From IMG/VR virus record IMGVR_UViG_3300045988_107970, positions 1 to 64,000 of that record: DNA of 64,000 bases; one strand, given 5' to 3'. The stretch is from a virus. Both the position numbers and the translations under genes were made by a program. The notes under the pieces were generated by a model, which saw only the letters and a list, made by a program, of their open reading frames with translations, made no database searches and was not told where the DNA came from. Shown here piece by piece: positions 1-64,000 of the stretch (positions are counted from its first letter, which is position 1; each line of letters begins with the position of its first letter).

Positions 1-69
1 CCATAAATCGACCCCCTATATGCTATTAAGATACAATCATATGCGTTCGATAAAACTAACACCCTATAT

Positions 70-122
70 GTTTGTGACGCGGTATCAAAAAAAAAAAACC
101 AAACATAACAAACGTCACAAAC
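70..122. repeat. 10-bp inverted repeat enclosing an A12 tract
   Basis: GTTTGTGACG (70-79) and CGTCACAAAC (113-122) are exact reverse complements; A12 at 87-98 lies in the loop. Confidence 0.8.
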
Positions 123-164
123 ATATATAACATTATAACCTATACCGTGCATCTGCCTATAGTT

Positions 165-486
165 ATTGAACATATGTTATATAACGAACAAAACGCGCCT
201 AGAGAGCGAAATGTGAAGGTTTTATGGAGAGCAACTTTCTCAACCTTGCCGCCGCCCGTTATGGCAATATTGCAATTGCCCCGTGGGTCAACGCGCCACC
301 AGACGCGGTGACTTAACGGGGCTACACATAGCCACGCGGGTTTTGTGGGGATTCTGTGAATCACCGCCAAACGTGGCAATATGTAGCCAACGCCCACGGC
401 AATGGGCGCGTACCTTTAGGATCGCATAGGTGAGCATGGCAACGGGTAGCCCCGCCCATGCAATATCAACCAACATTGAACATATG
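165..486. repeat. GC-rich non-coding block bounded by exact 12-nt direct repeat ATTGAACATATG
   Basis: Repeat copies at 165-176 and 475-486. Interior has TGGCAA-type motifs (262-267, 374-379, 397-402, 437-442) and a nested hairpin at 279-321. Confidence 0.7.
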
Positions 487-542
487 GTTTAGTCCTACTA
501 TGGGCGGGTAAGTATCCGCTAACACAACAGATAGGAGTTATC

Positions 543-779
543 ATGAACGACAAACTACGGACTGCCGCACGCCTGCTAGCACGCTATAGCTACAATATGG
601 GCGAAAATATCGCCAACGCTGATAACTATGAGTTTTGGCATGCAAAGTATATGGGTGCAAGGTATATGCTTTTCGCATTGACTGGGCTTGACGGTACAAC
701 CATCGGCAACGAGGATAACGAGGTTATTGTTATGTTGTCCGATGATAGCAACCACTACACGTTTGACTTCAAGTTTTAG
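543..779 (+). CDS. hypothetical protein (78 aa)
   Basis: ORF track; GGAG Shine-Dalgarno 7 nt upstream of ATG. Confidence 0.6.
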   Translation: MNDKLRTAARLLARYSYNMGENIANADNYEFWHAKYMGARYMLFALTGLDGTTIGNEDNEVIVMLSDDSNHYTFDFKF

Positions 780-894
780 TTGCGAGGGTACCCGCCTTAT
801 AGGGTACCCGCCCATAGTGGGACTTGACCATATATCAGACCGCAGCATATGGCGCGGTGGCATATCATCATCACTGCTACAGTTTGGAGCTATA

Positions 895-1182
895 ATGATC
901 GTTTATTCCACCGCCTACCACACCGTAAAGTTCACCATCAACACCGTTGACGAGGACGGCTTTATCAAGAGCATTGACGGCGAGAACTTTGTACAGATTG
1001 ACCGCGCCGACATTGACGGCGCACGGCACGCGCAACACAAGGCGCAAGACTTGTATCTGCGCAAGGTATTGCAGACCTGCGAGTATTGCAAGCGTGATAG
1101 CAAAGTGTTCTGCGCTGTCGTGACGTGGGAGTATACCGACCATCTTGGTAACACCTGCGAAACTGGCAAGTTCACCATCTAG
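895..1182 (+). CDS. hypothetical protein (95 aa; internal ATG of ORF 688..1182)
   Basis: ATG 895 preceded by GGAGC; upstream part of the long ORF overlaps 543..779. Confidence 0.5.
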   Translation: MIVYSTAYHTVKFTINTVDEDGFIKSIDGENFVQIDRADIDGARHAQHKAQDLYLRKVLQTCEYCKRDSKVFCAVVTWEYTDHLGNTCETGKFTI

Positions 1183-1280
1183 CACGCCACCACAACCACC
1201 ACAACCCGCCACCGTGCCATATATTGCGGTCTGATAATAGTTGACAGCCTACGATACGGGGCGCAAGACTGGAGCATACC

Positions 1281-1568
1281 ATGAAAGTTTCCACCGCTCA
1301 ATTTATGCGCGAGTGCGTTGCACAAACTAGTATCTATATCGGTACGTTTCGCGCCGCACTTGACGAGGGCGACCTTGCACAAAATATTAACTGGGACGCA
1401 CTGTCAACGGCGCAACGGCGTTTATCAACCAACCAACCAACCAACAAGGAGGAACTATGTACACAATCGACTACACGTCTCACGTTTCAGGTGGTTTCGG
1501 CTACCATATGGACGCATTTGATGCGACTTTGGAAGCCGATAGCATCTTTGCCGTATTGGACTTTATAA
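1281..1568 (+). CDS. hypothetical protein, doubtful
   Basis: GGAGC RBS before ATG 1281, but the 3' third overlaps the better-supported ORF 1457..1720. Confidence 0.3.
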   Translation: MKVSTAQFMRECVAQTSIYIGTFRAALDEGDLAQNINWDALSTAQRRLSTNQPTNKEELCTQSTTRLTFQVVSATIWTHLMRLWKPIASLPYWTL

Positions 1569-1720
1569 AGTCGAACTTTGTGATGGACTGCGATTATGTT
1601 ACGGTCAACTCTATTTTCTGTGGGAATCGTGAACTTGATATAGACGAACTGTATCATTATGTGGAGCGGTTCAGTTGGGCTGACTGGGACTATTGGCACC
1701 ATCCCGAAGATTGGGAGTAG
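1457..1720 (+). CDS. hypothetical acidic protein (87 aa)
   Basis: Strong RBS AAGGAGG 6 nt upstream of ATG. Confidence 0.65.
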   Translation: MYTIDYTSHVSGGFGYHMDAFDATLEADSIFAVLDFIKSNFVMDCDYVTVNSIFCGNRELDIDELYHYVERFSWADWDYWHHPEDWE

Positions 1721-1769
1721 CAAAAGATTAGGGCGCGGTAGTTCGCCGCGCCCACGATTGGAGGAAAAT

Positions 1770-2003
1770 ATGTACAATATCATAGCTAAGTCACTGACAA
1801 AAGACGCGCCGTCTGGCAAGGTGTATACCGTCACGTTGCGAAAGTGGGATATGCCCGTTTCGCCTTACGAGGTGGTATACGAGATGGACGATACGGAAAA
1901 TAAGTACAACCCGGGCACGTATCGAGTATACGAGTACGGAACATTTGACGATGCACGCGCATCGTTTATGGAAGAAACTAGTTCCATATTGGACATTTTA
2001 TAG
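1770..2003 (+). CDS. hypothetical protein (77 aa)
   Basis: Internal ATG of ORF 1659..2003 with GGAGGAA RBS; terminator follows. Confidence 0.6.
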   Translation: MYNIIAKSLTKDAPSGKVYTVTLRKWDMPVSPYEVVYEMDDTENKYNPGTYRVYEYGTFDDARASFMEETSSILDIL

Positions 2004-2008
2004 AGCTA

Positions 2009-2036
2009 GGGGAACTCTATAGTTCCCCTTTTTTTT
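2009..2036 (+). terminator. intrinsic terminator
   Basis: GGGGAACT/AGTTCCCC stem, CTAT loop, T8 run. Confidence 0.85.
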
Positions 2037-2208
2037 GGAAAAAATTATGGAGATTTGATGGAAGTTTCATGGAGAAAATCCTAGACTGGAATATGGAGAA
2101 ACTGTGGAGCATTTGTGGAGATTTGACGCGCTGGAAAATTGCAAGCTGGAAAATACCGAAACGCGCTAAAATGGAGTGGTACGCGAAACAGACTGGAAAG
2201 GTGGAAAA

Positions 2209-2376
2209 ATGTTTCGGAAAATTGTAGACTGGATGCGCACACCCGAGGGCAAGGAATACGTAGCTGGAATTATTTTCGGAATGGTCGGAATAATTGCCGT
2301 GAGAACGTTTTGTTTCTTTGTGTGCTTGGCAACTGGATACCCTGCTAATCCTTGGAACATTTTGTTTTGGTTGTAA
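2209..2376 (+). CDS. small membrane protein (55 aa, one hydrophobic helix)
   Basis: ATG 2209 within ORF 2176..2376; hydrophobic core IIFGMVGIIAVRTFCFFVCLA; terminator follows. Confidence 0.5.
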   Translation: MFRKIVDWMRTPEGKEYVAGIIFGMVGIIAVRTFCFFVCLATGYPANPWNILFWL

Positions 2377-2380
2377 GATT

Positions 2381-2409
2381 AGAGCGGATTAAATATCCGC
2401 TCTTTTTTT
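2381..2409 (+). terminator. intrinsic terminator
   Basis: AGAGCGGAT/ATCCGCTCT stem followed by T run. Confidence 0.85.
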
Positions 2410-3832
2410 GTGGAAAAATGTTACTGGGATAATCGCATTACGGATAAACCACGTAAGCATTGCGGAAAAACTACCGAGTGCGGAAAAACTAAGGCGCTCA
2501 AATGCGTTTTAAGGCGTGGAAAAACGATAGCCCTTAGTCGGACAAGCGCGGAAAAAACTATACCCTTAAATCGCCTTACAGTGCCTTATACGGACAAATG
2601 CTATCGCGCTAGTCGGAAAAGATAGCGGAATATTTGAGACAAGCGCGGAAGATTATAGAGATTCTATGGTTGGAAAATCAACATGGAAAATACCGTGCTA
2701 TCGCATGGAAAATCTATTGACAGCCTATACGGAACTATATTATCATGTTATCTTTTGTGGAAAAATATTACGCAAGTTTACGGAAAAATGTTGCCTAACT
2801 GATAGCAATACGCCACGGAAAAAATGATACTAATACTAACTCATTATAATGTATATAATATTATATATGTATATATGTATACGGAAAAATCAACGCGCAA
2901 GCATTACGGAAAAATGCTACATACTTACTAGCATTTAAACGCTACCTAATCAGTCGGAAAATAATTACTACTAGTCTAGTCGGAATTAAATGTTACGGAA
3001 AAAATAACATATAAATTGTTGTCGGAATAATAACGTTACGGAAAAACTATCATATCGAAATGTTACGGAAAAACTAACGTTACCTCACGGAAAATATATA
3101 CAACATCATAAACATTATAATGAATATATACATCTGATACATTACATATATATATAATATGTTACTAGTCGGAAAATATATATACGTTATATACGTATGG
3201 AATATTACATATATCTAATACGTTATATACGTATATAACATTATGCTTAGTCGGAAAATTATAATTACTACTATATCAGTCGGAATATATCCATGATAAA
3301 AATCTATCACAGATAATAAATATCTATCGTGTGGAAAAATTATGTGCTGCGGAAAATCTATTGACGCTCACGGAAAAATCAACACGCAAGTGTTGCGTGA
3401 TTGTAGTAGCCGCACGGAAAATCTATGGTAAAGAACATACCACTTAGATACCAATTATTTATCATGGTTAGGGTACCTAAATATATATATCTAGCTGGAC
3501 AAATGCCGCACACGGCTTGATAAACGCATACCCTTAGTGCGTAGACGCGGCGCGGAAAATATGCCCTTAAATCGAAAGATAAAACGTTTTATCAACGATT
3601 GTAGGTTTGGAGCGTGCGCGGAAAAACTGATAAACAGATTAACGCTAACGCCCACACCGCGCGCCACGGAAAAAGTTCGCTAGCACAACACGGAATAAAG
3701 CACAAGCGCGGAAGAAAGATACACGCTATCAACACACCTACGGAAAAATCAAACGCGAGTACCACACGGAAGATTGAATTGCAATAGCTACGGAAAATCT
3801 GCATACAAAATACACACACTTTTTGTCTATGT

Positions 3833-3877
3833 TTAATTGTGTTGATACTGTGACGGAAAAGATTCTCGACCATATGG
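3833..3877 (+). promoter_or_regulatory. copy of the conserved early-region motif (TTAATTGTGT..TGTGA..GGAAAAGATTCTCGAC-CATATGG)
   Basis: Aligns by eye with copies at 4417, 4755, 6912, 7238, 9834 and 13562; 55 nt upstream of the ORF at 3934. Confidence 0.6.
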
Positions 3878-3933
3878 CGGCGCGTTTTGGTATCTTATAG
3901 ATACGGATAGACGCGAGCAGAAAGGGCGAGCAG

Positions 3934-4170
3934 ATGAACAAGTTTGAGAAAATCGTTCTTGCCAAAGTCGAGGATAGTATCGGTAGTTTTGAGAACAGCA
4001 TACAAGACGGATGGATTGACGAGGGCGCGTTTACGCGCGAGGGGTTATTTAATACCGTGCGCGGCGAGGTTGTTGCGGAATGTCCGCGCGAGGTTCGTTT
4101 TCTTGGCAACGCGCGGATTGACGAGATATGTTATCATGCGGTAGACAGTTTCGAGTTTCGCACTTGGTAA
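3934..4170 (+). CDS. hypothetical protein (78 aa)
   Basis: ORF track; AAGGG RBS; terminator follows. Confidence 0.6.
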   Translation: MNKFEKIVLAKVEDSIGSFENSIQDGWIDEGAFTREGLFNTVRGEVVAECPREVRFLGNARIDEICYHAVDSFEFRTW

Positions 4171-4174
4171 CTTG

Positions 4175-4201
4175 GCAAGGGCTTATGCCCTTGCTTTTTT
4201 G
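4175..4201 (+). terminator. intrinsic terminator
   Basis: GCAAGGGC/GCCCTTGC stem, T run. Confidence 0.85.
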
Positions 4202-4315
4202 TTTGCCGCTACAAAAAATAGACAGTCCTCTAGCTTAATAATAATAATAGGATAGGGCGATTTTTGTGTCAAGCGTCAATCTAAAATCTCCATACAATCT
4301 CCATAGATCCACAAA

Positions 4316-4417
4316 GTTCAATTTTGAACCACGAGTTCAATTTAAAATTGAACTAATCGAACTAATGCGCAACCTAAATTGAACTTTAAAATTGAACTTT
4401 TATATCTATCTTTGAAC
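4316..4417. repeat. cluster of ATTGAAC/GTTCAAT boxes (at least 7 copies in 100 bp)
   Basis: Inverted pairs at 4316-4329 and 4335-4353; direct AAATTGAACTTT at 4376-4387 and 4389-4400; TTGAAC at 4412-4417. Confidence 0.8.
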
Positions 4418-4460
4418 TGTGTAGAGATTGTGAATGTAAAGTTTCTGGGCTTGGTTCAAT
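4417..4460 (+). promoter_or_regulatory. early-region conserved motif copy
   Basis: CTGTGTAGAGATTGTGAATGTAAAGTTTCTGGGCTTGGTTCAAT; nearly identical to the copy at 4755. Confidence 0.6.
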
Positions 4461-4509
4461 CAATCAATGATAAATTATGGGTACTGACAGACACGAGAAA
4501 GGTTAGACC

Positions 4510-4749
4510 ATGAACACCATCAATATCAACACCAACGGCAAGATGCACGAGTACGATATGAGCAAACATATGTATTGTATTATTGACAATCACGTTGACA
4601 ATGGCTTTATTGCTTTTTGCTCAACACTCGAAAAGGCGCGTAAAATGTGCCATGAGTATTGTGCAGACGTTTACGACAGTGAACCCGAGAATGTGGAAAG
4701 CGTGTGGATTGATGATTATGAGCTTGACACGTGGGCGTGGCTGGCTTAA
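4510..4749 (+). CDS. hypothetical protein (79 aa)
   Basis: ORF track; GAGAAAGG RBS. Confidence 0.6.
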   Translation: MNTININTNGKMHEYDMSKHMYCIIDNHVDNGFIAFCSTLEKARKMCHEYCADVYDSEPENVESVWIDDYELDTWAWLA

Positions 4750-4754
4750 CGAGA

Positions 4755-4807
4755 TTTAATTGTGTTGAGATTGTGAAGGTGAAGTTTCTGGGCTTACCGC
4801 GCTCAAT
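4755..4807 (+). promoter_or_regulatory. early-region conserved motif copy
   Basis: TTTAATTGTGTTGAGATTGTGAAGGTGAAGTTTCTGGGCTTACC... Confidence 0.6.
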
Positions 4808-4809
4808 AA

Positions 4810-5325
4810 GTGATAAATTATAAGTACAGAAACCAACCACAAGGAAAGGAAAGAACGTTGGCTACTAAGACTTTTGATTTTGGCAAGATTGACTACTATG
4901 GTCGTGGTCGTAAGGTTAACCCCGTCACCGTTGAGGTTGAGTTGACGGTAAAGGACGGCAAGCCCTGCTTTTCTGCTATGGGCATGGTTTACAATCAGTC
5001 AAAAACCGATACCGTTGCTGGGGGTCAATGCCTAGATTCAATCGCAAAGCGCACTAAGAACAAGCAGTTCATGGAGATTTACCGTCTTTGGAAACTGTAC
5101 CATCTTAACGATATGCACGCTGGCACAATCGAGCAGGAGAAAGCAATTGAAGATTGGATGGCAAAGGGGAACCGCTACGATTATACTAGCGCCTGCGACT
5201 ACCTTAAAAGCGTTGGGCTTTATGAGGTGGAGCACAACGGCGAGCCTTACAAGTATGGTCATGCGTGGCTTTACTGGGATATTCCCGAGGATGATTTGAA
5301 GTCTATCAAGGCGCTTTTTGATTAA
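4810..5325 (+). CDS. hypothetical protein (171 aa; start uncertain, alternative TTG 4858)
   Basis: ORF track; GGAAAGGAAAG RBS fits TTG 4858 better; terminator follows. Confidence 0.6.
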   Translation: MINYKYRNQPQGKERTLATKTFDFGKIDYYGRGRKVNPVTVEVELTVKDGKPCFSAMGMVYNQSKTDTVAGGQCLDSIAKRTKNKQFMEIYRLWKLYHLNDMHAGTIEQEKAIEDWMAKGNRYDYTSACDYLKSVGLYEVEHNGEPYKYGHAWLYWDIPEDDLKSIKALFD

Positions 5326-5333
5326 GCGACTAA

Positions 5334-5362
5334 AGGGACTAGGCAACTAGTCCCTATTTTTT
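5334..5362 (+). terminator. intrinsic terminator
   Basis: AGGGACTAG/CTAGTCCCT stem, GCAA loop, T run. Confidence 0.85.
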
Positions 5363-5670
5363 GCCTTTAAATGCTACTGATTGACTATCAATATAGGCAA
5401 CGGAATATAAGCCACTGAGAGCCGATTTAAGCCCTTATATTATCGAGCTGGATAAACTATACCCGATAGGCGTATAACGGCCCTTATATTCGATTCTGTG
5501 GGCTTATGGAGGTAAAAGCGTCTGGACTACCCTAGCGCATTTAACGGATGAACCAAAGCAACCAAAGCAAAGCAGGGCAACGGATAAAATAATATATGGA
5601 GAGAATGTGTAGGCGCTTATACCGTGATACTATTTAACCAACGGAAGGGACGCGAGAAAGGCGGCACAAA

Positions 5671-5931
5671 ATGAAAACCATCACGCGCACTGGCAAGTAC
5701 TTGCACGCGATAGCCGAGGGCAGAAAGAACGGCACGGAGCTTGTGAGGACGTGGGCGCTTTGCTCTAAACCGCGCAAGCGTTACGCGCGACATCTGGTCG
5801 AGGTTTACGGCTGGGACGTGCGCGGAGCAATTCAACGCGCTTATATTTTCGGCTATGATTTTATGCCCTATAGCTACAAAGAAAAGCGCCCCATTATGGA
5901 GACGCGCACGAAAAAGAGTTTCGGCTTTTAG
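5671..5931 (+). CDS. hypothetical basic protein (86 aa)
   Basis: ORF track; GAGAAAGG RBS; terminator follows. Confidence 0.6.
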   Translation: MKTITRTGKYLHAIAEGRKNGTELVRTWALCSKPRKRYARHLVEVYGWDVRGAIQRAYIFGYDFMPYSYKEKRPIMETRTKKSFGF

Positions 5932-5937
5932 ATTCTG

Positions 5938-5969
5938 GCGCTCACTGAAAAGGTGGGCGCTTTTCTTTT
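5938..5969 (+). terminator. intrinsic terminator
   Basis: GCGCTCAC/GTGGGCGC stem (one G-U pair), T-rich tail. Confidence 0.75.
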
Positions 5970-6186
5970 ATATGTTCATTTGTGGAGAAATTATGGAGTT
6001 CGTAGATCACACGTTCACAACCTAAAAGTATGGTATTATGTAACTAGTCGGGAGGACAAAGCGACCTACATACGCCACTCATAATGACTTATTTATTGAG
6101 CTACAGTTCTGCCTATTTTTTAGTTAACCATTAGAAACTTTTATCTGGATATAATTATATGAAGATGATATGGAGACAAGCAAAGC

Positions 6187-6453
6187 ATGGTAATATCTAA
6201 TCAAGGAAAGAAACCAACTGAAAGGCGGTACAACATGGTATTCAAGGATTTGCGGGAGCTTTGGAGCGGCATGGTCAACGTGGTTGTTCGCACCAAAGAT
6301 AAACCATCGCTTTGCATTGAAGATTATCCATTTGATATAGTGCAAAAATATCCTTGGGTAGACGATTGCGAAGTTTGGTCGATTGACCCCGACATGTATA
6401 TACAACGTGATGGTCATTCGAGTTGCGTTATCACGCTCGACTATAAGGGATAG
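6187..6453 (+). CDS. hypothetical protein (88 aa; alternative ATG 6235)
   Basis: ORF track. Confidence 0.5.
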   Translation: MVISNQGKKPTERRYNMVFKDLRELWSGMVNVVVRTKDKPSLCIEDYPFDIVQKYPWVDDCEVWSIDPDMYIQRDGHSSCVITLDYKG

Positions 6454-6574
6454 CAACAAGCCTACCAAAAAAGGTGGGCTTTATTTTTGCGTGTATATCT
6501 GTGTAGATAATGTGAACACGGCAAAGCTATGGTACTATTTAATCAACGAAAGGAACCTACAGAAAGGGCGAACA

Positions 6575-6871
6575 TTGGTTATCTATAAGAATTGGCGCGG
6601 TTGTGAAAACATTGATTGGGGCCACTACAATACGCAAGCAGACCCCGACATGATTTACAAGGGCTACACTTTTAACTACTGGGATATTGAGGACGCTTTG
6701 TGGAATGAGTTTTGCGAACTTAACAATTACGATGATTCACAAAGTGGAGATTTTGCCATAGAGTCTAAGTTTAGCGCTTGGGTTAAAGACAACGCCGAAA
6801 GCTACCTAGACGATTGTATCTGTGGTGGGTATTTTGCCAAAGACTCTAAGTCTTGGCACGATAGCATTTAG
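6575..6871 (+). CDS. hypothetical acidic protein (98 aa, TTG start inside ORF 6383..6871)
   Basis: In-frame TTG 6575 after AGAAAGGG RBS; promoter-like motif at 6490-6540 lies inside the longer ORF. Confidence 0.5.
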   Translation: MVIYKNWRGCENIDWGHYNTQADPDMIYKGYTFNYWDIEDALWNEFCELNNYDDSQSGDFAIESKFSAWVKDNAESYLDDCICGGYFAKDSKSWHDSI

Positions 6872-6875
6872 ATAA

Positions 6876-6904
6876 AGCGCCCTAATATGGGCGCTTTTCT
6901 TTTG
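6876..6904 (+). terminator. intrinsic terminator
   Basis: AGCGCCC/GGGCGCT stem, T-rich tail. Confidence 0.85.
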
Positions 6905-6911
6905 ACTATTG

Positions 6912-6954
6912 AGATATGTAGATTTTGTGAAGTGAAAGATTCTCGATACTCATA
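6912..6954 (+). promoter_or_regulatory. early-region conserved motif copy
   Basis: GATATGTAGATTTTGTGAAGTGAAAGATTCTCGATACTCATAG. Confidence 0.6.
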
Positions 6955-7030
6955 GACTCCATCAGTGCAATAATAATATCAACCAAAGGGGATAAGCCCG
7001 ATGGGTTGACAATAGCAGAAGGGTAAGAAG

Positions 7031-7195
7031 ATGGACGTTAGGGACGAGCAGAAGGTCATTGCATACGTTGGCGGCAAGGAAGTCTATAGCGGCATTTGGC
7101 GAGATGCACCCGAGGACGTGAAGGCTCTAGACGGCGCATGTGATTGGTATATCCTTGACAGTATCGAGCAATTCGATATTATCATGATTGCCTAG
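7031..7195 (+). CDS. hypothetical small protein (54 aa, below the ORF-track cutoff)
   Basis: Own translation MDVRDEQKVIAYVGGKEVYSG...; AGAAGGG RBS; sits between a promoter motif and a terminator. Confidence 0.5.
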   Translation: MDVRDEQKVIAYVGGKEVYSGIWRDAPEDVKALDGACDWYILDSIEQFDIIMIA

Positions 7196-7201
7196 AGATT
7201 A

Positions 7202-7229
7202 AGGCGGTAGAGATACCGCCTTTTTCTTT
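7202..7229 (+). terminator. intrinsic terminator
   Basis: AGGCGGTA/TACCGCCT stem, GAGA loop, T run. Confidence 0.85.
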
Positions 7230-7237
7230 GTCGGTAT

Positions 7238-7280
7238 ATATGTGTAGACTTTGTGAAGTAAAACATTCACGACAATATAG
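7238..7280 (+). promoter_or_regulatory. early-region conserved motif copy
   Basis: ATATGTGTAGACTTTGTGAAGTAAAACATTCACGACAATATAG. Confidence 0.6.
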
Positions 7281-7342
7281 AATAGATATTAGGTATTATA
7301 TAGACAAGTAAAGCAAAGCCGAGCAGAAAGAAGGCACCTAAA

Positions 7343-7582
7343 TTGACTAAGCGAGTGCGTCAGAAGGACATACGAGAGGATATTGCATACGGCATCGCCC
7401 ACGACCTAAGTGCCGAGTATGGGCGCGATGATTGGTATGAGTACACGCGAAACCTCAAGCTACAGTGCATCGCATATAGCCGTGGCACCTATGGCATAAA
7501 TGGCGCTGAATGGATTAGCCGAGCAGATGGTGAGCTGTATGCTGTTGGTAGTCGTAATAGCGCCCTTGCATCGCTTTATTAA
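7343..7582 (+). CDS. hypothetical protein (79 aa, TTG start)
   Basis: ORF track; AGAAAGAAGG RBS; terminator follows. Confidence 0.55.
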   Translation: MTKRVRQKDIREDIAYGIAHDLSAEYGRDDWYEYTRNLKLQCIAYSRGTYGINGAEWISRADGELYAVGSRNSALASLY

Positions 7583-7592
7583 CCGACTGGAA

Positions 7593-7619
7593 GGGATGGG
7601 AAACCATCCCTTTTCTTTT
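7593..7619 (+). terminator. intrinsic terminator
   Basis: GGGATGG/CCATCCC stem, GAAA loop, T-rich tail. Confidence 0.85.
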
Positions 7620-7717
7620 ATCAATACAAATATGTAGATTATATGAATGATCTACAGACATAGCAAACATATGGTAGATTTATATCAAGTTAAAACCTGC
7701 TAGAGATTGGAACGACA

Positions 7718-7924
7718 ATGGCAAAAATGCGGCAGTATACCTATCTTGAAATGACTAAAATCGTCAAGCGCAACGGGTATGAGTACGTTAGATGTGCTGG
7801 CGACCATTGTATATATAAACATGAAGATGGTAACGGTACTATTGTGCTAGCGAAAAAGAAACATATTAACCCATGTATTGCAAGGCGGCTTATCAAAGAG
7901 AACAATTTAATCGTTGACCTGTAA
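7718..7924 (+). CDS. hicA: HicA-like (YcfA family) mRNA interferase toxin homolog
   Basis: 68 aa. Pattern KIVKRNGYEYVRCAGDHCIYKHEDGNGTIVLAKKKHINPCIARRLIKENNL matches the HicA layout (G-[SD]-H-x-I-[YF]-x-H ... short lysine-rich tail). Confidence 0.55.
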   Translation: MAKMRQYTYLEMTKIVKRNGYEYVRCAGDHCIYKHEDGNGTIVLAKKKHINPCIARRLIKENNLIVDL

Positions 7925-8139
7925 ATAACAATCGTTGACTTGTAAACATATTACCCTACAGATGCACCATAAAATGCGTTTGTAGGGTATTGCATTTTTT
8001 ACGCGATAAAACGCTTTATTTGCCCTTGTATTTTAAATATGGGTACTTACTAGGGTAGAGTGCTTATCGGGGCAAATAGGGACAAATAACGCGCTTTAAG
8101 CCTATAAAACGACCCTTTTGAAAGTGGGGTACACAACCA

Positions 8140-8230
8140 CAAAATACTACGGAAGATTAACTATTAGATTAGATGGAAAATTATCCGCCATTTTTTATTT
8201 TCTTGTTTATACTGATACGGAAAAATCTTG
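8140..8230 (+). repeat. second mini-cluster of the GGAAAA-type repeat (3 copies)
   Basis: TACGGAAGATT, ATGGAAAATT and TACGGAAAAATC within 90 bp, same orientation as the main array. Confidence 0.7.
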
Positions 8231-8284
8231 CGTAAGCATATTTATCTATTTTGTATTATATCTATTTTGTTAGGAATGTATAAA

Positions 8285-8390
8285 TTTCCACAAAAAACGT
8301 GGACAACTCACCCTACTTTGGTATAGTTGTCCACAAAAAACGTGGACAAGTGAGCTACTTTTGAGAGTTTCCCACGCTTTTTGTGGACAA
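8285..8390. promoter_or_regulatory. three copies of a 20-nt operator-like unit CCAC-A6-CGTGG-ACAA, built from DnaA-box-like 9-mers (TTGTCCACA)
   Basis: Copies at 8287-8306 and 8330-8349 (the latter with an 8-bp inverted repeat TTGTCCAC/GTGGACAA), and 8372-8390 with an inverted core. Confidence 0.7.
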
Positions 8391-8454
8391 GTTAAAGATA
8401 TTCCACACTTTGATTATTATTTGTGGAATATATAACGAGACGGAATATATATTT

Positions 8455-9030
8455 ATGGAGAGAATATGGATCACTAGATTTAAACGCATCGGATTAAATG
8501 CCTTTAGTTATATGTGTGATATACTTTGGGCAAAGCAAAGCAAACGCAAGACGGAAAGGTTTCATATGTTTGTTGACGGTAACATTTGGGTGTCGGATTA
8601 TTCTGATGTTGACGAGCTTCGGAAAAAATGCAAGGAAGGTTATAGGTTTGTCGGGGACGTTGAGTATGATGTTCCTATTGTGAAGAATCAAAAGACGTGG
8701 TATCGCTTTAAGTCTACGGATGATAGTATCACTGGGTATCTTTATGTGACGGAGCATCGTATTAAAGACGTGTTCGACCTATTAAGGACTAACGTTATCG
8801 TTCACACGGAAGATAATAATACCTTTGTGTTCCATCCCTATGGTATGACAATCAATCGCAAAAAGACTATCGTGTACAAGCGTGATACCGTGGTGGAATA
8901 CTTTCCACAAAAGAATCAATACAAGGGGCTTAGTCCTTATGGTGCTGTGTCAAGCTATGTAAATGTGCATCGCTACCGTAGTATGCGTAATACCTTGATT
9001 AACCTTGGATATATCAGCGTGGAAAATTAG
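8455..9030 (+). CDS. hypothetical protein (start uncertain: 8383 GTG, 8455 ATG, or 8566 ATG with the best RBS)
   Basis: ORF track 8383..9030; the 5' end of the ORF overlaps the operator repeats, so a downstream start is likelier. Confidence 0.55.
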   Translation: MERIWITRFKRIGLNAFSYMCDILWAKQSKRKTERFHMFVDGNIWVSDYSDVDELRKKCKEGYRFVGDVEYDVPIVKNQKTWYRFKSTDDSITGYLYVTEHRIKDVFDLLRTNVIVHTEDNNTFVFHPYGMTINRKKTIVYKRDTVVEYFPQKNQYKGLSPYGAVSSYVNVHRYRSMRNTLINLGYISVEN

Positions 9031-9031
9031 T

Positions 9032-9081
9032 GAAAAAAGTTTTGAAAACTACTTGACAGCTACGCAGCAACTTATTACAAT
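9032..9081 (+). promoter_or_regulatory. consensus sigma70-type promoter with A-rich UP-like element
   Basis: GAAAAAAGTTTTGAAAAC; TTGACA 9053-9058; 17-nt spacer; TACAAT 9076-9081. Confidence 0.75.
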
Positions 9082-9087
9082 GTTTGG

Positions 9088-9233
9088 TACAACATAAATG
9101 ATACGGAACAAAAACGAACTAGCTTTTATGTTGCATACCGTCCTTTCTGGTGTTGGTATGAATGTGGTTGGGGTCTGATTGGCGGTTCTTTCAGGCGGAT
9201 TAGGGGAGCGCTTATGCGTTCCCCTTTTCTTTT
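9088..9233 (+). ncRNA. candidate small RNA (about 145 nt) or leaderless micro-ORF transcript
   Basis: Lies between a consensus promoter and a 9-bp-stem terminator (9203-9233). The only ORF is a 26-codon ATG ORF without an SD. Confidence 0.4.
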
Positions 9234-9320
9234 ATGGAAAATTATATGGAGAAAATATGTTAGAGCTATAATCGTGATACTATTAAACCACGGAATGAAA
9301 CCGAAAAGAAGGGCAACGTA

Positions 9321-9512
9321 ATGGATAATCGCCGATGGGTTATTGCGCTTGACAAGCGTACTGGTAGGCGTGTTGAGTTTACTATGTGCGACCTTAATAA
9401 TGTGGCATTTTATCAGTCAAAATATACGCTTGACGGATATGATGTTAAAGTGTTGACGGCTGACGAGGTGGAAAAGTTCGCCGATGATGAAAAGCAAAAC
9501 GGTATCATGTAA
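9321..9512 (+). CDS. hypothetical protein (63 aa)
   Basis: ORF track; AAGAAGGG RBS. Confidence 0.6.
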   Translation: MDNRRWVIALDKRTGRRVEFTMCDLNNVAFYQSKYTLDGYDVKVLTADEVEKFADDEKQNGIM

Positions 9513-9528
9513 TTAGATTGGAACTATC

Positions 9529-9735
9529 ATGGATAATAATGAGATTGTTTCGGTTGTTGGGTTTGACAGCGCAAACTCCAGCAAGGCGGTAACGTCTTGT
9601 TGTCGGAAAGATGCACAACGCTATGCAAAGTATTATCGTTCCATCGGTTATCATGCGCGTGTAATGACATATGACGAGCTAGATAGTTTGCTTGATAAGG
9701 AACACACGGAACAAACGCCATATCTATTTGCTTAA
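9529..9735 (+). CDS. hypothetical protein (68 aa)
   Basis: ORF track; terminator follows. Confidence 0.55.
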   Translation: MDNNEIVSVVGFDSANSSKAVTSCCRKDAQRYAKYYRSIGYHARVMTYDELDSLLDKEHTEQTPYLFA

Positions 9736-9744
9736 AGTTATTAG

Positions 9745-9769
9745 AGCGCTCTAAATGGGCGCTTTTTTT
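9745..9769 (+). terminator. intrinsic terminator
   Basis: AGCGCTC/GGGCGCT stem, T7 run. Confidence 0.75.
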
Positions 9770-9833
9770 GTTGCATTTGTCGGAAAATATCAGACATTTG
9801 CAACATACATAAATGTGGAGGATCCGTGGAGAA

Positions 9834-9864
9834 GATGTGTAGACAAAGATTCTCGGCCATATGG
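9834..9864 (+). promoter_or_regulatory. early-region motif copy (3' half only)
   Basis: GATGTGTAGACAAAGATTCTCGGCCATATGG. Confidence 0.5.
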
Positions 9865-9919
9865 AATAAATCTTTGGTAATATGTAGTCAAGGAAAGGCG
9901 CTCGGAAAAAGGAGCAGAA

Positions 9920-10261
9920 ATGAGCGATATGGTTTACACTCTTAAGCCCGTCAAGGTTTGTCTTGACGGTGACGATTGCAATGTCTTTGACGCTTATCTG
10001 GTTGGATACGGTAGGCGCGGTTTCTGTGAGCAGAATAGCGGCGGCTATGAGCACCCGCATTTCACCAAGCCCGAAGCTATGCGCGTCATGCGTGCGCTGA
10101 ATCGTGATGCCGACAATGGTATTGGTGATGGTACGCGCTATGATTATCTGTTTGAGACGGATACTTTTATCGAGAACTACAATGGAGATATGATGGTGGT
10201 CAAGCCTGATATTTTCGGCATGTACGAGATGGGCGTTGATATGAGCTGGGTTTTGGCTTAG
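9920..10261 (+). CDS. hypothetical protein (113 aa)
   Basis: ORF track; AAGGAG RBS. Confidence 0.65.
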   Translation: MSDMVYTLKPVKVCLDGDDCNVFDAYLVGYGRRGFCEQNSGGYEHPHFTKPEAMRVMRALNRDADNGIGDGTRYDYLFETDTFIENYNGDMMVVKPDIFGMYEMGVDMSWVLA

Positions 10262-10293
10262 AATAAAGCACGCTTTTAACGGAAGGGAATGCC

Positions 10294-10575
10294 ATGAGCA
10301 GCTTTACCGAATATATGATTGAGCAGATTGAGGATAAGACAAAAAACAGGGTTAAAGTGTTGCCTATGTGCGGAGGTCGTGACGCTGATACTGTTTTGTG
10401 CGATATGATGGAACAAACCGACTTTGAGCGCAATAGAATTGCTAAAGATATTTTTATTTCGTGGAAGTATAGCGATGAAAGTGCGCGTGATGCCATTGAG
10501 CATATGTTTTATTTGTTTACCGAGGTGCCATTTGACGCTTTTCTTATGAGGTGCGACAAGGCATTGTCTAAATAA
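10294..10575 (+). CDS. hypothetical protein (93 aa)
   Basis: ORF track; GGAAGGG RBS. Confidence 0.6.
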   Translation: MSSFTEYMIEQIEDKTKNRVKVLPMCGGRDADTVLCDMMEQTDFERNRIAKDIFISWKYSDESARDAIEHMFYLFTEVPFDAFLMRCDKALSK

Positions 10576-10601
10576 AGTTTTCAAAGTGAAGGGTAGTTAT
10601 C

Positions 10602-10781
10602 ATGGATAACACTATTGCTAAGCTCACTGATGTTATTAACGACCTTATTGAATCAAATGAAAAGAACTACAGTGATGGCACTGGGGTATATCAAGGTGGC
10701 TATCTGGACGGATACCATGACGCATTAGTTGATGTTTTAAATCAAATGCGTATTGAGAACTATCATACTTACTATAACTAG
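10602..10781 (+). CDS. hypothetical small protein (59 aa, below the track cutoff)
   Basis: Own translation MDNTIAKLTDVINDLIESNEKNYSDG...; GAAGGG RBS. Confidence 0.5.
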   Translation: MDNTIAKLTDVINDLIESNEKNYSDGTGVYQGGYLDGYHDALVDVLNQMRIENYHTYYN

Positions 10782-10795
10782 ATTGTGAGTTTATC

Positions 10796-10937
10796 ATGGA
10801 AGATATTGATATTGAAAAGATTTGTGACGTTATCACTTTTTTGCAGGACAACGAGCAATACGGCGATGATTGGGGGCGATGCAATAGCGGAGCTGTACAA
10901 GGTGATTGACGCTATTGAAGGCTTAATGAAGTATTAA
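10796..10937 (+). pseudogene. small ORF with a frame break at a G5 run (10872-10876)
   Basis: Frame 1 gives MEDIDIEKICDVITFLQDNEQYGDDWG. The +1 frame continues DAIAELYKVIDAIEGLMKY to a stop at 10935-10937. Removing one G joins the two. Confidence 0.4.
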
Positions 10938-10940
10938 ACA

Positions 10941-10969
10941 AGGCGGATTATATATCCGCCTTTTCTTTT
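10941..10969 (+). terminator. intrinsic terminator
   Basis: AGGCGGAT/ATCCGCCT stem, T-rich tail. Confidence 0.85.
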
Positions 10970-11075
10970 AGGCATTTAATTGTGTAGGTTATATGTAGTG
11001 TTGTAATTCTCAATGGAATAATAGGTATAGCATAGTAATATATTGTTGTCGAAAGGAAGAGAGAAAGGAATCGAC

Positions 11076-11558
11076 ATGAGTACGCCTTCTATTACTATTT
11101 TGAAGAATCGTGTTTTTGATTGGGAAACCAAAGAGAAGAAGGATGTTACTGTAGCAAAGTTCTATCGCCACTATGACGGATACCTTATGGGGCATGGTAG
11201 CGACATTGCCGCAGCTATTGCAAATGCCGCATGTACGAAGAGCAAGAAGTATATTCGCTTTGACGGAAAGAAGTGTGACGAGCCTGTACTGAACAATCGT
11301 AATTGGTGCCAGCATTTTCTCAAAGAGTTGTGCAAACAAGATATGGATATTGAGTTTGTTGGCAACGATGAAAACTTTTATAGCGATTTCACCTATGTTA
11401 TTACTGGTGACTATGATAACTTTGGTGGAAAGTTTGACATTGACAAGACGGACTATCTAATTAGAATCAACGTCAAGGTCTATGATGGAGACGAGCAGGG
11501 GCAACTACTATTCGATGGTAGCGGTTTGGAATATCTAGGCTGGAAGAACTGGGAGTAA
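11076..11558 (+). CDS. hypothetical protein (160 aa)
   Basis: ATG 11076 in ORF 11043..11558; GAGAAAGGAA RBS. Confidence 0.65.
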   Translation: MSTPSITILKNRVFDWETKEKKDVTVAKFYRHYDGYLMGHGSDIAAAIANAACTKSKKYIRFDGKKCDEPVLNNRNWCQHFLKELCKQDMDIEFVGNDENFYSDFTYVITGDYDNFGGKFDIDKTDYLIRINVKVYDGDEQGQLLFDGSGLEYLGWKNWE

Positions 11559-11571
11559 AACAGCCATTCTA

Positions 11572-11610
11572 ACATGGTGAAAAAGGTGTATACTTTTTTC
11601 ACCATGTTTC
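11572..11610 (+). terminator. intrinsic terminator (13-bp stem)
   Basis: AACATGGTGAAAA/TTTTCACCATGTT. Confidence 0.8.
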
Positions 11611-11647
11611 TTATAACTAATGTGTTAGATATGTGAAAGGTCACAAC

Positions 11648-11893
11648 ATGTGGTATGTGTTTAATAGTATGCTCAATAAAAAATCTTGGAAAAGATATGA
11701 GCTTGAAACGAAAAGGTTTAGTACGTATGATGATGCGAGAAAGTATATAAAAGACAAGGCTGATAAATATCGTAGGTTTTGTATAGACGATGATTCATAC
11801 GTTGAAGATTATGGCAATGCTGTATTTGTTAATTTTCTTGGAATAAGAATTGATTTTAGTATTTTTAAGGCAGACCATATGTTATATTGGTAG
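11648..11893 (+). CDS. hypothetical protein (81 aa)
   Basis: ATG 11648 after GAAAGG RBS. Confidence 0.55.
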   Translation: MWYVFNSMLNKKSWKRYELETKRFSTYDDARKYIKDKADKYRRFCIDDDSYVEDYGNAVFVNFLGIRIDFSIFKADHMLYW

Positions 11894-11899
11894 GTTGTT

Positions 11900-12085
11900 A
11901 TGTGTGAGTATTGCGAGAAGAGTAAGAACATTTATACCAAAGACAAAAGAAGTGTTGTCTATATCGAGTGGGATGATTGTAAACCTAAGCTGGTCACTGT
12001 GAGCGGCGGATTCAATTCATGTGCCATTAGAGTGCCTATATTCTTTTGTCCTTTTTGCGGCAAGGAGTTGCGTGAATTAGATTAG
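11900..12085 (+). CDS. small zinc-ribbon protein (CxxC...CxxC)
   Basis: MCEYCEK...FFCPFCGK; terminator follows. Confidence 0.55.
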   Translation: MCEYCEKSKNIYTKDKRSVVYIEWDDCKPKLVTVSGGFNSCAIRVPIFFCPFCGKELRELD

Positions 12086-12110
12086 AGCGGTTATTATGCC
12101 GCTCTTTTTT
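12084..12110 (+). terminator. intrinsic terminator
   Basis: AGAGCGG/CCGCTCT stem, T6 run. Confidence 0.85.
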
Positions 12111-12219
12111 ATATGGAGAATTATGTAGAGATTATGTGCGGTTTGAATTGTCGCTTGCGTTGTTGTTAGTTGGTAGTGTTATATAAACAACGAAAGGGCG
12201 CGGAAGAAAGGACGCAACC

Positions 12220-12657
12220 ATGTGTGAGTGCAAGCGTTATTCGACTATTGACGATGTTGTTAGCTATGCTATCGACCCTGTTTGCGGTGAGTTTCCAGAT
12301 GATTACGATTTTTATGCTATTGCCCGTGAGCTGTTTGAGTTCGCTTCTGATGTTGACGAGAACGGTGTCCAGCATGGCAATGCGTATTTCGTTGAGCGTG
12401 AGGGCGTGGATTGGGATGCCGTTATGCAAAAGCACGACCACGGTGAAGAGTTTGATAAAATTGTAGACGATGCGTGGCATGGCGAAGGAACGTATACTAT
12501 TTCAGTAATAAATGTGTGGGTACAACACGTTGAGTGTAGTGACAAAAAAGATTTAAAGCATGAGTTGCATGAGTTTTTCGAGTATTTTGATTGTTGGAAC
12601 AATAGGGTTATCGTTACTAAGGTTAGTGATTTTGTAACATTGTTTTTATCTATGTAA
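12220..12657 (+). CDS. hypothetical acidic protein (145 aa)
   Basis: ORF track; GGAAGAAAGGA RBS. Confidence 0.65.
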   Translation: MCECKRYSTIDDVVSYAIDPVCGEFPDDYDFYAIARELFEFASDVDENGVQHGNAYFVEREGVDWDAVMQKHDHGEEFDKIVDDAWHGEGTYTISVINVWVQHVECSDKKDLKHELHEFFEYFDCWNNRVIVTKVSDFVTLFLSM

Positions 12658-12712
12658 CATTTTAGATGTTACAATTCAAAGGATAACGTTACAAACTTGA
12701 TTGGAGAATCAA

Positions 12713-13000
12713 ATGTTTATTCTTGTTAATTATCCTGCTGAATATGGCATTGGTGATGGCATTAGTGAAATTGGTAGGTATGACACACGCGAAGAAGCGG
12801 CAACGAAGATTGCAAAAGATATTATCAATTACTATGGTATAGACATTGATATTGATGATTTTCTTAAAGAAGAGCGTCAATATGATAACGGCGATTTTCG
12901 TTATGACGATGATGCCGATAATCACGTTTGGTTTAACAACTATGAGTGTAGTTGTTATGGTCAGAACATGGAAGATAGTTGGCTTATCATTAAGGCTTAA
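12713..13000 (+). CDS. hypothetical acidic protein (95 aa)
   Basis: ATG 12713 after GGAGAA RBS. Confidence 0.6.
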   Translation: MFILVNYPAEYGIGDGISEIGRYDTREEAATKIAKDIINYYGIDIDIDDFLKEERQYDNGDFRYDDDADNHVWFNNYECSCYGQNMEDSWLIIKA

Positions 13001-13022
13001 ACTTGATTTGATTGGAGTTATT

Positions 13023-13289
13023 GTGGTAGAGTTTGTTTCTTATGATGGCGAGTTCCCGAACCTGTGCAGCGGCACACTCGTGTTGCGCATTGACGGTGAA
13101 GAGGTGACGTTTCCCAAATACTGTATGCGCAGCGGTGGAAGTGTCTCTTTCGATGAAGATTGGCACGAGTATATTTCTACTGGCGAGTGGTCTGTGAAGG
13201 TTCCCAAGCAATATGCTAACATTAAAGACGAGATTGAGCGTTGTGTCAATGAGAACGTTGAATGGGGTTGCTGTGGTGGCTGTATATAA
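13023..13289 (+). CDS. hypothetical Cys-rich protein (88 aa, GTG start)
   Basis: In-frame GTG 13023 after GGAG; C-terminus WGCCGGCI. Confidence 0.5.
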   Translation: MVEFVSYDGEFPNLCSGTLVLRIDGEEVTFPKYCMRSGGSVSFDEDWHEYISTGEWSVKVPKQYANIKDEIERCVNENVEWGCCGGCI

Positions 13290-13319
13290 CAGCTTAAAAT
13301 AGTTCTTTTAGGAGTTATC

Positions 13320-13505
13320 GTGGATAGATATAGACGTGTTAATAAATGGTGGGAAGATAAAGACCGTGAGTGTACTTTCTGCCATTCAAAACTTAGCGTC
13401 AAATATGATGTACCGATTCTTGTGCCTAGCGATGGTGGCGTTAAGGAAACTTGGGTGCCATGCTGTAATGAGTGCGTGTGGCATTGTGTTTTTGGGGCGG
13501 AGTAA
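13320..13505 (+). CDS. small zinc-ribbon protein (61 aa)
   Basis: CTFCH...PCCNEC; AGGAG RBS; terminator follows. Confidence 0.55.
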   Translation: MDRYRRVNKWWEDKDRECTFCHSKLSVKYDVPILVPSDGGVKETWVPCCNECVWHCVFGAE

Positions 13506-13518
13506 TTCGCCCCTTTTT
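13494..13518 (+). terminator. intrinsic terminator
   Basis: GGGGCG/CGCCCC stem, T5 run. Confidence 0.8.
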
Positions 13519-13561
13519 ATTTTACTATCATTTCAGTAATGAATTGAAATTACACTGAAAT

Positions 13562-13605
13562 GAATTGTGTATGATCTGTGAAGGTGGAAAATCTCGACTG
13601 TATCG
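13562..13605 (+). promoter_or_regulatory. early-region conserved motif copy
   Basis: GAATTGTGTATGATCTGTGAAGGTGGAAAATCTCGACTGTATCG. Confidence 0.6.
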
Positions 13606-13660
13606 CTTTGGATTAGAGTATTATATAGACAAGGAAAGAACGGGCGAGAAAGGAACTGTG

Positions 13661-14159
13661 ATGGACATTCAGGTTAAAGAGTACAATGGCAGACAATATA
13701 AGGTTTACAATGACACTTGGTATTGTTTTGATACGCCTGATAGGGTTATTCAGATTCTCGATGGTGCAATAAAAAAACCATGAGCGTATTCGTGTTTTCT
13801 ATGGAGATACTGAAACTGGTCGTGACTGGATGGAGATTTACGATACCATTGGTTATGTTAGTCGCAGTTGTGGTAACGTCAAGATTCCTTTGCTGATTAA
13901 GAATAGTCGTTCTATTGGCGGCACTGGTATTCTTGATTACAGCATTGTTAAGATTACTATTGACAAGGTTATTGTTTATCAGCAAAGTAATTATCGTTTG
14001 CCTAACATGGAGATTCGTGAAGCGAGTGATAACCTTAAAGCAATTGGATATAATTATTCTACATTTGAAGATGGAAAGAATGATTTTAATTGCAAGACCA
14101 TGAAGCAGGCAGAAAATCACATTGATTTTCTTAAAGGCAAGCGCAACCGTGAGTTCTAG
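13661..14159 (+). pseudogene. hypothetical protein split by a frame break at an A7 run (13771-13777)
   Basis: MDIQVKEYNGRQYKV...ILDGAIKK stops at 13781-13783. The +1 frame reads on (K)NHERIRVFYGDTETGRDWMEIYDTIGYV... to 14159. Removing one A joins the two. Confidence 0.5.
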
Positions 14160-14184
14160 TATTTTTAACTGAAAGGATAGAACA

Positions 14185-14541
14185 TTGGCTTATACTATGG
14201 ACTTTGATTATGACGAGACTTATACCCTTATGCGCAAGTTTCGTGAGCTTACCAAACAAGAAGTCCGTATCATGGACTATCTTATGAAAATGTCCGTTTT
14301 CGAGGGGACGTATAGCGACCTTGCCAAGGCCATTGGCGATGAAACGCTGTGTAGTAACGTGCGTAAAGCGCTGTTGCATCTACAAAGCATGGGCATTGTA
14401 AATATCGTAAACGTATATTACGAGGACGAAGCGAAAGAGCACAATACCAACCCCATGAAAGCGTGCTTTATCGTGGACGGATGGATGTACGCTTTTTTAA
14501 TGGGTGGCTGGGACAAGGTTGAGTTCGGTACACGTGCTTAG
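14185..14541 (+). CDS. putative winged-helix DNA-binding protein
   Basis: LTKQEVRIMDYLMK...TYSDLAKAIGDETLCSNVRKALLHLQSMGIV resembles a MarR/wHTH layout; weak call. Confidence 0.4.
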   Translation: MAYTMDFDYDETYTLMRKFRELTKQEVRIMDYLMKMSVFEGTYSDLAKAIGDETLCSNVRKALLHLQSMGIVNIVNVYYEDEAKEHNTNPMKACFIVDGWMYAFLMGGWDKVEFGTRA

Positions 14542-14590
14542 ACTTAACGTGTCTTAAATCGTATTACAGTGGCTTAGAGAGGTGGTTGCC

Positions 14591-14809
14591 ATGAAGGTTG
14601 AGCAACTTAGCGATGATGAAATGTATGAGCTTAAAGACAAGCTATATACTGATTTTTACTACAATCAAGAAGCATTGCCGCAGATGATTGAGAGTGAGCG
14701 CAATGTTGTTGCGACTGCGACATACCCTAGCGACATTCCAAATTGGCTTATGTATAATCTTTTCCACGGTACAGAGTTTACCGAAGATGACTTTTGGTGT
14801 AACTTATAA
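14591..14809 (+). CDS. hypothetical acidic protein (72 aa)
   Basis: ATG 14591 after GGTGG. Confidence 0.5.
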   Translation: MKVEQLSDDEMYELKDKLYTDFYYNQEALPQMIESERNVVATATYPSDIPNWLMYNLFHGTEFTEDDFWCNL

Positions 14810-14850
14810 TTTTACCATATGGGAAAACTTCTTGTATCAAGGTAATTATA

Positions 14851-14864
14851 TTCCCATATGGGAA
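14851..14864. repeat. perfect 14-bp palindrome TTCCCATATGGGAA
   Basis: Self-complementary; partial copy CCATATGGG at 14815-14823. Confidence 0.85.
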
Positions 14865-14870
14865 TATCTA

Positions 14871-14963
14871 ATATCACGTCTCATAGGCGGCAACACTATC
14901 CCACGCCTTTTCTCACTTCTTTCCTTTCATTTGTGTTGCCGTCTATAAGGCGTGATATTTTTT
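14871..14963 (+). terminator. unusually long hairpin (26-bp stem, 36-nt loop) followed by T6
   Basis: Arms 14871-14896 and 14933-14958 pair with one C-A mismatch and two G-U pairs; T run 14958-14963. Confidence 0.7.
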
Positions 14964-14991
14964 GTGGAGAAAATATGAACTTGAAATATAG

Positions 14992-15020
14992 TTGACATGT
15001 AGTTACCAACTATATATACT
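14992..15020 (+). promoter_or_regulatory. sigma70-type promoter
   Basis: TTGACA 14992-14997; 17-nt spacer; TATACT 15015-15020. Confidence 0.7.
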
Positions 15021-15061
15021 ATTAGGCAAGAAAAGAGAAAACCTTAGAGAAAGGTACTTTA

Positions 15062-15937
15062 ATGAACGATACGATGAACCACAAGATTCAGACTTCAACC
15101 GCTTGTATCGGACATTTCATCGACACCACTATTTATGAAACCTACCTTGGTGAGCTTTGGGGTGGTATTCCCTACAACATGCGCGACAAGGCCGATGATG
15201 AGCTTGGTGAGAGCGCGGTTGCGTATATTGAATCTGCTATTTGTGATATTCTCCCGTCTGATTATGATGATGATTTTTATATTACGTATACTGGCACGTA
15301 CCATCCGAAGTATTATAACTTTGAGACCGATTCGGTTCTGTTTGATTTTGCATACACGGATGGACTGTGTGAGTTTATGCTTGGCTACGCTGCCATGAAC
15401 CGTAATAATTTTGAGGAGTTTCTTGAGAAGAAGTATACTTCTCACGATGGCTATGTATCGTTCACGCCTAACAACTGGGATGATTGGTATGATGGGTATG
15501 TAAAGGATGATTTTCGTTGCGTATCTGCCCTGCTTTATTTCATGCTTATTATGTGTTCTTGCGTAAACATTGACGATAACTATAATTTCGTTGACGAGAA
15601 TACATATCAGATGGGGTTTGTAGAGAGCGCTACGCAGATTATTTCCGAAGGTTATACGCCTTATTCATACGCTGTGAAGTATGAGAACGGAATGGTTATA
15701 GCTGTTTTCAGCGATTGTGATAATAACGGGGCTTTCTTCAGCTGCTATCTGGTTGATGCTAACGGCAACGTAATTAAGCATGAGCAGATGTCGGATGCTT
15801 ACGAGGAGTTTAACGACAGTGCATTTGCCGCCTTTGAGTACGGCGATATTGAAAACCTTTTGGATGATGATTCGATTCTTTATCATCTTCGCAGTGAACC
15901 GTGCAGCGTTCCCGATATTCCCGAGCATGAGTGCTAA
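15062..15937 (+). CDS. hypothetical highly acidic protein (291 aa)
   Basis: ORF track; GAGAAAGG RBS; rich in D/E/Y. Confidence 0.7.
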   Translation: MNDTMNHKIQTSTACIGHFIDTTIYETYLGELWGGIPYNMRDKADDELGESAVAYIESAICDILPSDYDDDFYITYTGTYHPKYYNFETDSVLFDFAYTDGLCEFMLGYAAMNRNNFEEFLEKKYTSHDGYVSFTPNNWDDWYDGYVKDDFRCVSALLYFMLIMCSCVNIDDNYNFVDENTYQMGFVESATQIISEGYTPYSYAVKYENGMVIAVFSDCDNNGAFFSCYLVDANGNVIKHEQMSDAYEEFNDSAFAAFEYGDIENLLDDDSILYHLRSEPCSVPDIPEHEC

Positions 15938-15945
15938 TGTGTGAT

Positions 15946-16086
15946 ATGGCGTATTGCATTTGGAATAATTGTCAAGGTGCCTTTGCAGTCAAGAACAAAG
16001 CCGATTCTGAAAAGTTCAAAAAAGATATGCAAAAGCACCTTGACGCGCTATTTAATATGTGCAATAATCTATCGAAGGTTTATTAG
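15946..16086 (+). CDS. hypothetical small protein (46 aa)
   Basis: Own translation MAYCIWNNCQGAFAVKNKADSEKF... Confidence 0.35.
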   Translation: MAYCIWNNCQGAFAVKNKADSEKFKKDMQKHLDALFNMCNNLSKVY

Positions 16087-16109
16087 TGTCCGCATAAAAG
16101 GAGTATAAT

Positions 16110-16523
16110 ATGCTGACTGCGATTTGCAAGAGTGTTGAAGATGCTGATTATTGGGCTTATGACGATACGATTGAGGACGTTCTTGAGGATATTGTCTATG
16201 TAACAGACAGTGAGCATTGTGCTGGCGAGCATGAGTGTGTGGCTTCTGCCCTTGATCCAAAGGGCAATGATTGGTATACTGATTCTTTACAGACAAATGA
16301 AATGATGTTGTCTGATGATGAATTGTTTGTGGTTACTTACTATGTCTATGATGGTAACGGTTCATTTGACGAGCTGGTCGATTTTGCTATCACTAAGAAC
16401 GATATTATCAATAATGTTCTCACGAATAAGTATGTCGAGGGTGCTTATTATTGGACGTTTGGACAGATGCTAAAGACCACTAATGACTGGCTTAATGGCA
16501 AGTACGGTGAGTATGACGATTAG
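16110..16523 (+). CDS. hypothetical acidic protein (137 aa)
   Basis: ORF track; AAGGAG RBS. Confidence 0.65.
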   Translation: MLTAICKSVEDADYWAYDDTIEDVLEDIVYVTDSEHCAGEHECVASALDPKGNDWYTDSLQTNEMMLSDDELFVVTYYVYDGNGSFDELVDFAITKNDIINNVLTNKYVEGAYYWTFGQMLKTTNDWLNGKYGEYDD

Positions 16524-16561
16524 TTTTTAATTGTGCCTTATACGGAAAAGTAAAACGTTTT

Positions 16562-16590
16562 AGCAGGGCTTAAATAGCCCTGCTTTCTTA
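16562..16590 (+). terminator. intrinsic terminator
   Basis: AGCAGGGCT/AGCCCTGCT stem. Confidence 0.75.
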
Positions 16591-16595
16591 TCTAC

Positions 16596-16624
16596 TTGAT
16601 AGCTACTTTTATATGCAATACAAT
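16596..16624 (+). promoter_or_regulatory. sigma70-type promoter of the CTACTTGAYA family
   Basis: TTGATA 16596-16601; 17-nt spacer; TACAAT 16619-16624. Confidence 0.7.
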
Positions 16625-16663
16625 ATAGTTAGACTAATGTAACATATAAAGGAGTGCTTATGT

Positions 16664-16873
16664 ATGTCAAATATAAAGGCAAATGTACAGAAAAATGAAC
16701 GCGCCATGCTTAATACGACAATAAACAAAGGCGTTTTAGATAGTTTTAAAGCCCATTGTAAAGGCGCTGGGATGCCTATGAACACGGTATTGGAGACGTT
16801 CATGGTACAGTTTGTATCGGGCGAGTTCGTGCTAAAGATAGGCAAAAGCAATAAGATTGATATTAAAGACTAG
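16664..16873 (+). CDS. ribbon-helix-helix protein, RelB/DinJ-antitoxin-like (paralog of 17627..17818)
   Basis: LNTTINKGVLDSFKAHCKGAGMPMNTVLETFMVQFVSGEF aligns with the paralog LNTTIDKDVKDAFSAYCKQVGFSMNTVLEILMRQFANGEF. Confidence 0.5.
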   Translation: MSNIKANVQKNERAMLNTTINKGVLDSFKAHCKGAGMPMNTVLETFMVQFVSGEFVLKIGKSNKIDIKD

Positions 16874-16892
16874 CATTTAGCTGGTCTTTTTT
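16868..16892 (+). terminator. intrinsic terminator
   Basis: GACTAGC/GCTGGTC stem (one G-U pair), T6 run. Confidence 0.65.
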
Positions 16893-16907
16893 ATTTGGAA
16901 TATCTAC

Positions 16908-16935
16908 TTGACAACTATATGATAAGTAGTATCAT
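16908..16935 (+). promoter_or_regulatory. sigma70-type promoter of the CTACTTGAYA family
   Basis: TTGACA 16908-16913; 16-nt spacer; TATCAT. Confidence 0.6.
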
Positions 16936-16972
16936 GTATGTTGATAGTCGGAAGAAAGGATAGACCGTGGGT

Positions 16973-17062
16973 ATGAATAGCGATGACTGGAAAATTATAA
17001 TCTTTTGTTTTATTTTTTGTACGACATTGCTTGTCTTAGAGTTTATCCATATATATAGTTAG
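16973..17062 (+). CDS. possible 29-aa hydrophobic peptide
   Basis: Own translation MNSDDWKIIIFCFIFCTTLLVLEFIHIYS; AAAGGA RBS. Confidence 0.3.
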   Translation: MNSDDWKIIIFCFIFCTTLLVLEFIHIYS

Positions 17063-17073
17063 GTTGGAAAATT

Positions 17074-17412
17074 ATGAGTGATGTTGGTTTTATTGTTATG
17101 GAAGACCCCATTATGACTCCACAAGCAGTTACGGAAAAGATTGATAACACGCCCATTGAGATTGCTCAAGCCGCCAAAGACGAGGTGTATGTTGTATGGT
17201 ATGACAATGGTTGTGCATACGAGGATGGTTATCAAGAGATTGATAGAATCTTTTCTAATTATGACGATGCCGCTAAGTATCTTGATGATTGTGGATGTTA
17301 TAAGGATGTTCGAAATGGATATAATGGAGAATATATGATATGGTTTCCACCATATGACGTGGAATATCCTGATTTTGGACACTATACCATTCGTGAGTTT
17401 GATTTGTACTAA
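17074..17412 (+). CDS. hypothetical acidic protein (112 aa)
   Basis: ORF track. Confidence 0.6.
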   Translation: MSDVGFIVMEDPIMTPQAVTEKIDNTPIEIAQAAKDEVYVVWYDNGCAYEDGYQEIDRIFSNYDDAAKYLDDCGCYKDVRNGYNGEYMIWFPPYDVEYPDFGHYTIREFDLY

Positions 17413-17427
17413 TTGTTAGGAGAAAAA

Positions 17428-17625
17428 ATGTCTAAGATTCATCCACGTTGTTGCGCCAACTGCCGTAACTGTGAGCCGTTTGATAACGGTTTCGAGGTTG
17501 AGGACGATGAAGCAGGCTATTGTAAGGCGCATGAGTGGGAGATTGTATACTTGGATGATGATTCGTGGTGCGATGATTTTGTAGCTGTGAAATCGACCCG
17601 TGTTCGTGACGAGGATTGGGATTAA
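17428..17625 (+). CDS. small Cys-rich (zinc-binding?) protein
   Basis: ATG 17428 after GGAGAAAAA; CCANCRNC motif. Confidence 0.55.
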   Translation: MSKIHPRCCANCRNCEPFDNGFEVEDDEAGYCKAHEWEIVYLDDDSWCDDFVAVKSTRVRDEDWD

Positions 17626-17626
17626 C

Positions 17627-17818
17627 ATGGTGGAAAATAACAAGGTCGTACTCAATACAACCATTGACAAAGACGTTAAGGACGCTTTCAGCGCCTACTG
17701 CAAACAGGTTGGTTTCTCTATGAACACGGTGCTAGAGATTCTTATGCGACAATTTGCGAATGGCGAGTTTCGTATTAAGTTTGAAAAGAATAAGTTGGAT
17801 CTTGATTTAGAAGGATAA
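17627..17818 (+). CDS. ribbon-helix-helix protein, RelB/DinJ-antitoxin-like (paralog of 16664..16873)
   Basis: See paralog alignment; ATG 17627 sits 1 nt after the upstream stop. Confidence 0.5.
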   Translation: MVENNKVVLNTTIDKDVKDAFSAYCKQVGFSMNTVLEILMRQFANGEFRIKFEKNKLDLDLEG

Positions 17819-17844
17819 TACCTTATATATAGGTTATAATAGAT

Positions 17845-17875
17845 GGGTGGAACATTTATTGTTCCACCCTTTTTT
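17845..17875 (+). terminator. intrinsic terminator
   Basis: GGGTGGAAC/GTTCCACCC stem, T6 run. Confidence 0.85.
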
Positions 17876-17912
17876 ATTTTCAAAATTGACTGCAAAAATA
17901 TGAGCTAACTAC

Positions 17913-17941
17913 TTGATAACTACATTGATATAAGGTAGAAT
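17913..17941 (+). promoter_or_regulatory. sigma70-type promoter of the CTACTTGAYA family
   Basis: TTGATA 17913-17918; 17-nt spacer; TAGAAT 17936-17941. Confidence 0.7.
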
Positions 17942-17974
17942 ATAGTAAAGAAAGACGAGAGGAAGGGATTGATA

Positions 17975-18778
17975 ATGGCTAGTCCAGCATTTGCGCCAGT
18001 TGTTGTGGAAGAAAAGCAGCAGAACAATATCATTCCGTTTAGTGTTATCATTGGCACTAAAGATGTTAAGCCTAAAAGTCCGAAGGCTCGTGATAACAGC
18101 GGTGGATTAAAGCCTGCTGGTGTATCTTCTGAGGTGTATGCTTTCCGTACCGATGAAGAGATTAAGTCTATGATTGATGTGTTTGACAAGCATATCAATG
18201 AAGCTACCGATGAACACCATCGTCAGCTTGCCAGTCGGAACAAGCTGCTGTTCGTTATTGGTATCAATGTTGGTTTGCGTGCAAGCGATTTGATTACGCT
18301 TAAATGGAGTTTCTTCTTGGACTGCGTTAAGGACGGAGAGTATAAGTTTAAGGACTTCTATACTTTGCAACCTAAGAAAACACGCAAGCAGAAGAAGTTT
18401 GTTAAGTTGTTCTTTAATAACACTGTTAAAAAGATTATTGTAGAGTATCTTAATGAGTTCCCTGTGGACAATTTAGACGAATATATGTTTAAGTCTCGTG
18501 AGGGTGACGGTGCCATTGCAGCCACTACTCTTTGGCGTATTATCAAGAACATCGCCAAGGAAGCGGGGATTAACCAGAATATCGGTAGCCATAGTCTGCG
18601 TAAAACGTGGGGTAGATTCTGTTTTGAACAGGCTGAAGACAAAACAAGGGCTTTGGTTTTATTGCAAAAGGCTTTCAATCATTCTAGTCAAGACGTTACA
18701 CTGCACTATCTTGGATTGCTTGATGATGATATTCAAGATATGTATGAGAGTATTAACATTGGTTATGATTTTATTTAA
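17975..18778 (+). CDS. tyrosine recombinase / phage integrase family protein
   Basis: GLRASDLITLKW (Arg I), GSHSLRKTWG (H-x-x-R), NHSSQDVTLHYLG (catalytic Tyr region). Confidence 0.8.
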   Translation: MASPAFAPVVVEEKQQNNIIPFSVIIGTKDVKPKSPKARDNSGGLKPAGVSSEVYAFRTDEEIKSMIDVFDKHINEATDEHHRQLASRNKLLFVIGINVGLRASDLITLKWSFFLDCVKDGEYKFKDFYTLQPKKTRKQKKFVKLFFNNTVKKIIVEYLNEFPVDNLDEYMFKSREGDGAIAATTLWRIIKNIAKEAGINQNIGSHSLRKTWGRFCFEQAEDKTRALVLLQKAFNHSSQDVTLHYLGLLDDDIQDMYESINIGYDFI

Positions 18779-18793
18779 TGAAAGGTGAGTATC

Positions 18794-18979
18794 ATGGGAC
18801 TGTTTGGTCGGAAAAAAGACATTACCAACATGGTATTTGACTGGGATTTGTACTGGAAAGATATTGAGAATGGCGTTGACAACAAAATTATAGTCAAGAA
18901 GATGGAAAGTCTTGATTACTATGTGAGCAAGGCCGAACAGTCATACGGAAAAATTTTAGTAGCGGCATACGCAAAGTAA
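18794..18979 (+). CDS. hypothetical protein (61 aa)
   Basis: ATG 18794 after AAAGGTGAG. Confidence 0.5.
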   Translation: MGLFGRKKDITNMVFDWDLYWKDIENGVDNKIIVKKMESLDYYVSKAEQSYGKILVAAYAK

Positions 18980-18986
18980 TTGATAT

Positions 18987-19020
18987 AAGGCGGTTGTTTT
19001 TTGACGGCCGCCTTTGTTTA
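18987..19020 (+). terminator. intrinsic terminator
   Basis: AAGGCGG...CCGCCTT stem, T-rich tail. Confidence 0.65.
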
Positions 19021-19081
19021 TTATAATCTTAGATATTGAAGAGTGTTGGAGTGGTAAAACAAAACTAAGAGAAGGGAGCGC

Positions 19082-20023
19082 TTGTCTTTGCGGAAAAATT
19101 TTGATGACTTTATACAGACATTTGATTCCGATAACACGGCAAAGGTGGCTAAATCATTATGTGTTATAGGCGAATATGATTATTCAAATTGCACACCTGT
19201 TGATTTACAGAATATTATATTAGGAATGAATCCTAATAGCCCAAAGGCTATAACGACTATTATATATATCCTTGGTTTGTATGCAAAATATCTTGGCAAT
19301 AAAGATATGGAATATATGTTGAATGACTTGGATCGGAATATTCTTTGGTCATTAGCCAAACCAAATGCTTCTAAGAAATTTATTTCCAATGCGCAGTTTG
19401 AAAAGATATACCATGATATAGGAATGTATGAGGACTATAACGGATTTTATATACAGACACTATTTAGAAGTCTATATGAAGGTATCTATAACGATGATAT
19501 GAGCGTTGTGAAGAACCTTAGAGCGGAAAATATATGGTGGGATGGAACAACGTTAAAGCCCGATAATGGCGAGCCGTATGATATATCTATATCGAAAAAA
19601 TTAGCCGATGATTTGATTAAGCTGAGCAAAATTGATATATGGGAAAGACGGAACAGGTATGGGACATGCAAGATACCAATAGTCGGATTGCATGAAGACA
19701 GCTGTTTCAAGGTGGAGAATCGCAAAGGCAGTTCGGAATATTCCTATAGGTTCAGTTACTATAGGCTATTGCGGAATATATCTAAGAACTATGTTGGATA
19801 TAATCTGTTGCCGCTACAGATATATGTGAGCGGAATAATGCACAGGATAACATTGGAATTAGACAAGTGTGGAATAAATATCAAAGATGCCTTTGCGGAC
19901 AATAACAAGGATAGAAAAGTGAATGGAATAATTTCAGATGAATTGAAGCGCAGCATGTGCGATACGCCAGTGCGGAACTTCAGGGAAATGGTCAAAGGGC
20001 ATATAGATATTTTCTCTCCTTAG
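19082..20023 (+). CDS. hypothetical protein (313 aa), AT-rich; N-terminus vaguely integrase-SAM-like, no catalytic motifs seen
   Basis: ORF track; GAGAAGGGAG RBS, TTG start. Confidence 0.6.
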   Translation: MSLRKNFDDFIQTFDSDNTAKVAKSLCVIGEYDYSNCTPVDLQNIILGMNPNSPKAITTIIYILGLYAKYLGNKDMEYMLNDLDRNILWSLAKPNASKKFISNAQFEKIYHDIGMYEDYNGFYIQTLFRSLYEGIYNDDMSVVKNLRAENIWWDGTTLKPDNGEPYDISISKKLADDLIKLSKIDIWERRNRYGTCKIPIVGLHEDSCFKVENRKGSSEYSYRFSYYRLLRNISKNYVGYNLLPLQIYVSGIMHRITLELDKCGINIKDAFADNNKDRKVNGIISDELKRSMCDTPVRNFREMVKGHIDIFSP

Positions 20024-20138
20024 ATGGAATATTTTATATGATGCAAATGATATGGTTTGGTGCTAACATCTTAGTGTTGTGAAGTATTGCTATATTCTAA
20101 ATATTTCACAACACACTTCTTGAGAGGAGCATTTGCGC

Positions 20139-20474
20139 ATGTTCGACTATAGTAAATACGGATTTTCCAATGGCGATAAGACCGAGCTTAAACGTGTTCT
20201 CGAAGACAAGATAGAGTTTGAATCGGTAAGTATAGATACATATATAGCAAGACCATATACATTTATTTTAAGGTCTTCTGAAAAAAATGTCACAGCTTCT
20301 CTAGAGGACGATAGAGTGATAATCAGACGGAATGATCGCTTTAAAACTACTATTTCAAATTTCTCTTTTGACAGCGTATGTGATGTGCAGTTTAAATTGA
20401 CGGAAGATTTTAGGTGTTCTATATTTTTTACCATTGCAAATATCTGCTATAATATCATTGCCTATGTTTGTTGA
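20139..20474 (+). CDS. hypothetical protein (111 aa)
   Basis: ATG 20139 after GAGAGGAG; a 15-bp imperfect inverted repeat at 20074-20114 lies just upstream. Confidence 0.55.
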   Translation: MFDYSKYGFSNGDKTELKRVLEDKIEFESVSIDTYIARPYTFILRSSEKNVTASLEDDRVIIRRNDRFKTTISNFSFDSVCDVQFKLTEDFRCSIFFTIANICYNIIAYVC

Positions 20475-20510
20475 TACATATTTAGTCCGCTGATGCAATG
20501 CGGACTGCCA

Positions 20511-20573
20511 CGAAAAAAGTTTTCAAAATTTTCTAAAAAAGTTGTTGACATAGATATAGGCACCGTGTAATAT
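20511..20573 (+). promoter_or_regulatory. consensus sigma70 promoter P1 with A-rich UP-like element
   Basis: CGAAAAAAGTTTTCAAAATTTTCTAAAAAAG; TTGACA 20545-20550; 17-nt spacer; TAATAT 20568-20573. Confidence 0.8.
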
Positions 20574-20579
20574 AGTTGA

Positions 20580-21806
20580 TGTCAGAAAGAGACGCGGACA
20601 AATCGCAGATCAATCTGATGAGCACCTTGAGAAAAGAAGATGGAAAAAAGTTCAAAAAAGTTCTTGCAACTGATAAAGTTAGATGCTATAATATCTGACA
20701 CAGAGAAACGGAAGTTTCCAGTTGCACCTTGATATTTGCATAAAGTATCAGCGTTGAGAAATCAACGCGAAGGATTGTTTCAACCATGTGTATTCCAAAT
20801 TCCATTGGGTCATGGACGTGTTCAAAGAGTTCCACTATAGAGGATACCCTATAGGTAGGCTTTGCCTGATGCAGGTAACTGACATCTTTAGAAGGGCAGG
20901 AGAGATGGAAAATCTCAACTGAGGGCAGACACGGTGCTGTGATGAAACGCAAGAAAATGGTATCGCTAACTGGTCGCTATCGCAATAGATATGAGGTACG
21001 CACTTCATTGAACCAAGTAGAGGATAGTGTGGCAGCTATGCCAATCGCTTGGAGTGCCACAAGATAGTTGTCCAATTGATGCTGGTAATCAGCTATAAGA
21101 CCAGACGTGAGTACGAGTAGCCCAAATTTGGATAGTATAGAAGATTAATATGCTGAATGGTGGGTGAAAGTTGTTGGTAGCCAATCCAGCCATAGATTGA
21201 CGTAAAGTCGGGATGGAAAGATACGAGGTCGCTCCTTGTGTCTCAGCTCCATTTCCTATGTGACCGAATTACCACTACGTTTTATGAAGGTAAGGCGAAG
21301 GCCTGAGACAATCTTTCGCGTTGGTTTGCTTGACCGACAAAGCGAGGTTCGATTCTGTATTAGGTTTTTGGTTGCTTTGCTGATACAGATGGTGCGGTAC
21401 GATTCCGCAGACGGAAAATACAATGGCTCCTTTCTGTTTTGGTTTCATGGTTGCTCCAATTTAACTCAAACGTATTTTTCGTTAACGCTTAGTCCCAAGG
21501 TTTACGATGGAGATAGCTACCTGACAAGTCTTGGGCGCATGGTGGCGGCGTAATGTCACCCCTTGTCTTAACGGAGGAAGCGGACTGTTAAGCGTACACC
21601 GTTGCGTAAAATCGGTAGCGTTGGAAGGTCTGCCAGCGCGGACGGTATTTAAAATAAGTGACCCCTCTGGTAGTTGGCGAGGACTTTAGTAAGCTACCAC
21701 CGTCTATGGAATATATATTTGCCCTTTACCTTGATTGCGGGCGTTCCTTCAACGAAGCAGGCACCTTGTTGATTAAGTATATATTCCATAGACGGTAATG
21801 TGAACT
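20580..21806 (+). ncRNA. candidate large structured non-coding RNA (about 1.2 kb; family unassigned)
   Basis: Only one RBS-less 105-aa + strand ORF. Visibly higher GC than flanks. Many hairpins, including GNRA-capped stems (20705-20718, 20751-20768) and an 18-bp perfect stem (21700-21717/21778-21795). Two promoters upstream, tRNAs downstream. Confidence 0.5.
20643..20692 (+). promoter_or_regulatory. sigma70 promoter P2 with extended -10 and A-rich UP-like element
   Basis: GAAAAAAGTTCAAAAAAG; TTGCAA 20664-20669; 17-nt spacer; TGcTATAAT (TATAAT 20687-20692). Confidence 0.8.
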
Positions 21807-21892
21807 GGCGGTGTGGCGAAATAGGTATACGCTATGCTTTAATGGGCAAAACAGGTAGCTCCTGTATGCAAGTTCGACTCTTGCCACTGCCA
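21807..21892 (+). tRNA. tRNA-like element, class II shape, aberrant anticodon arm (no assignable anticodon)
   Basis: Acceptor GGCGGTG/CACTGCC; T arm GCAAG-TTCGACT-CTTGC; variable arm ACAGG-TAGCT-CCTGT. The anticodon region TATGCTTTAATGGGCAAA does not form a 5-bp stem with a 7-nt loop. Confidence 0.4.
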
Positions 21893-21948
21893 CGGAACAT
21901 TACCGTCTATTTTGAAATGGTAATACATAGTGGAAAATTGTACGTAGT

Positions 21949-22021
21949 GGGAGATTAGTTAATGTTAGTATAACACCCTGCTTATAACGGGGCGTGACAG
22001 GGGCAGCACCTGTATCTCCTA
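21949..22021 (+). tRNA. tRNA-Ile(UAU)-like, canonical cloverleaf lengths but non-canonical D and T loops
   Basis: Acceptor GGGAGAT/ATCTCCT; D stem GTTA/TAAC; anticodon stem CCCTG/CGGGG; loop CTTATAA. T loop is GGCAGCA instead of TTCRANN, and the D loop has no GG. Confidence 0.55.
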
Positions 22022-22056
22022 CTACCTATAATCTAAATTGTGTATTACCATTATAT

Positions 22057-22138
22057 GCCGCAGTAATCCTTTAAAGACGAGGGTTGGACTGTAAATCCAA
22101 TGTCTATGACTGGCTAGGAGCGTTACCTAGATGCGGCA
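22057..22138 (+). tRNA. tRNA-Tyr(GUA)-like with long variable arm, irregular D arm and non-canonical T loop
   Basis: Anticodon arm TTGGA-CTGTAAA-TCCAA; T arm CTAGG-AGCGTTA-CCTAG; acceptor GCCGCAG/ATGCGGC with a G-A mismatch. Confidence 0.5.
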
Positions 22139-22189
22139 CCTGTATCTATTATTACACACAATATAAGTTGTGTATTACCTTAATATAAT

Positions 22190-22271
22190 GTCCGATTGGT
22201 GGAATTGGCAGACACGACAGACTCAAAATCTGTTGCCGAAAGGCGTAACGGTTCGACCCCGTTATCGGACA
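22190..22271 (+). tRNA. tRNA-Leu(CAA)
   Basis: Acceptor GTCCGAT/ATCGGAC; D loop with GG; anticodon arm ACAGA-CTCAAAA-TCTGT; variable arm GCC-GAAA-GGC; T arm AACGG-TTCGACC-CCGTT. Confidence 0.85.
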
Positions 22272-22321
22272 CCCAGATTACTTAGATATAATGTTGTTTA
22301 CATTATATCTGTAATATAAAC

Positions 22322-22396
22322 GGGCGCGTGGACTAATGGATAAGTCAACTGGCCTCTACCCAGTTCATCATGCGGGTTCGACTCCTGCCGCGTCCG
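22322..22396 (+). tRNA. tRNA-Arg(UCU)-like (C at position 33, 7-nt variable region)
   Basis: Acceptor GGGCGCG/CGCGTCC; D arm GACT-AATGGATA-AGTC; anticodon arm ACTGG-CCTCTAC-CCAGT; T arm GCGGG-TTCGACT-CCTGC. Confidence 0.7.
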
Positions 22397-22507
22397 CCTA
22401 GTTGTAAACGCAGAATGGCTAGTCAGAAAGTAGCTAGTCTGATGAAAGGTGAAACCTACACACCAAGCCATTCTGCTTACATATATTGTAGGGGATTGTA
22501 GGTCTGT

Positions 22508-22942
22508 ATGACTGAATCAAAAACAAATAAAGGAATATCAACAGAACTTAAGTTTTTTAGTTATTGCTTGGATAATGATATTGTTGTTTGTCAGCCAGTA
22601 ACTACAGATACACCGTATGATTGTATTTTTGAAGGAAAATCTGGACGCCTTTATAAAGCACAATTAAAAACTGGATATAGACCATCCAAGTTAAAAGACC
22701 AGAATGTTTTTGCGTATAGTACAAGAACAAGTCATTTTTCAAAAGACGGTGTTTCTTCTCATGGATATACAAAAGGACAGATTGATGGTTTTATTACTTA
22801 TTTTAATGAATTGCCAGATATGTTTTTTTATATTCCAATTGAATTAAGTAAAAAAGGTTCAATGAGGATTTACTTTGGAGACAAGCCTACTGCTCAATCA
22901 AATTATTATAAAGATTTTTTATTGGATTTTTCTAAATTATAG
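22508..22942 (+). CDS. PD-(D/E)XK endonuclease, I-Ssp6803I-like (PDDEXK_5-type) putative homing endonuclease
   Basis: 144 aa. GISTELKFFSYCLDNDIVVCQPVTTDTPYDCIF...LYKAQLKT fits the E...PxD...(E/Q)xK layout. AT-rich, embedded between tRNA genes. Confidence 0.55.
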   Translation: MTESKTNKGISTELKFFSYCLDNDIVVCQPVTTDTPYDCIFEGKSGRLYKAQLKTGYRPSKLKDQNVFAYSTRTSHFSKDGVSSHGYTKGQIDGFITYFNELPDMFFYIPIELSKKGSMRIYFGDKPTAQSNYYKDFLLDFSKL

Positions 22943-22955
22943 ATATAATATATAT

Positions 22956-23038
22956 GGAAACATGGCGTAATGGTAGCGCAGCACCCTGCTAAGGTGTCCT
23001 AGCGTAAGCTAGTCTGAGTTCGATTCTCAGTGTTTCCG
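22956..23038 (+). tRNA. tRNA-Ser(GCU)
   Basis: Acceptor GGAAACA/TGTTTCC; anticodon loop CTGCTAA; variable arm CTAGC-GTA-GCTAG; T arm CTGAG-TTCGATT-CTCAG. Confidence 0.85.
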
Positions 23039-23250
23039 CCTTGTATATTTATGCCCCTATTGGCAGTGGCTTTGAAGCTGTGCCGAAAACAGCTTTTGCG
23101 GTAGAATAGGCAACGCCGCATAGCTATTCGGGAGGATAGCGAGCCTTCTTGCTAGGAGATAAGCAAGTGCTTTCACGGAGTAATTGGTGAGCTGAAACAC
23201 CGTAAAAACAGATCCTCTGGATGTGCCGTGAATACGCATCCTGTTTTTTT
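23039..23250 (+). promoter_or_regulatory. structured 5' leader ending in an intrinsic terminator (attenuator or riboswitch candidate, class unassigned)
   Basis: Hairpins at 23075-23095, 23123-23140, 23148-23167 and 23175-23203. Terminator GGATGTG/CGCATCC plus T7 at 23219-23250, 30 nt before the SPFH gene. Confidence 0.45.
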
Positions 23251-23280
23251 GTTTGAATGTTGTACGTAGAAAGGGTTGGT

Positions 23281-24279
23281 ATGATAACGTTTGTTGTCGG
23301 AATTATTGCACTACTTATTGCAATTCCATTCATTGTCTTTGATATTCGCACAAAGATTCCCGAACCTGTCGGGAACACCAATATTCTTGGGAAGTCATAT
23401 ATTAAAAACGAGACGGATATTAAGACTGTAAAGTTTGCGCACACTTGCGCTCGTGGCGTTGCAGTAGTATGTATTGTCTTTGCCTTTGCATTTATCGGTG
23501 GTTCTTGCATCTATACACAGGACACTGGTGAGGTTTGCGTAATTCGTAATCTCGGTGGTTCTCTTGCCGATTCAACTTCTGAAGCTGGTTTCCATATCAA
23601 GGCACCGTGGCAAGATGTTATTACGTATGATGTCCGTAATAATCTTATCAACTTTTATGGCGACACAGATTACAAGGTTGACGGTGGCTCATATGAGGGT
23701 AAGCAGGTATCAATCAATGATAAGTCTGGTGCAAGTGCCAACGTTGATATTCAGGTAAACTATAGCTTGAATCCAGATTCAGCACTTAGCCTTTATTCTG
23801 AGTATGGTACGCAGGAAAGCTTTGTCGAGAAGTATATTTCCAATGATGTTCGCGCCGTTACCCGTGAGGTTTCTGGTAAGTTTGATACCGTTACCATGCT
23901 GACTGATCGCTCGCAGTTCACAAAGGCTATTCAAGATGCGCTGACTAAGAAGTGGAATAAGATTGGCCTTACTGTTGAGCAGGTAAGCGTACAGGATGTG
24001 CGCTATCCTAAGTCTATTACCGATAGCTATTCGCAGGCTCAGGCAGCTGAGGTAGCAAAGCAGAAGGCGCAGAACGAGCAGGAGACTGCAAAGGTTCAGG
24101 CTGAGACTAAGAAGATTGAAGCTCAGGGCGAAGCTGACGCAAATGCAGTTCTCGCACAAAGCCTTAATGACCAAGTGTTGCAGCAGCACTACATTGATGC
24201 TTTGAAGGATGTCGGTAAGGAAGGTAATCTTGTTGTGGTTCCCAATGGATCCACTCCAATGATTAACACTGGTAAATAA
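23281..24279 (+). CDS. SPFH/Band 7 (prohibitin/HflK-like) membrane protein
   Basis: N-terminal TM helix ITFVVGIIALLIAIPFIVF, SPFH-like core, C-terminal coiled AQAAEVAKQKAQNEQETAKVQAETKKIEAQGEADA. Confidence 0.75.
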   Translation: MITFVVGIIALLIAIPFIVFDIRTKIPEPVGNTNILGKSYIKNETDIKTVKFAHTCARGVAVVCIVFAFAFIGGSCIYTQDTGEVCVIRNLGGSLADSTSEAGFHIKAPWQDVITYDVRNNLINFYGDTDYKVDGGSYEGKQVSINDKSGASANVDIQVNYSLNPDSALSLYSEYGTQESFVEKYISNDVRAVTREVSGKFDTVTMLTDRSQFTKAIQDALTKKWNKIGLTVEQVSVQDVRYPKSITDSYSQAQAAEVAKQKAQNEQETAKVQAETKKIEAQGEADANAVLAQSLNDQVLQQHYIDALKDVGKEGNLVVVPNGSTPMINTGK

Positions 24280-24398
24280 TGTACATGCCTTGGAAACTTT
24301 AGGGTTGACCATGAAAGACGGATAGTTTCGGCTATGTGAGAGTAAATGATATATCATTGAAATCTTAACGCGAAAGCAATTGTGTTTAATATATGTAG

Positions 24399-24435
24399 AG
24401 AGGGTATGTCCTTTTGGATGTACCCTCTTTTTTTA
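24399..24435 (+). terminator. intrinsic terminator
   Basis: AGAGGGTA/TACCCTCT stem, T7 run. Confidence 0.8.
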
Positions 24436-24486
24436 TGTGAACATGATATAATATTCATGTAAGTTGACGGAAAATAAGGAGAGCAA

Positions 24487-24861
24487 GTGCCTACTTTCAT
24501 TTGTACTGTGTGTCAAAACAGAATCAAAGAACGCGGCAGTAATGTTGATTGTGGATACTATAATGATACACGCCCAATGATTGAAGACACGACAAAACTA
24601 TATGATAAGAGTTTCCTCTGTCCTCATTTTATTCATGTCAGGTATAAAAATATGAATACATGTAAGTCAAAGAAGAAATATTCATGTAGATATGATGCGC
24701 TGTGTGCAGCCAAGACCCTGTTTATTAATGGCTCAAAGATTCTTCGTCCATACAAATGCAATGTGTGTAAGTCTTGGCACTTAACACACGAATGCTCTGA
24801 TGGTTATAACCCAGCGGAAGAATATAGCAAGGCAAGAAAAGCAAATCGCTTGTATGATTAG
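24487..24861 (+). CDS. Cys-rich zinc-ribbon protein (124 aa)
   Basis: CTVCQN...; RPYKCNVCKSWHLTHEC; AAGGAG RBS, GTG start. Confidence 0.6.
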   Translation: MPTFICTVCQNRIKERGSNVDCGYYNDTRPMIEDTTKLYDKSFLCPHFIHVRYKNMNTCKSKKKYSCRYDALCAAKTLFINGSKILRPYKCNVCKSWHLTHECSDGYNPAEEYSKARKANRLYD

Positions 24862-24882
24862 ATATTTATTGGAAGGTTTATC

Positions 24883-25329
24883 GTGAATTTTTCTAAGTTT
24901 GATATGCGTATGTTCAATGAAGCACGTATGGAAGCTGAATCATCTGAATTTAAAAGGTTTCATACTGGGGCTGTAATTGTCTATAAGAAACATATTATTG
25001 GGCGCGGAAAGAATGATGATAAGTCTCACCCAATGCAAAAGGAATACAACCGTAAATATAGGACGTTTAATAACGTTGGCGGTAATTATATCAATGATAG
25101 TATCCATGCCGAAATTGCAGCTATTTCATCGATACCGTATACTGTTGGAATAGATATTGATTGGTCTAAAGTTAAGGTGTATGTATATAGAATCTCTCGT
25201 GGTACTAAACTTGGATACGGACTTGCAAAGCCCTGCCCTGCTTGTATGAACGCACTAAAAGACCTTGGAATAAAGAATATCTATTATACTGATAGTGATG
25301 GTTATAGCTATCTCCAACTTGATGTGTAA
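24883..25329 (+). CDS. dCMP/cytidine deaminase family protein
   Basis: Zinc motifs HAEIAAI and PCPACMNAL. Confidence 0.85.
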   Translation: MNFSKFDMRMFNEARMEAESSEFKRFHTGAVIVYKKHIIGRGKNDDKSHPMQKEYNRKYRTFNNVGGNYINDSIHAEIAAISSIPYTVGIDIDWSKVKVYVYRISRGTKLGYGLAKPCPACMNALKDLGIKNIYYTDSDGYSYLQLDV

Positions 25330-25455
25330 TTATTTTGTGAAGAGAGTTCCATTTGTGTTACTTTTCTGATATAATATCATAAGAATAAAACAGAATTTTC
25401 TGATGGAAGATTCTTTGTGATGTAAATAGATTGAAAGAAAGTTGGAATATGATAT

Positions 25456-25830
25456 ATGGAAATGCCATTTAAGGAACAGACAGTAGAGAGCGATGATTTC
25501 TACTATAATTTTTATGGTTGTCTTGATATTGAGATATCAGATGCGGATTATGAGTGCGATCATGTTGGTGATTGTTCATTGGAAGATTTCGATGACAATT
25601 TGCCAGACGCTTTAATTGATTATGATTTTGATGAACGAGTTCTCGGTAACATGATGGTGAGTAAGTTTGTCGGAAGTTTAAGCGACAATGAAAAATATAT
25701 CCTATCATGTCTATTAAATGGGATGACACATCAAGAGATTAGTGATACAATGGATTGTACGAGACAGAATGTCACTAGGACTGTGGAAAGACTCGGCACA
25801 AAAGCTATTGATTTTCTGTCTTGCAATTAA
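25456..25830 (+). CDS. sigma-70 region-4-like / HTH transcription regulator
   Basis: LSDNEKYILSCLLNGMTHQEISDTMDCTRQNVTRTVERLGTKAIDFL. Confidence 0.5.
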   Translation: MEMPFKEQTVESDDFYYNFYGCLDIEISDADYECDHVGDCSLEDFDDNLPDALIDYDFDERVLGNMMVSKFVGSLSDNEKYILSCLLNGMTHQEISDTMDCTRQNVTRTVERLGTKAIDFLSCN

Positions 25831-25860
25831 GGTTATATGCCAATAGAAAGGTGATTTATT

Positions 25861-26403
25861 ATGGCGCGTAAAAAGAATACCGTAACTCAGGCTGTTGTAG
25901 ATGAACTTATGGAGAGTTGTGATATCGCTGTCACTACTGCGTTTGACAAGTGTACCATTGTAGCATGTAAGCTACCAAATGGATTTGTAATTGTTGAGTC
26001 CTCTTCTTGCGTTGACCCTGCCAACTATGACGAGGATATGGGTGTCGATATTTGTATGAAGAATATTGAGCGCAAGGTGTGGGAGCTTGAGGGCTATCTC
26101 CTACAGAACAAACTATACCATTATTCAGATGTTTCCGATGGCGATGATGTCGTTGATGAGCAAGATTGCGATGGAGATTGCGAGCATTGCGACCTATATG
26201 ATTCTCAGGACGAGGATGATGTAAAGGATGAGCCGAAGCGCAAGAATCATGATGATGAGGACGATGATTATTGGGATAAGCTCATTCAGACTTACAGTGA
26301 TTATCTAGATTATGTTGATGATTATCTTGATGATTTAGCGCGTCATAGTCATAAGCGCCGCTATCGTGAGTTTAATCCTTATCGTAATAATGTTTGGTGC
26401 TAA
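25861..26403 (+). CDS. Gp49-like (N4 gp49 / Sf6 gp66 family) domain protein with acidic tail
   Basis: KCTIVACKLPNGFVIVESSSCVDPANYDEDMGVDICMKNIERKVWELEGY. Confidence 0.6.
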   Translation: MARKKNTVTQAVVDELMESCDIAVTTAFDKCTIVACKLPNGFVIVESSSCVDPANYDEDMGVDICMKNIERKVWELEGYLLQNKLYHYSDVSDGDDVVDEQDCDGDCEHCDLYDSQDEDDVKDEPKRKNHDDEDDDYWDKLIQTYSDYLDYVDDYLDDLARHSHKRRYREFNPYRNNVWC

Positions 26404-26503
26404 ACAATAGAATACATATAGATTATATGGAGAATGGTTTTGATAATATGTATTCTGATAGAATACTAGTCGGAACTATTCTCCATATTGCTAAGGAGTT
26501 AAT

Positions 26504-27220
26504 GTGAGAGACGAAATAGACCATAGCGGTGAAGCATATGGTAGATTAACATTACTTAGTAAGAATGGAAATAGACAAGAATACTGGTGTTCTTGTAGTT
26601 GTGGAAGATATACAAAAGATAATCCAAAGCTCGTAAGATATCAGCGGATGGTAAATGGAAGTATAAAGTCTTGTGGGTGCTATAATCGAGAACGGTCTAG
26701 CAGGATGATATCTGAATATAATAAATCATTAATACGTGGAAACACGTATGATTTATCTGGTGAATATGGAATTGGATATACGTCTAATGGAGAAGAGTTT
26801 TATTTTGACTTAGAAGATTACGACAAAATTAAAGATTATACGTGGTTTATTAATAGCGGATATGTACGAACAAAGAGAGACGGACGTGTAATAAAATTAC
26901 ATAAATTACTTTGTGAAGGGAAGGAGATAGACCATTTTAATAGAAATAAATTAGACAATAGAAAAAGTAATTTAAGACCCATTACGCATAAGCAAAATAT
27001 GTTAAATAGAAGTATTGCCGTCAATAATACTTCTGGCGTAACTGGTGTGTCGTTTAATAAATCACACAATAAATGGTATGCAGGCATATCAGAGAATGGT
27101 AATCGACACAACCTTGGTTATTTCGATAACTTTGACGATGCCATTGCAGCACGCAAGGCGGCAGAAGAAAAATATTTTGGTGGGTATAATTATAATAACA
27201 ACGTTAAAGGAGTTGCATAG
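26504..27220 (+). CDS. HNH homing endonuclease with C-terminal AP2 DNA-binding domain
   Basis: EIDHFNRNKLDNRKSNLR (HNH); SGVTGVSFNKSHNKWYAGI...LGYFDNFDDAIAARKAAEEKYFG (AP2); AT-rich. Confidence 0.8.
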   Translation: MRDEIDHSGEAYGRLTLLSKNGNRQEYWCSCSCGRYTKDNPKLVRYQRMVNGSIKSCGCYNRERSSRMISEYNKSLIRGNTYDLSGEYGIGYTSNGEEFYFDLEDYDKIKDYTWFINSGYVRTKRDGRVIKLHKLLCEGKEIDHFNRNKLDNRKSNLRPITHKQNMLNRSIAVNNTSGVTGVSFNKSHNKWYAGISENGNRHNLGYFDNFDDAIAARKAAEEKYFGGYNYNNNVKGVA

Positions 27221-28392
27221 TGTATATATATCTTGATACGGCAGCAACAGTAAGACCGTGCAAAGAAGTTGTTGATGCTGCAATGCCATATTTACAGGAT
27301 GAATTCTATAATCCATCTGCTATTTATAGTGGTGGAGTAAGGGTTAAGAGCGCAATTGATAATTCTCGTGAGTCTATTGCTGGTTTTATCAACGCTGACC
27401 CAGATGAAATATTTTTTGACTCTGGTAGTTCGGAATCAAATTGCTGGGCTATTCAGGGCTATGTGTTTGCTGGTATGATGGACTTCGCTAAAACCGAGAT
27501 TGTCACAACGAAGATTGAACATAAATCTATCATGGAATGCGTTGATGCTATGGGGCGTCTTGGTAGCAACACTGGTTATTGCGATGTGGAATATCTTGAT
27601 GTTGACAAAGATGGTTTTGTTAACATGGAGCAACTTGAGTCTGTGTTTAAAGACCGTGAAGAGCCTAATTATTATGACATCTTTGTGTCCATTCAACTTG
27701 CCAACAACGAATGCGGAGTTATCCAAGACATTAAAGCTATTTCTAACATTGTCCATAAATATGGCGGCGTGCTTCATGTAGATGCAACGCAGGCATTTGG
27801 TCATATTCCCATTGATGTTAAGGCTATGGGCATTGATATGTTAAGCGCATCTGCGCATAAGATTGGAGGATTTAAAGGAGTTGGATTATTATACAAGAAA
27901 AAGGATATTGAGCTTCAGCCTATTATCTATGGCAGTCAAAATGCTGGATACAGAGGGAGCACTGAAAACTGCTTTGGTATTGTCGGCTTTGCGAAAGCCG
28001 TTGAACTCGCATCTGAGGAAATGGAAGACAAGCTGGCGCTATCTGTAAAGCGTGATTACTTTATTAACGAGCTTACAAGGAATGGCTGCAAGCTGAATGG
28101 AGCTTCTGTTCATAGACTGCCAAATAATATCAACGTTCAGCTTCCTGAAGGCATTGGCTCGGAAGAACTTCTGTATATGCTTGACCTAGATGATATTCAA
28201 TGCAGTGCTGGTTCTGCCTGCAATAGCCATTCGAAGAAGCCATCGTATGTTCTCAAGGCTCTTGGACTGACAGATGAACAGGCTGCAAGGTCTGTTAGAT
28301 TTACGATTTCTTCTGACATTACATATGAAGCCATTGATTATGTTATTGAAAAAGTAGTAAAGATTATGAAGATTATAAGGAATAGCAACTAA
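27220..28392 (+). CDS. cysteine desulfurase (NifS/IscS-like class V aminotransferase)
   Basis: PLP lysine in SASAHKIGG; catalytic Cys loop SAGSACNS. Confidence 0.85.
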   Translation: MYIYLDTAATVRPCKEVVDAAMPYLQDEFYNPSAIYSGGVRVKSAIDNSRESIAGFINADPDEIFFDSGSSESNCWAIQGYVFAGMMDFAKTEIVTTKIEHKSIMECVDAMGRLGSNTGYCDVEYLDVDKDGFVNMEQLESVFKDREEPNYYDIFVSIQLANNECGVIQDIKAISNIVHKYGGVLHVDATQAFGHIPIDVKAMGIDMLSASAHKIGGFKGVGLLYKKKDIELQPIIYGSQNAGYRGSTENCFGIVGFAKAVELASEEMEDKLALSVKRDYFINELTRNGCKLNGASVHRLPNNINVQLPEGIGSEELLYMLDLDDIQCSAGSACNSHSKKPSYVLKALGLTDEQAARSVRFTISSDITYEAIDYVIEKVVKIMKIIRNSN

Positions 28393-28475
28393 ATCCGTTG
28401 CTTTGACGTGTTTGAAACTAAAACAGTTGCTATAATATGATAACAACAAGTTTACTAGAGTAGAAAGGTTACGAT

Positions 28476-29654
28476 ATGCTAGTAAATGGCGAGCGTGCAT
28501 TGGCTTATCCAGTTATCGTTGAGGAGATTAAGCCTATTCCAAACTATGACCGTGTTGAACATGCACGTGTCGGCGGCTGGTGGATTATCGCCCAGAAGAA
28601 TCAGTTTAAGGTAGGCGATAAGGCTTTGTATATCGAGACTGATTCGCTTGTTCCTAGTAACGATGAGCGCTTTGCATTCCTTGAGAAAAAGCATTATAAG
28701 GTTAAGACCATTAAGATGTGTAAGGTCTATTCGCAGGGACTTCTCATGCCCATTGATGTGTTCCCTGAGATTAAGGATAAGGACGTTCACGAGGACGTGA
28801 CAAATCTGCTTGGTATTAAGTATTATGTAGCCGAGGATAATGCTCGTAAGGCTAAGTCTAATCCCAACGCCAAGTACAATAATATGTGCGCACGCAATTC
28901 TAAGCTTGCCAAGAAGAAGTGGTGGAAGTGGCTTATGAAGCGTGCATGGGGTCGCAAGCTACTGTTTGTTTTCTTTGGTCGTAAGAAAGACAATCCTAAG
29001 AATTGGCCTGTATGGGTAAAGAAAACAGATGAGGATCGCATCGAGAATGTTATGTTCATGCTTGAGGATAAGAATCCTTATGTAGTAACTGAGAAGATTG
29101 ATGGCACTTCTACTACGTTCTTCCTTGATTTAACTGGTCGCAAGCCAGACTTTGGCGTGTGTTCGCGTAATGTTCGCCAGATGGATGCAGACCAGAAGAA
29201 TTTTGTTTCTGATATGTATGGCATCGGGAACGTCTACTGGGAAATGGCTTTCAAGTATAATGTCGAGAACGCTCTTAAGGACATTGCAAAGAAGCACAAC
29301 CATAAGCATATTGTCCTACAGGGCGAGACATATGGAGAGTCTGTACAGGGAAACAAGTACAAGCTTGACGAGCGCCGATTTGCCGCCTTCAATTTAATCT
29401 TTGACGGAGAGCGCCTTGGTTCTGTCGAAGCAAAGAAGATTCTAGCTGAGTACGACATTCCGTTTGTTCCTATTATTGATGACAGCTATATTCTGCCCGA
29501 TGCTGATGACTTTGAGGAGTTCAAGCAGTCTGCCGATGGCAAGAGTGTAATCAATAAGAAGTGTCTGCGTGAGGGTTTTGTGTATCGTAGTCAGGATGGA
29601 CAAAAATCGTTCAAGAACGTTTCCCGCAAATTCTTGCTTAAAGCTGGTGAATAA
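28476..29654 (+). CDS. ATP-dependent RNA ligase (DRB0094-like family)
   Basis: Nucleotidyl-transferase motif I TEKIDGTS; N-terminal domain VIVEEIKPIPNYDRVEHARVGGW typical of this family. Confidence 0.75.
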   Translation: MLVNGERALAYPVIVEEIKPIPNYDRVEHARVGGWWIIAQKNQFKVGDKALYIETDSLVPSNDERFAFLEKKHYKVKTIKMCKVYSQGLLMPIDVFPEIKDKDVHEDVTNLLGIKYYVAEDNARKAKSNPNAKYNNMCARNSKLAKKKWWKWLMKRAWGRKLLFVFFGRKKDNPKNWPVWVKKTDEDRIENVMFMLEDKNPYVVTEKIDGTSTTFFLDLTGRKPDFGVCSRNVRQMDADQKNFVSDMYGIGNVYWEMAFKYNVENALKDIAKKHNHKHIVLQGETYGESVQGNKYKLDERRFAAFNLIFDGERLGSVEAKKILAEYDIPFVPIIDDSYILPDADDFEEFKQSADGKSVINKKCLREGFVYRSQDGQKSFKNVSRKFLLKAGE

Positions 29655-30596
29655 ATGGAGACTAGCACAAAGCCAGTGCTAGTGATGATGGTGGGTTTAC
29701 CCGCAAGTGGTAAATCCACCATCGCTTATAATCTAGCCAAGGAAAATAATTATATTGTATTCAGCTCAGATGCATTAAGAGAAGAGCTTTATCTAGATAT
29801 CAATGACCAGACTCATAACCATGAGCTGTTTGTAGAATTGCATAAGCGTATCAAGACAGCATTAAAAGAAGGTAATAATGTTATCTATGACGCTTGCAAT
29901 CTAAGCTCTAAAAGGCGCGTTGCTTTTCTACAGGAACTAAATCGTATCCCTTGTCGGAAAGAATGTATCATTGCCGCTACCCCATATGAGCAATGCTTGA
30001 GAAATAATGCGAGCAGGGATAGGCATGTGCCAGATTATGTCATTGAGCGTATGTATAAAAGCTTTGACACGCCATATCATTACGAAGGCTTTGACCGTAT
30101 TAGCATTGAGTATTGGAAAGGTAGCTGCAATGGCTCGCTACTTCCACTGTCTTGGGCGCTAGACTATAAGGATTACAATCAGGATAATCCGCACCATGAA
30201 TTAACTCTTGGCGCACATTGCATAAAGGCTATGTTTTGGCTATATAATAACGAGTTGTTCAATTCCGCTTCAATTAATACCATAATGAAGGCGGCTCTAA
30301 TTCACGATTGTGGCAAGCCGTTTTGTAAGACATTTAAAAATGGCAAGGGAGAAATAACAGACATAGCTCACTATTATGGACATGAGCATGTAGGCGCATA
30401 TGATAGCCTGTTCTTTACATATGTTGCTGGCATCAATCCATTATTTGTTTCAGCCCTTATCTCAAACCATATGAAACCTTGGGTATGGGAGAAAGACAAC
30501 AACGAAAAAATGTATAATAAATATCTAAAATTGTGGGGCGATTATTTCATGCAATGTGTTATGATTCTACATGAAGCAGATAAGGCCGCACACTAA
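29655..30596 (+). CDS. polynucleotide kinase (P-loop) fused to HD phosphohydrolase domain
   Basis: Walker A GLPASGKST; HD motifs LIHDCGKP and HYYGHEHVGA. Confidence 0.75.
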   Translation: METSTKPVLVMMVGLPASGKSTIAYNLAKENNYIVFSSDALREELYLDINDQTHNHELFVELHKRIKTALKEGNNVIYDACNLSSKRRVAFLQELNRIPCRKECIIAATPYEQCLRNNASRDRHVPDYVIERMYKSFDTPYHYEGFDRISIEYWKGSCNGSLLPLSWALDYKDYNQDNPHHELTLGAHCIKAMFWLYNNELFNSASINTIMKAALIHDCGKPFCKTFKNGKGEITDIAHYYGHEHVGAYDSLFFTYVAGINPLFVSALISNHMKPWVWEKDNNEKMYNKYLKLWGDYFMQCVMILHEADKAAH

Positions 30597-30608
30597 AGGA
30601 GTTTTTAT

Positions 30609-31025
30609 ATGTCATATAGGGTTTTCGATCTAAAAAATCGTGAATGGGCAGATCCCGATAAAATTCTAATTTCATGCGGAGAAAACAAGCTTCTGACCTG
30701 CGGAAACGCTGTGCTCGGATGGCGAAAATTGAAGGAATTGCCTGAAGATAAGTATTTATTCCACAAAAGTCTAGGAATTGTGGATAAACATGGTGTCGAG
30801 CTATATGAAGGCGATATCTGTGCTGTTGATATGCCAGAGGGACATGAAGATGGCGATACAATCACTGTTGAGGTTGCATATATCAAAGAGCGTGCTGCTT
30901 ATTTCATGTTTGATTGGGAGCACTCTAAGTATTACAGCTTTGGTGAAGATATTAATTTAATCATTGAAGTTGTAGGCAATGTATGCGATAGACTTGATGG
31001 AGAAAATGAGGAGGATGTAGCATGA
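30609..31025 (+). CDS. YopX family protein
   Basis: FHKSLGIVDKHGVELYEGDICAV...VEVAYIKERAAYFMFDW. Confidence 0.6.
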   Translation: MSYRVFDLKNREWADPDKILISCGENKLLTCGNAVLGWRKLKELPEDKYLFHKSLGIVDKHGVELYEGDICAVDMPEGHEDGDTITVEVAYIKERAAYFMFDWEHSKYYSFGEDINLIIEVVGNVCDRLDGENEEDVA

Positions 31026-31150
31026 CGGTAATTGCAATCGTTGGAGTGGCGGCAATTGTGGTATCATATACATGCTGTAAGATTTCCCACAAGGAAGATG
31101 AGCTTCGTAGGTATGAGAATGAAGACTATGGTATTTGGGATGAGTGGTGA
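31022..31150 (+). CDS. possible 42-aa membrane peptide
   Basis: Own translation MTVIAIVGVAAIVVSYTCCKISHKEDELRRYENEDYGIWDEW; ATGA overlap with upstream stop. Confidence 0.4.
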   Translation: MTVIAIVGVAAIVVSYTCCKISHKEDELRRYENEDYGIWDEW

Positions 31151-31155
31151 TTGAT

Positions 31156-31725
31156 ATGATTCAGATTCGTAATGGAGTATTTGAGACTAATAGCTCAAGC
31201 ACGCACAGCATTTGCATCGCAAAGAAGCCTGTCGATGCAGACGGATGCTATGTTGCTTTTCACTTTGGAGAGTTTGGTTGGGAAAATGATGATGTCAATG
31301 TGGCAGATTATCTATATACTGCTATCTATGAACTTGATCCGAATGGCGACCGTGGACTTCTTGATAAGCTAAAGGATATTCTTGATGCTCATGGTATCAG
31401 CTATACATTTGAAGAGCCTAAGACAGTTCACTATGATTATGGTGATGGAAATGAATGGGACGAGCTTGATGTAGGATATATCGACCACGGATATGATACA
31501 TATGAGTTCGTACATACAGTGCTTGACAATGATGATATGCTAATTCGCTATCTCTTTAGTGATAGTCATGTGTACACTGGCAATGATAATGATGATGGCG
31601 ATAGGATGTGCAATGCCGCAGAGCCTACAATCTGGAAGTGGGATACGGATTGGCACAATAGCTGGGAAGAGCCAAACCCCAATCACGATGAAGAGAAGTA
31701 CGAATACTTCTATAAGGGAAACTAG
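31156..31725 (+). CDS. hypothetical protein, paralog A (N-terminal MIQIRNGVFETNSSSTHS)
   Basis: Shares an 18-residue N-terminal motif with 31736..32206. Confidence 0.7.
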   Translation: MIQIRNGVFETNSSSTHSICIAKKPVDADGCYVAFHFGEFGWENDDVNVADYLYTAIYELDPNGDRGLLDKLKDILDAHGISYTFEEPKTVHYDYGDGNEWDELDVGYIDHGYDTYEFVHTVLDNDDMLIRYLFSDSHVYTGNDNDDGDRMCNAAEPTIWKWDTDWHNSWEEPNPNHDEEKYEYFYKGN

Positions 31726-31735
31726 GTGTTGTACA

Positions 31736-32206
31736 ATGATTCAGATTCGCGCTGGTGTGTTCGAGACTAATTCAAGCTCAACGCATTCACTATGTATTAT
31801 GACGAAAGATGATTTTAATAAATGGGTTTCAAGTCATAATGGTGAATATTATTTTGTTGATGGAGATGGATATGGCTATTCTTTCAATCATTGTTTTGCT
31901 GATGGTGTTGGAAGCGGAATCTATGATAAAGAAACAGTAAAGCAGGCTATCGAAAAATACGCAAAGTATTATGAAGAGAAGTACAAAGATGAGCAGTGGT
32001 ATATTCCTGTCGATGTTGACATGTTGGAGTATAGCGATGACGAAGAGGTAGAGTCTAGCCGCGAGGATTCAAGACTATACGACCTAGGTATCTATACATA
32101 TGATGATTGGTGTAGATATAATGATGAGCTAGAGCAGTATGAGACATCCTTTACAACTCCGTCTGGTGATGATATGATTGCATTCGGAGCATATGGCTAT
32201 CGCTAG
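31736..32206 (+). CDS. hypothetical protein, paralog B (N-terminal MIQIRAGVFETNSSSTHS)
   Basis: ATG 31736 inside ORF 31559..32206. Confidence 0.7.
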   Translation: MIQIRAGVFETNSSSTHSLCIMTKDDFNKWVSSHNGEYYFVDGDGYGYSFNHCFADGVGSGIYDKETVKQAIEKYAKYYEEKYKDEQWYIPVDVDMLEYSDDEEVESSREDSRLYDLGIYTYDDWCRYNDELEQYETSFTTPSGDDMIAFGAYGYR

Positions 32207-32214
32207 GAGAAGTA

Positions 32215-33120
32215 ATGAAGATTCTTGGCAGTTATAAGAACAACGACTATACCTGTACAATGTTCTCAGACGGCACTAAAATTAGGTGGAATGATAAGGA
32301 TTCATTTAACCCAATCAAGCCTGAGTCAATTGACCTTAAGATTACCAACATGTGTAATATGGAGTGTGGTATGTGCCACGAGAACTCAACGTCCGATGGG
32401 AAGCATGGCGATATCCTGAACCTTCCGTTTATCGATACTATGTTTCCCTATAGCGAAGTTGCAATCGGTGGCGGCAATCCTTTGACGCATCCAGATTTGA
32501 TTGAATTTCTTAAAGGACTTAAAGAGCGCAAGATTATCGCAAGCATGACGGTGAATCAAATGCACTTTATGCAGAATATTGATTTGCTGAAAGAGCTTAC
32601 GGATAAAAAACTAATCTATGGTCTTGGTATTTCATATATCGGTGGCCGTCATGAGAACTGCATTGAAGCAATCAAGCAGTTCCCCAATGCTGTCGTTCAT
32701 GTTATCAACGGTATCGTACATATGGATGGTCTAGAAGCCCTTGCCAATAACGATTTGAAGATTCTCGTTCTTGGATACAAGGAGTTTAGGCGTGGCAAAA
32801 CTCTATATGATGAGTGCGGTAGTCAGATTAATTATCTAAAGGCACAGTTCTATGACCTGCTACCTAAGATGGTGAACGATGGCTGGTTCAAGTGCATTAG
32901 CTTTGACAACCTTGCAATTAAGCAGCTTGAGCCTAAGCGCCTTATGAGTGAGGAAGACTACGCTCAATTCTATATGGGCGATGATGGGTCGTTCACTATG
33001 TATGTAGATGCTGTTAACCAACAGTTTGCTAAGAGTTCTGTGTCTACTGAGCGATATGATTTGATGGATGATATCGCCGATATGTTTAAGATTGTTAAGG
33101 ATGGTGTCAATGGAAAATAA
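32215..33120 (+). CDS. radical SAM protein (function unassigned)
   Basis: CxxxCxxC cluster motif CNMECGMCHE near the N-terminus; GGGNP SAM-binding-like motif. Confidence 0.75.
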   Translation: MKILGSYKNNDYTCTMFSDGTKIRWNDKDSFNPIKPESIDLKITNMCNMECGMCHENSTSDGKHGDILNLPFIDTMFPYSEVAIGGGNPLTHPDLIEFLKGLKERKIIASMTVNQMHFMQNIDLLKELTDKKLIYGLGISYIGGRHENCIEAIKQFPNAVVHVINGIVHMDGLEALANNDLKILVLGYKEFRRGKTLYDECGSQINYLKAQFYDLLPKMVNDGWFKCISFDNLAIKQLEPKRLMSEEDYAQFYMGDDGSFTMYVDAVNQQFAKSSVSTERYDLMDDIADMFKIVKDGVNGK

Positions 33121-33547
33121 GTTGCTTTATCTTGCTGGCGGCATAAGCGGACTCAGCCGTGATGAGCAGTGGCAGTGGCGCAAAGATGTGCGTACTAAGA
33201 TTCTTGAGAGCATTAATTTCTATGGGTATGATTATATGCCCGTGTTCTTTAACCCACTGATGCACTACACTCTAGATGATAAAATTCACAAGAGTGAGCG
33301 CGAGGTATTTGAGCTTGAGACTTACAATGTTCGCAAGTCAGATTTGGTTATTGTGAACTTCAACGCTCCTTCGTCAATCGGAAGCGCTATGGAACTCGCT
33401 ATCGCCAAGGAGAATCGTATTCCTGTTGCTGGATTGAACGAAGATAACGTTGAGCTGCATCCTTGGTTGATTGAGTGTACAACGCGCATGTGCGATACAT
33501 TTGACGAGCTTATCGACTATGTTGCATGTCAGCATTTGATGGCGTAA
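33110..33547 (+). CDS. nucleoside 2-deoxyribosyltransferase-like protein
   Basis: MENKLLYLAGGISG...VIVNFNAPSSIGSAMELAIAKENRIPV; ATGGAAAATAA overlap with the upstream gene. Confidence 0.6.
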   Translation: MENKLLYLAGGISGLSRDEQWQWRKDVRTKILESINFYGYDYMPVFFNPLMHYTLDDKIHKSEREVFELETYNVRKSDLVIVNFNAPSSIGSAMELAIAKENRIPVAGLNEDNVELHPWLIECTTRMCDTFDELIDYVACQHLMA

Positions 33548-33550
33548 TAA

Positions 33551-33580
33551 ACTAATGTAAAACTAATGTAGACTAATGTA
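33551..33580 (+). repeat. three tandem copies of ACTAATGTA (period 10-11 nt)
   Basis: Copies at 33551-33559, 33562-33570 and 33572-33580; the same CTAATGT core recurs in the promoter motif at 33631. Confidence 0.85.
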
Positions 33581-33630
33581 AAAAATTTTTAGATTATCTA
33601 CTAGATTAGTTTATACTTGTGATATAATAA

Positions 33631-33644
33631 CTAATGTTATATGC
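33631..33644 (+). promoter_or_regulatory. middle-region promoter-like motif TAATGTTATATGC
   Basis: CTAATGTTATATGC, 28 nt upstream of the SSB-like gene; preceded by GTGATATAAT. Confidence 0.6.
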
Positions 33645-33671
33645 CTTAATAAATATACGGAGGTATCTTAG

Positions 33672-34820
33672 ATGGCAAATGAGAAGAGTGGCATTAAGAA
33701 GACTGACTGGAAGTCAAGCTTTGTTCTAGTTGGCGCTGCAAAGGTAAATGATTATACCTTTACCATCGATAAGCAGAGTGAGCGCAGTTCTTGGGTTTAT
33801 AATTCTATGGGCCTTAACATTGACTGCGGTGAGAAGTATGGTACTGTACGCGCCGAGATGTTTGGTGGATATTCCCCAGACCGCGAGAATATTATCTATG
33901 CCCACGGCAAGGACGATAACGGCAATGATGACTTTTCTAAGCAGATGACTGTTGCTTGGGAAGACCGCTTTGATGATACGATTCTAGATGAGGTCGGCGA
34001 CCTTTCGTTCATCGTTGTCGGTCTTGAGAAGACTACGACTGGAAAGACCTATTATAAGAACTTCCTTAGCGAGTATGATGCCATTGCCTATGCTCAGGAG
34101 CATCTTGAGGACGGCATGATCGTAAACGTCAAGGGTCGTTTGCAGTATAGTATGTACAATGATACCGTTCAGGTTCGTAAGACTATTCAGAGCATTGTTC
34201 TTAGCAGCGCAGATGAGCCTTCTAAGTACTATGCTCGATTCACTCAGTCTGTTCTTCTTGATAAGGATTCTGCAAGCCTTAAGGATGTTGACAAGGACAA
34301 GGGCGTTATGTATGTGAATGCTCGTGTTCTTGATTATGTGAGTGAGCTTAACGGTACTGAGATTAATGGTCAGTATCCGTTCACAGAGCAGTTCGAGTTT
34401 CCAATGGACTTCACTAAGCCTGAGCTTTGCAAGAAGGTTTATGATAAGCTCTTTAAGATTAAGAAGAATGTTCGTCAGGTAACATTTGATGGTATCTTTG
34501 TTGAGGGCGGAGCTACTGTTACCGCAACAATGGATGATGTTCCCGATGATATCAAGAATCTAATTGATATGGGTATTTATTCTGAGGAGGAAGCACTTGC
34601 CAAGTGTAGTGCAAGCGGCTCTCGTGAGCGCCGTATGATTCTTCAGAAGCCAGTGATTAAGCTTGTTGGCGATGACAAGACTCCTGTTGTCCAAATCTTT
34701 GATGATAAGTATGAAGAGGATGAGCTTGTAATTAACACTGGTAGCGATGAGGATGCGCCATTTGATACTGATGAGAAGCCTTCAGATGGCTCAGATATGT
34801 CTTGGCTTGATTCCCTGTAA
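33672..34820 (+). CDS. putative single-stranded DNA-binding protein with acidic C-terminal tail
   Basis: Position at the head of the replication module; acidic tail ...DEKPSDGSDMSWLDSL; fold not verified. Confidence 0.45.
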   Translation: MANEKSGIKKTDWKSSFVLVGAAKVNDYTFTIDKQSERSSWVYNSMGLNIDCGEKYGTVRAEMFGGYSPDRENIIYAHGKDDNGNDDFSKQMTVAWEDRFDDTILDEVGDLSFIVVGLEKTTTGKTYYKNFLSEYDAIAYAQEHLEDGMIVNVKGRLQYSMYNDTVQVRKTIQSIVLSSADEPSKYYARFTQSVLLDKDSASLKDVDKDKGVMYVNARVLDYVSELNGTEINGQYPFTEQFEFPMDFTKPELCKKVYDKLFKIKKNVRQVTFDGIFVEGGATVTATMDDVPDDIKNLIDMGIYSEEEALAKCSASGSRERRMILQKPVIKLVGDDKTPVVQIFDDKYEEDELVINTGSDEDAPFDTDEKPSDGSDMSWLDSL

Positions 34821-34832
34821 ATAATACATACT

Positions 34833-34847
34833 ATTAATGTTATATGC
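34833..34847 (+). promoter_or_regulatory. middle-region promoter-like motif
   Basis: ATTAATGTTATATGC. Confidence 0.6.
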
Positions 34848-34899
34848 GGGAGAGATAAGTTTGAACTCTCCCGCTCATTTGCTAGTGATTGGAGGTGTT

Positions 34900-35621
34900 A
34901 TGGGAAAGTTTAATGATTTAACTGGTCAGAAGTTTGGCAGACTTACTGTTATTAAACGCACAGAAAATTATAAGACCCCAAGCGGAAATACAAAAGCACA
35001 ATGGTTATGTATGTGCGACTGCGGCAATCCAAATCCTATTATTGTAACGACATCTAATTTAAAGCGTAACAATACAACATCTTGTGGATGTCATCAAAAA
35101 GAGAGAGCTTCACAAGCAAATAAAAAATACAACACTTATGATTTGTCTGGCGAATATGGAATTGGTTATTTAAGTAATTCTAATGAACAATTTTATTTTG
35201 ATAAATGTGATTATGACAAAATAAAAAGATATTGCTGGCTTTCAGATGGTGAATATGTAGTTGCTAGAAATGGAAATCGCAACATAAGACTTAGTAGGCT
35301 TATTATGGGAGTAGTAAATACTGGCAATGATGTTTTGGTGGATCATAAAAACCATAACACATATGATAATCGAAGATGCAATCTTAGAATTGTTGATACT
35401 CAAAAAACGCCATGAATAAACGTCTTCTTGACTCAAATATATCTGGTGTTGCTGGCGTAAGATTTGAAAATAAAAAATGGGTAGCCTACATCAAAGTAAA
35501 TTATAAAAAAATTTGGCTTGGGGCATTTGACAACTTTGAAGACGCTGTGAACGCTAGAAAAGTAGCTGAAGAAAAATATTTTGGCGAGTATAGTTATGAT
35601 AATAGTATGAAATTGTCATAA
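34900..35621 (+). pseudogene. HNH-AP2 homing endonuclease with a frame break at an A6 run (35402-35407)
   Basis: The HNH part ends ...NLRIVDTQKTP*. The -1 frame continues NAMNKRLLDSNISGVAGVRF...AP2 domain. Co-linear with the intact paralog 26504..27220. Confidence 0.75.
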
Positions 35622-35654
35622 AATTATTAATATTATATGTTATAATTCTTAACT

Positions 35655-35669
35655 GATAATGTTATATGC
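35655..35669 (+). promoter_or_regulatory. middle-region promoter-like motif
   Basis: GATAATGTTATATGC. Confidence 0.6.
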
Positions 35670-35689
35670 ATAAAGAAGGGTGATAAAAT

Positions 35690-36805
35690 ATGGGTAAGTT
35701 TGGTAAAAAGAATCATGTGTCACTAAATCCACTTGATGCCAATCTTTGTCTTCTAGGACTTCCCAAAATCGGAAAGACTACTATTATGAAGCAGGTAGCA
35801 GAGAAGCTTGTGGGGGAGTCTGGGTATCTGTTCCTTGAGATGTACAGGGAGAATGGCGCGAAGTACATCGAGGATATTGTCTACGAGAACGTGCCAGACT
35901 GGGATACGTTCGTAGAAATCATTGACGATATTGTTGAGAATAAGACTAGTGATTATCCAGATCTCAAAGTTGTCTTTATCGATACAATTGACAACGCCAT
36001 TCAGCTCGCAGAGCAGGAGAGTATTCGACTCTGGAACAAGGAGAATCCAACTAAGCGTACTACTGCAATTAATGCGGCTTGGGGAGGTTTTCAGAAGGGG
36101 CAAGATAAGGCGCTTGACCTGCTTCAGGAGCAGTGGTTCCGTCTTCGTGAGGTTGGCGTAGCGTTTTCTCTAATTGGTCATGTACGCCAGACAACCATCA
36201 CAGACCCAATTACGCTTGATACATATCAGCAGATTACATCTGATGTTTCGCAGCGATACTTTAATCAGATTAAGAAGAATATTGATTTGATTGGCATTGC
36301 TTACATTGACCGTGAAATTACCAAGGAGCGTACTGGCAAGAAGAACGCTGTAACTGGCAAGGATGAGGTTGTCAATAAGATTACTTCAGAAGCACGAAAG
36401 ATTAAGTTTAGGGATTCGAATTATTGTGTTGATAGCGGCGGTCGAATGTCTCAAATTGTCGAGGAGATTAACTTTGACGCAGACGAGTTTATTAAGGCAA
36501 TCACGAATGCCCTTGCCGCAGAGGTAACAAAGAGCGGCAAGTCTGTTGATGCTCGCGCAAAGGAAGACGCAAAGCGCGAGAAGGAAACAGCTAAGCGCGT
36601 TGCAGAGCAGGAAGAGCAGGCTAAGTCTCAGGCTGCTGTGGACGATGTAGTTGCTCAGATTGTTGATTTCTTTACTGAGAACAAGTCTGACATTGCAAAG
36701 ATTAAGCCAGTTCTTGCAGCCGTCAAGAATCTTGGGTATGACAACCCCAAGTCCATTGATAATGTCGAGGACGCAAACAAGATTCTCGCTCTAATTTCTG
36801 AGTAA
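35690..36805 (+). CDS. AAA_24-type (Sak4-like) RecA-fold ATPase
   Basis: Walker A LLGLPKIGKTT; Walker B VVFIDTID; lysine/glutamate-rich C-terminal region. Confidence 0.65.
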   Translation: MGKFGKKNHVSLNPLDANLCLLGLPKIGKTTIMKQVAEKLVGESGYLFLEMYRENGAKYIEDIVYENVPDWDTFVEIIDDIVENKTSDYPDLKVVFIDTIDNAIQLAEQESIRLWNKENPTKRTTAINAAWGGFQKGQDKALDLLQEQWFRLREVGVAFSLIGHVRQTTITDPITLDTYQQITSDVSQRYFNQIKKNIDLIGIAYIDREITKERTGKKNAVTGKDEVVNKITSEARKIKFRDSNYCVDSGGRMSQIVEEINFDADEFIKAITNALAAEVTKSGKSVDARAKEDAKREKETAKRVAEQEEQAKSQAAVDDVVAQIVDFFTENKSDIAKIKPVLAAVKNLGYDNPKSIDNVEDANKILALISE

Positions 36806-36882
36806 TTCTGATATAATGTATAACCATGCTACAGGACATAAAAAATGTAGTATGGTTATACTCACTAAAGAAAGGTTTGATT

Positions 36883-37023
36883 ATGGCACAGTCTATTGAG
36901 GTCATGGAGCAGCGCTATCAGATGCTACTTAACCGCAAGGGTAAGAATTCAGAGAATGTCGGCATCATGCGCAAGCTACGCCGTAAGATTAACAAGGCTA
37001 AGAACGGCATTATTCTTTCCTAG
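36883..37023 (+). CDS. hypothetical small basic protein (46 aa)
   Basis: ATG 36883 inside ORF 36826..37023. Confidence 0.4.
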   Translation: MAQSIEVMEQRYQMLLNRKGKNSENVGIMRKLRRKINKAKNGIILS

Positions 37024-37063
37024 CATATCTTCATAGAATATTCCTTCAGAGAAAGGAGTCTAT

Positions 37064-37492
37064 ATGTCTTCTGACTTTAAGCAAGAGTTTCTGAAAAACA
37101 AGTATGAGTATATTTCAGATGATGCTGCTAATGAGCCGCTAAAGAAAACGAAGAAGCAGAAGCCCAAGAAGTCTAATCATAAGCATGAATATAAGAATTT
37201 AATTATTCAGTCTTATGATAAGGTGGCTGGCAAATGGCGTGATACTTATGTAAGTTATTGTCCTATTTGCGGCAAGCTGAGCAGCTTTCAGGAAACTGAT
37301 GATATTGCAAAGATTTTCCCAAATATTCGAGTTGGTACATTTGGCTTTTGTATTGGCCTAACTTATAATGAGAGCAACAAAGAGTGGCAGAGCTTTGCAA
37401 ATTGGTCTAGCGAAAATATTCCGCATGTCAAGTGGAAAGATTTTGTTTATTGGAAAGACAAGTATATCGACTTGGATTTGCTAAATAATTAA
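37064..37492 (+). CDS. hypothetical protein with CxxC zinc-ribbon element
   Basis: YCPICGK; AAGGAG RBS; terminator follows. Confidence 0.6.
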   Translation: MSSDFKQEFLKNKYEYISDDAANEPLKKTKKQKPKKSNHKHEYKNLIIQSYDKVAGKWRDTYVSYCPICGKLSSFQETDDIAKIFPNIRVGTFGFCIGLTYNESNKEWQSFANWSSENIPHVKWKDFVYWKDKYIDLDLLNN

Positions 37493-37505
37493 TTGACCTA
37501 ATATT

Positions 37506-37537
37506 CTGCCCATGACATAATAGTCGTGGGCAGTTTT
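37506..37537 (+). terminator. intrinsic terminator
   Basis: CTGCCCA/TGGGCAG stem, T4. Confidence 0.7.
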
Positions 37538-37547
37538 ATATATATGG

Positions 37548-38291
37548 ATGGTGTATAAAGTGAAAAAAGAAAAGTCACCTATTACCATTGTCGCAGAAAT
37601 GGTTGATAAAAATTATGCATATGTTCTTAATTTTATAAACAATCATCCTGAGCTTGGTATTGTAAAAGATGAAAACAATAAATATGTAATGGATGAATCA
37701 CAGCAAAACTCTTTATGCATAACCATTCAAAAGCACGAGATTGAACGTGAACAGAAGCGAGTTGAGCGCGAGAAGAAGAAGCTTGAACAAGAGAAGAAGC
37801 GAGTTGAGCGCGAAAAGAATAAGGCAAAAAAAGAAAAAGTGCGCAAGATGACAAAGCAAGAGAATGAAGAGTGGGATGCGCTTTATGAGTATGTGCGTAC
37901 AAAGGTTATGGGATACGATGGCAAGCAACACTTAGAGCCTTATATTGTATTAAGGCTAAAGGGTCTGGCTGAGGGCAAAGCAATGGCTAACCGCAAACAC
38001 AAAGGTAATGCTTGTTATTCTTATTTGCTTATTTTAAATACATTTAAATACTGTATGCCAGATATTCAGCGTGCAGTTGGGCGTATCGCATTTAAAGATA
38101 CATGTGGCAAGTTCAACTACATTATGAGAATCGTGGAAAATAATATCAATACGGTATATATCCGTATGAAAAATGTAGAGAAAGTAAAAGAAGAAGCTGT
38201 AAAATCTGATGTCAGTTATGCTGCTAACTATGTTAATATGTTTAAGGCAAAGAAAACAAACAACACTAAGAAGCTCGATGACCTATGGTAA
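37548..38291 (+). CDS. hypothetical protein with central KE-rich coiled coil (possible replication organiser or helicase loader, by position only)
   Basis: EREQKRVEREKKKLEQEKKRVEREKNKAKKEK; immediately upstream of the DnaB-like helicase. Confidence 0.6.
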   Translation: MVYKVKKEKSPITIVAEMVDKNYAYVLNFINNHPELGIVKDENNKYVMDESQQNSLCITIQKHEIEREQKRVEREKKKLEQEKKRVEREKNKAKKEKVRKMTKQENEEWDALYEYVRTKVMGYDGKQHLEPYIVLRLKGLAEGKAMANRKHKGNACYSYLLILNTFKYCMPDIQRAVGRIAFKDTCGKFNYIMRIVENNINTVYIRMKNVEKVKEEAVKSDVSYAANYVNMFKAKKTNNTKKLDDLW

Positions 38292-38305
38292 GGGTTGGTT
38301 GATAT

Positions 38306-39808
38306 ATGGCGGAAAAAAATAAAAAGAAATTAAGCGTATTTGAGCAGCAAAAGGTAGAGACTATTAAAAAGGTATCTGAATATAAACTTCAATGTGAAGC
38401 AAATGTTGTTGCTATTCTATATAAAGATCCAGACCAGCTGTATAATACCGACATTGATTTAAGTTCATTTACAAGTAATGTATGGAAAGTATTCTGGCAA
38501 ATTGCACACGACATTATTATTGTTGAGAACAAGAATACTCTTGACGATATTACAATAGGAATGTATCTCAATAAGCATCCAAAGCTTAATGAGAAGTATG
38601 TTGAGTATGGTGGCTATAATACTATTACTGCCGCTATGGGGTATGTCAATGAAGAGAATCTTGACGGCTATGTATCTGAGTTGCATAAGTGGGATGCTGT
38701 AAGAGAGCTTTGTGAAAAGGGATTTCCTGTAAAAGATAGGCTTTCTGATTATGCCGATATGTCTGAGGAAGAGATTTATAATGAGCATGAAGCATATCTA
38801 AATCATATCTTTGCAAATTCATCTGCTGGCATTAAGAGTGTCAATGTATTTGATGGTATGTATGAGTTTATTCAAGAGCTTAATGAGTGCAGCGAAGCTG
38901 GTATGCCGTTCTACAATGCCGACTTGCTTAATGCAGAAGTTGGCGGATTTAATCTTAATGGCAATATTTATGGACTCGGTGCAGGAAGTGGCTGCGGCAA
39001 ATCTAATATGGCGTTTAACTGGATTATCCCTTCTGCTATGAAATATGGCGAAAAGGTGGTTATGTGTATCAACGAGGAAGATGAACGCCGTATTCGTAAA
39101 GAGCTTTTAATCTGGGTAGCCAATAATATTTTCCATGAAGAGCTTCATAAACGTACAATTCGTGACGGCGGATTTGATGGTGAGACAATTGCCCTGCTAA
39201 AGAAGTGCGCTGATTGGATTGACCAGCAGAAAGATGAACATATCTTGACTGTTATTCCGCTTGAAAGATATTCTGTTAATACAGTTATTAAGATTATTAA
39301 GAAGTATTCAAGTGCGTTTGGCGTGCGCGTATTTATTCTTGATACACTCAAAGAGAGTTTTGATGCTAAAACAGATGAGATATATAAATCTATGATGCGA
39401 GATATGGTTACTCTTTACGATGTTGTCAAGCCGTCTGCCAAAAACGTTGGGCTGTTTGTAACGTATCAGCTTGGTAAGGGTAGTTTAAAGATGCGTTATC
39501 TTACCAACAATGAGATTGGTCAAGCTAAGTCTATCGTAGATGTTATGAGTGTAAATCTTATGATGCGTAGACCGTATGAAGATGAATATGAAGGCGGATC
39601 AAAAGAGGTAATCGGTTATCGTCCAGATGGCAAAGACGGCAAATCAAAAATCGCCATTAAGCTAAAGAAGGATGATAATCCAATGATTACTTTTATATGT
39701 AAGAATAGGTTTGGTATTAGCGGCGGACATCAAGTTGTATCAAGCTGCGACCTTAGTACAAATACATATAAGGACATTGGATACTGTAACATACCTCAAG
39801 ATTTTTAA
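38306..39808 (+). CDS. dnaB: DnaB-like replicative DNA helicase
   Basis: Walker A GLGAGSGCGKSN; RecA-like C-terminal domain; 500 aa. Confidence 0.8.
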   Translation: MAEKNKKKLSVFEQQKVETIKKVSEYKLQCEANVVAILYKDPDQLYNTDIDLSSFTSNVWKVFWQIAHDIIIVENKNTLDDITIGMYLNKHPKLNEKYVEYGGYNTITAAMGYVNEENLDGYVSELHKWDAVRELCEKGFPVKDRLSDYADMSEEEIYNEHEAYLNHIFANSSAGIKSVNVFDGMYEFIQELNECSEAGMPFYNADLLNAEVGGFNLNGNIYGLGAGSGCGKSNMAFNWIIPSAMKYGEKVVMCINEEDERRIRKELLIWVANNIFHEELHKRTIRDGGFDGETIALLKKCADWIDQQKDEHILTVIPLERYSVNTVIKIIKKYSSAFGVRVFILDTLKESFDAKTDEIYKSMMRDMVTLYDVVKPSAKNVGLFVTYQLGKGSLKMRYLTNNEIGQAKSIVDVMSVNLMMRRPYEDEYEGGSKEVIGYRPDGKDGKSKIAIKLKKDDNPMITFICKNRFGISGGHQVVSSCDLSTNTYKDIGYCNIPQDF

Positions 39809-39815
39809 TTTTACT

Positions 39816-39830
39816 ATTAATGTTATATGC
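39816..39830 (+). promoter_or_regulatory. middle-region promoter-like motif
   Basis: ATTAATGTTATATGC. Confidence 0.6.
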
Positions 39831-39881
39831 GGTTGTGCTATACTTTAATAAGTGACTGAGCGTGAAAGGAGTGATATTTAG

Positions 39882-40946
39882 ATGGATGCAGCTTCTCTAA
39901 AGGAATATATCTTCAATAATAATAAAGTTGAATTTGTTCTAGATAAGATTGGTTGTAAGTCAATTAAATATCACTCCTCTAAAAATTTTTATTCATCGAC
40001 TAATTACAATGGCGATAATAGCGGCGCTGTCAATGTCTACAATAACAAATATCTTCTCGTTCATAATTGGACTCGTGAGAGTGAGTTTGATGATGTTGCA
40101 GATATTATTTCCCTCACTAAATACAACAAGAAGTGTTCATTTGTAAGCGCCATTAAATATCTTCATAAGATTCTTGGGCTTAAGTTTACGCAATATGAAA
40201 AAGAGGAAAAGGAAGATCCGTTGGCTGTATTTAAGAACGCTATAAGTACGTGCAAATGTATAAACGTAGCGAATATACAAGCCATTAGAGAAGAAGCTAT
40301 CAACGATTATGTTCCTTTGCTCTACATTGATTGGCTGCGAGAAGGCATTATGCCTTGGGCTGCTAAAAAATTTGAACTAGCCTATTCATATAAATACCAT
40401 CGCGTAGTTGTTCCCATTAGATATTGGGAAGATGGCAGGCTAGTTGGGTTTAATCAAAGAACTACTGTCGAGAACTATGAAGAGCTGGGAATTCGTAAAT
40501 ATTTTCTGACACCCTCATATAAGAAAAACCTTAATCTCTATGGTCTTTGGGAAAACAAAGAAGAAATTGAGAACAAGAAGACTATAGTTATCTGTGAGTC
40601 TGAAAAGTCTGTCCTTAAAAGATATTCTCGCAATGATGGCACTTGTGTTGCGCTTCAAGGCAAGAAGCTAAGCGAAGAGCAAAGGAGTATTATCCTCGGA
40701 CTAGATGTAAACGAAGTTATTGTTGCTCTTGATAATGATGTTCCAATAGAAGAGGTACGCCACATATGCGAGCAGTTCTTCTATATGAGAAAAGTATCAT
40801 ATGTGAAGGATAGATGGGATTTGCTCGGCGAGAAAGATGCTCCCGCCGATGCAGAGAATAAGGTGTATAATTTTCTTATGAAGCATCGAGTTAGATATGA
40901 TGAGTCAGAGCATCAAAAGTATTTAAGTGGTCTTAAGAAGAAATGA
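39882..40946 (+). CDS. DNA primase (TOPRIM domain)
   Basis: TOPRIM motifs IVICESEKSVL and VALDNDV; no clear CHC2 zinc finger at the N-terminus. Confidence 0.7.
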   Translation: MDAASLKEYIFNNNKVEFVLDKIGCKSIKYHSSKNFYSSTNYNGDNSGAVNVYNNKYLLVHNWTRESEFDDVADIISLTKYNKKCSFVSAIKYLHKILGLKFTQYEKEEKEDPLAVFKNAISTCKCINVANIQAIREEAINDYVPLLYIDWLREGIMPWAAKKFELAYSYKYHRVVVPIRYWEDGRLVGFNQRTTVENYEELGIRKYFLTPSYKKNLNLYGLWENKEEIENKKTIVICESEKSVLKRYSRNDGTCVALQGKKLSEEQRSIILGLDVNEVIVALDNDVPIEEVRHICEQFFYMRKVSYVKDRWDLLGEKDAPADAENKVYNFLMKHRVRYDESEHQKYLSGLKKK

Positions 40947-40954
40947 GGTAGACA

Positions 40955-41176
40955 ATGAAGCTCGTATTTCAGAACAGTCGAGGACATGAGCGAACAATTG
41001 CATATGTTAAAACGGCTGATGAAGCGTATTCTGAAATTAAAAAATTCTGTAACGAAAGAGACTTTCATATTTACTATACTCGTATTTGGCAAGACGATGA
41101 TGGTGCGACAGTCTATGATGTTGGCTCGCATGTAAGCTTCTTTAAACTATATCAAGATAACAAGGAGCAGAAATGA
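40955..41176 (+). CDS. hypothetical protein (73 aa)
   Basis: ORF track. Confidence 0.55.
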   Translation: MKLVFQNSRGHERTIAYVKTADEAYSEIKKFCNERDFHIYYTRIWQDDDGATVYDVGSHVSFFKLYQDNKEQK

Positions 41177-41484
41177 TTACGAAAAAAGATTTTGTTTCCG
41201 CAGTGAATTCAATTAAAGAAGTTGAGAACTTCTATCATCAGTATGGTCATAAGTGCTATGTTAAGAACTCGCTAATTCAAACGCTTGTAGATTCTGTTGG
41301 CGATAAATATGAATGGACTGCATGGTACATCAATACGACTCGATATGGTGAAGTGAATAACACTGTAAGTGCCGGTGAATATGGCAACGAAGTTAAACAC
41401 TATGTTATCAAGACTGTCGATGATTTGTATGACTTCCTTGCAGACTATTATCATTGGAATGAAATGGATTATAAGTATGAGTAA
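41173..41484 (+). CDS. hypothetical protein (103 aa)
   Basis: ORF track; ATGA overlap with the upstream gene. Confidence 0.6.
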   Translation: MITKKDFVSAVNSIKEVENFYHQYGHKCYVKNSLIQTLVDSVGDKYEWTAWYINTTRYGEVNNTVSAGEYGNEVKHYVIKTVDDLYDFLADYYHWNEMDYKYE

Positions 41485-41686
41485 CTATCCAGACTACACT
41501 TGGGAACAAGATTCCTACGCACCGTGGAATAGCGATGAGGATTATATCGACAAGAAGTGCAAGCAGTGTTCACTGTTCGCAAAAATTCCAGATGATATCT
41601 GTGCAACAGACATGGGATATTGTATTGAGTGCTGTGATTATTTTAGCGGCGAAGACGATGCCTGCGCTTCTTTTGAACTATATTAA
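41477..41686 (+). CDS. hypothetical Cys-rich protein (69 aa)
   Basis: ATG 41477 inside ORF 41369..41686; overlaps the upstream stop. Confidence 0.5.
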   Translation: MSNYPDYTWEQDSYAPWNSDEDYIDKKCKQCSLFAKIPDDICATDMGYCIECCDYFSGEDDACASFELY

Positions 41687-41688
41687 GG

Positions 41689-41940
41689 ATGTTATATATG
41701 AGTGGTAATTGTTCAGATGACTTAAATTCATGGCATACTAATTTCGCTACGACAACAGATGATATCCAAGAATTTATGAAGATTACATATTATATGATGG
41801 GCATTGTAGATGAGTTCATTGGTATGTGTGATGCTTCAACATATGGCGGATTTAGAGATAATGATTTTCGTATGTTCAAAAGAATGCATAAAGAAATGGA
41901 CGATATCATAGAGCGCCGAGGAATATACATCAATAAATAG
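41689..41940 (+). CDS. hypothetical protein (83 aa)
   Basis: ORF track. Confidence 0.55.
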   Translation: MLYMSGNCSDDLNSWHTNFATTTDDIQEFMKITYYMMGIVDEFIGMCDASTYGGFRDNDFRMFKRMHKEMDDIIERRGIYINK

Positions 41941-41952
41941 AGCGGTGTGATA

Positions 41953-42246
41953 ATGGAAATTGTAAGCATTGACCGTGTGAAGGCTCGCAAACCACATAAG
42001 TGTGATATGTGCGGCAAGAAGATTGAAGTCGGCGAAGAATACGAAGCCCAAAACTTAGTCTGTTATAATGAGATGTATACGTTTCATCAGTGCGACAGAT
42101 GCAAGCCATATGTCGATGAGCTGTGGAGTATAGGTTTTGATAACGACCTAGACGGACTTGATTCATGTACCTTTTATTCGTTTATGTCAGAAGAGCATAA
42201 TGATGTTTTGGATAAATGGTATAAAGAAGATGGTTATGATGAGTAA
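41953..42246 (+). CDS. hypothetical zinc-ribbon protein (97 aa)
   Basis: CDMCGK...CDRC. Confidence 0.55.
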   Translation: MEIVSIDRVKARKPHKCDMCGKKIEVGEEYEAQNLVCYNEMYTFHQCDRCKPYVDELWSIGFDNDLDGLDSCTFYSFMSEEHNDVLDKWYKEDGYDE

Positions 42247-42430
42247 GAAAAGCACTATAATCTGCGACAGGTGCGGCAAAGAAGTACCATACAATGTAGG
42301 CAAAAGGTTTTATCATCATACATGTATATTGTTTGATAGGTTTTGTCTATGGGATAGCATAGAAGATAGGCTTGATTTGTGTGATGATTGCTCAAATGAG
42401 TTTCGCAAGTGGCTAAAGAAAGAGGTGTAG
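42236..42430 (+). CDS. hypothetical zinc-ribbon protein (64 aa)
   Basis: CDRCGK...CDDC; overlaps the upstream stop. Confidence 0.5.
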   Translation: MMSKKSTIICDRCGKEVPYNVGKRFYHHTCILFDRFCLWDSIEDRLDLCDDCSNEFRKWLKKEV

Positions 42431-42433
42431 ATT

Positions 42434-42703
42434 ATGGCATTGGATTTAACATGGTTTGACGTAGATGGAGATATCGAAACATTCTATACCTATTGTCTTC
42501 ATCACATGGAAGGCTGCGATGAGCCAGAATGGACTATGTACAATCGAATCACGGCGGTAATTGAAGATTATTGGATGAAGAAGTTTAAGTTTAAACTTAA
42601 GGATTCAGTTGACAATAATCTTAAGGGCTTGGTAGTTGGCAATGTGATTGAAGACACCATTGCAGAGATGCCAAACGCATTGAAGATGTTAGAGGATTCA
42701 TAG
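42434..42703 (+). CDS. hypothetical protein (89 aa)
   Basis: ORF track. Confidence 0.55.
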   Translation: MALDLTWFDVDGDIETFYTYCLHHMEGCDEPEWTMYNRITAVIEDYWMKKFKFKLKDSVDNNLKGLVVGNVIEDTIAEMPNALKMLEDS

Positions 42704-42715
42704 AGAGGAATTGAT

Positions 42716-42985
42716 ATGGCTATATACAAACTTGAATTTGATTGGTGGACAGTCGAGGACGAGGACAAACCTTGGTATGAACAGGAGCAGCGAGTATATT
42801 ATTTCACGCACGCCGAGGACGCGCTTGATTTCGTTGACCGTGTAGTCTGGAATGAAGCTGCATATGTATCTATGGGCAGTCCGATTAACGCATATCTTTA
42901 TAAGTTTACCGAGTCTAGGCAGTATGATGAGCGAGATTGCCGATATATCGCTGCATGGCACGATATTGACAAAAGAGTGCGCTAA
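42716..42985 (+). CDS. hypothetical protein (89 aa)
   Basis: ORF track. Confidence 0.55.
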   Translation: MAIYKLEFDWWTVEDEDKPWYEQEQRVYYFTHAEDALDFVDRVVWNEAAYVSMGSPINAYLYKFTESRQYDERDCRYIAAWHDIDKRVR

Positions 42986-43024
42986 AACAACGCTCTGACC
43001 TGCGGTTTTGTTGACGAAAAAAGC

Positions 43025-43117
43025 TTTAAAATCGTGATTTTAAAAGTTTGATAATTCCAATAAAAATGTTAATTCCAAATAGCAATTGGAAGCAACAAAA
43101 AATATTGGAATTATCAA
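43025..43117. repeat. nested palindromes built on AATTCCAA / TTGGAATT
   Basis: TTTAAAATC/GATTTTAAA (43025-43044); outer 14-bp inverted repeat TTGATAATTCCAAT (43048-43061) / ATTGGAATTATCAA (43104-43117); inner TTCCAA/TTGGAA (43073-43091). Confidence 0.85.
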
Positions 43118-43212
43118 AGAATAAAACATACCTTTAACGTCTAATTCAATTTAATATTGTGATATAATAATGACCGTATATAAGGCGGTCATTATTTGTA
43201 TAGGGAGACGAT

Positions 43213-43434
43213 ATGGAGCTAGACACATTTTATGTCGTAACGATTCCAGAACATACAAAGAAAGAAATTTCTTTTAGCACAAAAAAGTTTGGCACATGCA
43301 TAGGTATTACACCAGAAGAAACACAAGTCTGTATTCCAGAAGAGAAATACTATTTCAACAAACGTAAACAGGCTAAGAAGTTTTGTTTAGAGAATAACTA
43401 TCCGTTTGAATACATTACAAAGGAGTTGTATTAA
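43213..43434 (+). CDS. hypothetical protein (73 aa)
   Basis: ORF track; GGGAGA RBS. Confidence 0.55.
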   Translation: MELDTFYVVTIPEHTKKEISFSTKKFGTCIGITPEETQVCIPEEKYYFNKRKQAKKFCLENNYPFEYITKELY

Positions 43435-44642
43435 TGGCGCGTTTGTCAAAAGAAGAACTTGATAAAATCAAAGAAAAATACAGCGTATCACGTATATGGT
43501 CATGGAGTCGTGTAAATACCTACATGACTTCTAAGTACGAGTATTATCTTAAATACGTCAAGCACGTGAATGAAGATAGAACAGACTGCGGATATGCGCC
43601 ACTCGGATCTATCGCACATGACACTCTTGACGCATTCTATGAGGGTGATATTTCATATGAAGATATGATTAGTCAGTTCGAGGATGGTTGGCTTACTGCC
43701 ATTGACATTGCAGACCTTAAGCTTGACCGTAATGATGAAGAGCATGATGCTAGTATCAAGGCTAAATACAAGGAAGATTTACAAATCTTCTTTAAAAACC
43801 ATATTAAGTATGAGCATAAACTGCTTATTGAGAAGCCTGTAATTGCACAGGTTGGTGATAATGTATTTGTTGGCTATATCGATGCATTGTTCAAGGATGA
43901 TAATGGTTGCTATAATATCATAGATTTTAAGACTAGCTCTATGTACAAGGGCAAGACGCTTGAAGAGCATTCAGGGCAGCTAACTATCTATGGATTAGGA
44001 CTAGTACAAGCTGGTATTCCACTTGATAAGGTAAAGATTTGCTTTAATTTCTTAAAGTATTGTAACGTTCAGTATCATCAGAAGAATGGCGCAGTAAAAG
44101 AGCGACAGGTAGAGCGCTATAAGCTTGGTGACAGTCTCAAGACAAATGTTAAGATGTGGCTTAAAGCCGATGGGTATTCGGAAGACGAAGTTGATAATTA
44201 TCTGAAGCTTCTTATTGATACAAACACCATTGATGTATTGCCAGATGATGTACGTGATAAGTATGTGATTACAGATTGCCATGTATTTATTCCATTTACA
44301 CAGGAGTTAATTGATAAGTGGACTGATACGATTGTGTCTACCATTCAAGATATTAACATGCGCGAGAAAGATTACGAAGAGACTAAGAGCGATGCCGCGT
44401 TTTGGGATTCCGAGGAAGATGTCAAAGCTCAATCGTATTACTTCTCGACATTAATGGGATACAGCGCAAATCTGCATAAGCCATATAAAGAATATCTAGA
44501 CAAACTAGAAGCTCAGAAGAATGATACAGATATATTTGGCGGTCTTGTTGGAGATTCTAAAAATGACGTTGCAACTAGTCAGGATATATGCAATAATAAG
44601 ACCGATGAAGTAGATTTATCTTGGTTAGATGAACTAGCCTAA
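43434..44642 (+). CDS. PD-(D/E)XK exonuclease (RecB/Cas4-like fold)
   Basis: Core motif GYIDALFKDDNGCYNIIDFKTS; C-terminal tail DEVDLSWLDELA. Confidence 0.65.
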   Translation: MARLSKEELDKIKEKYSVSRIWSWSRVNTYMTSKYEYYLKYVKHVNEDRTDCGYAPLGSIAHDTLDAFYEGDISYEDMISQFEDGWLTAIDIADLKLDRNDEEHDASIKAKYKEDLQIFFKNHIKYEHKLLIEKPVIAQVGDNVFVGYIDALFKDDNGCYNIIDFKTSSMYKGKTLEEHSGQLTIYGLGLVQAGIPLDKVKICFNFLKYCNVQYHQKNGAVKERQVERYKLGDSLKTNVKMWLKADGYSEDEVDNYLKLLIDTNTIDVLPDDVRDKYVITDCHVFIPFTQELIDKWTDTIVSTIQDINMREKDYEETKSDAAFWDSEEDVKAQSYYFSTLMGYSANLHKPYKEYLDKLEAQKNDTDIFGGLVGDSKNDVATSQDICNNKTDEVDLSWLDELA

Positions 44643-44660
44643 CTTGTAGAAGGATATACA

Positions 44661-46685
44661 GTGAGCAATGGTATTAACGTTTTAAATCTATGCGATGGTA
44701 TTTCGTGTGGCAAGGTCGCTCTTGACCGCGCTGGCATCAAGGTGAATAAGTATTTTTCAAGTGAGATTGACGAGAATGCCATTGCTATTTCTGAGAAGAA
44801 TCACGATGGTATTATTCGTCTTGGTGATATTACTAAGTGGCGTGAATGGGATTTGCCGCATATCGACTTGGTTTTGTCAGGCACGTCTTGTTTCCCAGCT
44901 GGTGCGCTTGTGCTACGTGAAGATGGTTTTGTTCCAATTGAAGAGATTAAAGTTGGAGACATGGTAATGACGCACAAGGGTCGTTTACGCCGTGTACTTG
45001 CAACTGGTTCAAAGCTTTCTGAAACAATCATGCTTAAAGGTCAGGGTTCTGTTGGAATCGAATGTACTCCAAATCATCCGTTTTATAGTGTGCATAAGCA
45101 ATGGCCGCATACAGCTGGAAACCCGAGCAATAAGTCAATTGTTTCTGAACCTGAGTGGGTTGAAGCAAAGGACATGAAAAGCAAGTTTTGGCTTAATGTG
45201 TGCAATGTAGAAGAGCCAACTGAAGTTCCTCAATTTGATGAAGCACAATTTAATGTTAGTGATTGTGGACATATTAAAGATTTCCAAATGACTAGTGCGT
45301 TTTTCTACTTTGTTGGTAGATGGCTTGGAGACGGATGGGCTAATGTTCACAAAAGAAAGAATCGCGTTCATTCAAATTTAAAACGAGTATATGTGTGTTG
45401 TTCACACGATGAAGAAGAGTACCTTGAAAAGAAATTGAGTGAAACTGGTTTATATTTTAGTAGAACCGACAACGGGTCAACTATGAGATTTACATGTTCT
45501 TCTACTCAGCTATATGACTGGATTATTGGCAATTTCGGAGTTCATGCAGATGGCAAGAACATCCCGTATTGGTGCCTTGGTATGCCAGTAGAATTTCGTA
45601 AGGCGATGTTTGAAGGATATATTGATGCAGACGGTACCAATAGAGACAATGGAGTTAGATCGAATTCTATTAATAGAGGATTAACTGTTGGAATGAAGCT
45701 TATTGCTGGTTCTCTTGGGATGGCATTAAGTACATATAAATTTAACACAAAAGAAAATGGTATGATTGAAGGTAGGATTGTAAATCAAAAACCTCTTTAT
45801 GAACAATCGTATTATCATGATTCTCGTAGTGCAATGTTTCTTGATACTGGTTGGTTTGGATGCGTAAGAAGCGTGAAGCCGTGTCGTGATACTGCTATGG
45901 TATACAATCTAGAGGTTGAAGAAGATAATTCATATACTGTAGACGGCATTGCTGTACACAATTGTCAAGGATTCTCCCGTGCTGGTATGATGCTTAATTT
46001 CAAGGATGAGCGCAGTAAACTATTTTTTGAATTCGTTGATATTCTTAATGACATTAAGACAAAGAATCCAGATGTCTTGTTTCTATTTGAGAATGTCAAG
46101 ATGAAAGATGTGTGGAAAGATATTATCACCGATAAGCTTGGCGTTGAGCCTATTGAGATTAACAGTAAACTTATGAGCGCACAAAATCGTTGGCGTACAT
46201 ATTGGACTAATATCCCCAATGTTGAAAAGCCAAAGGACAAGGGTATTAAGCTGCTTGATATTCTTGAAGACAATCCCGATGTTGAATTGGTTGAGCATAA
46301 GGGAATCATGTTCGATTCATACTTTCCAGAGAATGCTGTTGCCATTGTTAATCGAGTTGATGGCGAGCTACGTATCAATCAAGCAACTAAGAAGGGTTAT
46401 ATTGTAGCGCATAATGGTGATGGCGTTAATCTATCATTCCCGACTAGCAAGACTCGGCGTGGTCGTGTGATTAAGCAGAAGTCATCTACTCTTGATTGTG
46501 CCTGCGATGCATCTGTGTATTACGACAATACGATTAGACGTTTGACTTGCACTGAGCTAGAGCGCCTTCAAACGCTGCCTGATGGGTATACAGAAGGTTG
46601 GGTTAGGAGTAACAGGGTCAAGGCGATCGGCAATGGCTGGACTGTTGACGTAATTGCATGGATCCTTAGTTTTATGAAGCAGTAA
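44661..46685 (+). CDS. DNA (cytosine-5) methyltransferase interrupted by an intein
   Basis: Motif I LNLCDGISCG; motif IV (S)CQGFS split by the intein; FLFENV; AQNRWR; AIGNGWTV. Confidence 0.85.
   Translation: MSNGINVLNLCDGISCGKVALDRAGIKVNKYFSSEIDENAIAISEKNHDGIIRLGDITKWREWDLPHIDLVLSGTSCFPAGALVLREDGFVPIEEIKVGDMVMTHKGRLRRVLATGSKLSETIMLKGQGSVGIECTPNHPFYSVHKQWPHTAGNPSNKSIVSEPEWVEAKDMKSKFWLNVCNVEEPTEVPQFDEAQFNVSDCGHIKDFQMTSAFFYFVGRWLGDGWANVHKRKNRVHSNLKRVYVCCSHDEEEYLEKKLSETGLYFSRTDNGSTMRFTCSSTQLYDWIIGNFGVHADGKNIPYWCLGMPVEFRKAMFEGYIDADGTNRDNGVRSNSINRGLTVGMKLIAGSLGMALSTYKFNTKENGMIEGRIVNQKPLYEQSYYHDSRSAMFLDTGWFGCVRSVKPCRDTAMVYNLEVEEDNSYTVDGIAVHNCQGFSRAGMMLNFKDERSKLFFEFVDILNDIKTKNPDVLFLFENVKMKDVWKDIITDKLGVEPIEINSKLMSAQNRWRTYWTNIPNVEKPKDKGIKLLDILEDNPDVELVEHKGIMFDSYFPENAVAIVNRVDGELRINQATKKGYIVAHNGDGVNLSFPTSKTRRGRVIKQKSSTLDCACDASVYYDNTIRRLTCTELERLQTLPDGYTEGWVRSNRVKAIGNGWTVDVIAWILSFMKQ
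44889..45962 (+). mobile_element. intein (358 aa) with LAGLIDADG homing-endonuclease domain
   Basis: Starts CFPAGALVLREDGFVPIEEIKVGDMV and ends YTVDGIAVHN, followed by +1 Cys. LAGLIDADG blocks FVGRWLGDGWA and FEGYIDADGT. Confidence 0.85.
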
Positions 46686-46734
46686 AATATCTATTTTAAG
46701 GAGCGGATATGAAAAAGGCAGACCTAAAAAGTTT

Positions 46735-47130
46735 ATGATTGTTCGTAATGGATATGGCAATTTATTTATTTTGTTAAGTTATAACAATAATGAATGGGCA
46801 ATCGGCAGAGGTCTAACGGATGAAGAATACGAAAGCGGTCTATATGATGACTGCTATGTTCCGATTGGTTATGAACATTATGAGTTTAATGATGATTTGG
46901 TACACGTAGAAGATCCTATTGCAAGTATTACTAAAATATATGATTCTGTTCCTGTAAAATTTCCATTTGAACTTGACGTTGAAAGTTTATATGATAAATA
47001 TAAGCCAAAGCTTCTTTGGGAACGCGAACCTACGCCTGTCAGTTTGGATAAGCTCAATGGTTTTCAATCCAACAAAGAAGTGATGGAGTATATTGGTACT
47101 ATTGTCCCACCATATATAATAGTAGAATAA
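46735..47130 (+). CDS. hypothetical protein (131 aa)
   Basis: ORF track. Confidence 0.6.
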   Translation: MIVRNGYGNLFILLSYNNNEWAIGRGLTDEEYESGLYDDCYVPIGYEHYEFNDDLVHVEDPIASITKIYDSVPVKFPFELDVESLYDKYKPKLLWEREPTPVSLDKLNGFQSNKEVMEYIGTIVPPYIIVE

Positions 47131-47158
47131 TTTAAATATTAGTTTTTAGGAGATTGGT

Positions 47159-47770
47159 ATGAACGCTCTTGACCTAATAAAACAAAATAAGGTGATGTTG
47201 GCGATTGTAATAAAAGCAGAAGAAGCTGGTTTCGATGTACTGAAAGCAACAAGTGACAAAGTTACGGTAAAAGCCAATTGTTTACCAGTAGAAATCACAT
47301 GGGAGATGTGTTCGTGTCATGGCGGTAGAATGTGGCTGTCGCAGCTTAACACGAACATCAATACTGAACTATCTTCACCTGAATACGATGAAAAAAATGG
47401 CATCGTAGACCCAGAGACAGAGCTTGCGTTTTATATTGACAATAAGATGATTGATACTATCAAAAGCTTTGAAAAGTATGTCTATGTCGTTGATGTTATC
47501 GGGGAATACAAAAAGGATGAGCTAAGAACATCTTATTTCAAGAGTGTCGAAGACGCTTCTTACTTTGTGTTCCATGAGCATGGGCATGACCTTAACAGCG
47601 AATATGGAGAAGTGACGCATCAATATCCAAATCCTGATATGCAAGAGCGTATAACCTATGTCTGTGAAGATAATGGCGTGCTAAAGTTTAAGGGCGAAGC
47701 CATTAATAAGGGTAAAGCTGGTAGGGCATACGAAATTAAATTTAGGGTGTTTAGAAAGAAGATACACTAG
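47159..47770 (+). CDS. hypothetical protein (203 aa)
   Basis: ORF track; AGGAGA RBS. Confidence 0.65.
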   Translation: MNALDLIKQNKVMLAIVIKAEEAGFDVLKATSDKVTVKANCLPVEITWEMCSCHGGRMWLSQLNTNINTELSSPEYDEKNGIVDPETELAFYIDNKMIDTIKSFEKYVYVVDVIGEYKKDELRTSYFKSVEDASYFVFHEHGHDLNSEYGEVTHQYPNPDMQERITYVCEDNGVLKFKGEAINKGKAGRAYEIKFRVFRKKIH

Positions 47771-47788
47771 CACATTTAAGGAGATAAA

Positions 47789-48073
47789 ATGCTACCAATT
47801 CTTACTCATAGTGGGGTCATAAAGGATTATATAGCTGGTGAAGATATTAAGAACAATGATATCTGCATCGTAGACACAGAGACGCAGAAGATTAGAAAGC
47901 CGAAAAATCCTTCTGAGTGGTTCTATTGTCAAGTGGTTTATGTGTATGAGACTAATCCTTGGGCTATTGATGGTATCGAAGAGGGATATATTATAAGCCA
48001 AAAGATGATTGACGGCGGCACTATTAAAGAGGGAGCGCGATGCCGCTGCTGGCTCGGTTTCTTTAGAGTGTAG
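47789..48073 (+). CDS. hypothetical protein (94 aa)
   Basis: ORF track; AAGGAG RBS. Confidence 0.6.
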   Translation: MLPILTHSGVIKDYIAGEDIKNNDICIVDTETQKIRKPKNPSEWFYCQVVYVYETNPWAIDGIEEGYIISQKMIDGGTIKEGARCRCWLGFFRV

Positions 48074-48087
48074 GAGATGTTAGTCTA

Positions 48088-48282
48088 ATGGATGCAGAGC
48101 ATACTATAGTTCAGTGTTGCGGTGAAGTATATATCGATACTAGACCGCTTCCCAAGTGTCCTTCAAATTCAAAACGCTCATCAATCAACATTGTGGGCGA
48201 TAAGATTTATATGAATGGATATGAATATAAAAACGGCGAGTGGAAGAGAACTCTACGCGCCTTGTTCTATAATCTATTTTAA
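48088..48282 (+). CDS. hypothetical protein (64 aa)
   Basis: ORF track. Confidence 0.5.
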   Translation: MDAEHTIVQCCGEVYIDTRPLPKCPSNSKRSSINIVGDKIYMNGYEYKNGEWKRTLRALFYNLF

Positions 48283-48305
48283 ATGTAAATGTAGGATGCA
48301 TTATA

Positions 48306-48479
48306 ATGAAAGCCAAAGAGCTTGCAGAAGAGCTATTGAAATATCCAGACTTTGATGTTGTTGTGCGTGTGCCTATATCTGTCGCAACCTATGACCGTCC
48401 ATATGGTGAATATGATATGCTAGATATAGATTATATTGGCGGTATTAAAGATGATGATATGGTAATAGTTCTTGAATAG
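48306..48479 (+). CDS. hypothetical small protein (57 aa, below the track cutoff)
   Basis: Own translation MKAKELAEELLKYPDFDVVVRVPISVATYDRPYGEYDM... Confidence 0.45.
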   Translation: MKAKELAEELLKYPDFDVVVRVPISVATYDRPYGEYDMLDIDYIGGIKDDDMVIVLE

Positions 48480-48491
48480 ATGAGGTTGATT

Positions 48492-48806
48492 ATGTATATC
48501 TATATTGTTCGTTGTTATGATTACGATACTATGTTTAGCGTTGGTTATTTCACGAACGAAGAAGACGCAGAGAAGTGTATGGAATATCACATGAGAACAG
48601 TGCCAAGCGACTATGAGTATATGTGTGATGCATATACCATAGAAAAATACGAACTTGATGATACTGATTATACGGCGCTCCTTAAAGGTCTTGATGAAGA
48701 TGAGAGGGTAAAGCAAAGAAAAGAGGAAGAAGAGTTTAGAAATAAGGAGCTTGCAGAACTTGCCAGACTAAAGGCAAAGTATGAAGGACAACAAGGTGAT
48801 TCGTAA
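48492..48806 (+). CDS. hypothetical protein (104 aa)
   Basis: ATG 48492 after GAGG. Confidence 0.55.
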   Translation: MYIYIVRCYDYDTMFSVGYFTNEEDAEKCMEYHMRTVPSDYEYMCDAYTIEKYELDDTDYTALLKGLDEDERVKQRKEEEEFRNKELAELARLKAKYEGQQGDS

Positions 48807-49092
48807 TAAATATGAGTTCTTGAAGTCTCTTAAAAAAGAAGAGCTTGATAATGGAACCATTAGAGTTTCAATCGAGTGCAGAGACGGCATAACAGAAAGT
48901 GTATGGGCATATCAAGATGACAATATGGATAAATCGTTTGCTATTTTGTTGAACACACCGCTTAGCTATTTCCCAGTTCTTTATTATGGGTCAGAAGTCA
49001 AGATTAAATATCGTGACAATGTAGCTATGCTCGATGCCAATTGGGTGGTAGAAGAGTGTAACCGATATGTGATTAAGCGTTCTGATATATAA
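48781..49092 (+). CDS. hypothetical protein (103 aa)
   Basis: ORF track; 26-nt overlap with the upstream ORF, so the start is uncertain. Confidence 0.5.
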   Translation: MKDNKVIRNKYEFLKSLKKEELDNGTIRVSIECRDGITESVWAYQDDNMDKSFAILLNTPLSYFPVLYYGSEVKIKYRDNVAMLDANWVVEECNRYVIKRSDI

Positions 49093-49116
49093 AATTATTG
49101 TTTTAAGGTGGTTAAT

Positions 49117-49257
49117 ATGGTAGAATTTGATGTTGATATGGAGTATCTTGCAATCAACGATGAGCTTGATTGCGTTGTGCTACATGATGAGAATGGCGTA
49201 ATGGACGATGTAGTTTTTGTTCCTGAGAAGAAGCAGGAAGAAAAACAATCAGATTAA
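49117..49257 (+). CDS. hypothetical small acidic protein (46 aa)
   Basis: Own translation MVEFDVDMEYLAINDELDCVVLHDENGVMDD...; AAGGTGG RBS. Confidence 0.4.
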   Translation: MVEFDVDMEYLAINDELDCVVLHDENGVMDDVVFVPEKKQEEKQSD

Positions 49258-49297
49258 AAATTTATCGTTCAACTGATAAAGATATATGCTATAATGT

Positions 49298-49327
49298 AGG
49301 GAGACTTTTTGATCTCCCTATTTTTTT
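49298..49327 (+). terminator. intrinsic terminator
   Basis: AGGGAGA/TCTCCCT stem, T7 run. Confidence 0.8.
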
Positions 49328-49344
49328 ATTGAGAGGGTGCATAT

Positions 49345-50121
49345 ATGCAGAAGAGTTGTAAGTATTGCGGAAAGAAGTTTGAGCCTAAAAAAGGCCATAA
49401 TAATCAAATGTATTGCTGTAAATCATGTTCGGTAAAAGATAGGCACGTAGAAGATATTGGTCTTTTTAGAGAAGAAATTGATGATTACATTAAAAAATAC
49501 GTATTAGGATTAATAATTACAGATGGATGCTTGTCAAAGAATGGCGAAAGAATTTTTATATGTATTTCATTAAAAGATTTTAAAATGATAGAACGGATTA
49601 GAGATTTGGTATGTCCAAACAAAAAGGTATATAAAGACGGTAATAACTATCAAGTAAAGTGGAGAAATGAAAATGATGTTAAATATCTTAATGACATAGG
49701 TATACATGAGAGAAAAACATTTGATGTTGTATTGCCGATGTTTAATGAAAACATGTGGCATTTAATCAGGGGTATTTTCGATGGTGATGGATGTGTTTAT
49801 TACAGTACAACGTTTGATAAAAAGATGAATAAGGAATATACATATACATATATTACTTTTACTACTGCAAGTGAAAAATTTGCTTATCAATTAAATAAAT
49901 TTTTAAATCAAAATAATATTGCGTCAAAAATTTATATTGATAAAAGAAATTCTGACAGAAAGAATTTAACGTTTTATATAAAAATATTAAAAAAAGAAAG
50001 TGTATTATTGTTTAGAAATCTCATTTATCAAGATTGTAATAATTGGTATCTAGAGAGAAAGTACAATAAATTTTATAATAAATCACCAAAGAGTATTGAA
50101 AGCAGTGATGTTTGTGCTTAA
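49345..50121 (+). CDS. free-standing LAGLIDADG homing endonuclease with N-terminal zinc ribbon
   Basis: LGLIITDGCLS and IRGIFDGDGCVY; very AT-rich; 3' end overlaps the polymerase gene. Confidence 0.75.
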   Translation: MQKSCKYCGKKFEPKKGHNNQMYCCKSCSVKDRHVEDIGLFREEIDDYIKKYVLGLIITDGCLSKNGERIFICISLKDFKMIERIRDLVCPNKKVYKDGNNYQVKWRNENDVKYLNDIGIHERKTFDVVLPMFNENMWHLIRGIFDGDGCVYYSTTFDKKMNKEYTYTYITFTTASEKFAYQLNKFLNQNNIASKIYIDKRNSDRKNLTFYIKILKKESVLLFRNLIYQDCNNWYLERKYNKFYNKSPKSIESSDVCA

Positions 50122-53100
50122 AGAGTATGAGAATTATCATAAACATGATTCAATATCAAACATTTACTTACCTGATAGCCACGTCAAACCAATCGACTAT
50201 ATTAATCGGATCAAGGAGCTTGGTTACGGTTGCTATTTCACCACAAATCATGGCACTGGCGGCGATGTATTTGAGTCTCTTACCGCATGTAAAGAAGCTG
50301 GCATTCGATGCCTGTATGGTGTAGAGGGCTATATTGTTAAAGATCCTCTTGAGAAAGACAAGCGCAACTATCATATCGTAATTATTCCTACAACCAACAA
50401 AGCTAGGAAGAAACTTAATCTTGTGACAAGCAGGTCTAATATCGAGGGGTTCTATTATCGTCCTCGTATCTTCCCAGAGGATTTGCTTAAACTCGACCCA
50501 GAGGATGTGTATATTACTACAGCATGTGTCGCTGGTATTGTTCGTGACAAAGATGCAATCGTTGATATTTTCATGCCGTTAATGAAGTATTTTGGCAATC
50601 ATATGCTTCTTGAGGTACAGAATCATAATGAGCCTAATCAAATTGCTGTGAATAAGACCTGCCTTGCTTTGTCTAAGAAGTTTGGGCTTGAGCTTATTGC
50701 AGCAAATGATAGCCACTATATCTATCCAGAACAAGCAAAAGAGCGTCTTGATTTTCTTCGTGGTAAGGGTCTTACATATGGAGATGAGGACGGATATATT
50801 CTTGATTTCCCAGATTACGACACTCTCTTTGCGCGTTTTCAAAAACAGGGTGTATTATCTGACGAGCAAATCAAGAGGGCAATAGCCAATACTCTTATCT
50901 TTCGTGAGTGCGAGGATATTGAGATTGATAAGTGTATTAAGATGCCGACTGTTTATCCAAACCTTACAGCAGATGAAAAGATTAGCGAGCTTAAAAAGCA
51001 TGTCGTTTCTAAGTTTAGAAACATCATCAAGGCAGACCATATCTCTAAAGACGAGCTTGTTGACTATAAGAGTGGTATTGCGCAAGAGATGAAGGTTATT
51101 GAGGACACAAAGGAGATCAATACAGCAGACTACTTCTTGCTCAACGAAAAGCTGGTTGACCTTGCTGTCAATAAGTATGGTGGCATTCTTACACGCACTG
51201 GACGTGGCAGCTGTGGTGGCTTTTACATCAATCGTATTCTTGGTATGACTCAGCTCGATAGATTCAAGCTAGATATCAAGCTGTATCCAGAGCGCTTTAT
51301 GAGTACGGCGCGACTTCTTGAGAACAGGGCTATGCCAGATATCGACTTCAATGTAGTATCACAGGAGCCGTTTGCCAATGCTGCCAAAGAGTTGCTTGGT
51401 GAGCATGGTTGCTATCCTATGATTGCATATGGCACGATGAAGCTTGGCGAGTCTTTCAGAAATGTTTGTCGTTCACACGGCCTTGCCTTTGATGATTATA
51501 ATGAAATCGCAAAAGACATTGAAAACCATATGAACGACAAGAAGTGGCTACCGTATATCGAAGAAGCTCAAACCTATATGGGTACAGTGGTATCAGCATC
51601 AGTACATCCTTGTGCGTTCTTGCTTGACAATAAGGATATTCGTGAAGAGTATGGCGTTGTCAAAATTGGTGATGCCATGTGCGCTATGATTACATCTGGT
51701 GAAGCAGACGAGTATAAGATGCTTAAGGATGACTTTCTGGTTGTAACTGTATATCGCATTATTTCAGATACGTTTAAACTTATTGGCAAGCCAATCATCT
51801 CAGTTAGCGAGCTACTTGATAACTTAGATAAAAAGGTATGGGACATCTTTGCAAGTGGTCTTACGTGTACTCTTAATCAGGCGGATGGTGATTGGGCTAC
51901 GTCTATGTTAAAGCAGTTCAAGCCACATTCTGTGTCTGATATGGCTATGTTCACAGCTTGCTTACGTCCATTCTTTGAACCTTGGCGAGACAAATTTATT
52001 AACAGAGAGGATTTTACTACTGGCTCTTCTTATCTTGATGAAGTGCTTACGTCAACTCACTCATATATTCTCTTTCAAGAGAATCTGATGCAATATTTTG
52101 AGTGGCTTGGCGTAACGCCTGCTGAGTCTATTGGTCTAATCAAGAAAATTTCCAAGAAGAAGATTCATCCAGAGGACTTCAAGAATCTTGAAGAGAGGAT
52201 CAAAGCAAAGTGGATTGAAAATACTGGATCGCTTGATGACTTTGAAGAGACTTGGCAAATGGTTCAAAGCTGTATGAGCTATGGCTTTTGTAGCGCACAC
52301 GCAGTTGCAACTGGTATTGATTGCCTGTATGGAGCATATCTAAAGGCAAACTATCCACTAGAGTATTACACTTGCACTTTATCTTTATACGCCGATGATA
52401 TTGAAAGAACTTCAAAGCTAATCGCAGAGATGCCTTATTTCAATATCAAGCTGTTGCCAATTCAGTTCGGTAAGTCTGGTGCCGATTACACAATGGACAA
52501 GGATGCTAATTGCATATATAAGGGTATTGAGTCTATCAAATTCTGTAATCGTCAAATCGCAGATGAACTACTTGAGCTATCTAAGAACAAGTATGATTCG
52601 TTTACGGAGCTGCTGAAAGACATTAAAGATAAGACATCTATTAACTCTAGACAGCTGACCATCCTTATCAGTCTTAATTTCTTTTCAGACTTTGGTAAGA
52701 ATAGGTATCTGTTAGATGTTGTTGATATCTATGATAAGTTTGCCAACTCAAAAATCATTGCCAAAAAGAAGATGGAGGAGCTTGGCGTATCTGATTATCT
52801 GATGCAAAAGTATGCTGGCAAGGAGACGAAATCACAGTGGAGACAGCTCGATAACCAAGGATTAATCAATGAGCTTTGTAATAGACTTGAGAATAAATCT
52901 CTTGATATTGTTTCTCAAGTAAGAGCGGAGATGGATTATCTTGGCTATGTGAATTATGTTAACTCCAATATGGCAGACGATTATTATATTGTCACTGGCT
53001 TTGTGACATACAAGAATCCCTGCACTCCCAATCTTGTTTTGCGTAGAATTTGTGACGGCGAAGAGATAGGGTGTAGAATTAAGCAGTCAAAGGTGTTCAA

Positions 53101-53242
53101 GGAGACTCCATTTGGCATGTATTCTATCTTGAAGATTGAAGGATTTACATACGACTTCAAGAGCAAGAAGATTAATGGCGAATGGCAAAAGTCAGATGAG
53201 CGCGAGATTGTACTCGAAAACTATGAATGTATGAAAGGGTAG
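50108..53242 (+). CDS. dnaE: DNA polymerase III alpha subunit (DnaE-like, N-terminal PHP domain)
   Basis: PHP start YENYHKHDSISN...FTTNHGTGG; about 1045 aa; polymerase core region PDIDFN. Confidence 0.85.
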   Translation: MFVLKEYENYHKHDSISNIYLPDSHVKPIDYINRIKELGYGCYFTTNHGTGGDVFESLTACKEAGIRCLYGVEGYIVKDPLEKDKRNYHIVIIPTTNKARKKLNLVTSRSNIEGFYYRPRIFPEDLLKLDPEDVYITTACVAGIVRDKDAIVDIFMPLMKYFGNHMLLEVQNHNEPNQIAVNKTCLALSKKFGLELIAANDSHYIYPEQAKERLDFLRGKGLTYGDEDGYILDFPDYDTLFARFQKQGVLSDEQIKRAIANTLIFRECEDIEIDKCIKMPTVYPNLTADEKISELKKHVVSKFRNIIKADHISKDELVDYKSGIAQEMKVIEDTKEINTADYFLLNEKLVDLAVNKYGGILTRTGRGSCGGFYINRILGMTQLDRFKLDIKLYPERFMSTARLLENRAMPDIDFNVVSQEPFANAAKELLGEHGCYPMIAYGTMKLGESFRNVCRSHGLAFDDYNEIAKDIENHMNDKKWLPYIEEAQTYMGTVVSASVHPCAFLLDNKDIREEYGVVKIGDAMCAMITSGEADEYKMLKDDFLVVTVYRIISDTFKLIGKPIISVSELLDNLDKKVWDIFASGLTCTLNQADGDWATSMLKQFKPHSVSDMAMFTACLRPFFEPWRDKFINREDFTTGSSYLDEVLTSTHSYILFQENLMQYFEWLGVTPAESIGLIKKISKKKIHPEDFKNLEERIKAKWIENTGSLDDFEETWQMVQSCMSYGFCSAHAVATGIDCLYGAYLKANYPLEYYTCTLSLYADDIERTSKLIAEMPYFNIKLLPIQFGKSGADYTMDKDANCIYKGIESIKFCNRQIADELLELSKNKYDSFTELLKDIKDKTSINSRQLTILISLNFFSDFGKNRYLLDVVDIYDKFANSKIIAKKKMEELGVSDYLMQKYAGKETKSQWRQLDNQGLINELCNRLENKSLDIVSQVRAEMDYLGYVNYVNSNMADDYYIVTGFVTYKNPCTPNLVLRRICDGEEIGCRIKQSKVFKETPFGMYSILKIEGFTYDFKSKKINGEWQKSDEREIVLENYECMKG

Positions 53243-53247
53243 ACACA

Positions 53248-55494
53248 ATGGATAACAATCAGGTAGAGTTCAAAGGCACTGTTGTTAAATGTGTCTACTC
53301 TTCTCCTAATTTCAAAACATATGCTCTTGATGTAGACGATGTTTCATATCCTAACATCAAGCACAATAAGTTTGACAACGTTTCCCTTATCGGTGATTTG
53401 TCAGACCTTGTTATTGGTATTGAATACGATGTTGTTGCCACAGAAGAGCAGACAAAATATGGCATAAGCTATCGTGGTGTAAATGTACGTAGGGATATGC
53501 CTACAAAAACGTCAGATGTTAAGGCATTTTTACAAGAGATTCTTACTATGAATCAGGCAGAAGTTCTTTATGAGAACTATCCTGATATCATCGATATCGT
53601 CATGGAAGGTAAGGATGATATCGTAGATGTCGATAAGCTCTATGGCATTGGTAAAAAGACATTTGAGAGAATCAAAGAAAAGATTATCGAGAACTTTAAG
53701 CTTGTTGACATTGTGGCAGAGTTTAAGGGCGCTATTTCACTTAGTATGATTAAGCGCATTTATGATAAATACAATGACGTTGATGTACTAATGGAGCGTC
53801 TTAAGGATGCGCCATATGCTACGCTTACTCGCGTCAGCGGTGTGGGCTATAAGATTGCCGATTCCATCATCCTTAATCTGCAAAAAGAGGGCGTTATTGA
53901 TTTTGGGTACGATGTAAAAACTAGTAAAGATAGGTGTCTTGCCTGCATTATCTATTTGCTTAAAGAGAACGAGAATGAAGGCAACACGAAGATGAATCTT
54001 GCGGACTTGCGCCAGCAATGCTATGACATGGTTCAATCTTGTGCAGACCATTTCGTCAACGCCATTCAGGATGATGCTATTTACTATGATAAGTACACTA
54101 TGTCTATCGCTCTCTCAAGTACGTTTAAGAAAGAAAAACATATTGCATATATGATTATGAACAATATATTTAATCCAAATAACGTTTGGGATTTTGATGT
54201 AGAGAAGTACGGCAAAGTTGGTGAATTCGAGCTGTCCGATGAGCAGATTATGGCTGTTGAATACTTATGTAAATACAACATCAGTATTCTTAACGGCGCA
54301 GGAGGTACTGGCAAAAGCTTTTCAACGCAAGCCATTATCAATATGCTTGAAGACAATGGAAAGAAGTATAAACTATTTTCACCAACTGGTAAGGCAGCTA
54401 AGGTCTTATCTGGATTCACAGGAAGAAAAGCTTCTACTATTCACAGGGGTCTTGGGTATAATCCACGAGTCGGTTGGTCTTATAACCAAGATTGCAAGCT
54501 TTGTTGCGATGTTGTCGTAGTCGATGAGTGTTCGATGGTTGACGTTAATTTGTTCGCACATCTTATTGATGCTATCGACTTTAATAGCACAAAGCTTATG
54601 CTGATTGGTGATAATGCACAGCTACCCTCTGTTGGATGCGGTAATTTGTTCCATGATTTTATGCAGAGCGATGTTATCCCAACAACGACATTGACTAAAG
54701 TGTTTCGTTATGGGGAAGGCGGTGTATCCACTGTTGCGACAGACACGCGATTCTGTAAGACATATCTTGATGCAAGTATGAAAAACAAAGCTACTTGGTT
54801 TGGAACAAGTAAAGATTATGTGTTCATTGATTTTGCAAAAGAAGATGTCCCTAAAAATGCAGTTGCGCTATACAAAAAGCTATTGAAAAACGGCGAACAC
54901 ATGGAAGACATTCAGGTTCTTACGGCTAAGAACATAGGAGAATACGGTACAGCAAAACTTAACAACATGATTCAAAAGGCTGTTAATAAAAACTATGGCA
55001 CTAAAAAATATATGAAGGTGGGAGATGTACAATATTATGATGATGACATAGTTGTACAAAAACAAAACAACTATAGTGCCTTAATATGTGATGAACATGG
55101 AACGATAAATGAAAAAGAGGGAACTGCGTTCGTTGCAAATGGCGAAACCGCACGTATCGTATATGTATGCGCTACATATGCCGTGCTTGATTTTGATGGT
55201 ATCATTGTTAAGTATTCTAAGTATGATATGACTATGGTGGGACTTGCATATGCCATGACAATCCACAAGTCACAGGGCAGTAGCATCAAAAACGTCATCC
55301 TTTGCACGACAAAGAGCGATATCTTTATGCTCAATAGCAACTTGCTCTATGTTGGTGTAAGCCGTACAAAAAATCGCTGTTATCATCTAGGCTCTATTGA
55401 TGCCGTCAATATGGCGGTTAAAAAGAAAGCCAATCTATCAAGGCAGACATTCATGCAAGAATTGATGAAGTCAATGGAGTATATGCAAGGATAG
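53248..55494 (+). CDS. RecD-like SF1 DNA helicase
   Basis: Walker A GAGGTGKSF; Walker B VVVDECSMV; late motif AMTIHKSQGSS; N-terminal HhH-like region. Confidence 0.8.
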   Translation: MDNNQVEFKGTVVKCVYSSPNFKTYALDVDDVSYPNIKHNKFDNVSLIGDLSDLVIGIEYDVVATEEQTKYGISYRGVNVRRDMPTKTSDVKAFLQEILTMNQAEVLYENYPDIIDIVMEGKDDIVDVDKLYGIGKKTFERIKEKIIENFKLVDIVAEFKGAISLSMIKRIYDKYNDVDVLMERLKDAPYATLTRVSGVGYKIADSIILNLQKEGVIDFGYDVKTSKDRCLACIIYLLKENENEGNTKMNLADLRQQCYDMVQSCADHFVNAIQDDAIYYDKYTMSIALSSTFKKEKHIAYMIMNNIFNPNNVWDFDVEKYGKVGEFELSDEQIMAVEYLCKYNISILNGAGGTGKSFSTQAIINMLEDNGKKYKLFSPTGKAAKVLSGFTGRKASTIHRGLGYNPRVGWSYNQDCKLCCDVVVVDECSMVDVNLFAHLIDAIDFNSTKLMLIGDNAQLPSVGCGNLFHDFMQSDVIPTTTLTKVFRYGEGGVSTVATDTRFCKTYLDASMKNKATWFGTSKDYVFIDFAKEDVPKNAVALYKKLLKNGEHMEDIQVLTAKNIGEYGTAKLNNMIQKAVNKNYGTKKYMKVGDVQYYDDDIVVQKQNNYSALICDEHGTINEKEGTAFVANGETARIVYVCATYAVLDFDGIIVKYSKYDMTMVGLAYAMTIHKSQGSSIKNVILCTTKSDIFMLNSNLLYVGVSRTKNRCYHLGSIDAVNMAVKKKANLSRQTFMQELMKSMEYMQG

Positions 55495-55553
55495 ATTGAC
55501 ATAAAACCTACACAATATTAATAGGAGTTTGTGGTATTATATATACTGCAAAC

Positions 55554-55569
55554 TCCTAATGTTATATGC
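55554..55569 (+). promoter_or_regulatory. middle-region promoter-like motif
   Basis: CTCCTAATGTTATATGC; overlaps the 3' arm of a 9-bp hairpin (55523-55557). Confidence 0.55.
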
Positions 55570-55584
55570 AAAGAGGTGATTGGA

Positions 55585-56235
55585 TTGAAGAATAAAGATA
55601 TTCTAGTGTCTATTGGTGTGTTGGGTATATTTGCGGTTCTTTTGTTTAGCATTTTGTATTTCGTGTTTCAACCAGTTCATAGTGACAATGATGGCAAGGA
55701 TAGCGATGATACAAGTGTTGTAATTATTAAAGACAAAGAGAAAGCAGAAGAGTCTGATGATGAATACGCTGATTTAACTGCAAAATATGTAAGCTACGAG
55801 ACTTATGATGCTCCTAAGAATAGTGGATTTAAATCTTTTATGGATTATAGAACGATAACTAATACCGATTCTAAACAGTACAGGCTACAACAGCATTATG
55901 CTGAGACTGGCGAATACGGTATTAGGATGGCTGATAGCAGATATATCGTGGCTATCGGTACATATTTTACATCTGATGTTGGTCAGTATTTTGATATTAT
56001 ACTTGAAAATGGTACTGTTATCCCGTGTATTTTGGGAGATCAAAAGGCTGATGTAGATACCGATTCAGATAATATCATCACAAAGCACAATGGATGTATG
56101 AGTGAATTTATCGTTGATTCAGATGCGCTGAATGAGGATATTAAGTTCCACGGTGACATGTCTTACTGTTTAAAAGATTGGGACAGTCCTATTAAAACTA
56201 TCAAGGTATACAACAGAAATATTTTTGAATATTAA
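55585..56235 (+). CDS. membrane-anchored protein, possible 3D/DPBB-like C-terminal domain (weak)
   Basis: TTG 55585 after AGAGGTG; TM helix ILVSIGVLGIFAVLLFSILYFVF; function call tentative. Confidence 0.5.
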   Translation: MKNKDILVSIGVLGIFAVLLFSILYFVFQPVHSDNDGKDSDDTSVVIIKDKEKAEESDDEYADLTAKYVSYETYDAPKNSGFKSFMDYRTITNTDSKQYRLQQHYAETGEYGIRMADSRYIVAIGTYFTSDVGQYFDIILENGTVIPCILGDQKADVDTDSDNIITKHNGCMSEFIVDSDALNEDIKFHGDMSYCLKDWDSPIKTIKVYNRNIFEY

Positions 56236-56293
56236 TTTATATTCTTATGTATATTAGTGGCTAAATGCTGTATAATATTTAATTGTATCAAAT

Positions 56294-56305
56294 AAAGTTA
56301 TATGC
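56294..56305 (+). promoter_or_regulatory. middle-region promoter-like motif (shorter variant)
   Basis: AAAGTTATATGC upstream of nrdD. Confidence 0.5.
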
Positions 56306-56320
56306 TTTAATTAGGAGGTA

Positions 56321-58501
56321 ATGCGTATGATGTTTGTTATTAAGCGAAATGGACGAGAAGACGCTTTTGACAAGAACAAGATTTCAAACGCTATTAAGAA
56401 AGCATTTATTGAAGTTGATGGCGATGTTACCGAGGACGCAAATAAAATTGCAAATAAGATTTCAAATGAAATCGCAAATATCAAGAAAGAGAAAATGTCC
56501 GTTGAGGATATTCAAGACATGGTTGTGAACAAGCTTATGTCAACCTCGCGCAAAGATGTGGCTTCTCATTACGTTGAGTACCGTTATAAGCGTAAGATTA
56601 TTCGTGAGGTCAATACAACAGATGAAACAATTATGGAGCTGCTAAGCGGAGACAGCGATTATTGGAATAACGAAAACTCAAATAAGAATGCTAGTCTTGT
56701 CACCACTCAACGAGATTATATGGCTGGCGTTGTAAGTGAAGATATCTCCAAGCGCTTTTTGCTACCAGAGGATGTTGTTGAAGCTCATGAAGCTGGCATC
56801 ATTCATTTTCATGACATTGATTATTTTGGGCAGAATGCTCTCAGTAATTGCTGCCTAATTAACCTAGAAGACATGCTTCAGAATGGCACTGTTATCTCTA
56901 ATGTTATGATTGAGAAGCCGCATAGCTTTGCCACCGCTTGCAATATCGCCACTCAGATTATTGCTCAGGTTGCATCAAGTCAGTATGGTGGACAGACAAT
57001 TAGCCTTACACATCTTGCTCCTTTTGTTGACGTGAGCCGACAGAAGATTAAGAAGCAGGCGATGGATACATATGTTGAGTTTGTCGGACATGAGCCTAAG
57101 ACAGATGACGAGATTGCCAATTACAATGATATTGTCGAGTCTATGGTGAAGGACGAGATTAAGCGCGGCGTTCAGACTATTCAGTATCAAGTTGTAACAC
57201 TTATGACAACCAATGGACAGGCTCCATTCCTTTCTGTGAACATGTATCTTAACGAAGCAAAAGATGAGCAAACTAAGAACGACCTTGCTCTAGTTATTGA
57301 AGAGGTTCTTAATCAGCGCATTCAGGGCGTTAAGAATGAGAAGGGCGTATGGGTAACGCCTGCATTCCCGAAGCTGCTTTATGTCCTTGAGGATGATAAT
57401 ATCCATGAGGGCGATAAGTATTTCTATCTCACTAAGCTTGCTGCCAAGTGTACCGCAAAGCGTATGGTGCCTGATTATATTTCTGAAAAGAAGATGAAGG
57501 AATATAAGCTATCTAAGGGCGAAGAGGTTGGAAATGGGGATTGTTATCCTTGTATGGGGTGCCGCTCGTTCCTTACCCCAGACCGTAGTGGTAATGGATA
57601 TGATAACATTGCAAAGGCTAAGAACTATGATGGCAAGCCGAAGTATTATGGTCGCCTAAATCAAGGTGTTGTGACAATCAACCTTCCTGATGTTGCACTA
57701 TCGTCTGGCGGCGACTTTGATAAGTTCTGGAAGCTTTTTGATGAGCGCACTGAACTTTGTCACAAGGCGCTACAGGCACGTCATAATAGGCTCATGGGTA
57801 CTCCATCTGATGTAGCACCTATCCTTTGGCAGCATGGCGCTTTTGCTCGCTTGGACAAGGGTGAAAAGATTGACAAGCTTCTTTACAATGGATATTCAAC
57901 AATTTCACTTGGATACGCTGGTCTTTATGAGTGTGTAAAGTATATGACTGGTCATAGCCATACAGATGGTGATATTGGTGAGAAGTTTGGACTTGAGGTA
58001 ATGCAGGCTCTTACCGATAAGTGCAATCAATGGAAGGAAGCAGAGAACATTGATTACAGTCCATACGGTAGCCCAATTGAATCTACCACATACAAATTTG
58101 CAAAGTGTTTAAAGAAGCGCTTTGGTGTAATCGAGGGTATCACTGATAAGGATTATATTACCAACTCTTATCATGTTAATGTTACTGAACACATCGATGC
58201 GTTTAGCAAGCTTGCTATCGAGTCTAAGTTCCAGAAGCTTTCTCAGGGCGGTGCCATTAGCTATGTTGAGGTGCCAAATCTAACAAACAATATCGATGCA
58301 GTGATTCAGATTATTCAGTTTATCTATGACAATATTATGTATGCTGAGCTGAATACAAAGAGCGATTATTGTATGGTGTGCGGTTGGGACAAGGAGATCC
58401 TTATTGTAGAGGATAAGGATACTGGCGAGCTTGTTTGGGAATGCCCCAACTGTGGCAACCGCGACCATGATAAAATGAGCGTGGCACGCAGAACTTGTGG
58501 T
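56321..58501 (+). CDS. nrdD: anaerobic ribonucleoside-triphosphate reductase, exon 1
   Basis: ATP-cone N-terminus; zinc ribbon CMVCGW...CPNCGN. The frame ends in ...ARRTCG, then runs into intron sequence (QN*). ATG 56327 has better SD spacing. Confidence 0.85.
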
Positions 58502-59478
58502 CAAAATTAAAAGAATCCAATACAGGCTACAAATCAAAACGGTTAAAATTCACGGGAAACCTAAACAATTAATATTGCATGGCAACCGTGAGCCAAGCTT
58601 GTTTACAATAGACTGTCCAATGATAAATCGAAGGGAGGTAATATGTATAAGATTAATGATGTTAAGACTTGTGAAGACCATAACATAGGAACTGTTTATA
58701 TGAATGACAAGCCATATTATGTATGCAACGTTTGTGGGAAAATGTCTTTCCAAAAGGTATCGTCTAATAAGAAAGTATGGTGTACAAAACATTATAAGCA
58801 GTTTAAAAAATATGGACATGTATTAGAAAATAACCCAAGAACAATTTCTGATAGAAACGAGATAAGGGTTGACGGAGACATTGCATATATAGATTTATAT
58901 GATAAGAATTGCAATGTTGTAGCAACTGCTATGGTTGATGCGGAAGATGTTCCAAAGGTAAAAGACATTAAGTGGAAACTTTCTGGCTCTGGTTACGCAA
59001 TGAACACACCAAAGTTTAAAGGTGGAAACATTCATATGTCGAGAGTTATTCTTGACACCGACCAGTTTGTAGACCATATTAATCACAATACGTTAGACAA
59101 TAGGAAGTGCAATCTTAGAGTAGTAACAAAGCCTCAGAATCAAATGAATGCAAACTATAAGGGTGTTGCAAAAACCAAAAATGGGAAATTTTACGCACAC
59201 ATTAAACTAAATGGGAAACTATTTAATCTTGGTGAGTATGTGTTTGAAGAAGAAGCTTTGTTCGCAAGATGGTATGCGGAAACTTTACTATTCAAAGAGC
59301 ATCGTTATCCGAAAGAAAAACCTGTAATTCTATTGGACAGGGAATTGCAGATTAAAGAATATGTAAACAAGAAGGTGCAGAGACTATAATAATCGGCGTT
59401 GCTCAACCAAAATAATGGAGAGAACGTAAGGCATAGTCCACACCCCTAATAAATATCGGGAAACCGAGGGTACTATGG
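58502..59478 (+). mobile_element. group I intron in nrdD carrying an HNH-AP2 ORF
   Basis: 5' exon ends in U (GGT) and the intron ends in G. P4 pairing CACGG 58551-58555 / CCGTG 58586-58590. R-like AATAGACTGTCC (58607-58618) and S-like AAGGCATAGTCC (59428-59439) form P7 GACT/AGTC. Confidence 0.8.
58643..59389 (+). CDS. intron-encoded HNH homing endonuclease with AP2 domain
   Basis: VDHINHNTLDNRKCNLR; YKGVAKTKNGKFYAHIKLNGKLFNLGEYVFEEEALFARWY; GGGAGG RBS. Confidence 0.8.
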   Translation: MYKINDVKTCEDHNIGTVYMNDKPYYVCNVCGKMSFQKVSSNKKVWCTKHYKQFKKYGHVLENNPRTISDRNEIRVDGDIAYIDLYDKNCNVVATAMVDAEDVPKVKDIKWKLSGSGYAMNTPKFKGGNIHMSRVILDTDQFVDHINHNTLDNRKCNLRVVTKPQNQMNANYKGVAKTKNGKFYAHIKLNGKLFNLGEYVFEEEALFARWYAETLLFKEHRYPKEKPVILLDRELQIKEYVNKKVQRL

Positions 59479-59574
59479 TACATTGGAAGTAACTTCTGGA
59501 ATGCTGGACGTACTCAGGAGATTAAAGAGCGCGTCCTTCATGTAGACGATATGCCAGCGGAAGATGGTGATTAA
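59479..59574 (+). CDS. nrdD: anaerobic ribonucleotide reductase, exon 2 (glycyl-radical C-terminus)
   Basis: Own translation YIGSNFWNAGRTQEIKERVLHVDDMPAEDGD*. Joined to exon 1 it restores RRTCG-YIG. Confidence 0.8.
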   Translation, partial: YIGSNFWNAGRTQEIKERVLHVDDMPAEDGD

Positions 59575-60133
59575 AATTAGGTATGCATTAATTCGCAAGA
59601 TGGATATTTCGAATGGCAGCGGCATCGGCGTTTCTCTTTTTGTACAAGGGTGCCGCGCCCATTGTAAAAACTGTTTTAACAGTGAAACATGGGGATTTAC
59701 TGGTGGCAAAGAATGGACTAAGCAGACTAAAGAAGAGTTTCTTAAGCTTGTTGCGCAGCCGTTTGTTGCCAGAGTAACCATCCTTGGTGGAGAGCCGCTT
59801 GAGCCTGAAAATGTATACGATGTTCTTTCTCTCATCAAAGACATTAAAGCCAAGTTTCCAGACAAGAAAATCTGGCTGTATACTGGATTTACATGGGAAC
59901 AAATCTTTAAGCCAGCTATGTTAAATGATTTAAACCCATTAGACTTCTTTAAGACTGTTAAAGTTAAGACAGCTCGAAAGAACATTGTTTCTATGTGCGA
60001 TGTTGTTGTCGATGGTAGATACGTTGACGAGCTTAACGACATATCTTTAAAGTGGTGTGGAAGTTCAAATCAGCGTGTAATAAATGTTCAAAAAACTATA
60101 GCAACAAATAAGATTGTATTGTATAATAATTAA
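59564..60133 (+). CDS. nrdG: anaerobic ribonucleotide reductase activating protein (radical SAM)
   Basis: GCRAHCKNCFN cluster motif; ATG overlaps the nrdD exon 2 stop. Confidence 0.85.
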   Translation: MVIKIRYALIRKMDISNGSGIGVSLFVQGCRAHCKNCFNSETWGFTGGKEWTKQTKEEFLKLVAQPFVARVTILGGEPLEPENVYDVLSLIKDIKAKFPDKKIWLYTGFTWEQIFKPAMLNDLNPLDFFKTVKVKTARKNIVSMCDVVVDGRYVDELNDISLKWCGSSNQRVINVQKTIATNKIVLYNN

Positions 60134-60143
60134 CGTTATATGC
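60131..60143 (+). promoter_or_regulatory. middle-region promoter-like motif
   Basis: TAACGTTATATGC. Confidence 0.5.
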
Positions 60144-60166
60144 GATAACAAAGAAAGGTGATTTAT

Positions 60167-60706
60167 ATGCAGCGCATGGCAAATTTTTCTAAGGTGTCTT
60201 TCAACAGATTTCATGATGATTGGCTTGACACTTTTGATGCTCTAAAGGACGAGACTGATAACGACAAGCTTGAGAAGCATCTTCGCAATATCTACAATGG
60301 TATTAAGCTTCCTAAGCGTGCCACAGCTCAGAGCGCAGGTTATGATTTCTTTTCTCCTATGAGCTTTGTTCTTGAGCCTAACGACTCCATTAAGATTCCG
60401 ACTGGTATTCGCTGTGAGATGTATGACGGCTGGGTTCTGATGGGATTCCCTCGTAGCGGACTTGGTTTCAAATACGGTTTGTCAATGGCAAACACTGTAT
60501 CTATTATTGATGGCGATTACTTTGACTCTGATAATGAAGGCAATATTTTTGTAAAGTTGACAAATAACAGTTGTCTAGCCAAGGAGATTCGCATCAACAA
60601 GGGCGATGCTTTCTGTCAGGGCATTTTCCTTCCCTTTGGTATCACACTAGACGATAACACCACGGCTGTGCGCAATGGTGGTCTGGGGTCAACTGATGCA
60701 AAGTAA
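60167..60706 (+). CDS. dut: dUTP pyrophosphatase (trimeric dUTPase)
   Basis: Motifs SAGYDFFSP, FPRSGLG, IIDGDYFDS, GGLGSTD. Confidence 0.85.
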   Translation: MQRMANFSKVSFNRFHDDWLDTFDALKDETDNDKLEKHLRNIYNGIKLPKRATAQSAGYDFFSPMSFVLEPNDSIKIPTGIRCEMYDGWVLMGFPRSGLGFKYGLSMANTVSIIDGDYFDSDNEGNIFVKLTNNSCLAKEIRINKGDAFCQGIFLPFGITLDDNTTAVRNGGLGSTDAK

Positions 60707-61208
60707 GTATACATGTGATGTATGCAAGCATTATCTTGGTTGGAATGACTGGGCGATTCCTTGTGAAGTCAAGTATGATGATATTGATAAAGACTTAAAC
60801 GCATGTGAATGCTTTCGCCCAATTGGAAAGGCGCGTTGTATGTTTCGCAAAGCACCTATTAATAAAAATGGATTGAATGCAAATATAAAAGCGCATATTC
60901 TCTCCGATGATGAAATGAATAGACTCGGGTTTTATGATTTAGGTGCTTCATCATGGTATCTATGCAAGCATGTACATAAATATCCGACAATAACATTCAA
61001 TGTCACAATTCCAAAAGATAAGCCAGAAGATTTAAAAATTGACGTATTGGACGAAGAGTTTCTTCAGCCATATGATTATCAGAGTATGCTTGAGCGTAAT
61101 CCAAAGTTTGCACCAGCTCTTGAGGTTAAAGAATCTGTGGATATGTTTATGATGTATCTTATTGGCAACGGTGTATTAAGCGGATGGTCTATCGGTGATT
61201 ATCTGTAG
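60696..61208 (+). CDS. hypothetical Cys-rich protein (170 aa)
   Basis: ATG 60696 in ORF 60675..61208, overlapping the dut stop. Confidence 0.6.
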   Translation: MQSKYTCDVCKHYLGWNDWAIPCEVKYDDIDKDLNACECFRPIGKARCMFRKAPINKNGLNANIKAHILSDDEMNRLGFYDLGASSWYLCKHVHKYPTITFNVTIPKDKPEDLKIDVLDEEFLQPYDYQSMLERNPKFAPALEVKESVDMFMMYLIGNGVLSGWSIGDYL

Positions 61209-61221
61209 GGGGGGTGGTTTA

Positions 61222-61881
61222 ATGAGTGGTTATTTAGTTAATCATTATAAATCTGTATATCGTATTTTACCTGTTATCAATAATGCAACAAATGATTTCT
61301 GTCGTGATTGCAATGGTAAGATTGACGAAGATAATGTGTATATTCCATGCTATTACAATTCAAGAATTTGGCATTATGGCAGGTCTAAGCTTATTGCTTA
61401 TATTCCATCTGTTCAACGTGGTCATAACGTAGTTAAAGCCCTCAAGAAAAATGGCGTAAATGTTTTTGACTGTGATGAATCAGATGGAGAGGTAGTATTT
61501 AAGTTTAACGCTTCTGATATGGATCAAGTTGCTTCTTTAATGAAGCCTAAGACTAGTGGTGCGAAAACTAGCCCATTCTCGTCAAAGAACCTACCAAAAG
61601 CGCAGGTAGATATACCCGAAAATGAGCTTGCTCGTTATAAAAGTCTAGTTTCAAAGCTTGACAATTATATTGTTATTAAAAAGTTCAATGATAGATTTCT
61701 TGACGAAGTTCTAGCAAAGAAGCTAAGACCAAAAGGAAAACGTAAGCCGTTTGACTACAAGCAAGATATGAAAACTCTATGTCTTACACGTGATGTTAAA
61801 GGCTATATTTATAAGCGCGGTCTTTGGGAAGACTATCTAAAATTTTTAGAGATTGCCATTGATACCTATCTAAACAAATAA
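61222..61881 (+). CDS. hypothetical protein (219 aa)
   Basis: ATG 61222 in ORF 61195..61881. Confidence 0.6.
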   Translation: MSGYLVNHYKSVYRILPVINNATNDFCRDCNGKIDEDNVYIPCYYNSRIWHYGRSKLIAYIPSVQRGHNVVKALKKNGVNVFDCDESDGEVVFKFNASDMDQVASLMKPKTSGAKTSPFSSKNLPKAQVDIPENELARYKSLVSKLDNYIVIKKFNDRFLDEVLAKKLRPKGKRKPFDYKQDMKTLCLTRDVKGYIYKRGLWEDYLKFLEIAIDTYLNK

Positions 61882-61961
61882 ATATATATGCTATAATAGT
61901 GCCAAAAGATATACAAAAATGTTAGTCTTTTGGCACTTCATATAAAATTCTAGGAGGATAT

Positions 61962-62504
61962 ATGAACGACTTTTCTGTTGAAATTCTTAAGCATCCAACA
62001 GATGAGGATTGGATGCTGGTAAAAACGTGTACCCTAGTTACTGTCGATAAGAAGAGCACAAAGCCGCCTACAATGGAATGGAAGAAGAAGTTGCTTGCTG
62101 CCCAGCATAGCCCAATTCGCACGCTAGAGTTTTGTTTTAGGCTGAATAACATTCCTTCGTGGGTAGCAACACATTTAGTACGCCATATTCATGCAACACC
62201 ATTTGTAAAGACGCAGCGCAATGACCGTCAAGATAATTACGATCGTAATGCCGCACGTCAAGATGCGCCAGTTTCGATGTGCTGGTATATGAACGCAGAA
62301 GAGCTTATGACAATTGCACATAAGCGTCTATGTACACAGGCTTCTCCTGAGACACGTCAAGTAGTACAGGCTATTTGCGATGAGGTTGTTAAGGTTAATC
62401 CAGAGTTTGAAGGACTACTAGTGCCTAACTGCTATTATCGTGGCGGTATTTGCACCGAGTTCAATCCATGTGGACTGAATAAGACATATAAGGAGCGTGT
62501 ATAG
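61962..62504 (+). CDS. ThyX-like (flavin-dependent thymidylate synthase fold) protein, divergent signature
   Basis: SWVATHLVRHIHATPFVKTQRNDRQ sits where the ThyX signature RHRxxSxxxxSQRY is expected; short at 180 aa. Confidence 0.5.
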   Translation: MNDFSVEILKHPTDEDWMLVKTCTLVTVDKKSTKPPTMEWKKKLLAAQHSPIRTLEFCFRLNNIPSWVATHLVRHIHATPFVKTQRNDRQDNYDRNAARQDAPVSMCWYMNAEELMTIAHKRLCTQASPETRQVVQAICDEVVKVNPEFEGLLVPNCYYRGGICTEFNPCGLNKTYKERV

Positions 62505-62505
62505 C

Positions 62506-62904
62506 ATGGCGGTAATTAGTTATAACGAGAGCAAGAGCGGCAACAACTCTCTTATTGTTCATGGTAATGAGGAGGAGCTTAAGGAGGTTGCTAAGTTTGT
62601 AAACAGTATGTATGACAACGTAGACAATCTTAGCATTGATAAAGATATGGTAAATCACCCGTCTCACTACGAGCGTGGCATTGAATGCATTGACGAGATG
62701 ATTCTTCTATTTGGCGTTATGGAAACGATGTCCTTCTGTAAGCTCAACTCACATAAATATCGCAAGCGTGCGCTTGACAAGGGCGGCAGAGAAGACATTG
62801 ATAAGTCGGATTGGTATATGAAAGAGTATGCTTATCTTGATTCGAAATCAGACTTTGAAGTAAAAGAGGAAATTTACAAAAAGTATAATCTAAATAACAA
62901 CTAA
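62506..62904 (+). CDS. DUF3310-family phage protein
   Basis: VNHPSHYERGIECIDEM...FCKLNSHKYRKRALDKGGREDIDKSDWYMKEY. Confidence 0.65.
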   Translation: MAVISYNESKSGNNSLIVHGNEEELKEVAKFVNSMYDNVDNLSIDKDMVNHPSHYERGIECIDEMILLFGVMETMSFCKLNSHKYRKRALDKGGREDIDKSDWYMKEYAYLDSKSDFEVKEEIYKKYNLNNN

Positions 62905-62917
62905 ATATATATGTTAT

Positions 62918-62942
62918 GGGGCTTGTTATAGCCCCATTTTTG
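62918..62942 (+). terminator. intrinsic terminator
   Basis: GGGGCT/AGCCCC stem, T5. Confidence 0.8.
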
Positions 62943-63037
62943 TGCAAATATTCTTTATAGAACTTATCTTTTGTAATTTACGTAAAACAAAGATACAATA
63001 TTGTTGTAAAAATATATTATAAAGGTGTGTTAACATC

Positions 63038-64000
63038 ATGGGAAAAGACCTTAAAGGCAAAGACTTGGGGCGCGGATACAGTCAACGAAAAGATAAACGT
63101 TTTGAAGCGCGGTGTATGATTAACGGTACAAAAATTTGCTTATACGATATGCATCTACCAACATTAAAGAAACGTTTTGAAGAAGAAAAAATTAAGATTC
63201 TAAGAGACGAAAAGAATATTAGACCAAACCTTACACTGTCTGAATGGTTTGAAGAGTGGTTTGAAAAATACAAAAAGCCAGCATTGAAGTCGGAAGTGTC
63301 TAAAAAGGCATATCATAGAAAAGTATCCAACACATACATTGCTGCAATGGGAGATAAAAAGATAGAGAATATATCTCATATGAATATGCAAGATACAACA
63401 AACGAATTACTTAGTAAATTCAAAGCAAGAACGCTGAGAGAAGCACTTGGCGTACTCAGAGAGTGTTTGGATATAGCGGTTATGAATCAAATCATTAAGT
63501 CTAACCCGTGTATTAATATAGCAATAAAAGACGAGAATGAAGCTGTTCAAGAACGTAGGGTTTTGAGTTCTCGTGAAATGAAAATGTTTTTAGATGAAAT
63601 AGAACATGAGTATTACAATGAAGCTTACCAAATCTTATTACTTACTGGCATGAGAATCGGTGAATTCAGCGGCCTTCAATGGCAGGATATAAACTGGCAA
63701 AACAAAACAATCAGAATACAAAGAAGTCTGAGCATTGGCTATGTTGACGGCAAGAAAATGGAATATCTCACAACGCCAAAGACGAGCAATAGCTACAGAA
63801 CTATTCCGTTCTTCGGGAACGTAGGAGAACTATTTAAAGATTGGAAGGTAAAACAAGACCAATACAAAGCAAAGCTTGGAAGTAGATGGAGATTGCGACC
63901 AGAGTTAGGCGATTTAGTCTTTACGACAACACTTGGTTCGCCAGTAACAAGATATGCATTGTCCCATAACATTGAAAAGGTATTGAAGAACATCAACGAA
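63038..64000 (+). CDS. tyrosine-type site-specific integrase (3' end beyond the window)
   Basis: Own translation, open to the window end: MGKDLKGKDLGRGYSQRKDKRFEARCMINGTK... (Arm-type N-terminus), LLLTGMRIGEFSGLQWQDI (Arg I), TPKTSNSYRTIPF. Confidence 0.8.
   Translation, partial: MGKDLKGKDLGRGYSQRKDKRFEARCMINGTKICLYDMHLPTLKKRFEEEKIKILRDEKNIRPNLTLSEWFEEWFEKYKKPALKSEVSKKAYHRKVSNTYIAAMGDKKIENISHMNMQDTTNELLSKFKARTLREALGVLRECLDIAVMNQIIKSNPCINIAIKDENEAVQERRVLSSREMKMFLDEIEHEYYNEAYQILLLTGMRIGEFSGLQWQDINWQNKTIRIQRSLSIGYVDGKKMEYLTTPKTSNSYRTIPFFGNVGELFKDWKVKQDQYKAKLGSRWRLRPELGDLVFTTTLGSPVTRYALSHNIEKVLKNINE

Follow-up and report, generated by a model that had tools for sequence, protein, structure and literature searches.

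Our preferred explanation, which we hold to be somewhat better than an even bet, is that the DNA analysed here (64,000 nucleotides, positions 1 to 64,000 of IMG/VR virus record IMGVR_UViG_3300045988_107970; hereafter the window) contains the start of the tRNA operon of a gut phage, directly 3' of a ROOL RNA, that the three tRNA-derived genes at this start have been kept by selection, and that the helices flanking them are RNA structures. These Leu-like, Ile-like and Tyr-like genes are the first three of the tRNA cluster, just 3' of the ROOL RNA (Table 1). A preliminary description of this DNA, made from the sequence alone, had called them non-canonical tRNA-like genes, and they are indeed such genes, with their features lying where they were reported. 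All of the abnormal features of the three elements recur in related phages, and therefore they are not the product of chance.

The ROOL RNA is probably the 5' part of the same transcript as the tRNA array, so that the tRNA operon would be co-transcribed with it. In the relatives, too, a ROOL motif is found approximately 680 nt 5' of the Leu-like tRNA; in the window the Leu-like element lies approximately 480 nt past the ROOL 3' end, and further structured RNA intervenes. It had been proposed that the elements could be modules of the upstream large RNA, but this is not supported as a general rule, as ordinary tRNAs follow other ROOL loci. The Leu(CAA), Arg(UCU) and Ser(GCU) genes further downstream are all ordinary according to ARAGORN and Rfam, which agrees with the earlier view of Leu(CAA) and Ser(GCU) as canonical, and the Arg(UCU) loop is CCTCTAC, with C33 as previously noted. 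Also encoded nearby are a cysteine desulfurase, a deaminase, and an RNA-repair gene pair (RNA ligase and kinase/phosphatase) 6 kb downstream, while two integrase-family genes (17969-20023) are situated close to the array. The tRNA content of the array varies among relatives, making it a mosaic.

Table 1. Features at the start of the tRNA array, with positions in the window.
Feature	Position	Strand	Basis and details
Candidate promoter	20664-20692		Promoter scan; TTGCAA-17-TATAAT, TG upstream
ROOL RNA	20760-21323	+	Rfam RF03087, 290.3 bits (gathering score 99.1)
Long hairpin H	21699-21796	+	Inverted-repeat search; arms 21699-21720 / 21775-21796
Stalk S, leader arm	21788-21801	+	ATAGACGGTAATGT; inverted repeat, 14 bp
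tRNA-like gene from tRNA-Leu(UAA)	21807-21892	+	ARAGORN, tRNA-???(aa); Rfam tRNA (RF00005), 38.5 bits (gathering score 29)
Stalk S, trailer arm	21897-21910	+	ACATTACCGTCTAT; includes the third ACCGTCTAT copy
Ile unit leader	21916-21948	+	Distal arm AATGGTAATACATAGT, 21916-21931; acceptor extension GTACGTAGT, 21940-21948, 9 nt
tRNA-Ile(UAU), variant lineage, window-specific allele	21949-22021	+	Rfam; ARAGORN -mt
Ile unit trailer	22021-22052	+	ACTACCTAT, 22021-22029, pairs with 21940-21948; ATTGTGTATTACCATT, 22037-22052, pairs with 21916-21931
tRNA-Tyr(GUA), alternative-elbow class	22057-22140	+	Covariation; ARAGORN -ps80
54-nt repeat, second copy	22133-22186	+	First copy 22003-22056; 80% identity
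tRNA-Leu(CAA)	22189-22275	+	ARAGORN / Rfam
tRNA-Arg(UCU), C33	22322-22398	+	
PD-(D/E)XK endonuclease ORF	22508-22942	+	
tRNA-Ser(GCU)	22956-23040	+	

ARAGORN, which had been suggested as a check, calls the Leu-like element at its default settings, but it matches the Ile-like gene in -mt mode only and the Tyr-like gene at -ps80 only. With the Rfam tRNA model the Ile-like gene reaches 34.4 bits if the search is limited to a short slice and is missed in the whole-window run, and the Tyr-like gene scores 13.7 bits. Elements that standard tools reject or barely accept, in an array whose tRNA content differs between relatives, might be expected if all three were decaying tRNA pseudogenes, functionless products of duplication and recombination in a fast-changing array. 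The comparisons described below lead us to regard this as very improbable.

The Leu-like element is descended from tRNA-Leu(UAA), and its 5' half matches ordinary tRNA-Leu(UAA) genes. The acceptor stem, the T arm (TTCGACT) and the class II variable arm, all noted earlier, are canonical, as is the D arm (GG); U8, G18G19 and A73 are also kept, so that nothing required for the L-shape or by enzymes that handle tRNA is missing, and CCA is not encoded. The preliminary description was also right that a 5-bp anticodon stem with a 7-nt loop cannot form. In the anticodon arm, A-TGCT-TTAATG-GGCA-A, A27 and A43 are mismatched, and a stem of only 4 bp closes a loop of six nucleotides, UUAAUG (21839-21844).

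Homologues of this element were collected with a search pattern that left the anticodon arm unconstrained, giving an alignment (A1) of 22 distinct leader-tRNA-trailer variants from related phages. In these 22 variants the unit is 98.4% paired, 10 pairs have changed on both sides, and the observed covariation value was reached by none of 500 shuffles. The T, anticodon, variable and acceptor stems all contain compensatory changes, and there are three distinct anticodon stems (UGCU/GGCA, CGGA/UCCG and AGGA/UCCU), all of them paired. Such covariation, which is also extensive in the Tyr-like gene, argues against pseudogenes and contradicts the role of decayed tRNA that had been offered for these two elements. 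A truncated second copy of the Leu-like gene in relative L011 is what a pseudogene origin would predict; judged from the alignment, however, the Leu-like element is tRNA-derived and, like the other two elements, does not look decayed at the level of the family, and we take it to be maintained by selection.

We consider it probable that the Leu-like RNA mimics tRNA but does not decode: it would have lost normal decoding and would act as a mimic or as a processing handle. That it is instead still a decoder with unusual properties, reading UUN codons by means of a short anticodon stem or promoting frameshifting, seems unlikely to us. The loop always contains U-N-A-A, where N is U, G or A, and this varying wobble-like base before a constant AA resembles the evolution of an NAA anticodon, so that reading of UUN by this loop may persist. 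The anticodon stem, moreover, has been conserved, ARAGORN names the versions with a 7-nt loop Phe(gaa) and Phe(aaa), and tRNAs with a 4-bp anticodon stem are known to decode differently (PMC13092985). Against decoding, the loop has six nucleotides in most variants (UUAAUG in 19 of the 22, with the 7-nt AUGAAUG or AUAAAUG in the other 3), the equivalent of position 37 is U in all 22, and 27:43 is A·A or A·G throughout, never a pair. The same arrays also contain canonical genes for Leu(UAA) or Leu(CAA), and Phe codons would be miscoded by a tRNA that combined a Leu-type body with the anticodon GAA or AAA. Nor was a stop-codon recoding signal found in the window, where read-through of TAG, TGA and TAA in positions 1-24000 gives no coherent longer same-strand ORFs. 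A suppressor or recoding tRNA was considered and rejected, given this result and a loop that cannot present UUA in the standard 7-nt frame.

A different possibility is that the Leu-like RNA, and perhaps the stalked Ile unit described below, serves as a decoy or sponge for a host tRNA-targeting nuclease or tRNA-sensing factor, while the phage ligase and kinase repair the real tRNAs. This role would suit an RNA whose tRNA body is canonical but whose anticodon loop (U33-U34-A35-A36 in most variants) is disabled, and it would also agree with the RNA-repair gene pair and with the position of the Leu-like element, which is always the first of the array in relatives. Defences that target tRNAs, and phage tRNA countermeasures to them, are documented (PMC10264068, PMC11464382, PMC13056530). 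However, the wobble-like base varies between U, G and A, which a sequence-specific decoy should not tolerate. Moreover, we know of no tRNA-Leu(UAA)-specific nuclease in the likely hosts. We consider this role rather unlikely overall; of the three elements proposed earlier as decoys for anticodon nucleases, the Leu-like element is the only one for which it is possible.

Two long helices compete for the leader of the Leu-like element. Hairpin H has 22-nt arms that are 95% complementary and form a nearly invariant basal stem of 20-22 bp, rather than the 18 bp first reported, around a replaceable interior that ranges from 38 to 148 nt in relatives and is of several unrelated types. Across 11 arm variants from relatives, positions 1-20 pair, with eight G·U-type exceptions and one C·A. 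Stalk S, the exact inverted repeat that had been seen to clamp the Leu-like element, extends over 14 bp and not 12. The two helices are alternatives, as had been recognised: the 3' arm of hairpin H and the 5' arm of the clamp have positions 21788-21796 in common. The direct repeat reported at about 21699 and 21902 has a further, inverted copy: ACCGTCTAT occurs three times in the 64 kb, always here, at 21699 (+), 21788 (-) and 21902 (+). The chance expectation is 0.28, and three copies were reached in none of 100 shuffles.

Stalk S is 97.1% paired in the 22 variants of alignment A1. Where only one side of a pair has changed, the outcome is in nearly every case G·U in the + sense (6 U·G, 7 U·G and 7 G·U at three positions), and two C-G pairs are compensatory. 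The nine nucleotides common to hairpin H and stalk S are nearly invariant, and the unshared parts of each vary. One relative (L012) is without the trailer arm of stalk S, so the stalk is dispensable there. Because the changes are G·U or compensatory, the comparison identifies the leader-trailer helices as RNA structures.

The near-invariance of the ACCGTCTAT arms, which vary less than the tRNA stems, could instead mark a protein-binding or DNA-level site. The repeats would then be recombination, cassette-boundary or protein-binding sites, possible targets of the nearby tyrosine recombinases or PD-(D/E)XK endonuclease, and would account for a cassette-like shuffling of the tRNA genes and of the hairpin interior. 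The interior of hairpin H is in fact exchanged in this manner among relatives, an identical Tyr gene sits in differing neighbourhoods, the unit duplication in L011 occurred at the ACCGTCTAT motif, and both the integrase-family and the endonuclease genes are close by. We nevertheless think a DNA-level function improbable. Complementarity reaches well past the shared 9-mer, and the variation outside that segment is of G·U or compensatory type in the + sense alone, as one would expect of RNA or single-stranded + DNA but not of duplex DNA sites. The rod around the Ile gene behaves alike with different sequences.

Returning to the helices as RNA structures, conserved double-stranded stretches of 14, 16 and 20-22 bp, or roughly two turns, with G·U and compensatory substitutions flank the tRNA units and are probably processing stalks. 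The earlier idea of processing signals suits the helices, if by inference. A double-strand-specific RNase of the RNase III type, whose sites follow no usable sequence consensus, would cut the helices and free the units from a ROOL-tRNA precursor, with hairpin H and stalk S competing for the 9-nt segment.

The Ile-like gene forms a cloverleaf with an unusual D loop, AUGUUAGUA (A-G in place of G-G), and the T loop GGCAGCA (22002-22008), as previously described; CCA is not encoded. The stems and the anticodon loop, CUUAUAA, are the same as in relatives, and only the D and T loops differ. For the homologues in L011, L041, L005 and L178, ARAGORN in its default mode gives Ile(tat), and the T loops of the lineage are TTCAACG, ATCGTCA and GGCAGCA. 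The last of these is unique to the window; it could be a recent defect, and it is one of the points that a pseudogene origin would explain. On the other hand, in each genome this position is taken by one gene only, of Ile(UAU) or Met(CAU) type, the stems are identical though the flanks differ, and the five changes in the window allele are confined to the D and T loops and agree with the 18/55 covariation described below. The proposal that this allele is decayed is weakened accordingly. As part of the explanation given at the outset, and with the same better-than-even confidence in that explanation as a whole, we take the Ile-like element to be a tRNA-derived gene kept by selection.

The flanks of the Ile-like gene also clamp it, which the preliminary description had overlooked. 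They make a conserved rod of approximately 38 bp with the tRNA at its tip; the acceptor stem is prolonged by an extension of 9 bp, a distal helix of 16 bp follows, and no free 3' end is left. Both rod helices show compensatory and G·U changes among the six variants of the Ile unit alignment (for example in L005 and L167), in which the tRNA stems are invariant and thus uninformative on covariation. The rod helices, like hairpin H, form in the minimum-free-energy fold of 21690-22190 (z = -7.2).

With its closed acceptor and no CCA, the Ile rod, together with a Leu-like unit clamped by a 14-bp stem, invites comparison with Y RNAs. The stalked units could be scaffolds of this kind, never aminoacylated, that tether a protein, for instance Ro60/Rsr or an enzyme of RNA repair or decay. 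Mimicry of tRNA is known for the YrlA RNAs of bacteria and phages, and Yrn1 of D. radiodurans has a 6-nt 'anticodon loop' (PMC4201824); Y RNAs have also been linked to RNA-repair operons (PMC7790460). However, the Rfam YrlA model (RF02553) had no match in 20500-23400 at E <= 10, a Pfam scan of about 30 ORFs of the window revealed no TROVE/Ro60 protein, and inspection by eye of the Leu-like D arm alone revealed no GNCGAAN0-1G motif. Both units also have complete anticodon and variable arms, and the Ile anticodon loop is perfect. We therefore assign such scaffolds a low probability.

The shared flanks of the Ile-like and Tyr-like genes do reflect a duplication, but one consisting of a single 54-nt repeat and not two separate repeats. 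From its sequence, the second copy is a decayed duplicate of the 3' third and trailer of the Ile gene, fused to the Tyr gene at its 3' end, and L011, L009 and L167 are arranged likewise. A remnant of this kind behind the Tyr gene is consistent with pseudogene formation in the array. The second copy has a further ATTACC trailer motif (22172-22179), and 5 of the 14 window matches to GGTAATRY and its complement fall inside 386 nt here.

The Tyr-like gene has a 6-bp acceptor stem with an unpaired 7:66, a 4-nt linker (UAAU), A73 and an encoded CC. Its D arm, earlier judged poor, is a conserved 4-bp stem (22068-22071/22079-22082) that is displaced by two nucleotides and encloses the D loop UAAAGAC (22072-22078). 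The anticodon loop is CUGUAAA, the variable arm is of class II, and the T loop is AGCGUUA (22119-22125), as first reported. The preliminary description had overlooked that the gene belongs to a widespread class, which has 51 distinct members in the tRNA slots of many phage arrays. An alignment (A2) of 43 distinct sequences with unrelated stems has 94.8% of its cells paired, changes on both sides in 20 of 24 pairs, and a covariation score of 0.773 versus 0.191 for shuffles; the D loop UAAAGAN is invariant although it lay outside the search pattern. The 84-nt gene itself is 100% identical at 27 loci despite diverging flanks, which further opposes the view of these elements as pseudogenes. In large arrays the gene precisely fills a tRNA slot, most copies have an ACCA 3' end, and in a sample of 33 arrays no canonical Tyr(GUA) gene was called beside the alternative one. 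It is probable that the Tyr gene serves these arrays as their working decoder. ARAGORN at default settings overlooked 27 of the 33 sampled genes of this class, the Rfam tRNA model at E <= 10 matched none of five in other loci, and our literature search found no paper that describes the class.

No part of tRNA is more conserved than the elbow that the D and T loops form, and this elbow is read by RNase P, the CCA-adding enzyme, T-loop modification enzymes, T-box leaders and the ribosome. The canonical elbow (G18G19; U54-U55-C56-R57-A58) is present in the Leu-like element (GG; TTCGACT), but is absent from the Tyr gene (UAAAGAC / AGCGUUA) and from the Ile gene of the window (D loop ..UUAGUA, T loop GGCAGCA). 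Compensatory loop changes, which had been suggested as a check, take the form of a covariation between positions 18 and 55: in relaxed ARAGORN calls, false positives among them, U at T-loop position 55 accompanies a D-loop GG (776 versus 37), and G at that position accompanies a D loop without GG (58 versus 5 and 44 versus 6). The Ile allele of the window (G55, A18-G19) obeys this rule. In the Tyr class the inner contacts appear to be swapped, from U54/A58 to A54/U58 and from G18/U55 to A18/G55, and the outer G19-C56 pair can form by sequence. The earlier statement that both genes lack the elbow contacts is thus probably wrong, as the Tyr gene has a conserved alternative loop pair with a possible G19-C56 contact.

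With its rebuilt elbow the Tyr tRNA would not depend on the host factors by which the canonical T loop is read, or would be hidden from them, although any anti-defence benefit is speculation. We can put forward, as a tentative possibility and well short of even odds, that re-engineered phage tRNAs with covarying A54/U58 and A18/G55 work on bacterial ribosomes while escaping enzymes or nucleases that read the T loop, and that stalked mimics which are never charged control the processing of the ROOL-tRNA precursor.

A widespread alternative-elbow class means that phage tRNA repertoires have been under-counted, and it provides a natural test of how far the elbow tolerates rebuilding, as well as possible scaffolds for orthogonal tRNAs. 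For the question of why phages carry tRNAs, it offers a testable lead other than anticodon-loop variants. The Leu-derived mimic and the competing helices are the first defined handles on a possible processing of ROOL-tRNA precursors.

All three elements share with canonical tRNA (RF00005) a cloverleaf with acceptor, D, anticodon, variable and T arms. They differ from it in the 4-bp stem and 6-nt loop of the Leu-like element, in the Ile T loop GGCAGCA, and in the Tyr T loop AGCGUUA, D loop without GG, shifted D stem and unpaired 7:66. Leader-trailer stalks cut by RNase III are known from rRNA operons and phage transcripts, and here, too, helices of 14-22 bp flank stable RNA in a polycistronic non-coding transcript; unlike rRNA stalks, the present helices enclose single tRNAs, two of them share an arm and are mutually exclusive, and cleavage is putative. 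The mascRNA of MALAT1 is a tRNA-like 3'-end processing handle, and the Leu-like element is similar to it in having good acceptor and T arms, a probably non-functional anticodon loop and a location 3' of a large non-coding RNA. It differs in lying ~480 nt from the ROOL 3' end, and in other ROOL loci the adjacent position is taken by ordinary tRNAs. YrlA Y RNAs likewise carry a tRNA-like domain with a closed acceptor on a stem that their 5' and 3' ends make, as do the Leu-like stalk and the Ile rod, whereas the units described here match no YrlA model, keep anticodon and variable arms, and sit inside a tRNA array.

Arrays of tRNA genes adjoining ROOL and GOLLD RNAs have been described (PMC5737381, PMC12286853), and the layout here is of that kind, but two units are enclosed in long leader-trailer helices. 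Phage tRNAs are also known to counter tRNA-targeting defences (PMC10264068, PMC11555353, PMC11464382). Those that do so (the anticodon-loop variants of mycobacteriophages, T5 tRNA-Lys against PARIS, and T5 and SP15 tRNA-Tyr against retron-Eco7) likewise deviate from host tRNAs, Tyr included, and come from genomes that carry RNA-repair genes, as here. The published examples vary the anticodon loop or the expression level, whereas the Tyr and Ile genes of this phage vary the elbow, and we infer the link between them. The tRNAs with 4-bp stems (PMC13092985) resemble the Leu-like element in their short anticodon stem and unpaired 27:43, but theirs keep a 7-nt loop. Finally, metazoan mitochondrial tRNAs (PMC7033119) have lost the G18G19 and T54-Psi55 signature, as have the Tyr and Ile genes; their loops are relaxed and variable, whereas the phage class has a fixed alternative pair of D and T loops.

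The Leu-, Ile- and Tyr-like elements at the start of the array were described at first as non-canonical tRNA-like genes with duplicated flanks and mutually exclusive hairpins. All of the sequence features listed in that preliminary description are present in the window, and its interpretation was supported in part. With default settings ARAGORN reports 21807-21893 as tRNA-???(aa), together with Leu(CAA), Arg(UCU) and Ser(GCU), while the Ile-like gene is called in -mt mode only and the Tyr-like gene at -ps80 only. A focused Rfam search gave 34.4 bits for the Ile-like gene, which exceeds the gathering score of 29, and 13.7 bits for the Tyr-like gene. We show here that the three elements are selected tRNA-derived genes in an array linked to a ROOL RNA. 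The positions of these and neighbouring features are collected in the table.

Features of the ROOL-tRNA region and of the genes 3' of it
Feature	Position	Detail
Candidate extended -10 promoter	20664-20692	good; upstream of ROOL
ROOL RNA	20760-21323	Rfam, 290 bits
Conserved structured stretch	21324-21700	directly 3' of ROOL; kept in relatives
Weak cloverleaf	21348-21416	ARAGORN -ps80
RAGATH-36 match, sub-threshold	21390-21565	Rfam, 37 bits (gathering score 70), E = 3e-5
Hairpin H	21699-21720 / 21775-21796	22-nt arms
Stalk of Leu-like gene	21788-21801 / 21897-21910	14 bp
Sequence common to H and stalk	21788-21796	9 nt
Leu-like gene	21807-21892
Helix enclosing Ile gene	21916-21931 / 22037-22052	AATGGTAATACATAGT / ATTGTGTATTACCATT
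Helix extending Ile acceptor stem	21940-21948 / 22021-22029	GTACGTAGT / ACTACCTAT
Ile-like gene	21949-22021
54-nt repeat	22003-22056 / 22133-22186	80% identical
Tyr-like gene	22057-22140
Imperfect inverted repeat	22299-22318 / 22933-22952	20 nt
tRNA-Arg(UCU)	22322-22398	C33
Non-coding structured stretch	22410-22476	hairpin, perfect 11-nt arms, directly 3' of tRNA-Arg
PD-(D/E)XK endonuclease ORF	22508-22942	Pfam PDDEXK_5, E = 1.4e-14
Non-coding structured stretch	23041-23250	~175 nt with no ORF or Rfam match, from tRNA-Ser to stem + T run
Genes possibly acting on tRNA, clustered just 3' of array	24883-33120
Cytidine/deoxycytidylate-type deaminase	24883-25329
Class-V aminotransferase/cysteine desulfurase	27220-28392
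RNA ligase	28476-29654
Kinase + HD phosphatase	29655-30596
Radical SAM protein	32215-33120

The phage is large and encodes a Pol III alpha-type DNA polymerase, NrdD, an RNA ligase, a kinase/HD phosphatase, a cysteine desulfurase and a deaminase; the polymerase is approximately 40% identical to those of the Clostridium/Clostridioides phages c-st and phiCD211. A close relative among cultured phages was rejected, as a blastn comparison of 20700-23300 with 50,697 phage records returned nothing beyond short tRNA matches. Forty-four viral loci were retrieved through the downstream SPFH protein and more were added by DNA-pattern scans; the relatives are contigs of 125-131 kb, chiefly from human-gut assemblies. 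The tRNA content of the array varies between genomes, making it a mosaic, and wherever the upstream region is present in related loci the Leu-like element is the first gene, and next to it comes a single gene of Ile(UAU) or Met(CAU) type. Given the candidate promoter and the lack of a convincing terminator between it and the end of the tRNAs, we infer that ROOL and the array form a single transcription unit. The Leu-like tRNA is not a general companion of ROOL, since ordinary tRNAs come after ROOL in approximately 30 other loci. In the stretch directly 3' of ROOL, the first hairpin (GCGG-UACGAUU-CCGC) resembles a T arm, and a real tRNA occupies the site of the weak cloverleaf in other ROOL loci.

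The acceptor/D-arm sequence of the Leu-like gene is common to ARAGORN-called Leu(UAA) genes of other phages, indicating descent from tRNA-Leu(UAA). A metagenome search with the acceptor and D arm fixed and the anticodon arm unconstrained gave 20 matches, of which 18 added members to the family and the other two were unrelated tRNA-like sequences with long insertions after the D arm. No match was found in 185,579 species genomes, and the gene is confined to this phage family (15 viral contigs and the 18 metagenome matches, mostly human-gut assemblies). Among 22 distinct leader-tRNA-trailer variants (alignment A1), 98.4% of cells are paired and 10 pairs have changes on both sides, a value reached by none of 500 shuffles; three anticodon-stem cells counted as unpaired are an artefact of MAFFT, whose placement of the extra loop base puts the 5' side of that stem one column out in the three 7-nt-loop variants. 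The anticodon arm is UGCU-UUAAUG-GGCA in most variants, CGGA-UUAAUG-UCCG in L012, AGGA-AUGAAUG-UCCU in L178 and AGGA-AUAAAUG-UCCU in L183 and L184 (all loci of related phages), so that a 4-bp stem is kept through compensatory change. In every version 27:43 is A·A or A·G, and the 3' side of the loop is AAUG throughout, which makes position 37 a pyrimidine. The body is otherwise canonical (G18G19, T loop TTCRANY, class II arm, A73), G4·U69 is invariant and no CCA is encoded. Our reading is that the Leu-like gene is a tRNA body under strong selection with an anticodon loop whose build does not suit normal decoding. Ahead of the constant AA, the loop base varies (U, G or A) and resembles a wobble position, which leaves some room for aberrant decoding of UUN codons; that the gene is such an aberrant decoder is nevertheless quite improbable. 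The same arrays also carry canonical Leu(UAA) or Leu(CAA) genes. Pairing of the anticodon loop with the trailer was rejected because, on reading the alignment, the loop changes in L178 and L183 are unmatched by the trailer. Stop-codon reassignment with the odd tRNA as suppressor was likewise rejected, as ORF maps of 1-24000 with TAG, TGA or TAA read through gave no coherent gain. Window positions 1-20000 contain few long ORFs (for instance, none of at least 80 aa in 2003-3592 or 6871-8383), a scarcity that read-through of any single stop codon does not mend; small early genes or further non-coding RNAs could lie there.

The inverted repeat clamping the Leu-like gene is real, although its length is 14 bp rather than the 12 bp first reported. 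This stalk is 97.1% paired across variants, with two compensatory C-G pairs and with one-sided substitutions that are almost all G·U in the + sense; the trailer arm is absent in one relative, L012. The upstream hairpin H keeps 20 paired positions in 11 arm variants, departing from them by eight G·U-type changes and one C·A, and its interior has been swapped several times (38-148 nt, several unrelated types, each self-folding). The nine nucleotides common to both helices are nearly invariant, whereas the unshared parts of both vary. Such invariance matches one arm pairing with two partners and supports the suggestion that the helices are mutually exclusive; it would also fit a sequence-specific binding site. 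The Ile gene is enclosed as well, which had been missed, and its inner helix extends the acceptor stem without leaving a free discriminator. L005 and L167 carry compensatory or G·U substitutions in both Ile-enclosing helices, where a C·C mismatch is conserved, and both helices are present in the minimum-free-energy fold of 21690-22190 (z = -7.2). GGUAAU occurs in every leader and AUUACC in every trailer, and five of the 14 window matches to GGTAATRY lie within 386 nt. No CC(A) is encoded by the enclosed Leu-like and Ile units; the genes that are not enclosed (Tyr, Leu, Arg and Ser) do encode CC. The helices around two of the three genes are conserved RNA helices, and we infer that they may be processing stalks of the RNase III type. 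It is distinctly unlikely that the stalked units are Y-RNA-like scaffolds (PMC4201824). Membership of the Y RNAs themselves was rejected, with no YrlA model match in 20500-23400 at E <= 10 and no TROVE gene among approximately 30 window ORFs scanned.

The repeats could instead be DNA-level cassette sites, to which we assign little probability. ACCGTCTAT has three copies in 64 kb, all in this region, against a chance expectation of 0.28. The recurrence of the flanks is also real, the two flank sequences originally noted being parts of one 54-nt repeat. In the related locus L011 (IMGVR_UViG_3300045988_109861, 8054-8466) there is a tandem duplication in which a hairpin and the 5' half of the Leu-like gene join, at the TTATCGTCTAT motif, a second hairpin and full Leu-like gene; this duplication shows recombination at the ACCGTCTAT repeat.

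Six variants of the Ile lineage agree in all their stems and in having CUUAUAA as anticodon loop but differ in their T loops, which are UUCAACG (canonical) in L178 and AUCGUCA in L011, L043, L005 and L167, both with GG in the D loop, and GGCAGCA with AG in the window only. Default ARAGORN calls the homologues in L011, L041, L005 and L178 as Ile(tat). The window allele departs from the L011 type at five positions, every one of them in the D or T loop, while elsewhere it is the flanks that have diverged, a pattern unlike random decay; that the three elements are decaying tRNA pseudogenes is very improbable. Gene conversion as the source of the window T loop is unconvincing, as the downstream repeat copy matches at 5 of 8 positions only.

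The Tyr-like gene is 100% identical in 27 loci with diverging flanks, the identity being bounded by the gene borders. A scan with no requirement beyond the Tyr anticodon loop and GGAGCGTTA returned 95 viral and 79 genome stretches, which after a cloverleaf filter left 51 distinct Tyr genes whose acceptor, D, anticodon, variable and T stems are unrelated. In an alignment of 43 of these (A2), 94.8% of cells are paired and both partners vary in 20 of 24 pairs; the covariation score is 0.773, as compared with 0.191 in shuffles and no more than 0.167 in slid controls. The class has a 4-nt linker (UANN), a 4-bp D stem (98.3% paired) that is displaced by two nucleotides, no pairing of 7:66 in 31 of 43 genes, the T loop AGCGUUA and, in most copies, a 3' ACCA; the D loop UAAAGAN is invariant, though it lay outside the search pattern. 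These genes occupy exact tRNA slots in arrays of up to approximately 20 tRNAs, and no canonical Tyr(GUA) was called beside them in 33 arrays sampled. Default ARAGORN missed 27 of 33 sampled genes, and the Rfam tRNA model matched none of five tested at E <= 10. Carriers include many viral contigs and contigs of Ruminococcaceae, Clostridiales and Acutalibacteraceae genomes. The cultured Vibrio phage CHOED (KJ192399.2, ~56550-56636; L370 296-382) also has such a gene (D loop TAAAGAG, T loop AGCGTTA, 3' end ACCA), followed by a canonical tRNA in a stretch where the record annotates no tRNA, and the class is therefore not limited to phages of gut Firmicutes. Moogle-like phages and RiverRider were rejected as cultured carriers, their Tyr tRNAs being canonical. 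C1-G72, the archaeal/eukaryotic-type Tyr identity pair, replaces the bacterial G1-C72 in 13 of the 43 aligned genes. Another phage contig carrying a gene of the class gave, at L164 317-445, a sub-threshold YrlA match (Rfam, 36.2 bits, E = 4.6e-5) that overlaps two tRNA matches and may be a dimeric-tRNA false positive.

The Tyr-like gene has a co-varying alternative elbow. Run with relaxed settings over all 369 sequences collected, ARAGORN proposed 1,425 distinct candidates, not all of them true; among these, the T-loop form A-(G/U)-C-G-U-N-A is seen in Ala, Asn, Glu, Gly, Ile, Met, Phe, Ser, Thr and Trp tRNAs as well. In this same imperfect set, T-loop position 55 covaries with the D loop. With U55, GG is present in 776 and absent in 37 tRNAs with UUC.A loops (16 and 0 with A54/U58); with G55 it is present in 5 and absent in 58 with A54/U58. 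A second non-canonical type, U54-G55-C56-N-A58, includes TGCAAGT in Ser(GCU) and TGCGACT in Cys. Because G55 loops with U54/A58 also go with D loops lacking GG (44 versus 6), the G55/no-G18 rule seems to be general in these phage tRNAs. In such elbows G18·Psi55 would be replaced by A18·G55 and U54·A58 by A54·U58, and G19-C56 could persist. The window Ile allele (G55 with A18-G19) obeys the rule, and so may be compensated rather than broken.

Elsewhere in the array, the endonuclease ORF lies between Arg and Ser, bracketed with the Arg gene by the imperfect inverted repeat; in several relatives a Thr(UGU) gene, absent there from the window, lies between Arg and Ser or beside them. The ORF is possibly a free-standing homing endonuclease driving array mosaicism. 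C33, as in the window Arg gene, recurs in the phage family: two of its 15 distinct Arg(UCU) variants have it, as does one of its 13 Ile(UAU) variants. The stem and T run after tRNA-Ser directly precede the SPFH gene.

In the most likely working of the region, a ROOL-tRNA precursor would be cut at the stalks, the Tyr gene would be the working Tyr decoder of the array, and the Leu-like RNA would be a tRNA mimic that does not decode and serves as a processing handle or decoy. That the Leu-like element, and perhaps the stalked Ile element, is specifically a nuclease decoy appears unlikely. With its rebuilt elbow the tRNA might be independent of host factors recognizing the canonical T loop, or hidden from them. 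No published description of the alternative-elbow class or of the 6-nt-anticodon-loop class was found in a literature search; further work is best directed at the alternative-elbow Tyr class and at the conserved Leu derivative with its 6-nt loop. Escape through the elbow is plausible, since tRNA-targeting defences and phage tRNA countermeasures are documented (PMC10264068, PMC11555353, PMC11464382, PMC13056530) and RNA-repair genes lie nearby. Phage ROOL and GOLLD RNAs are known to neighbour tRNA islands (PMC5737381, PMC12286853), as ROOL does here.
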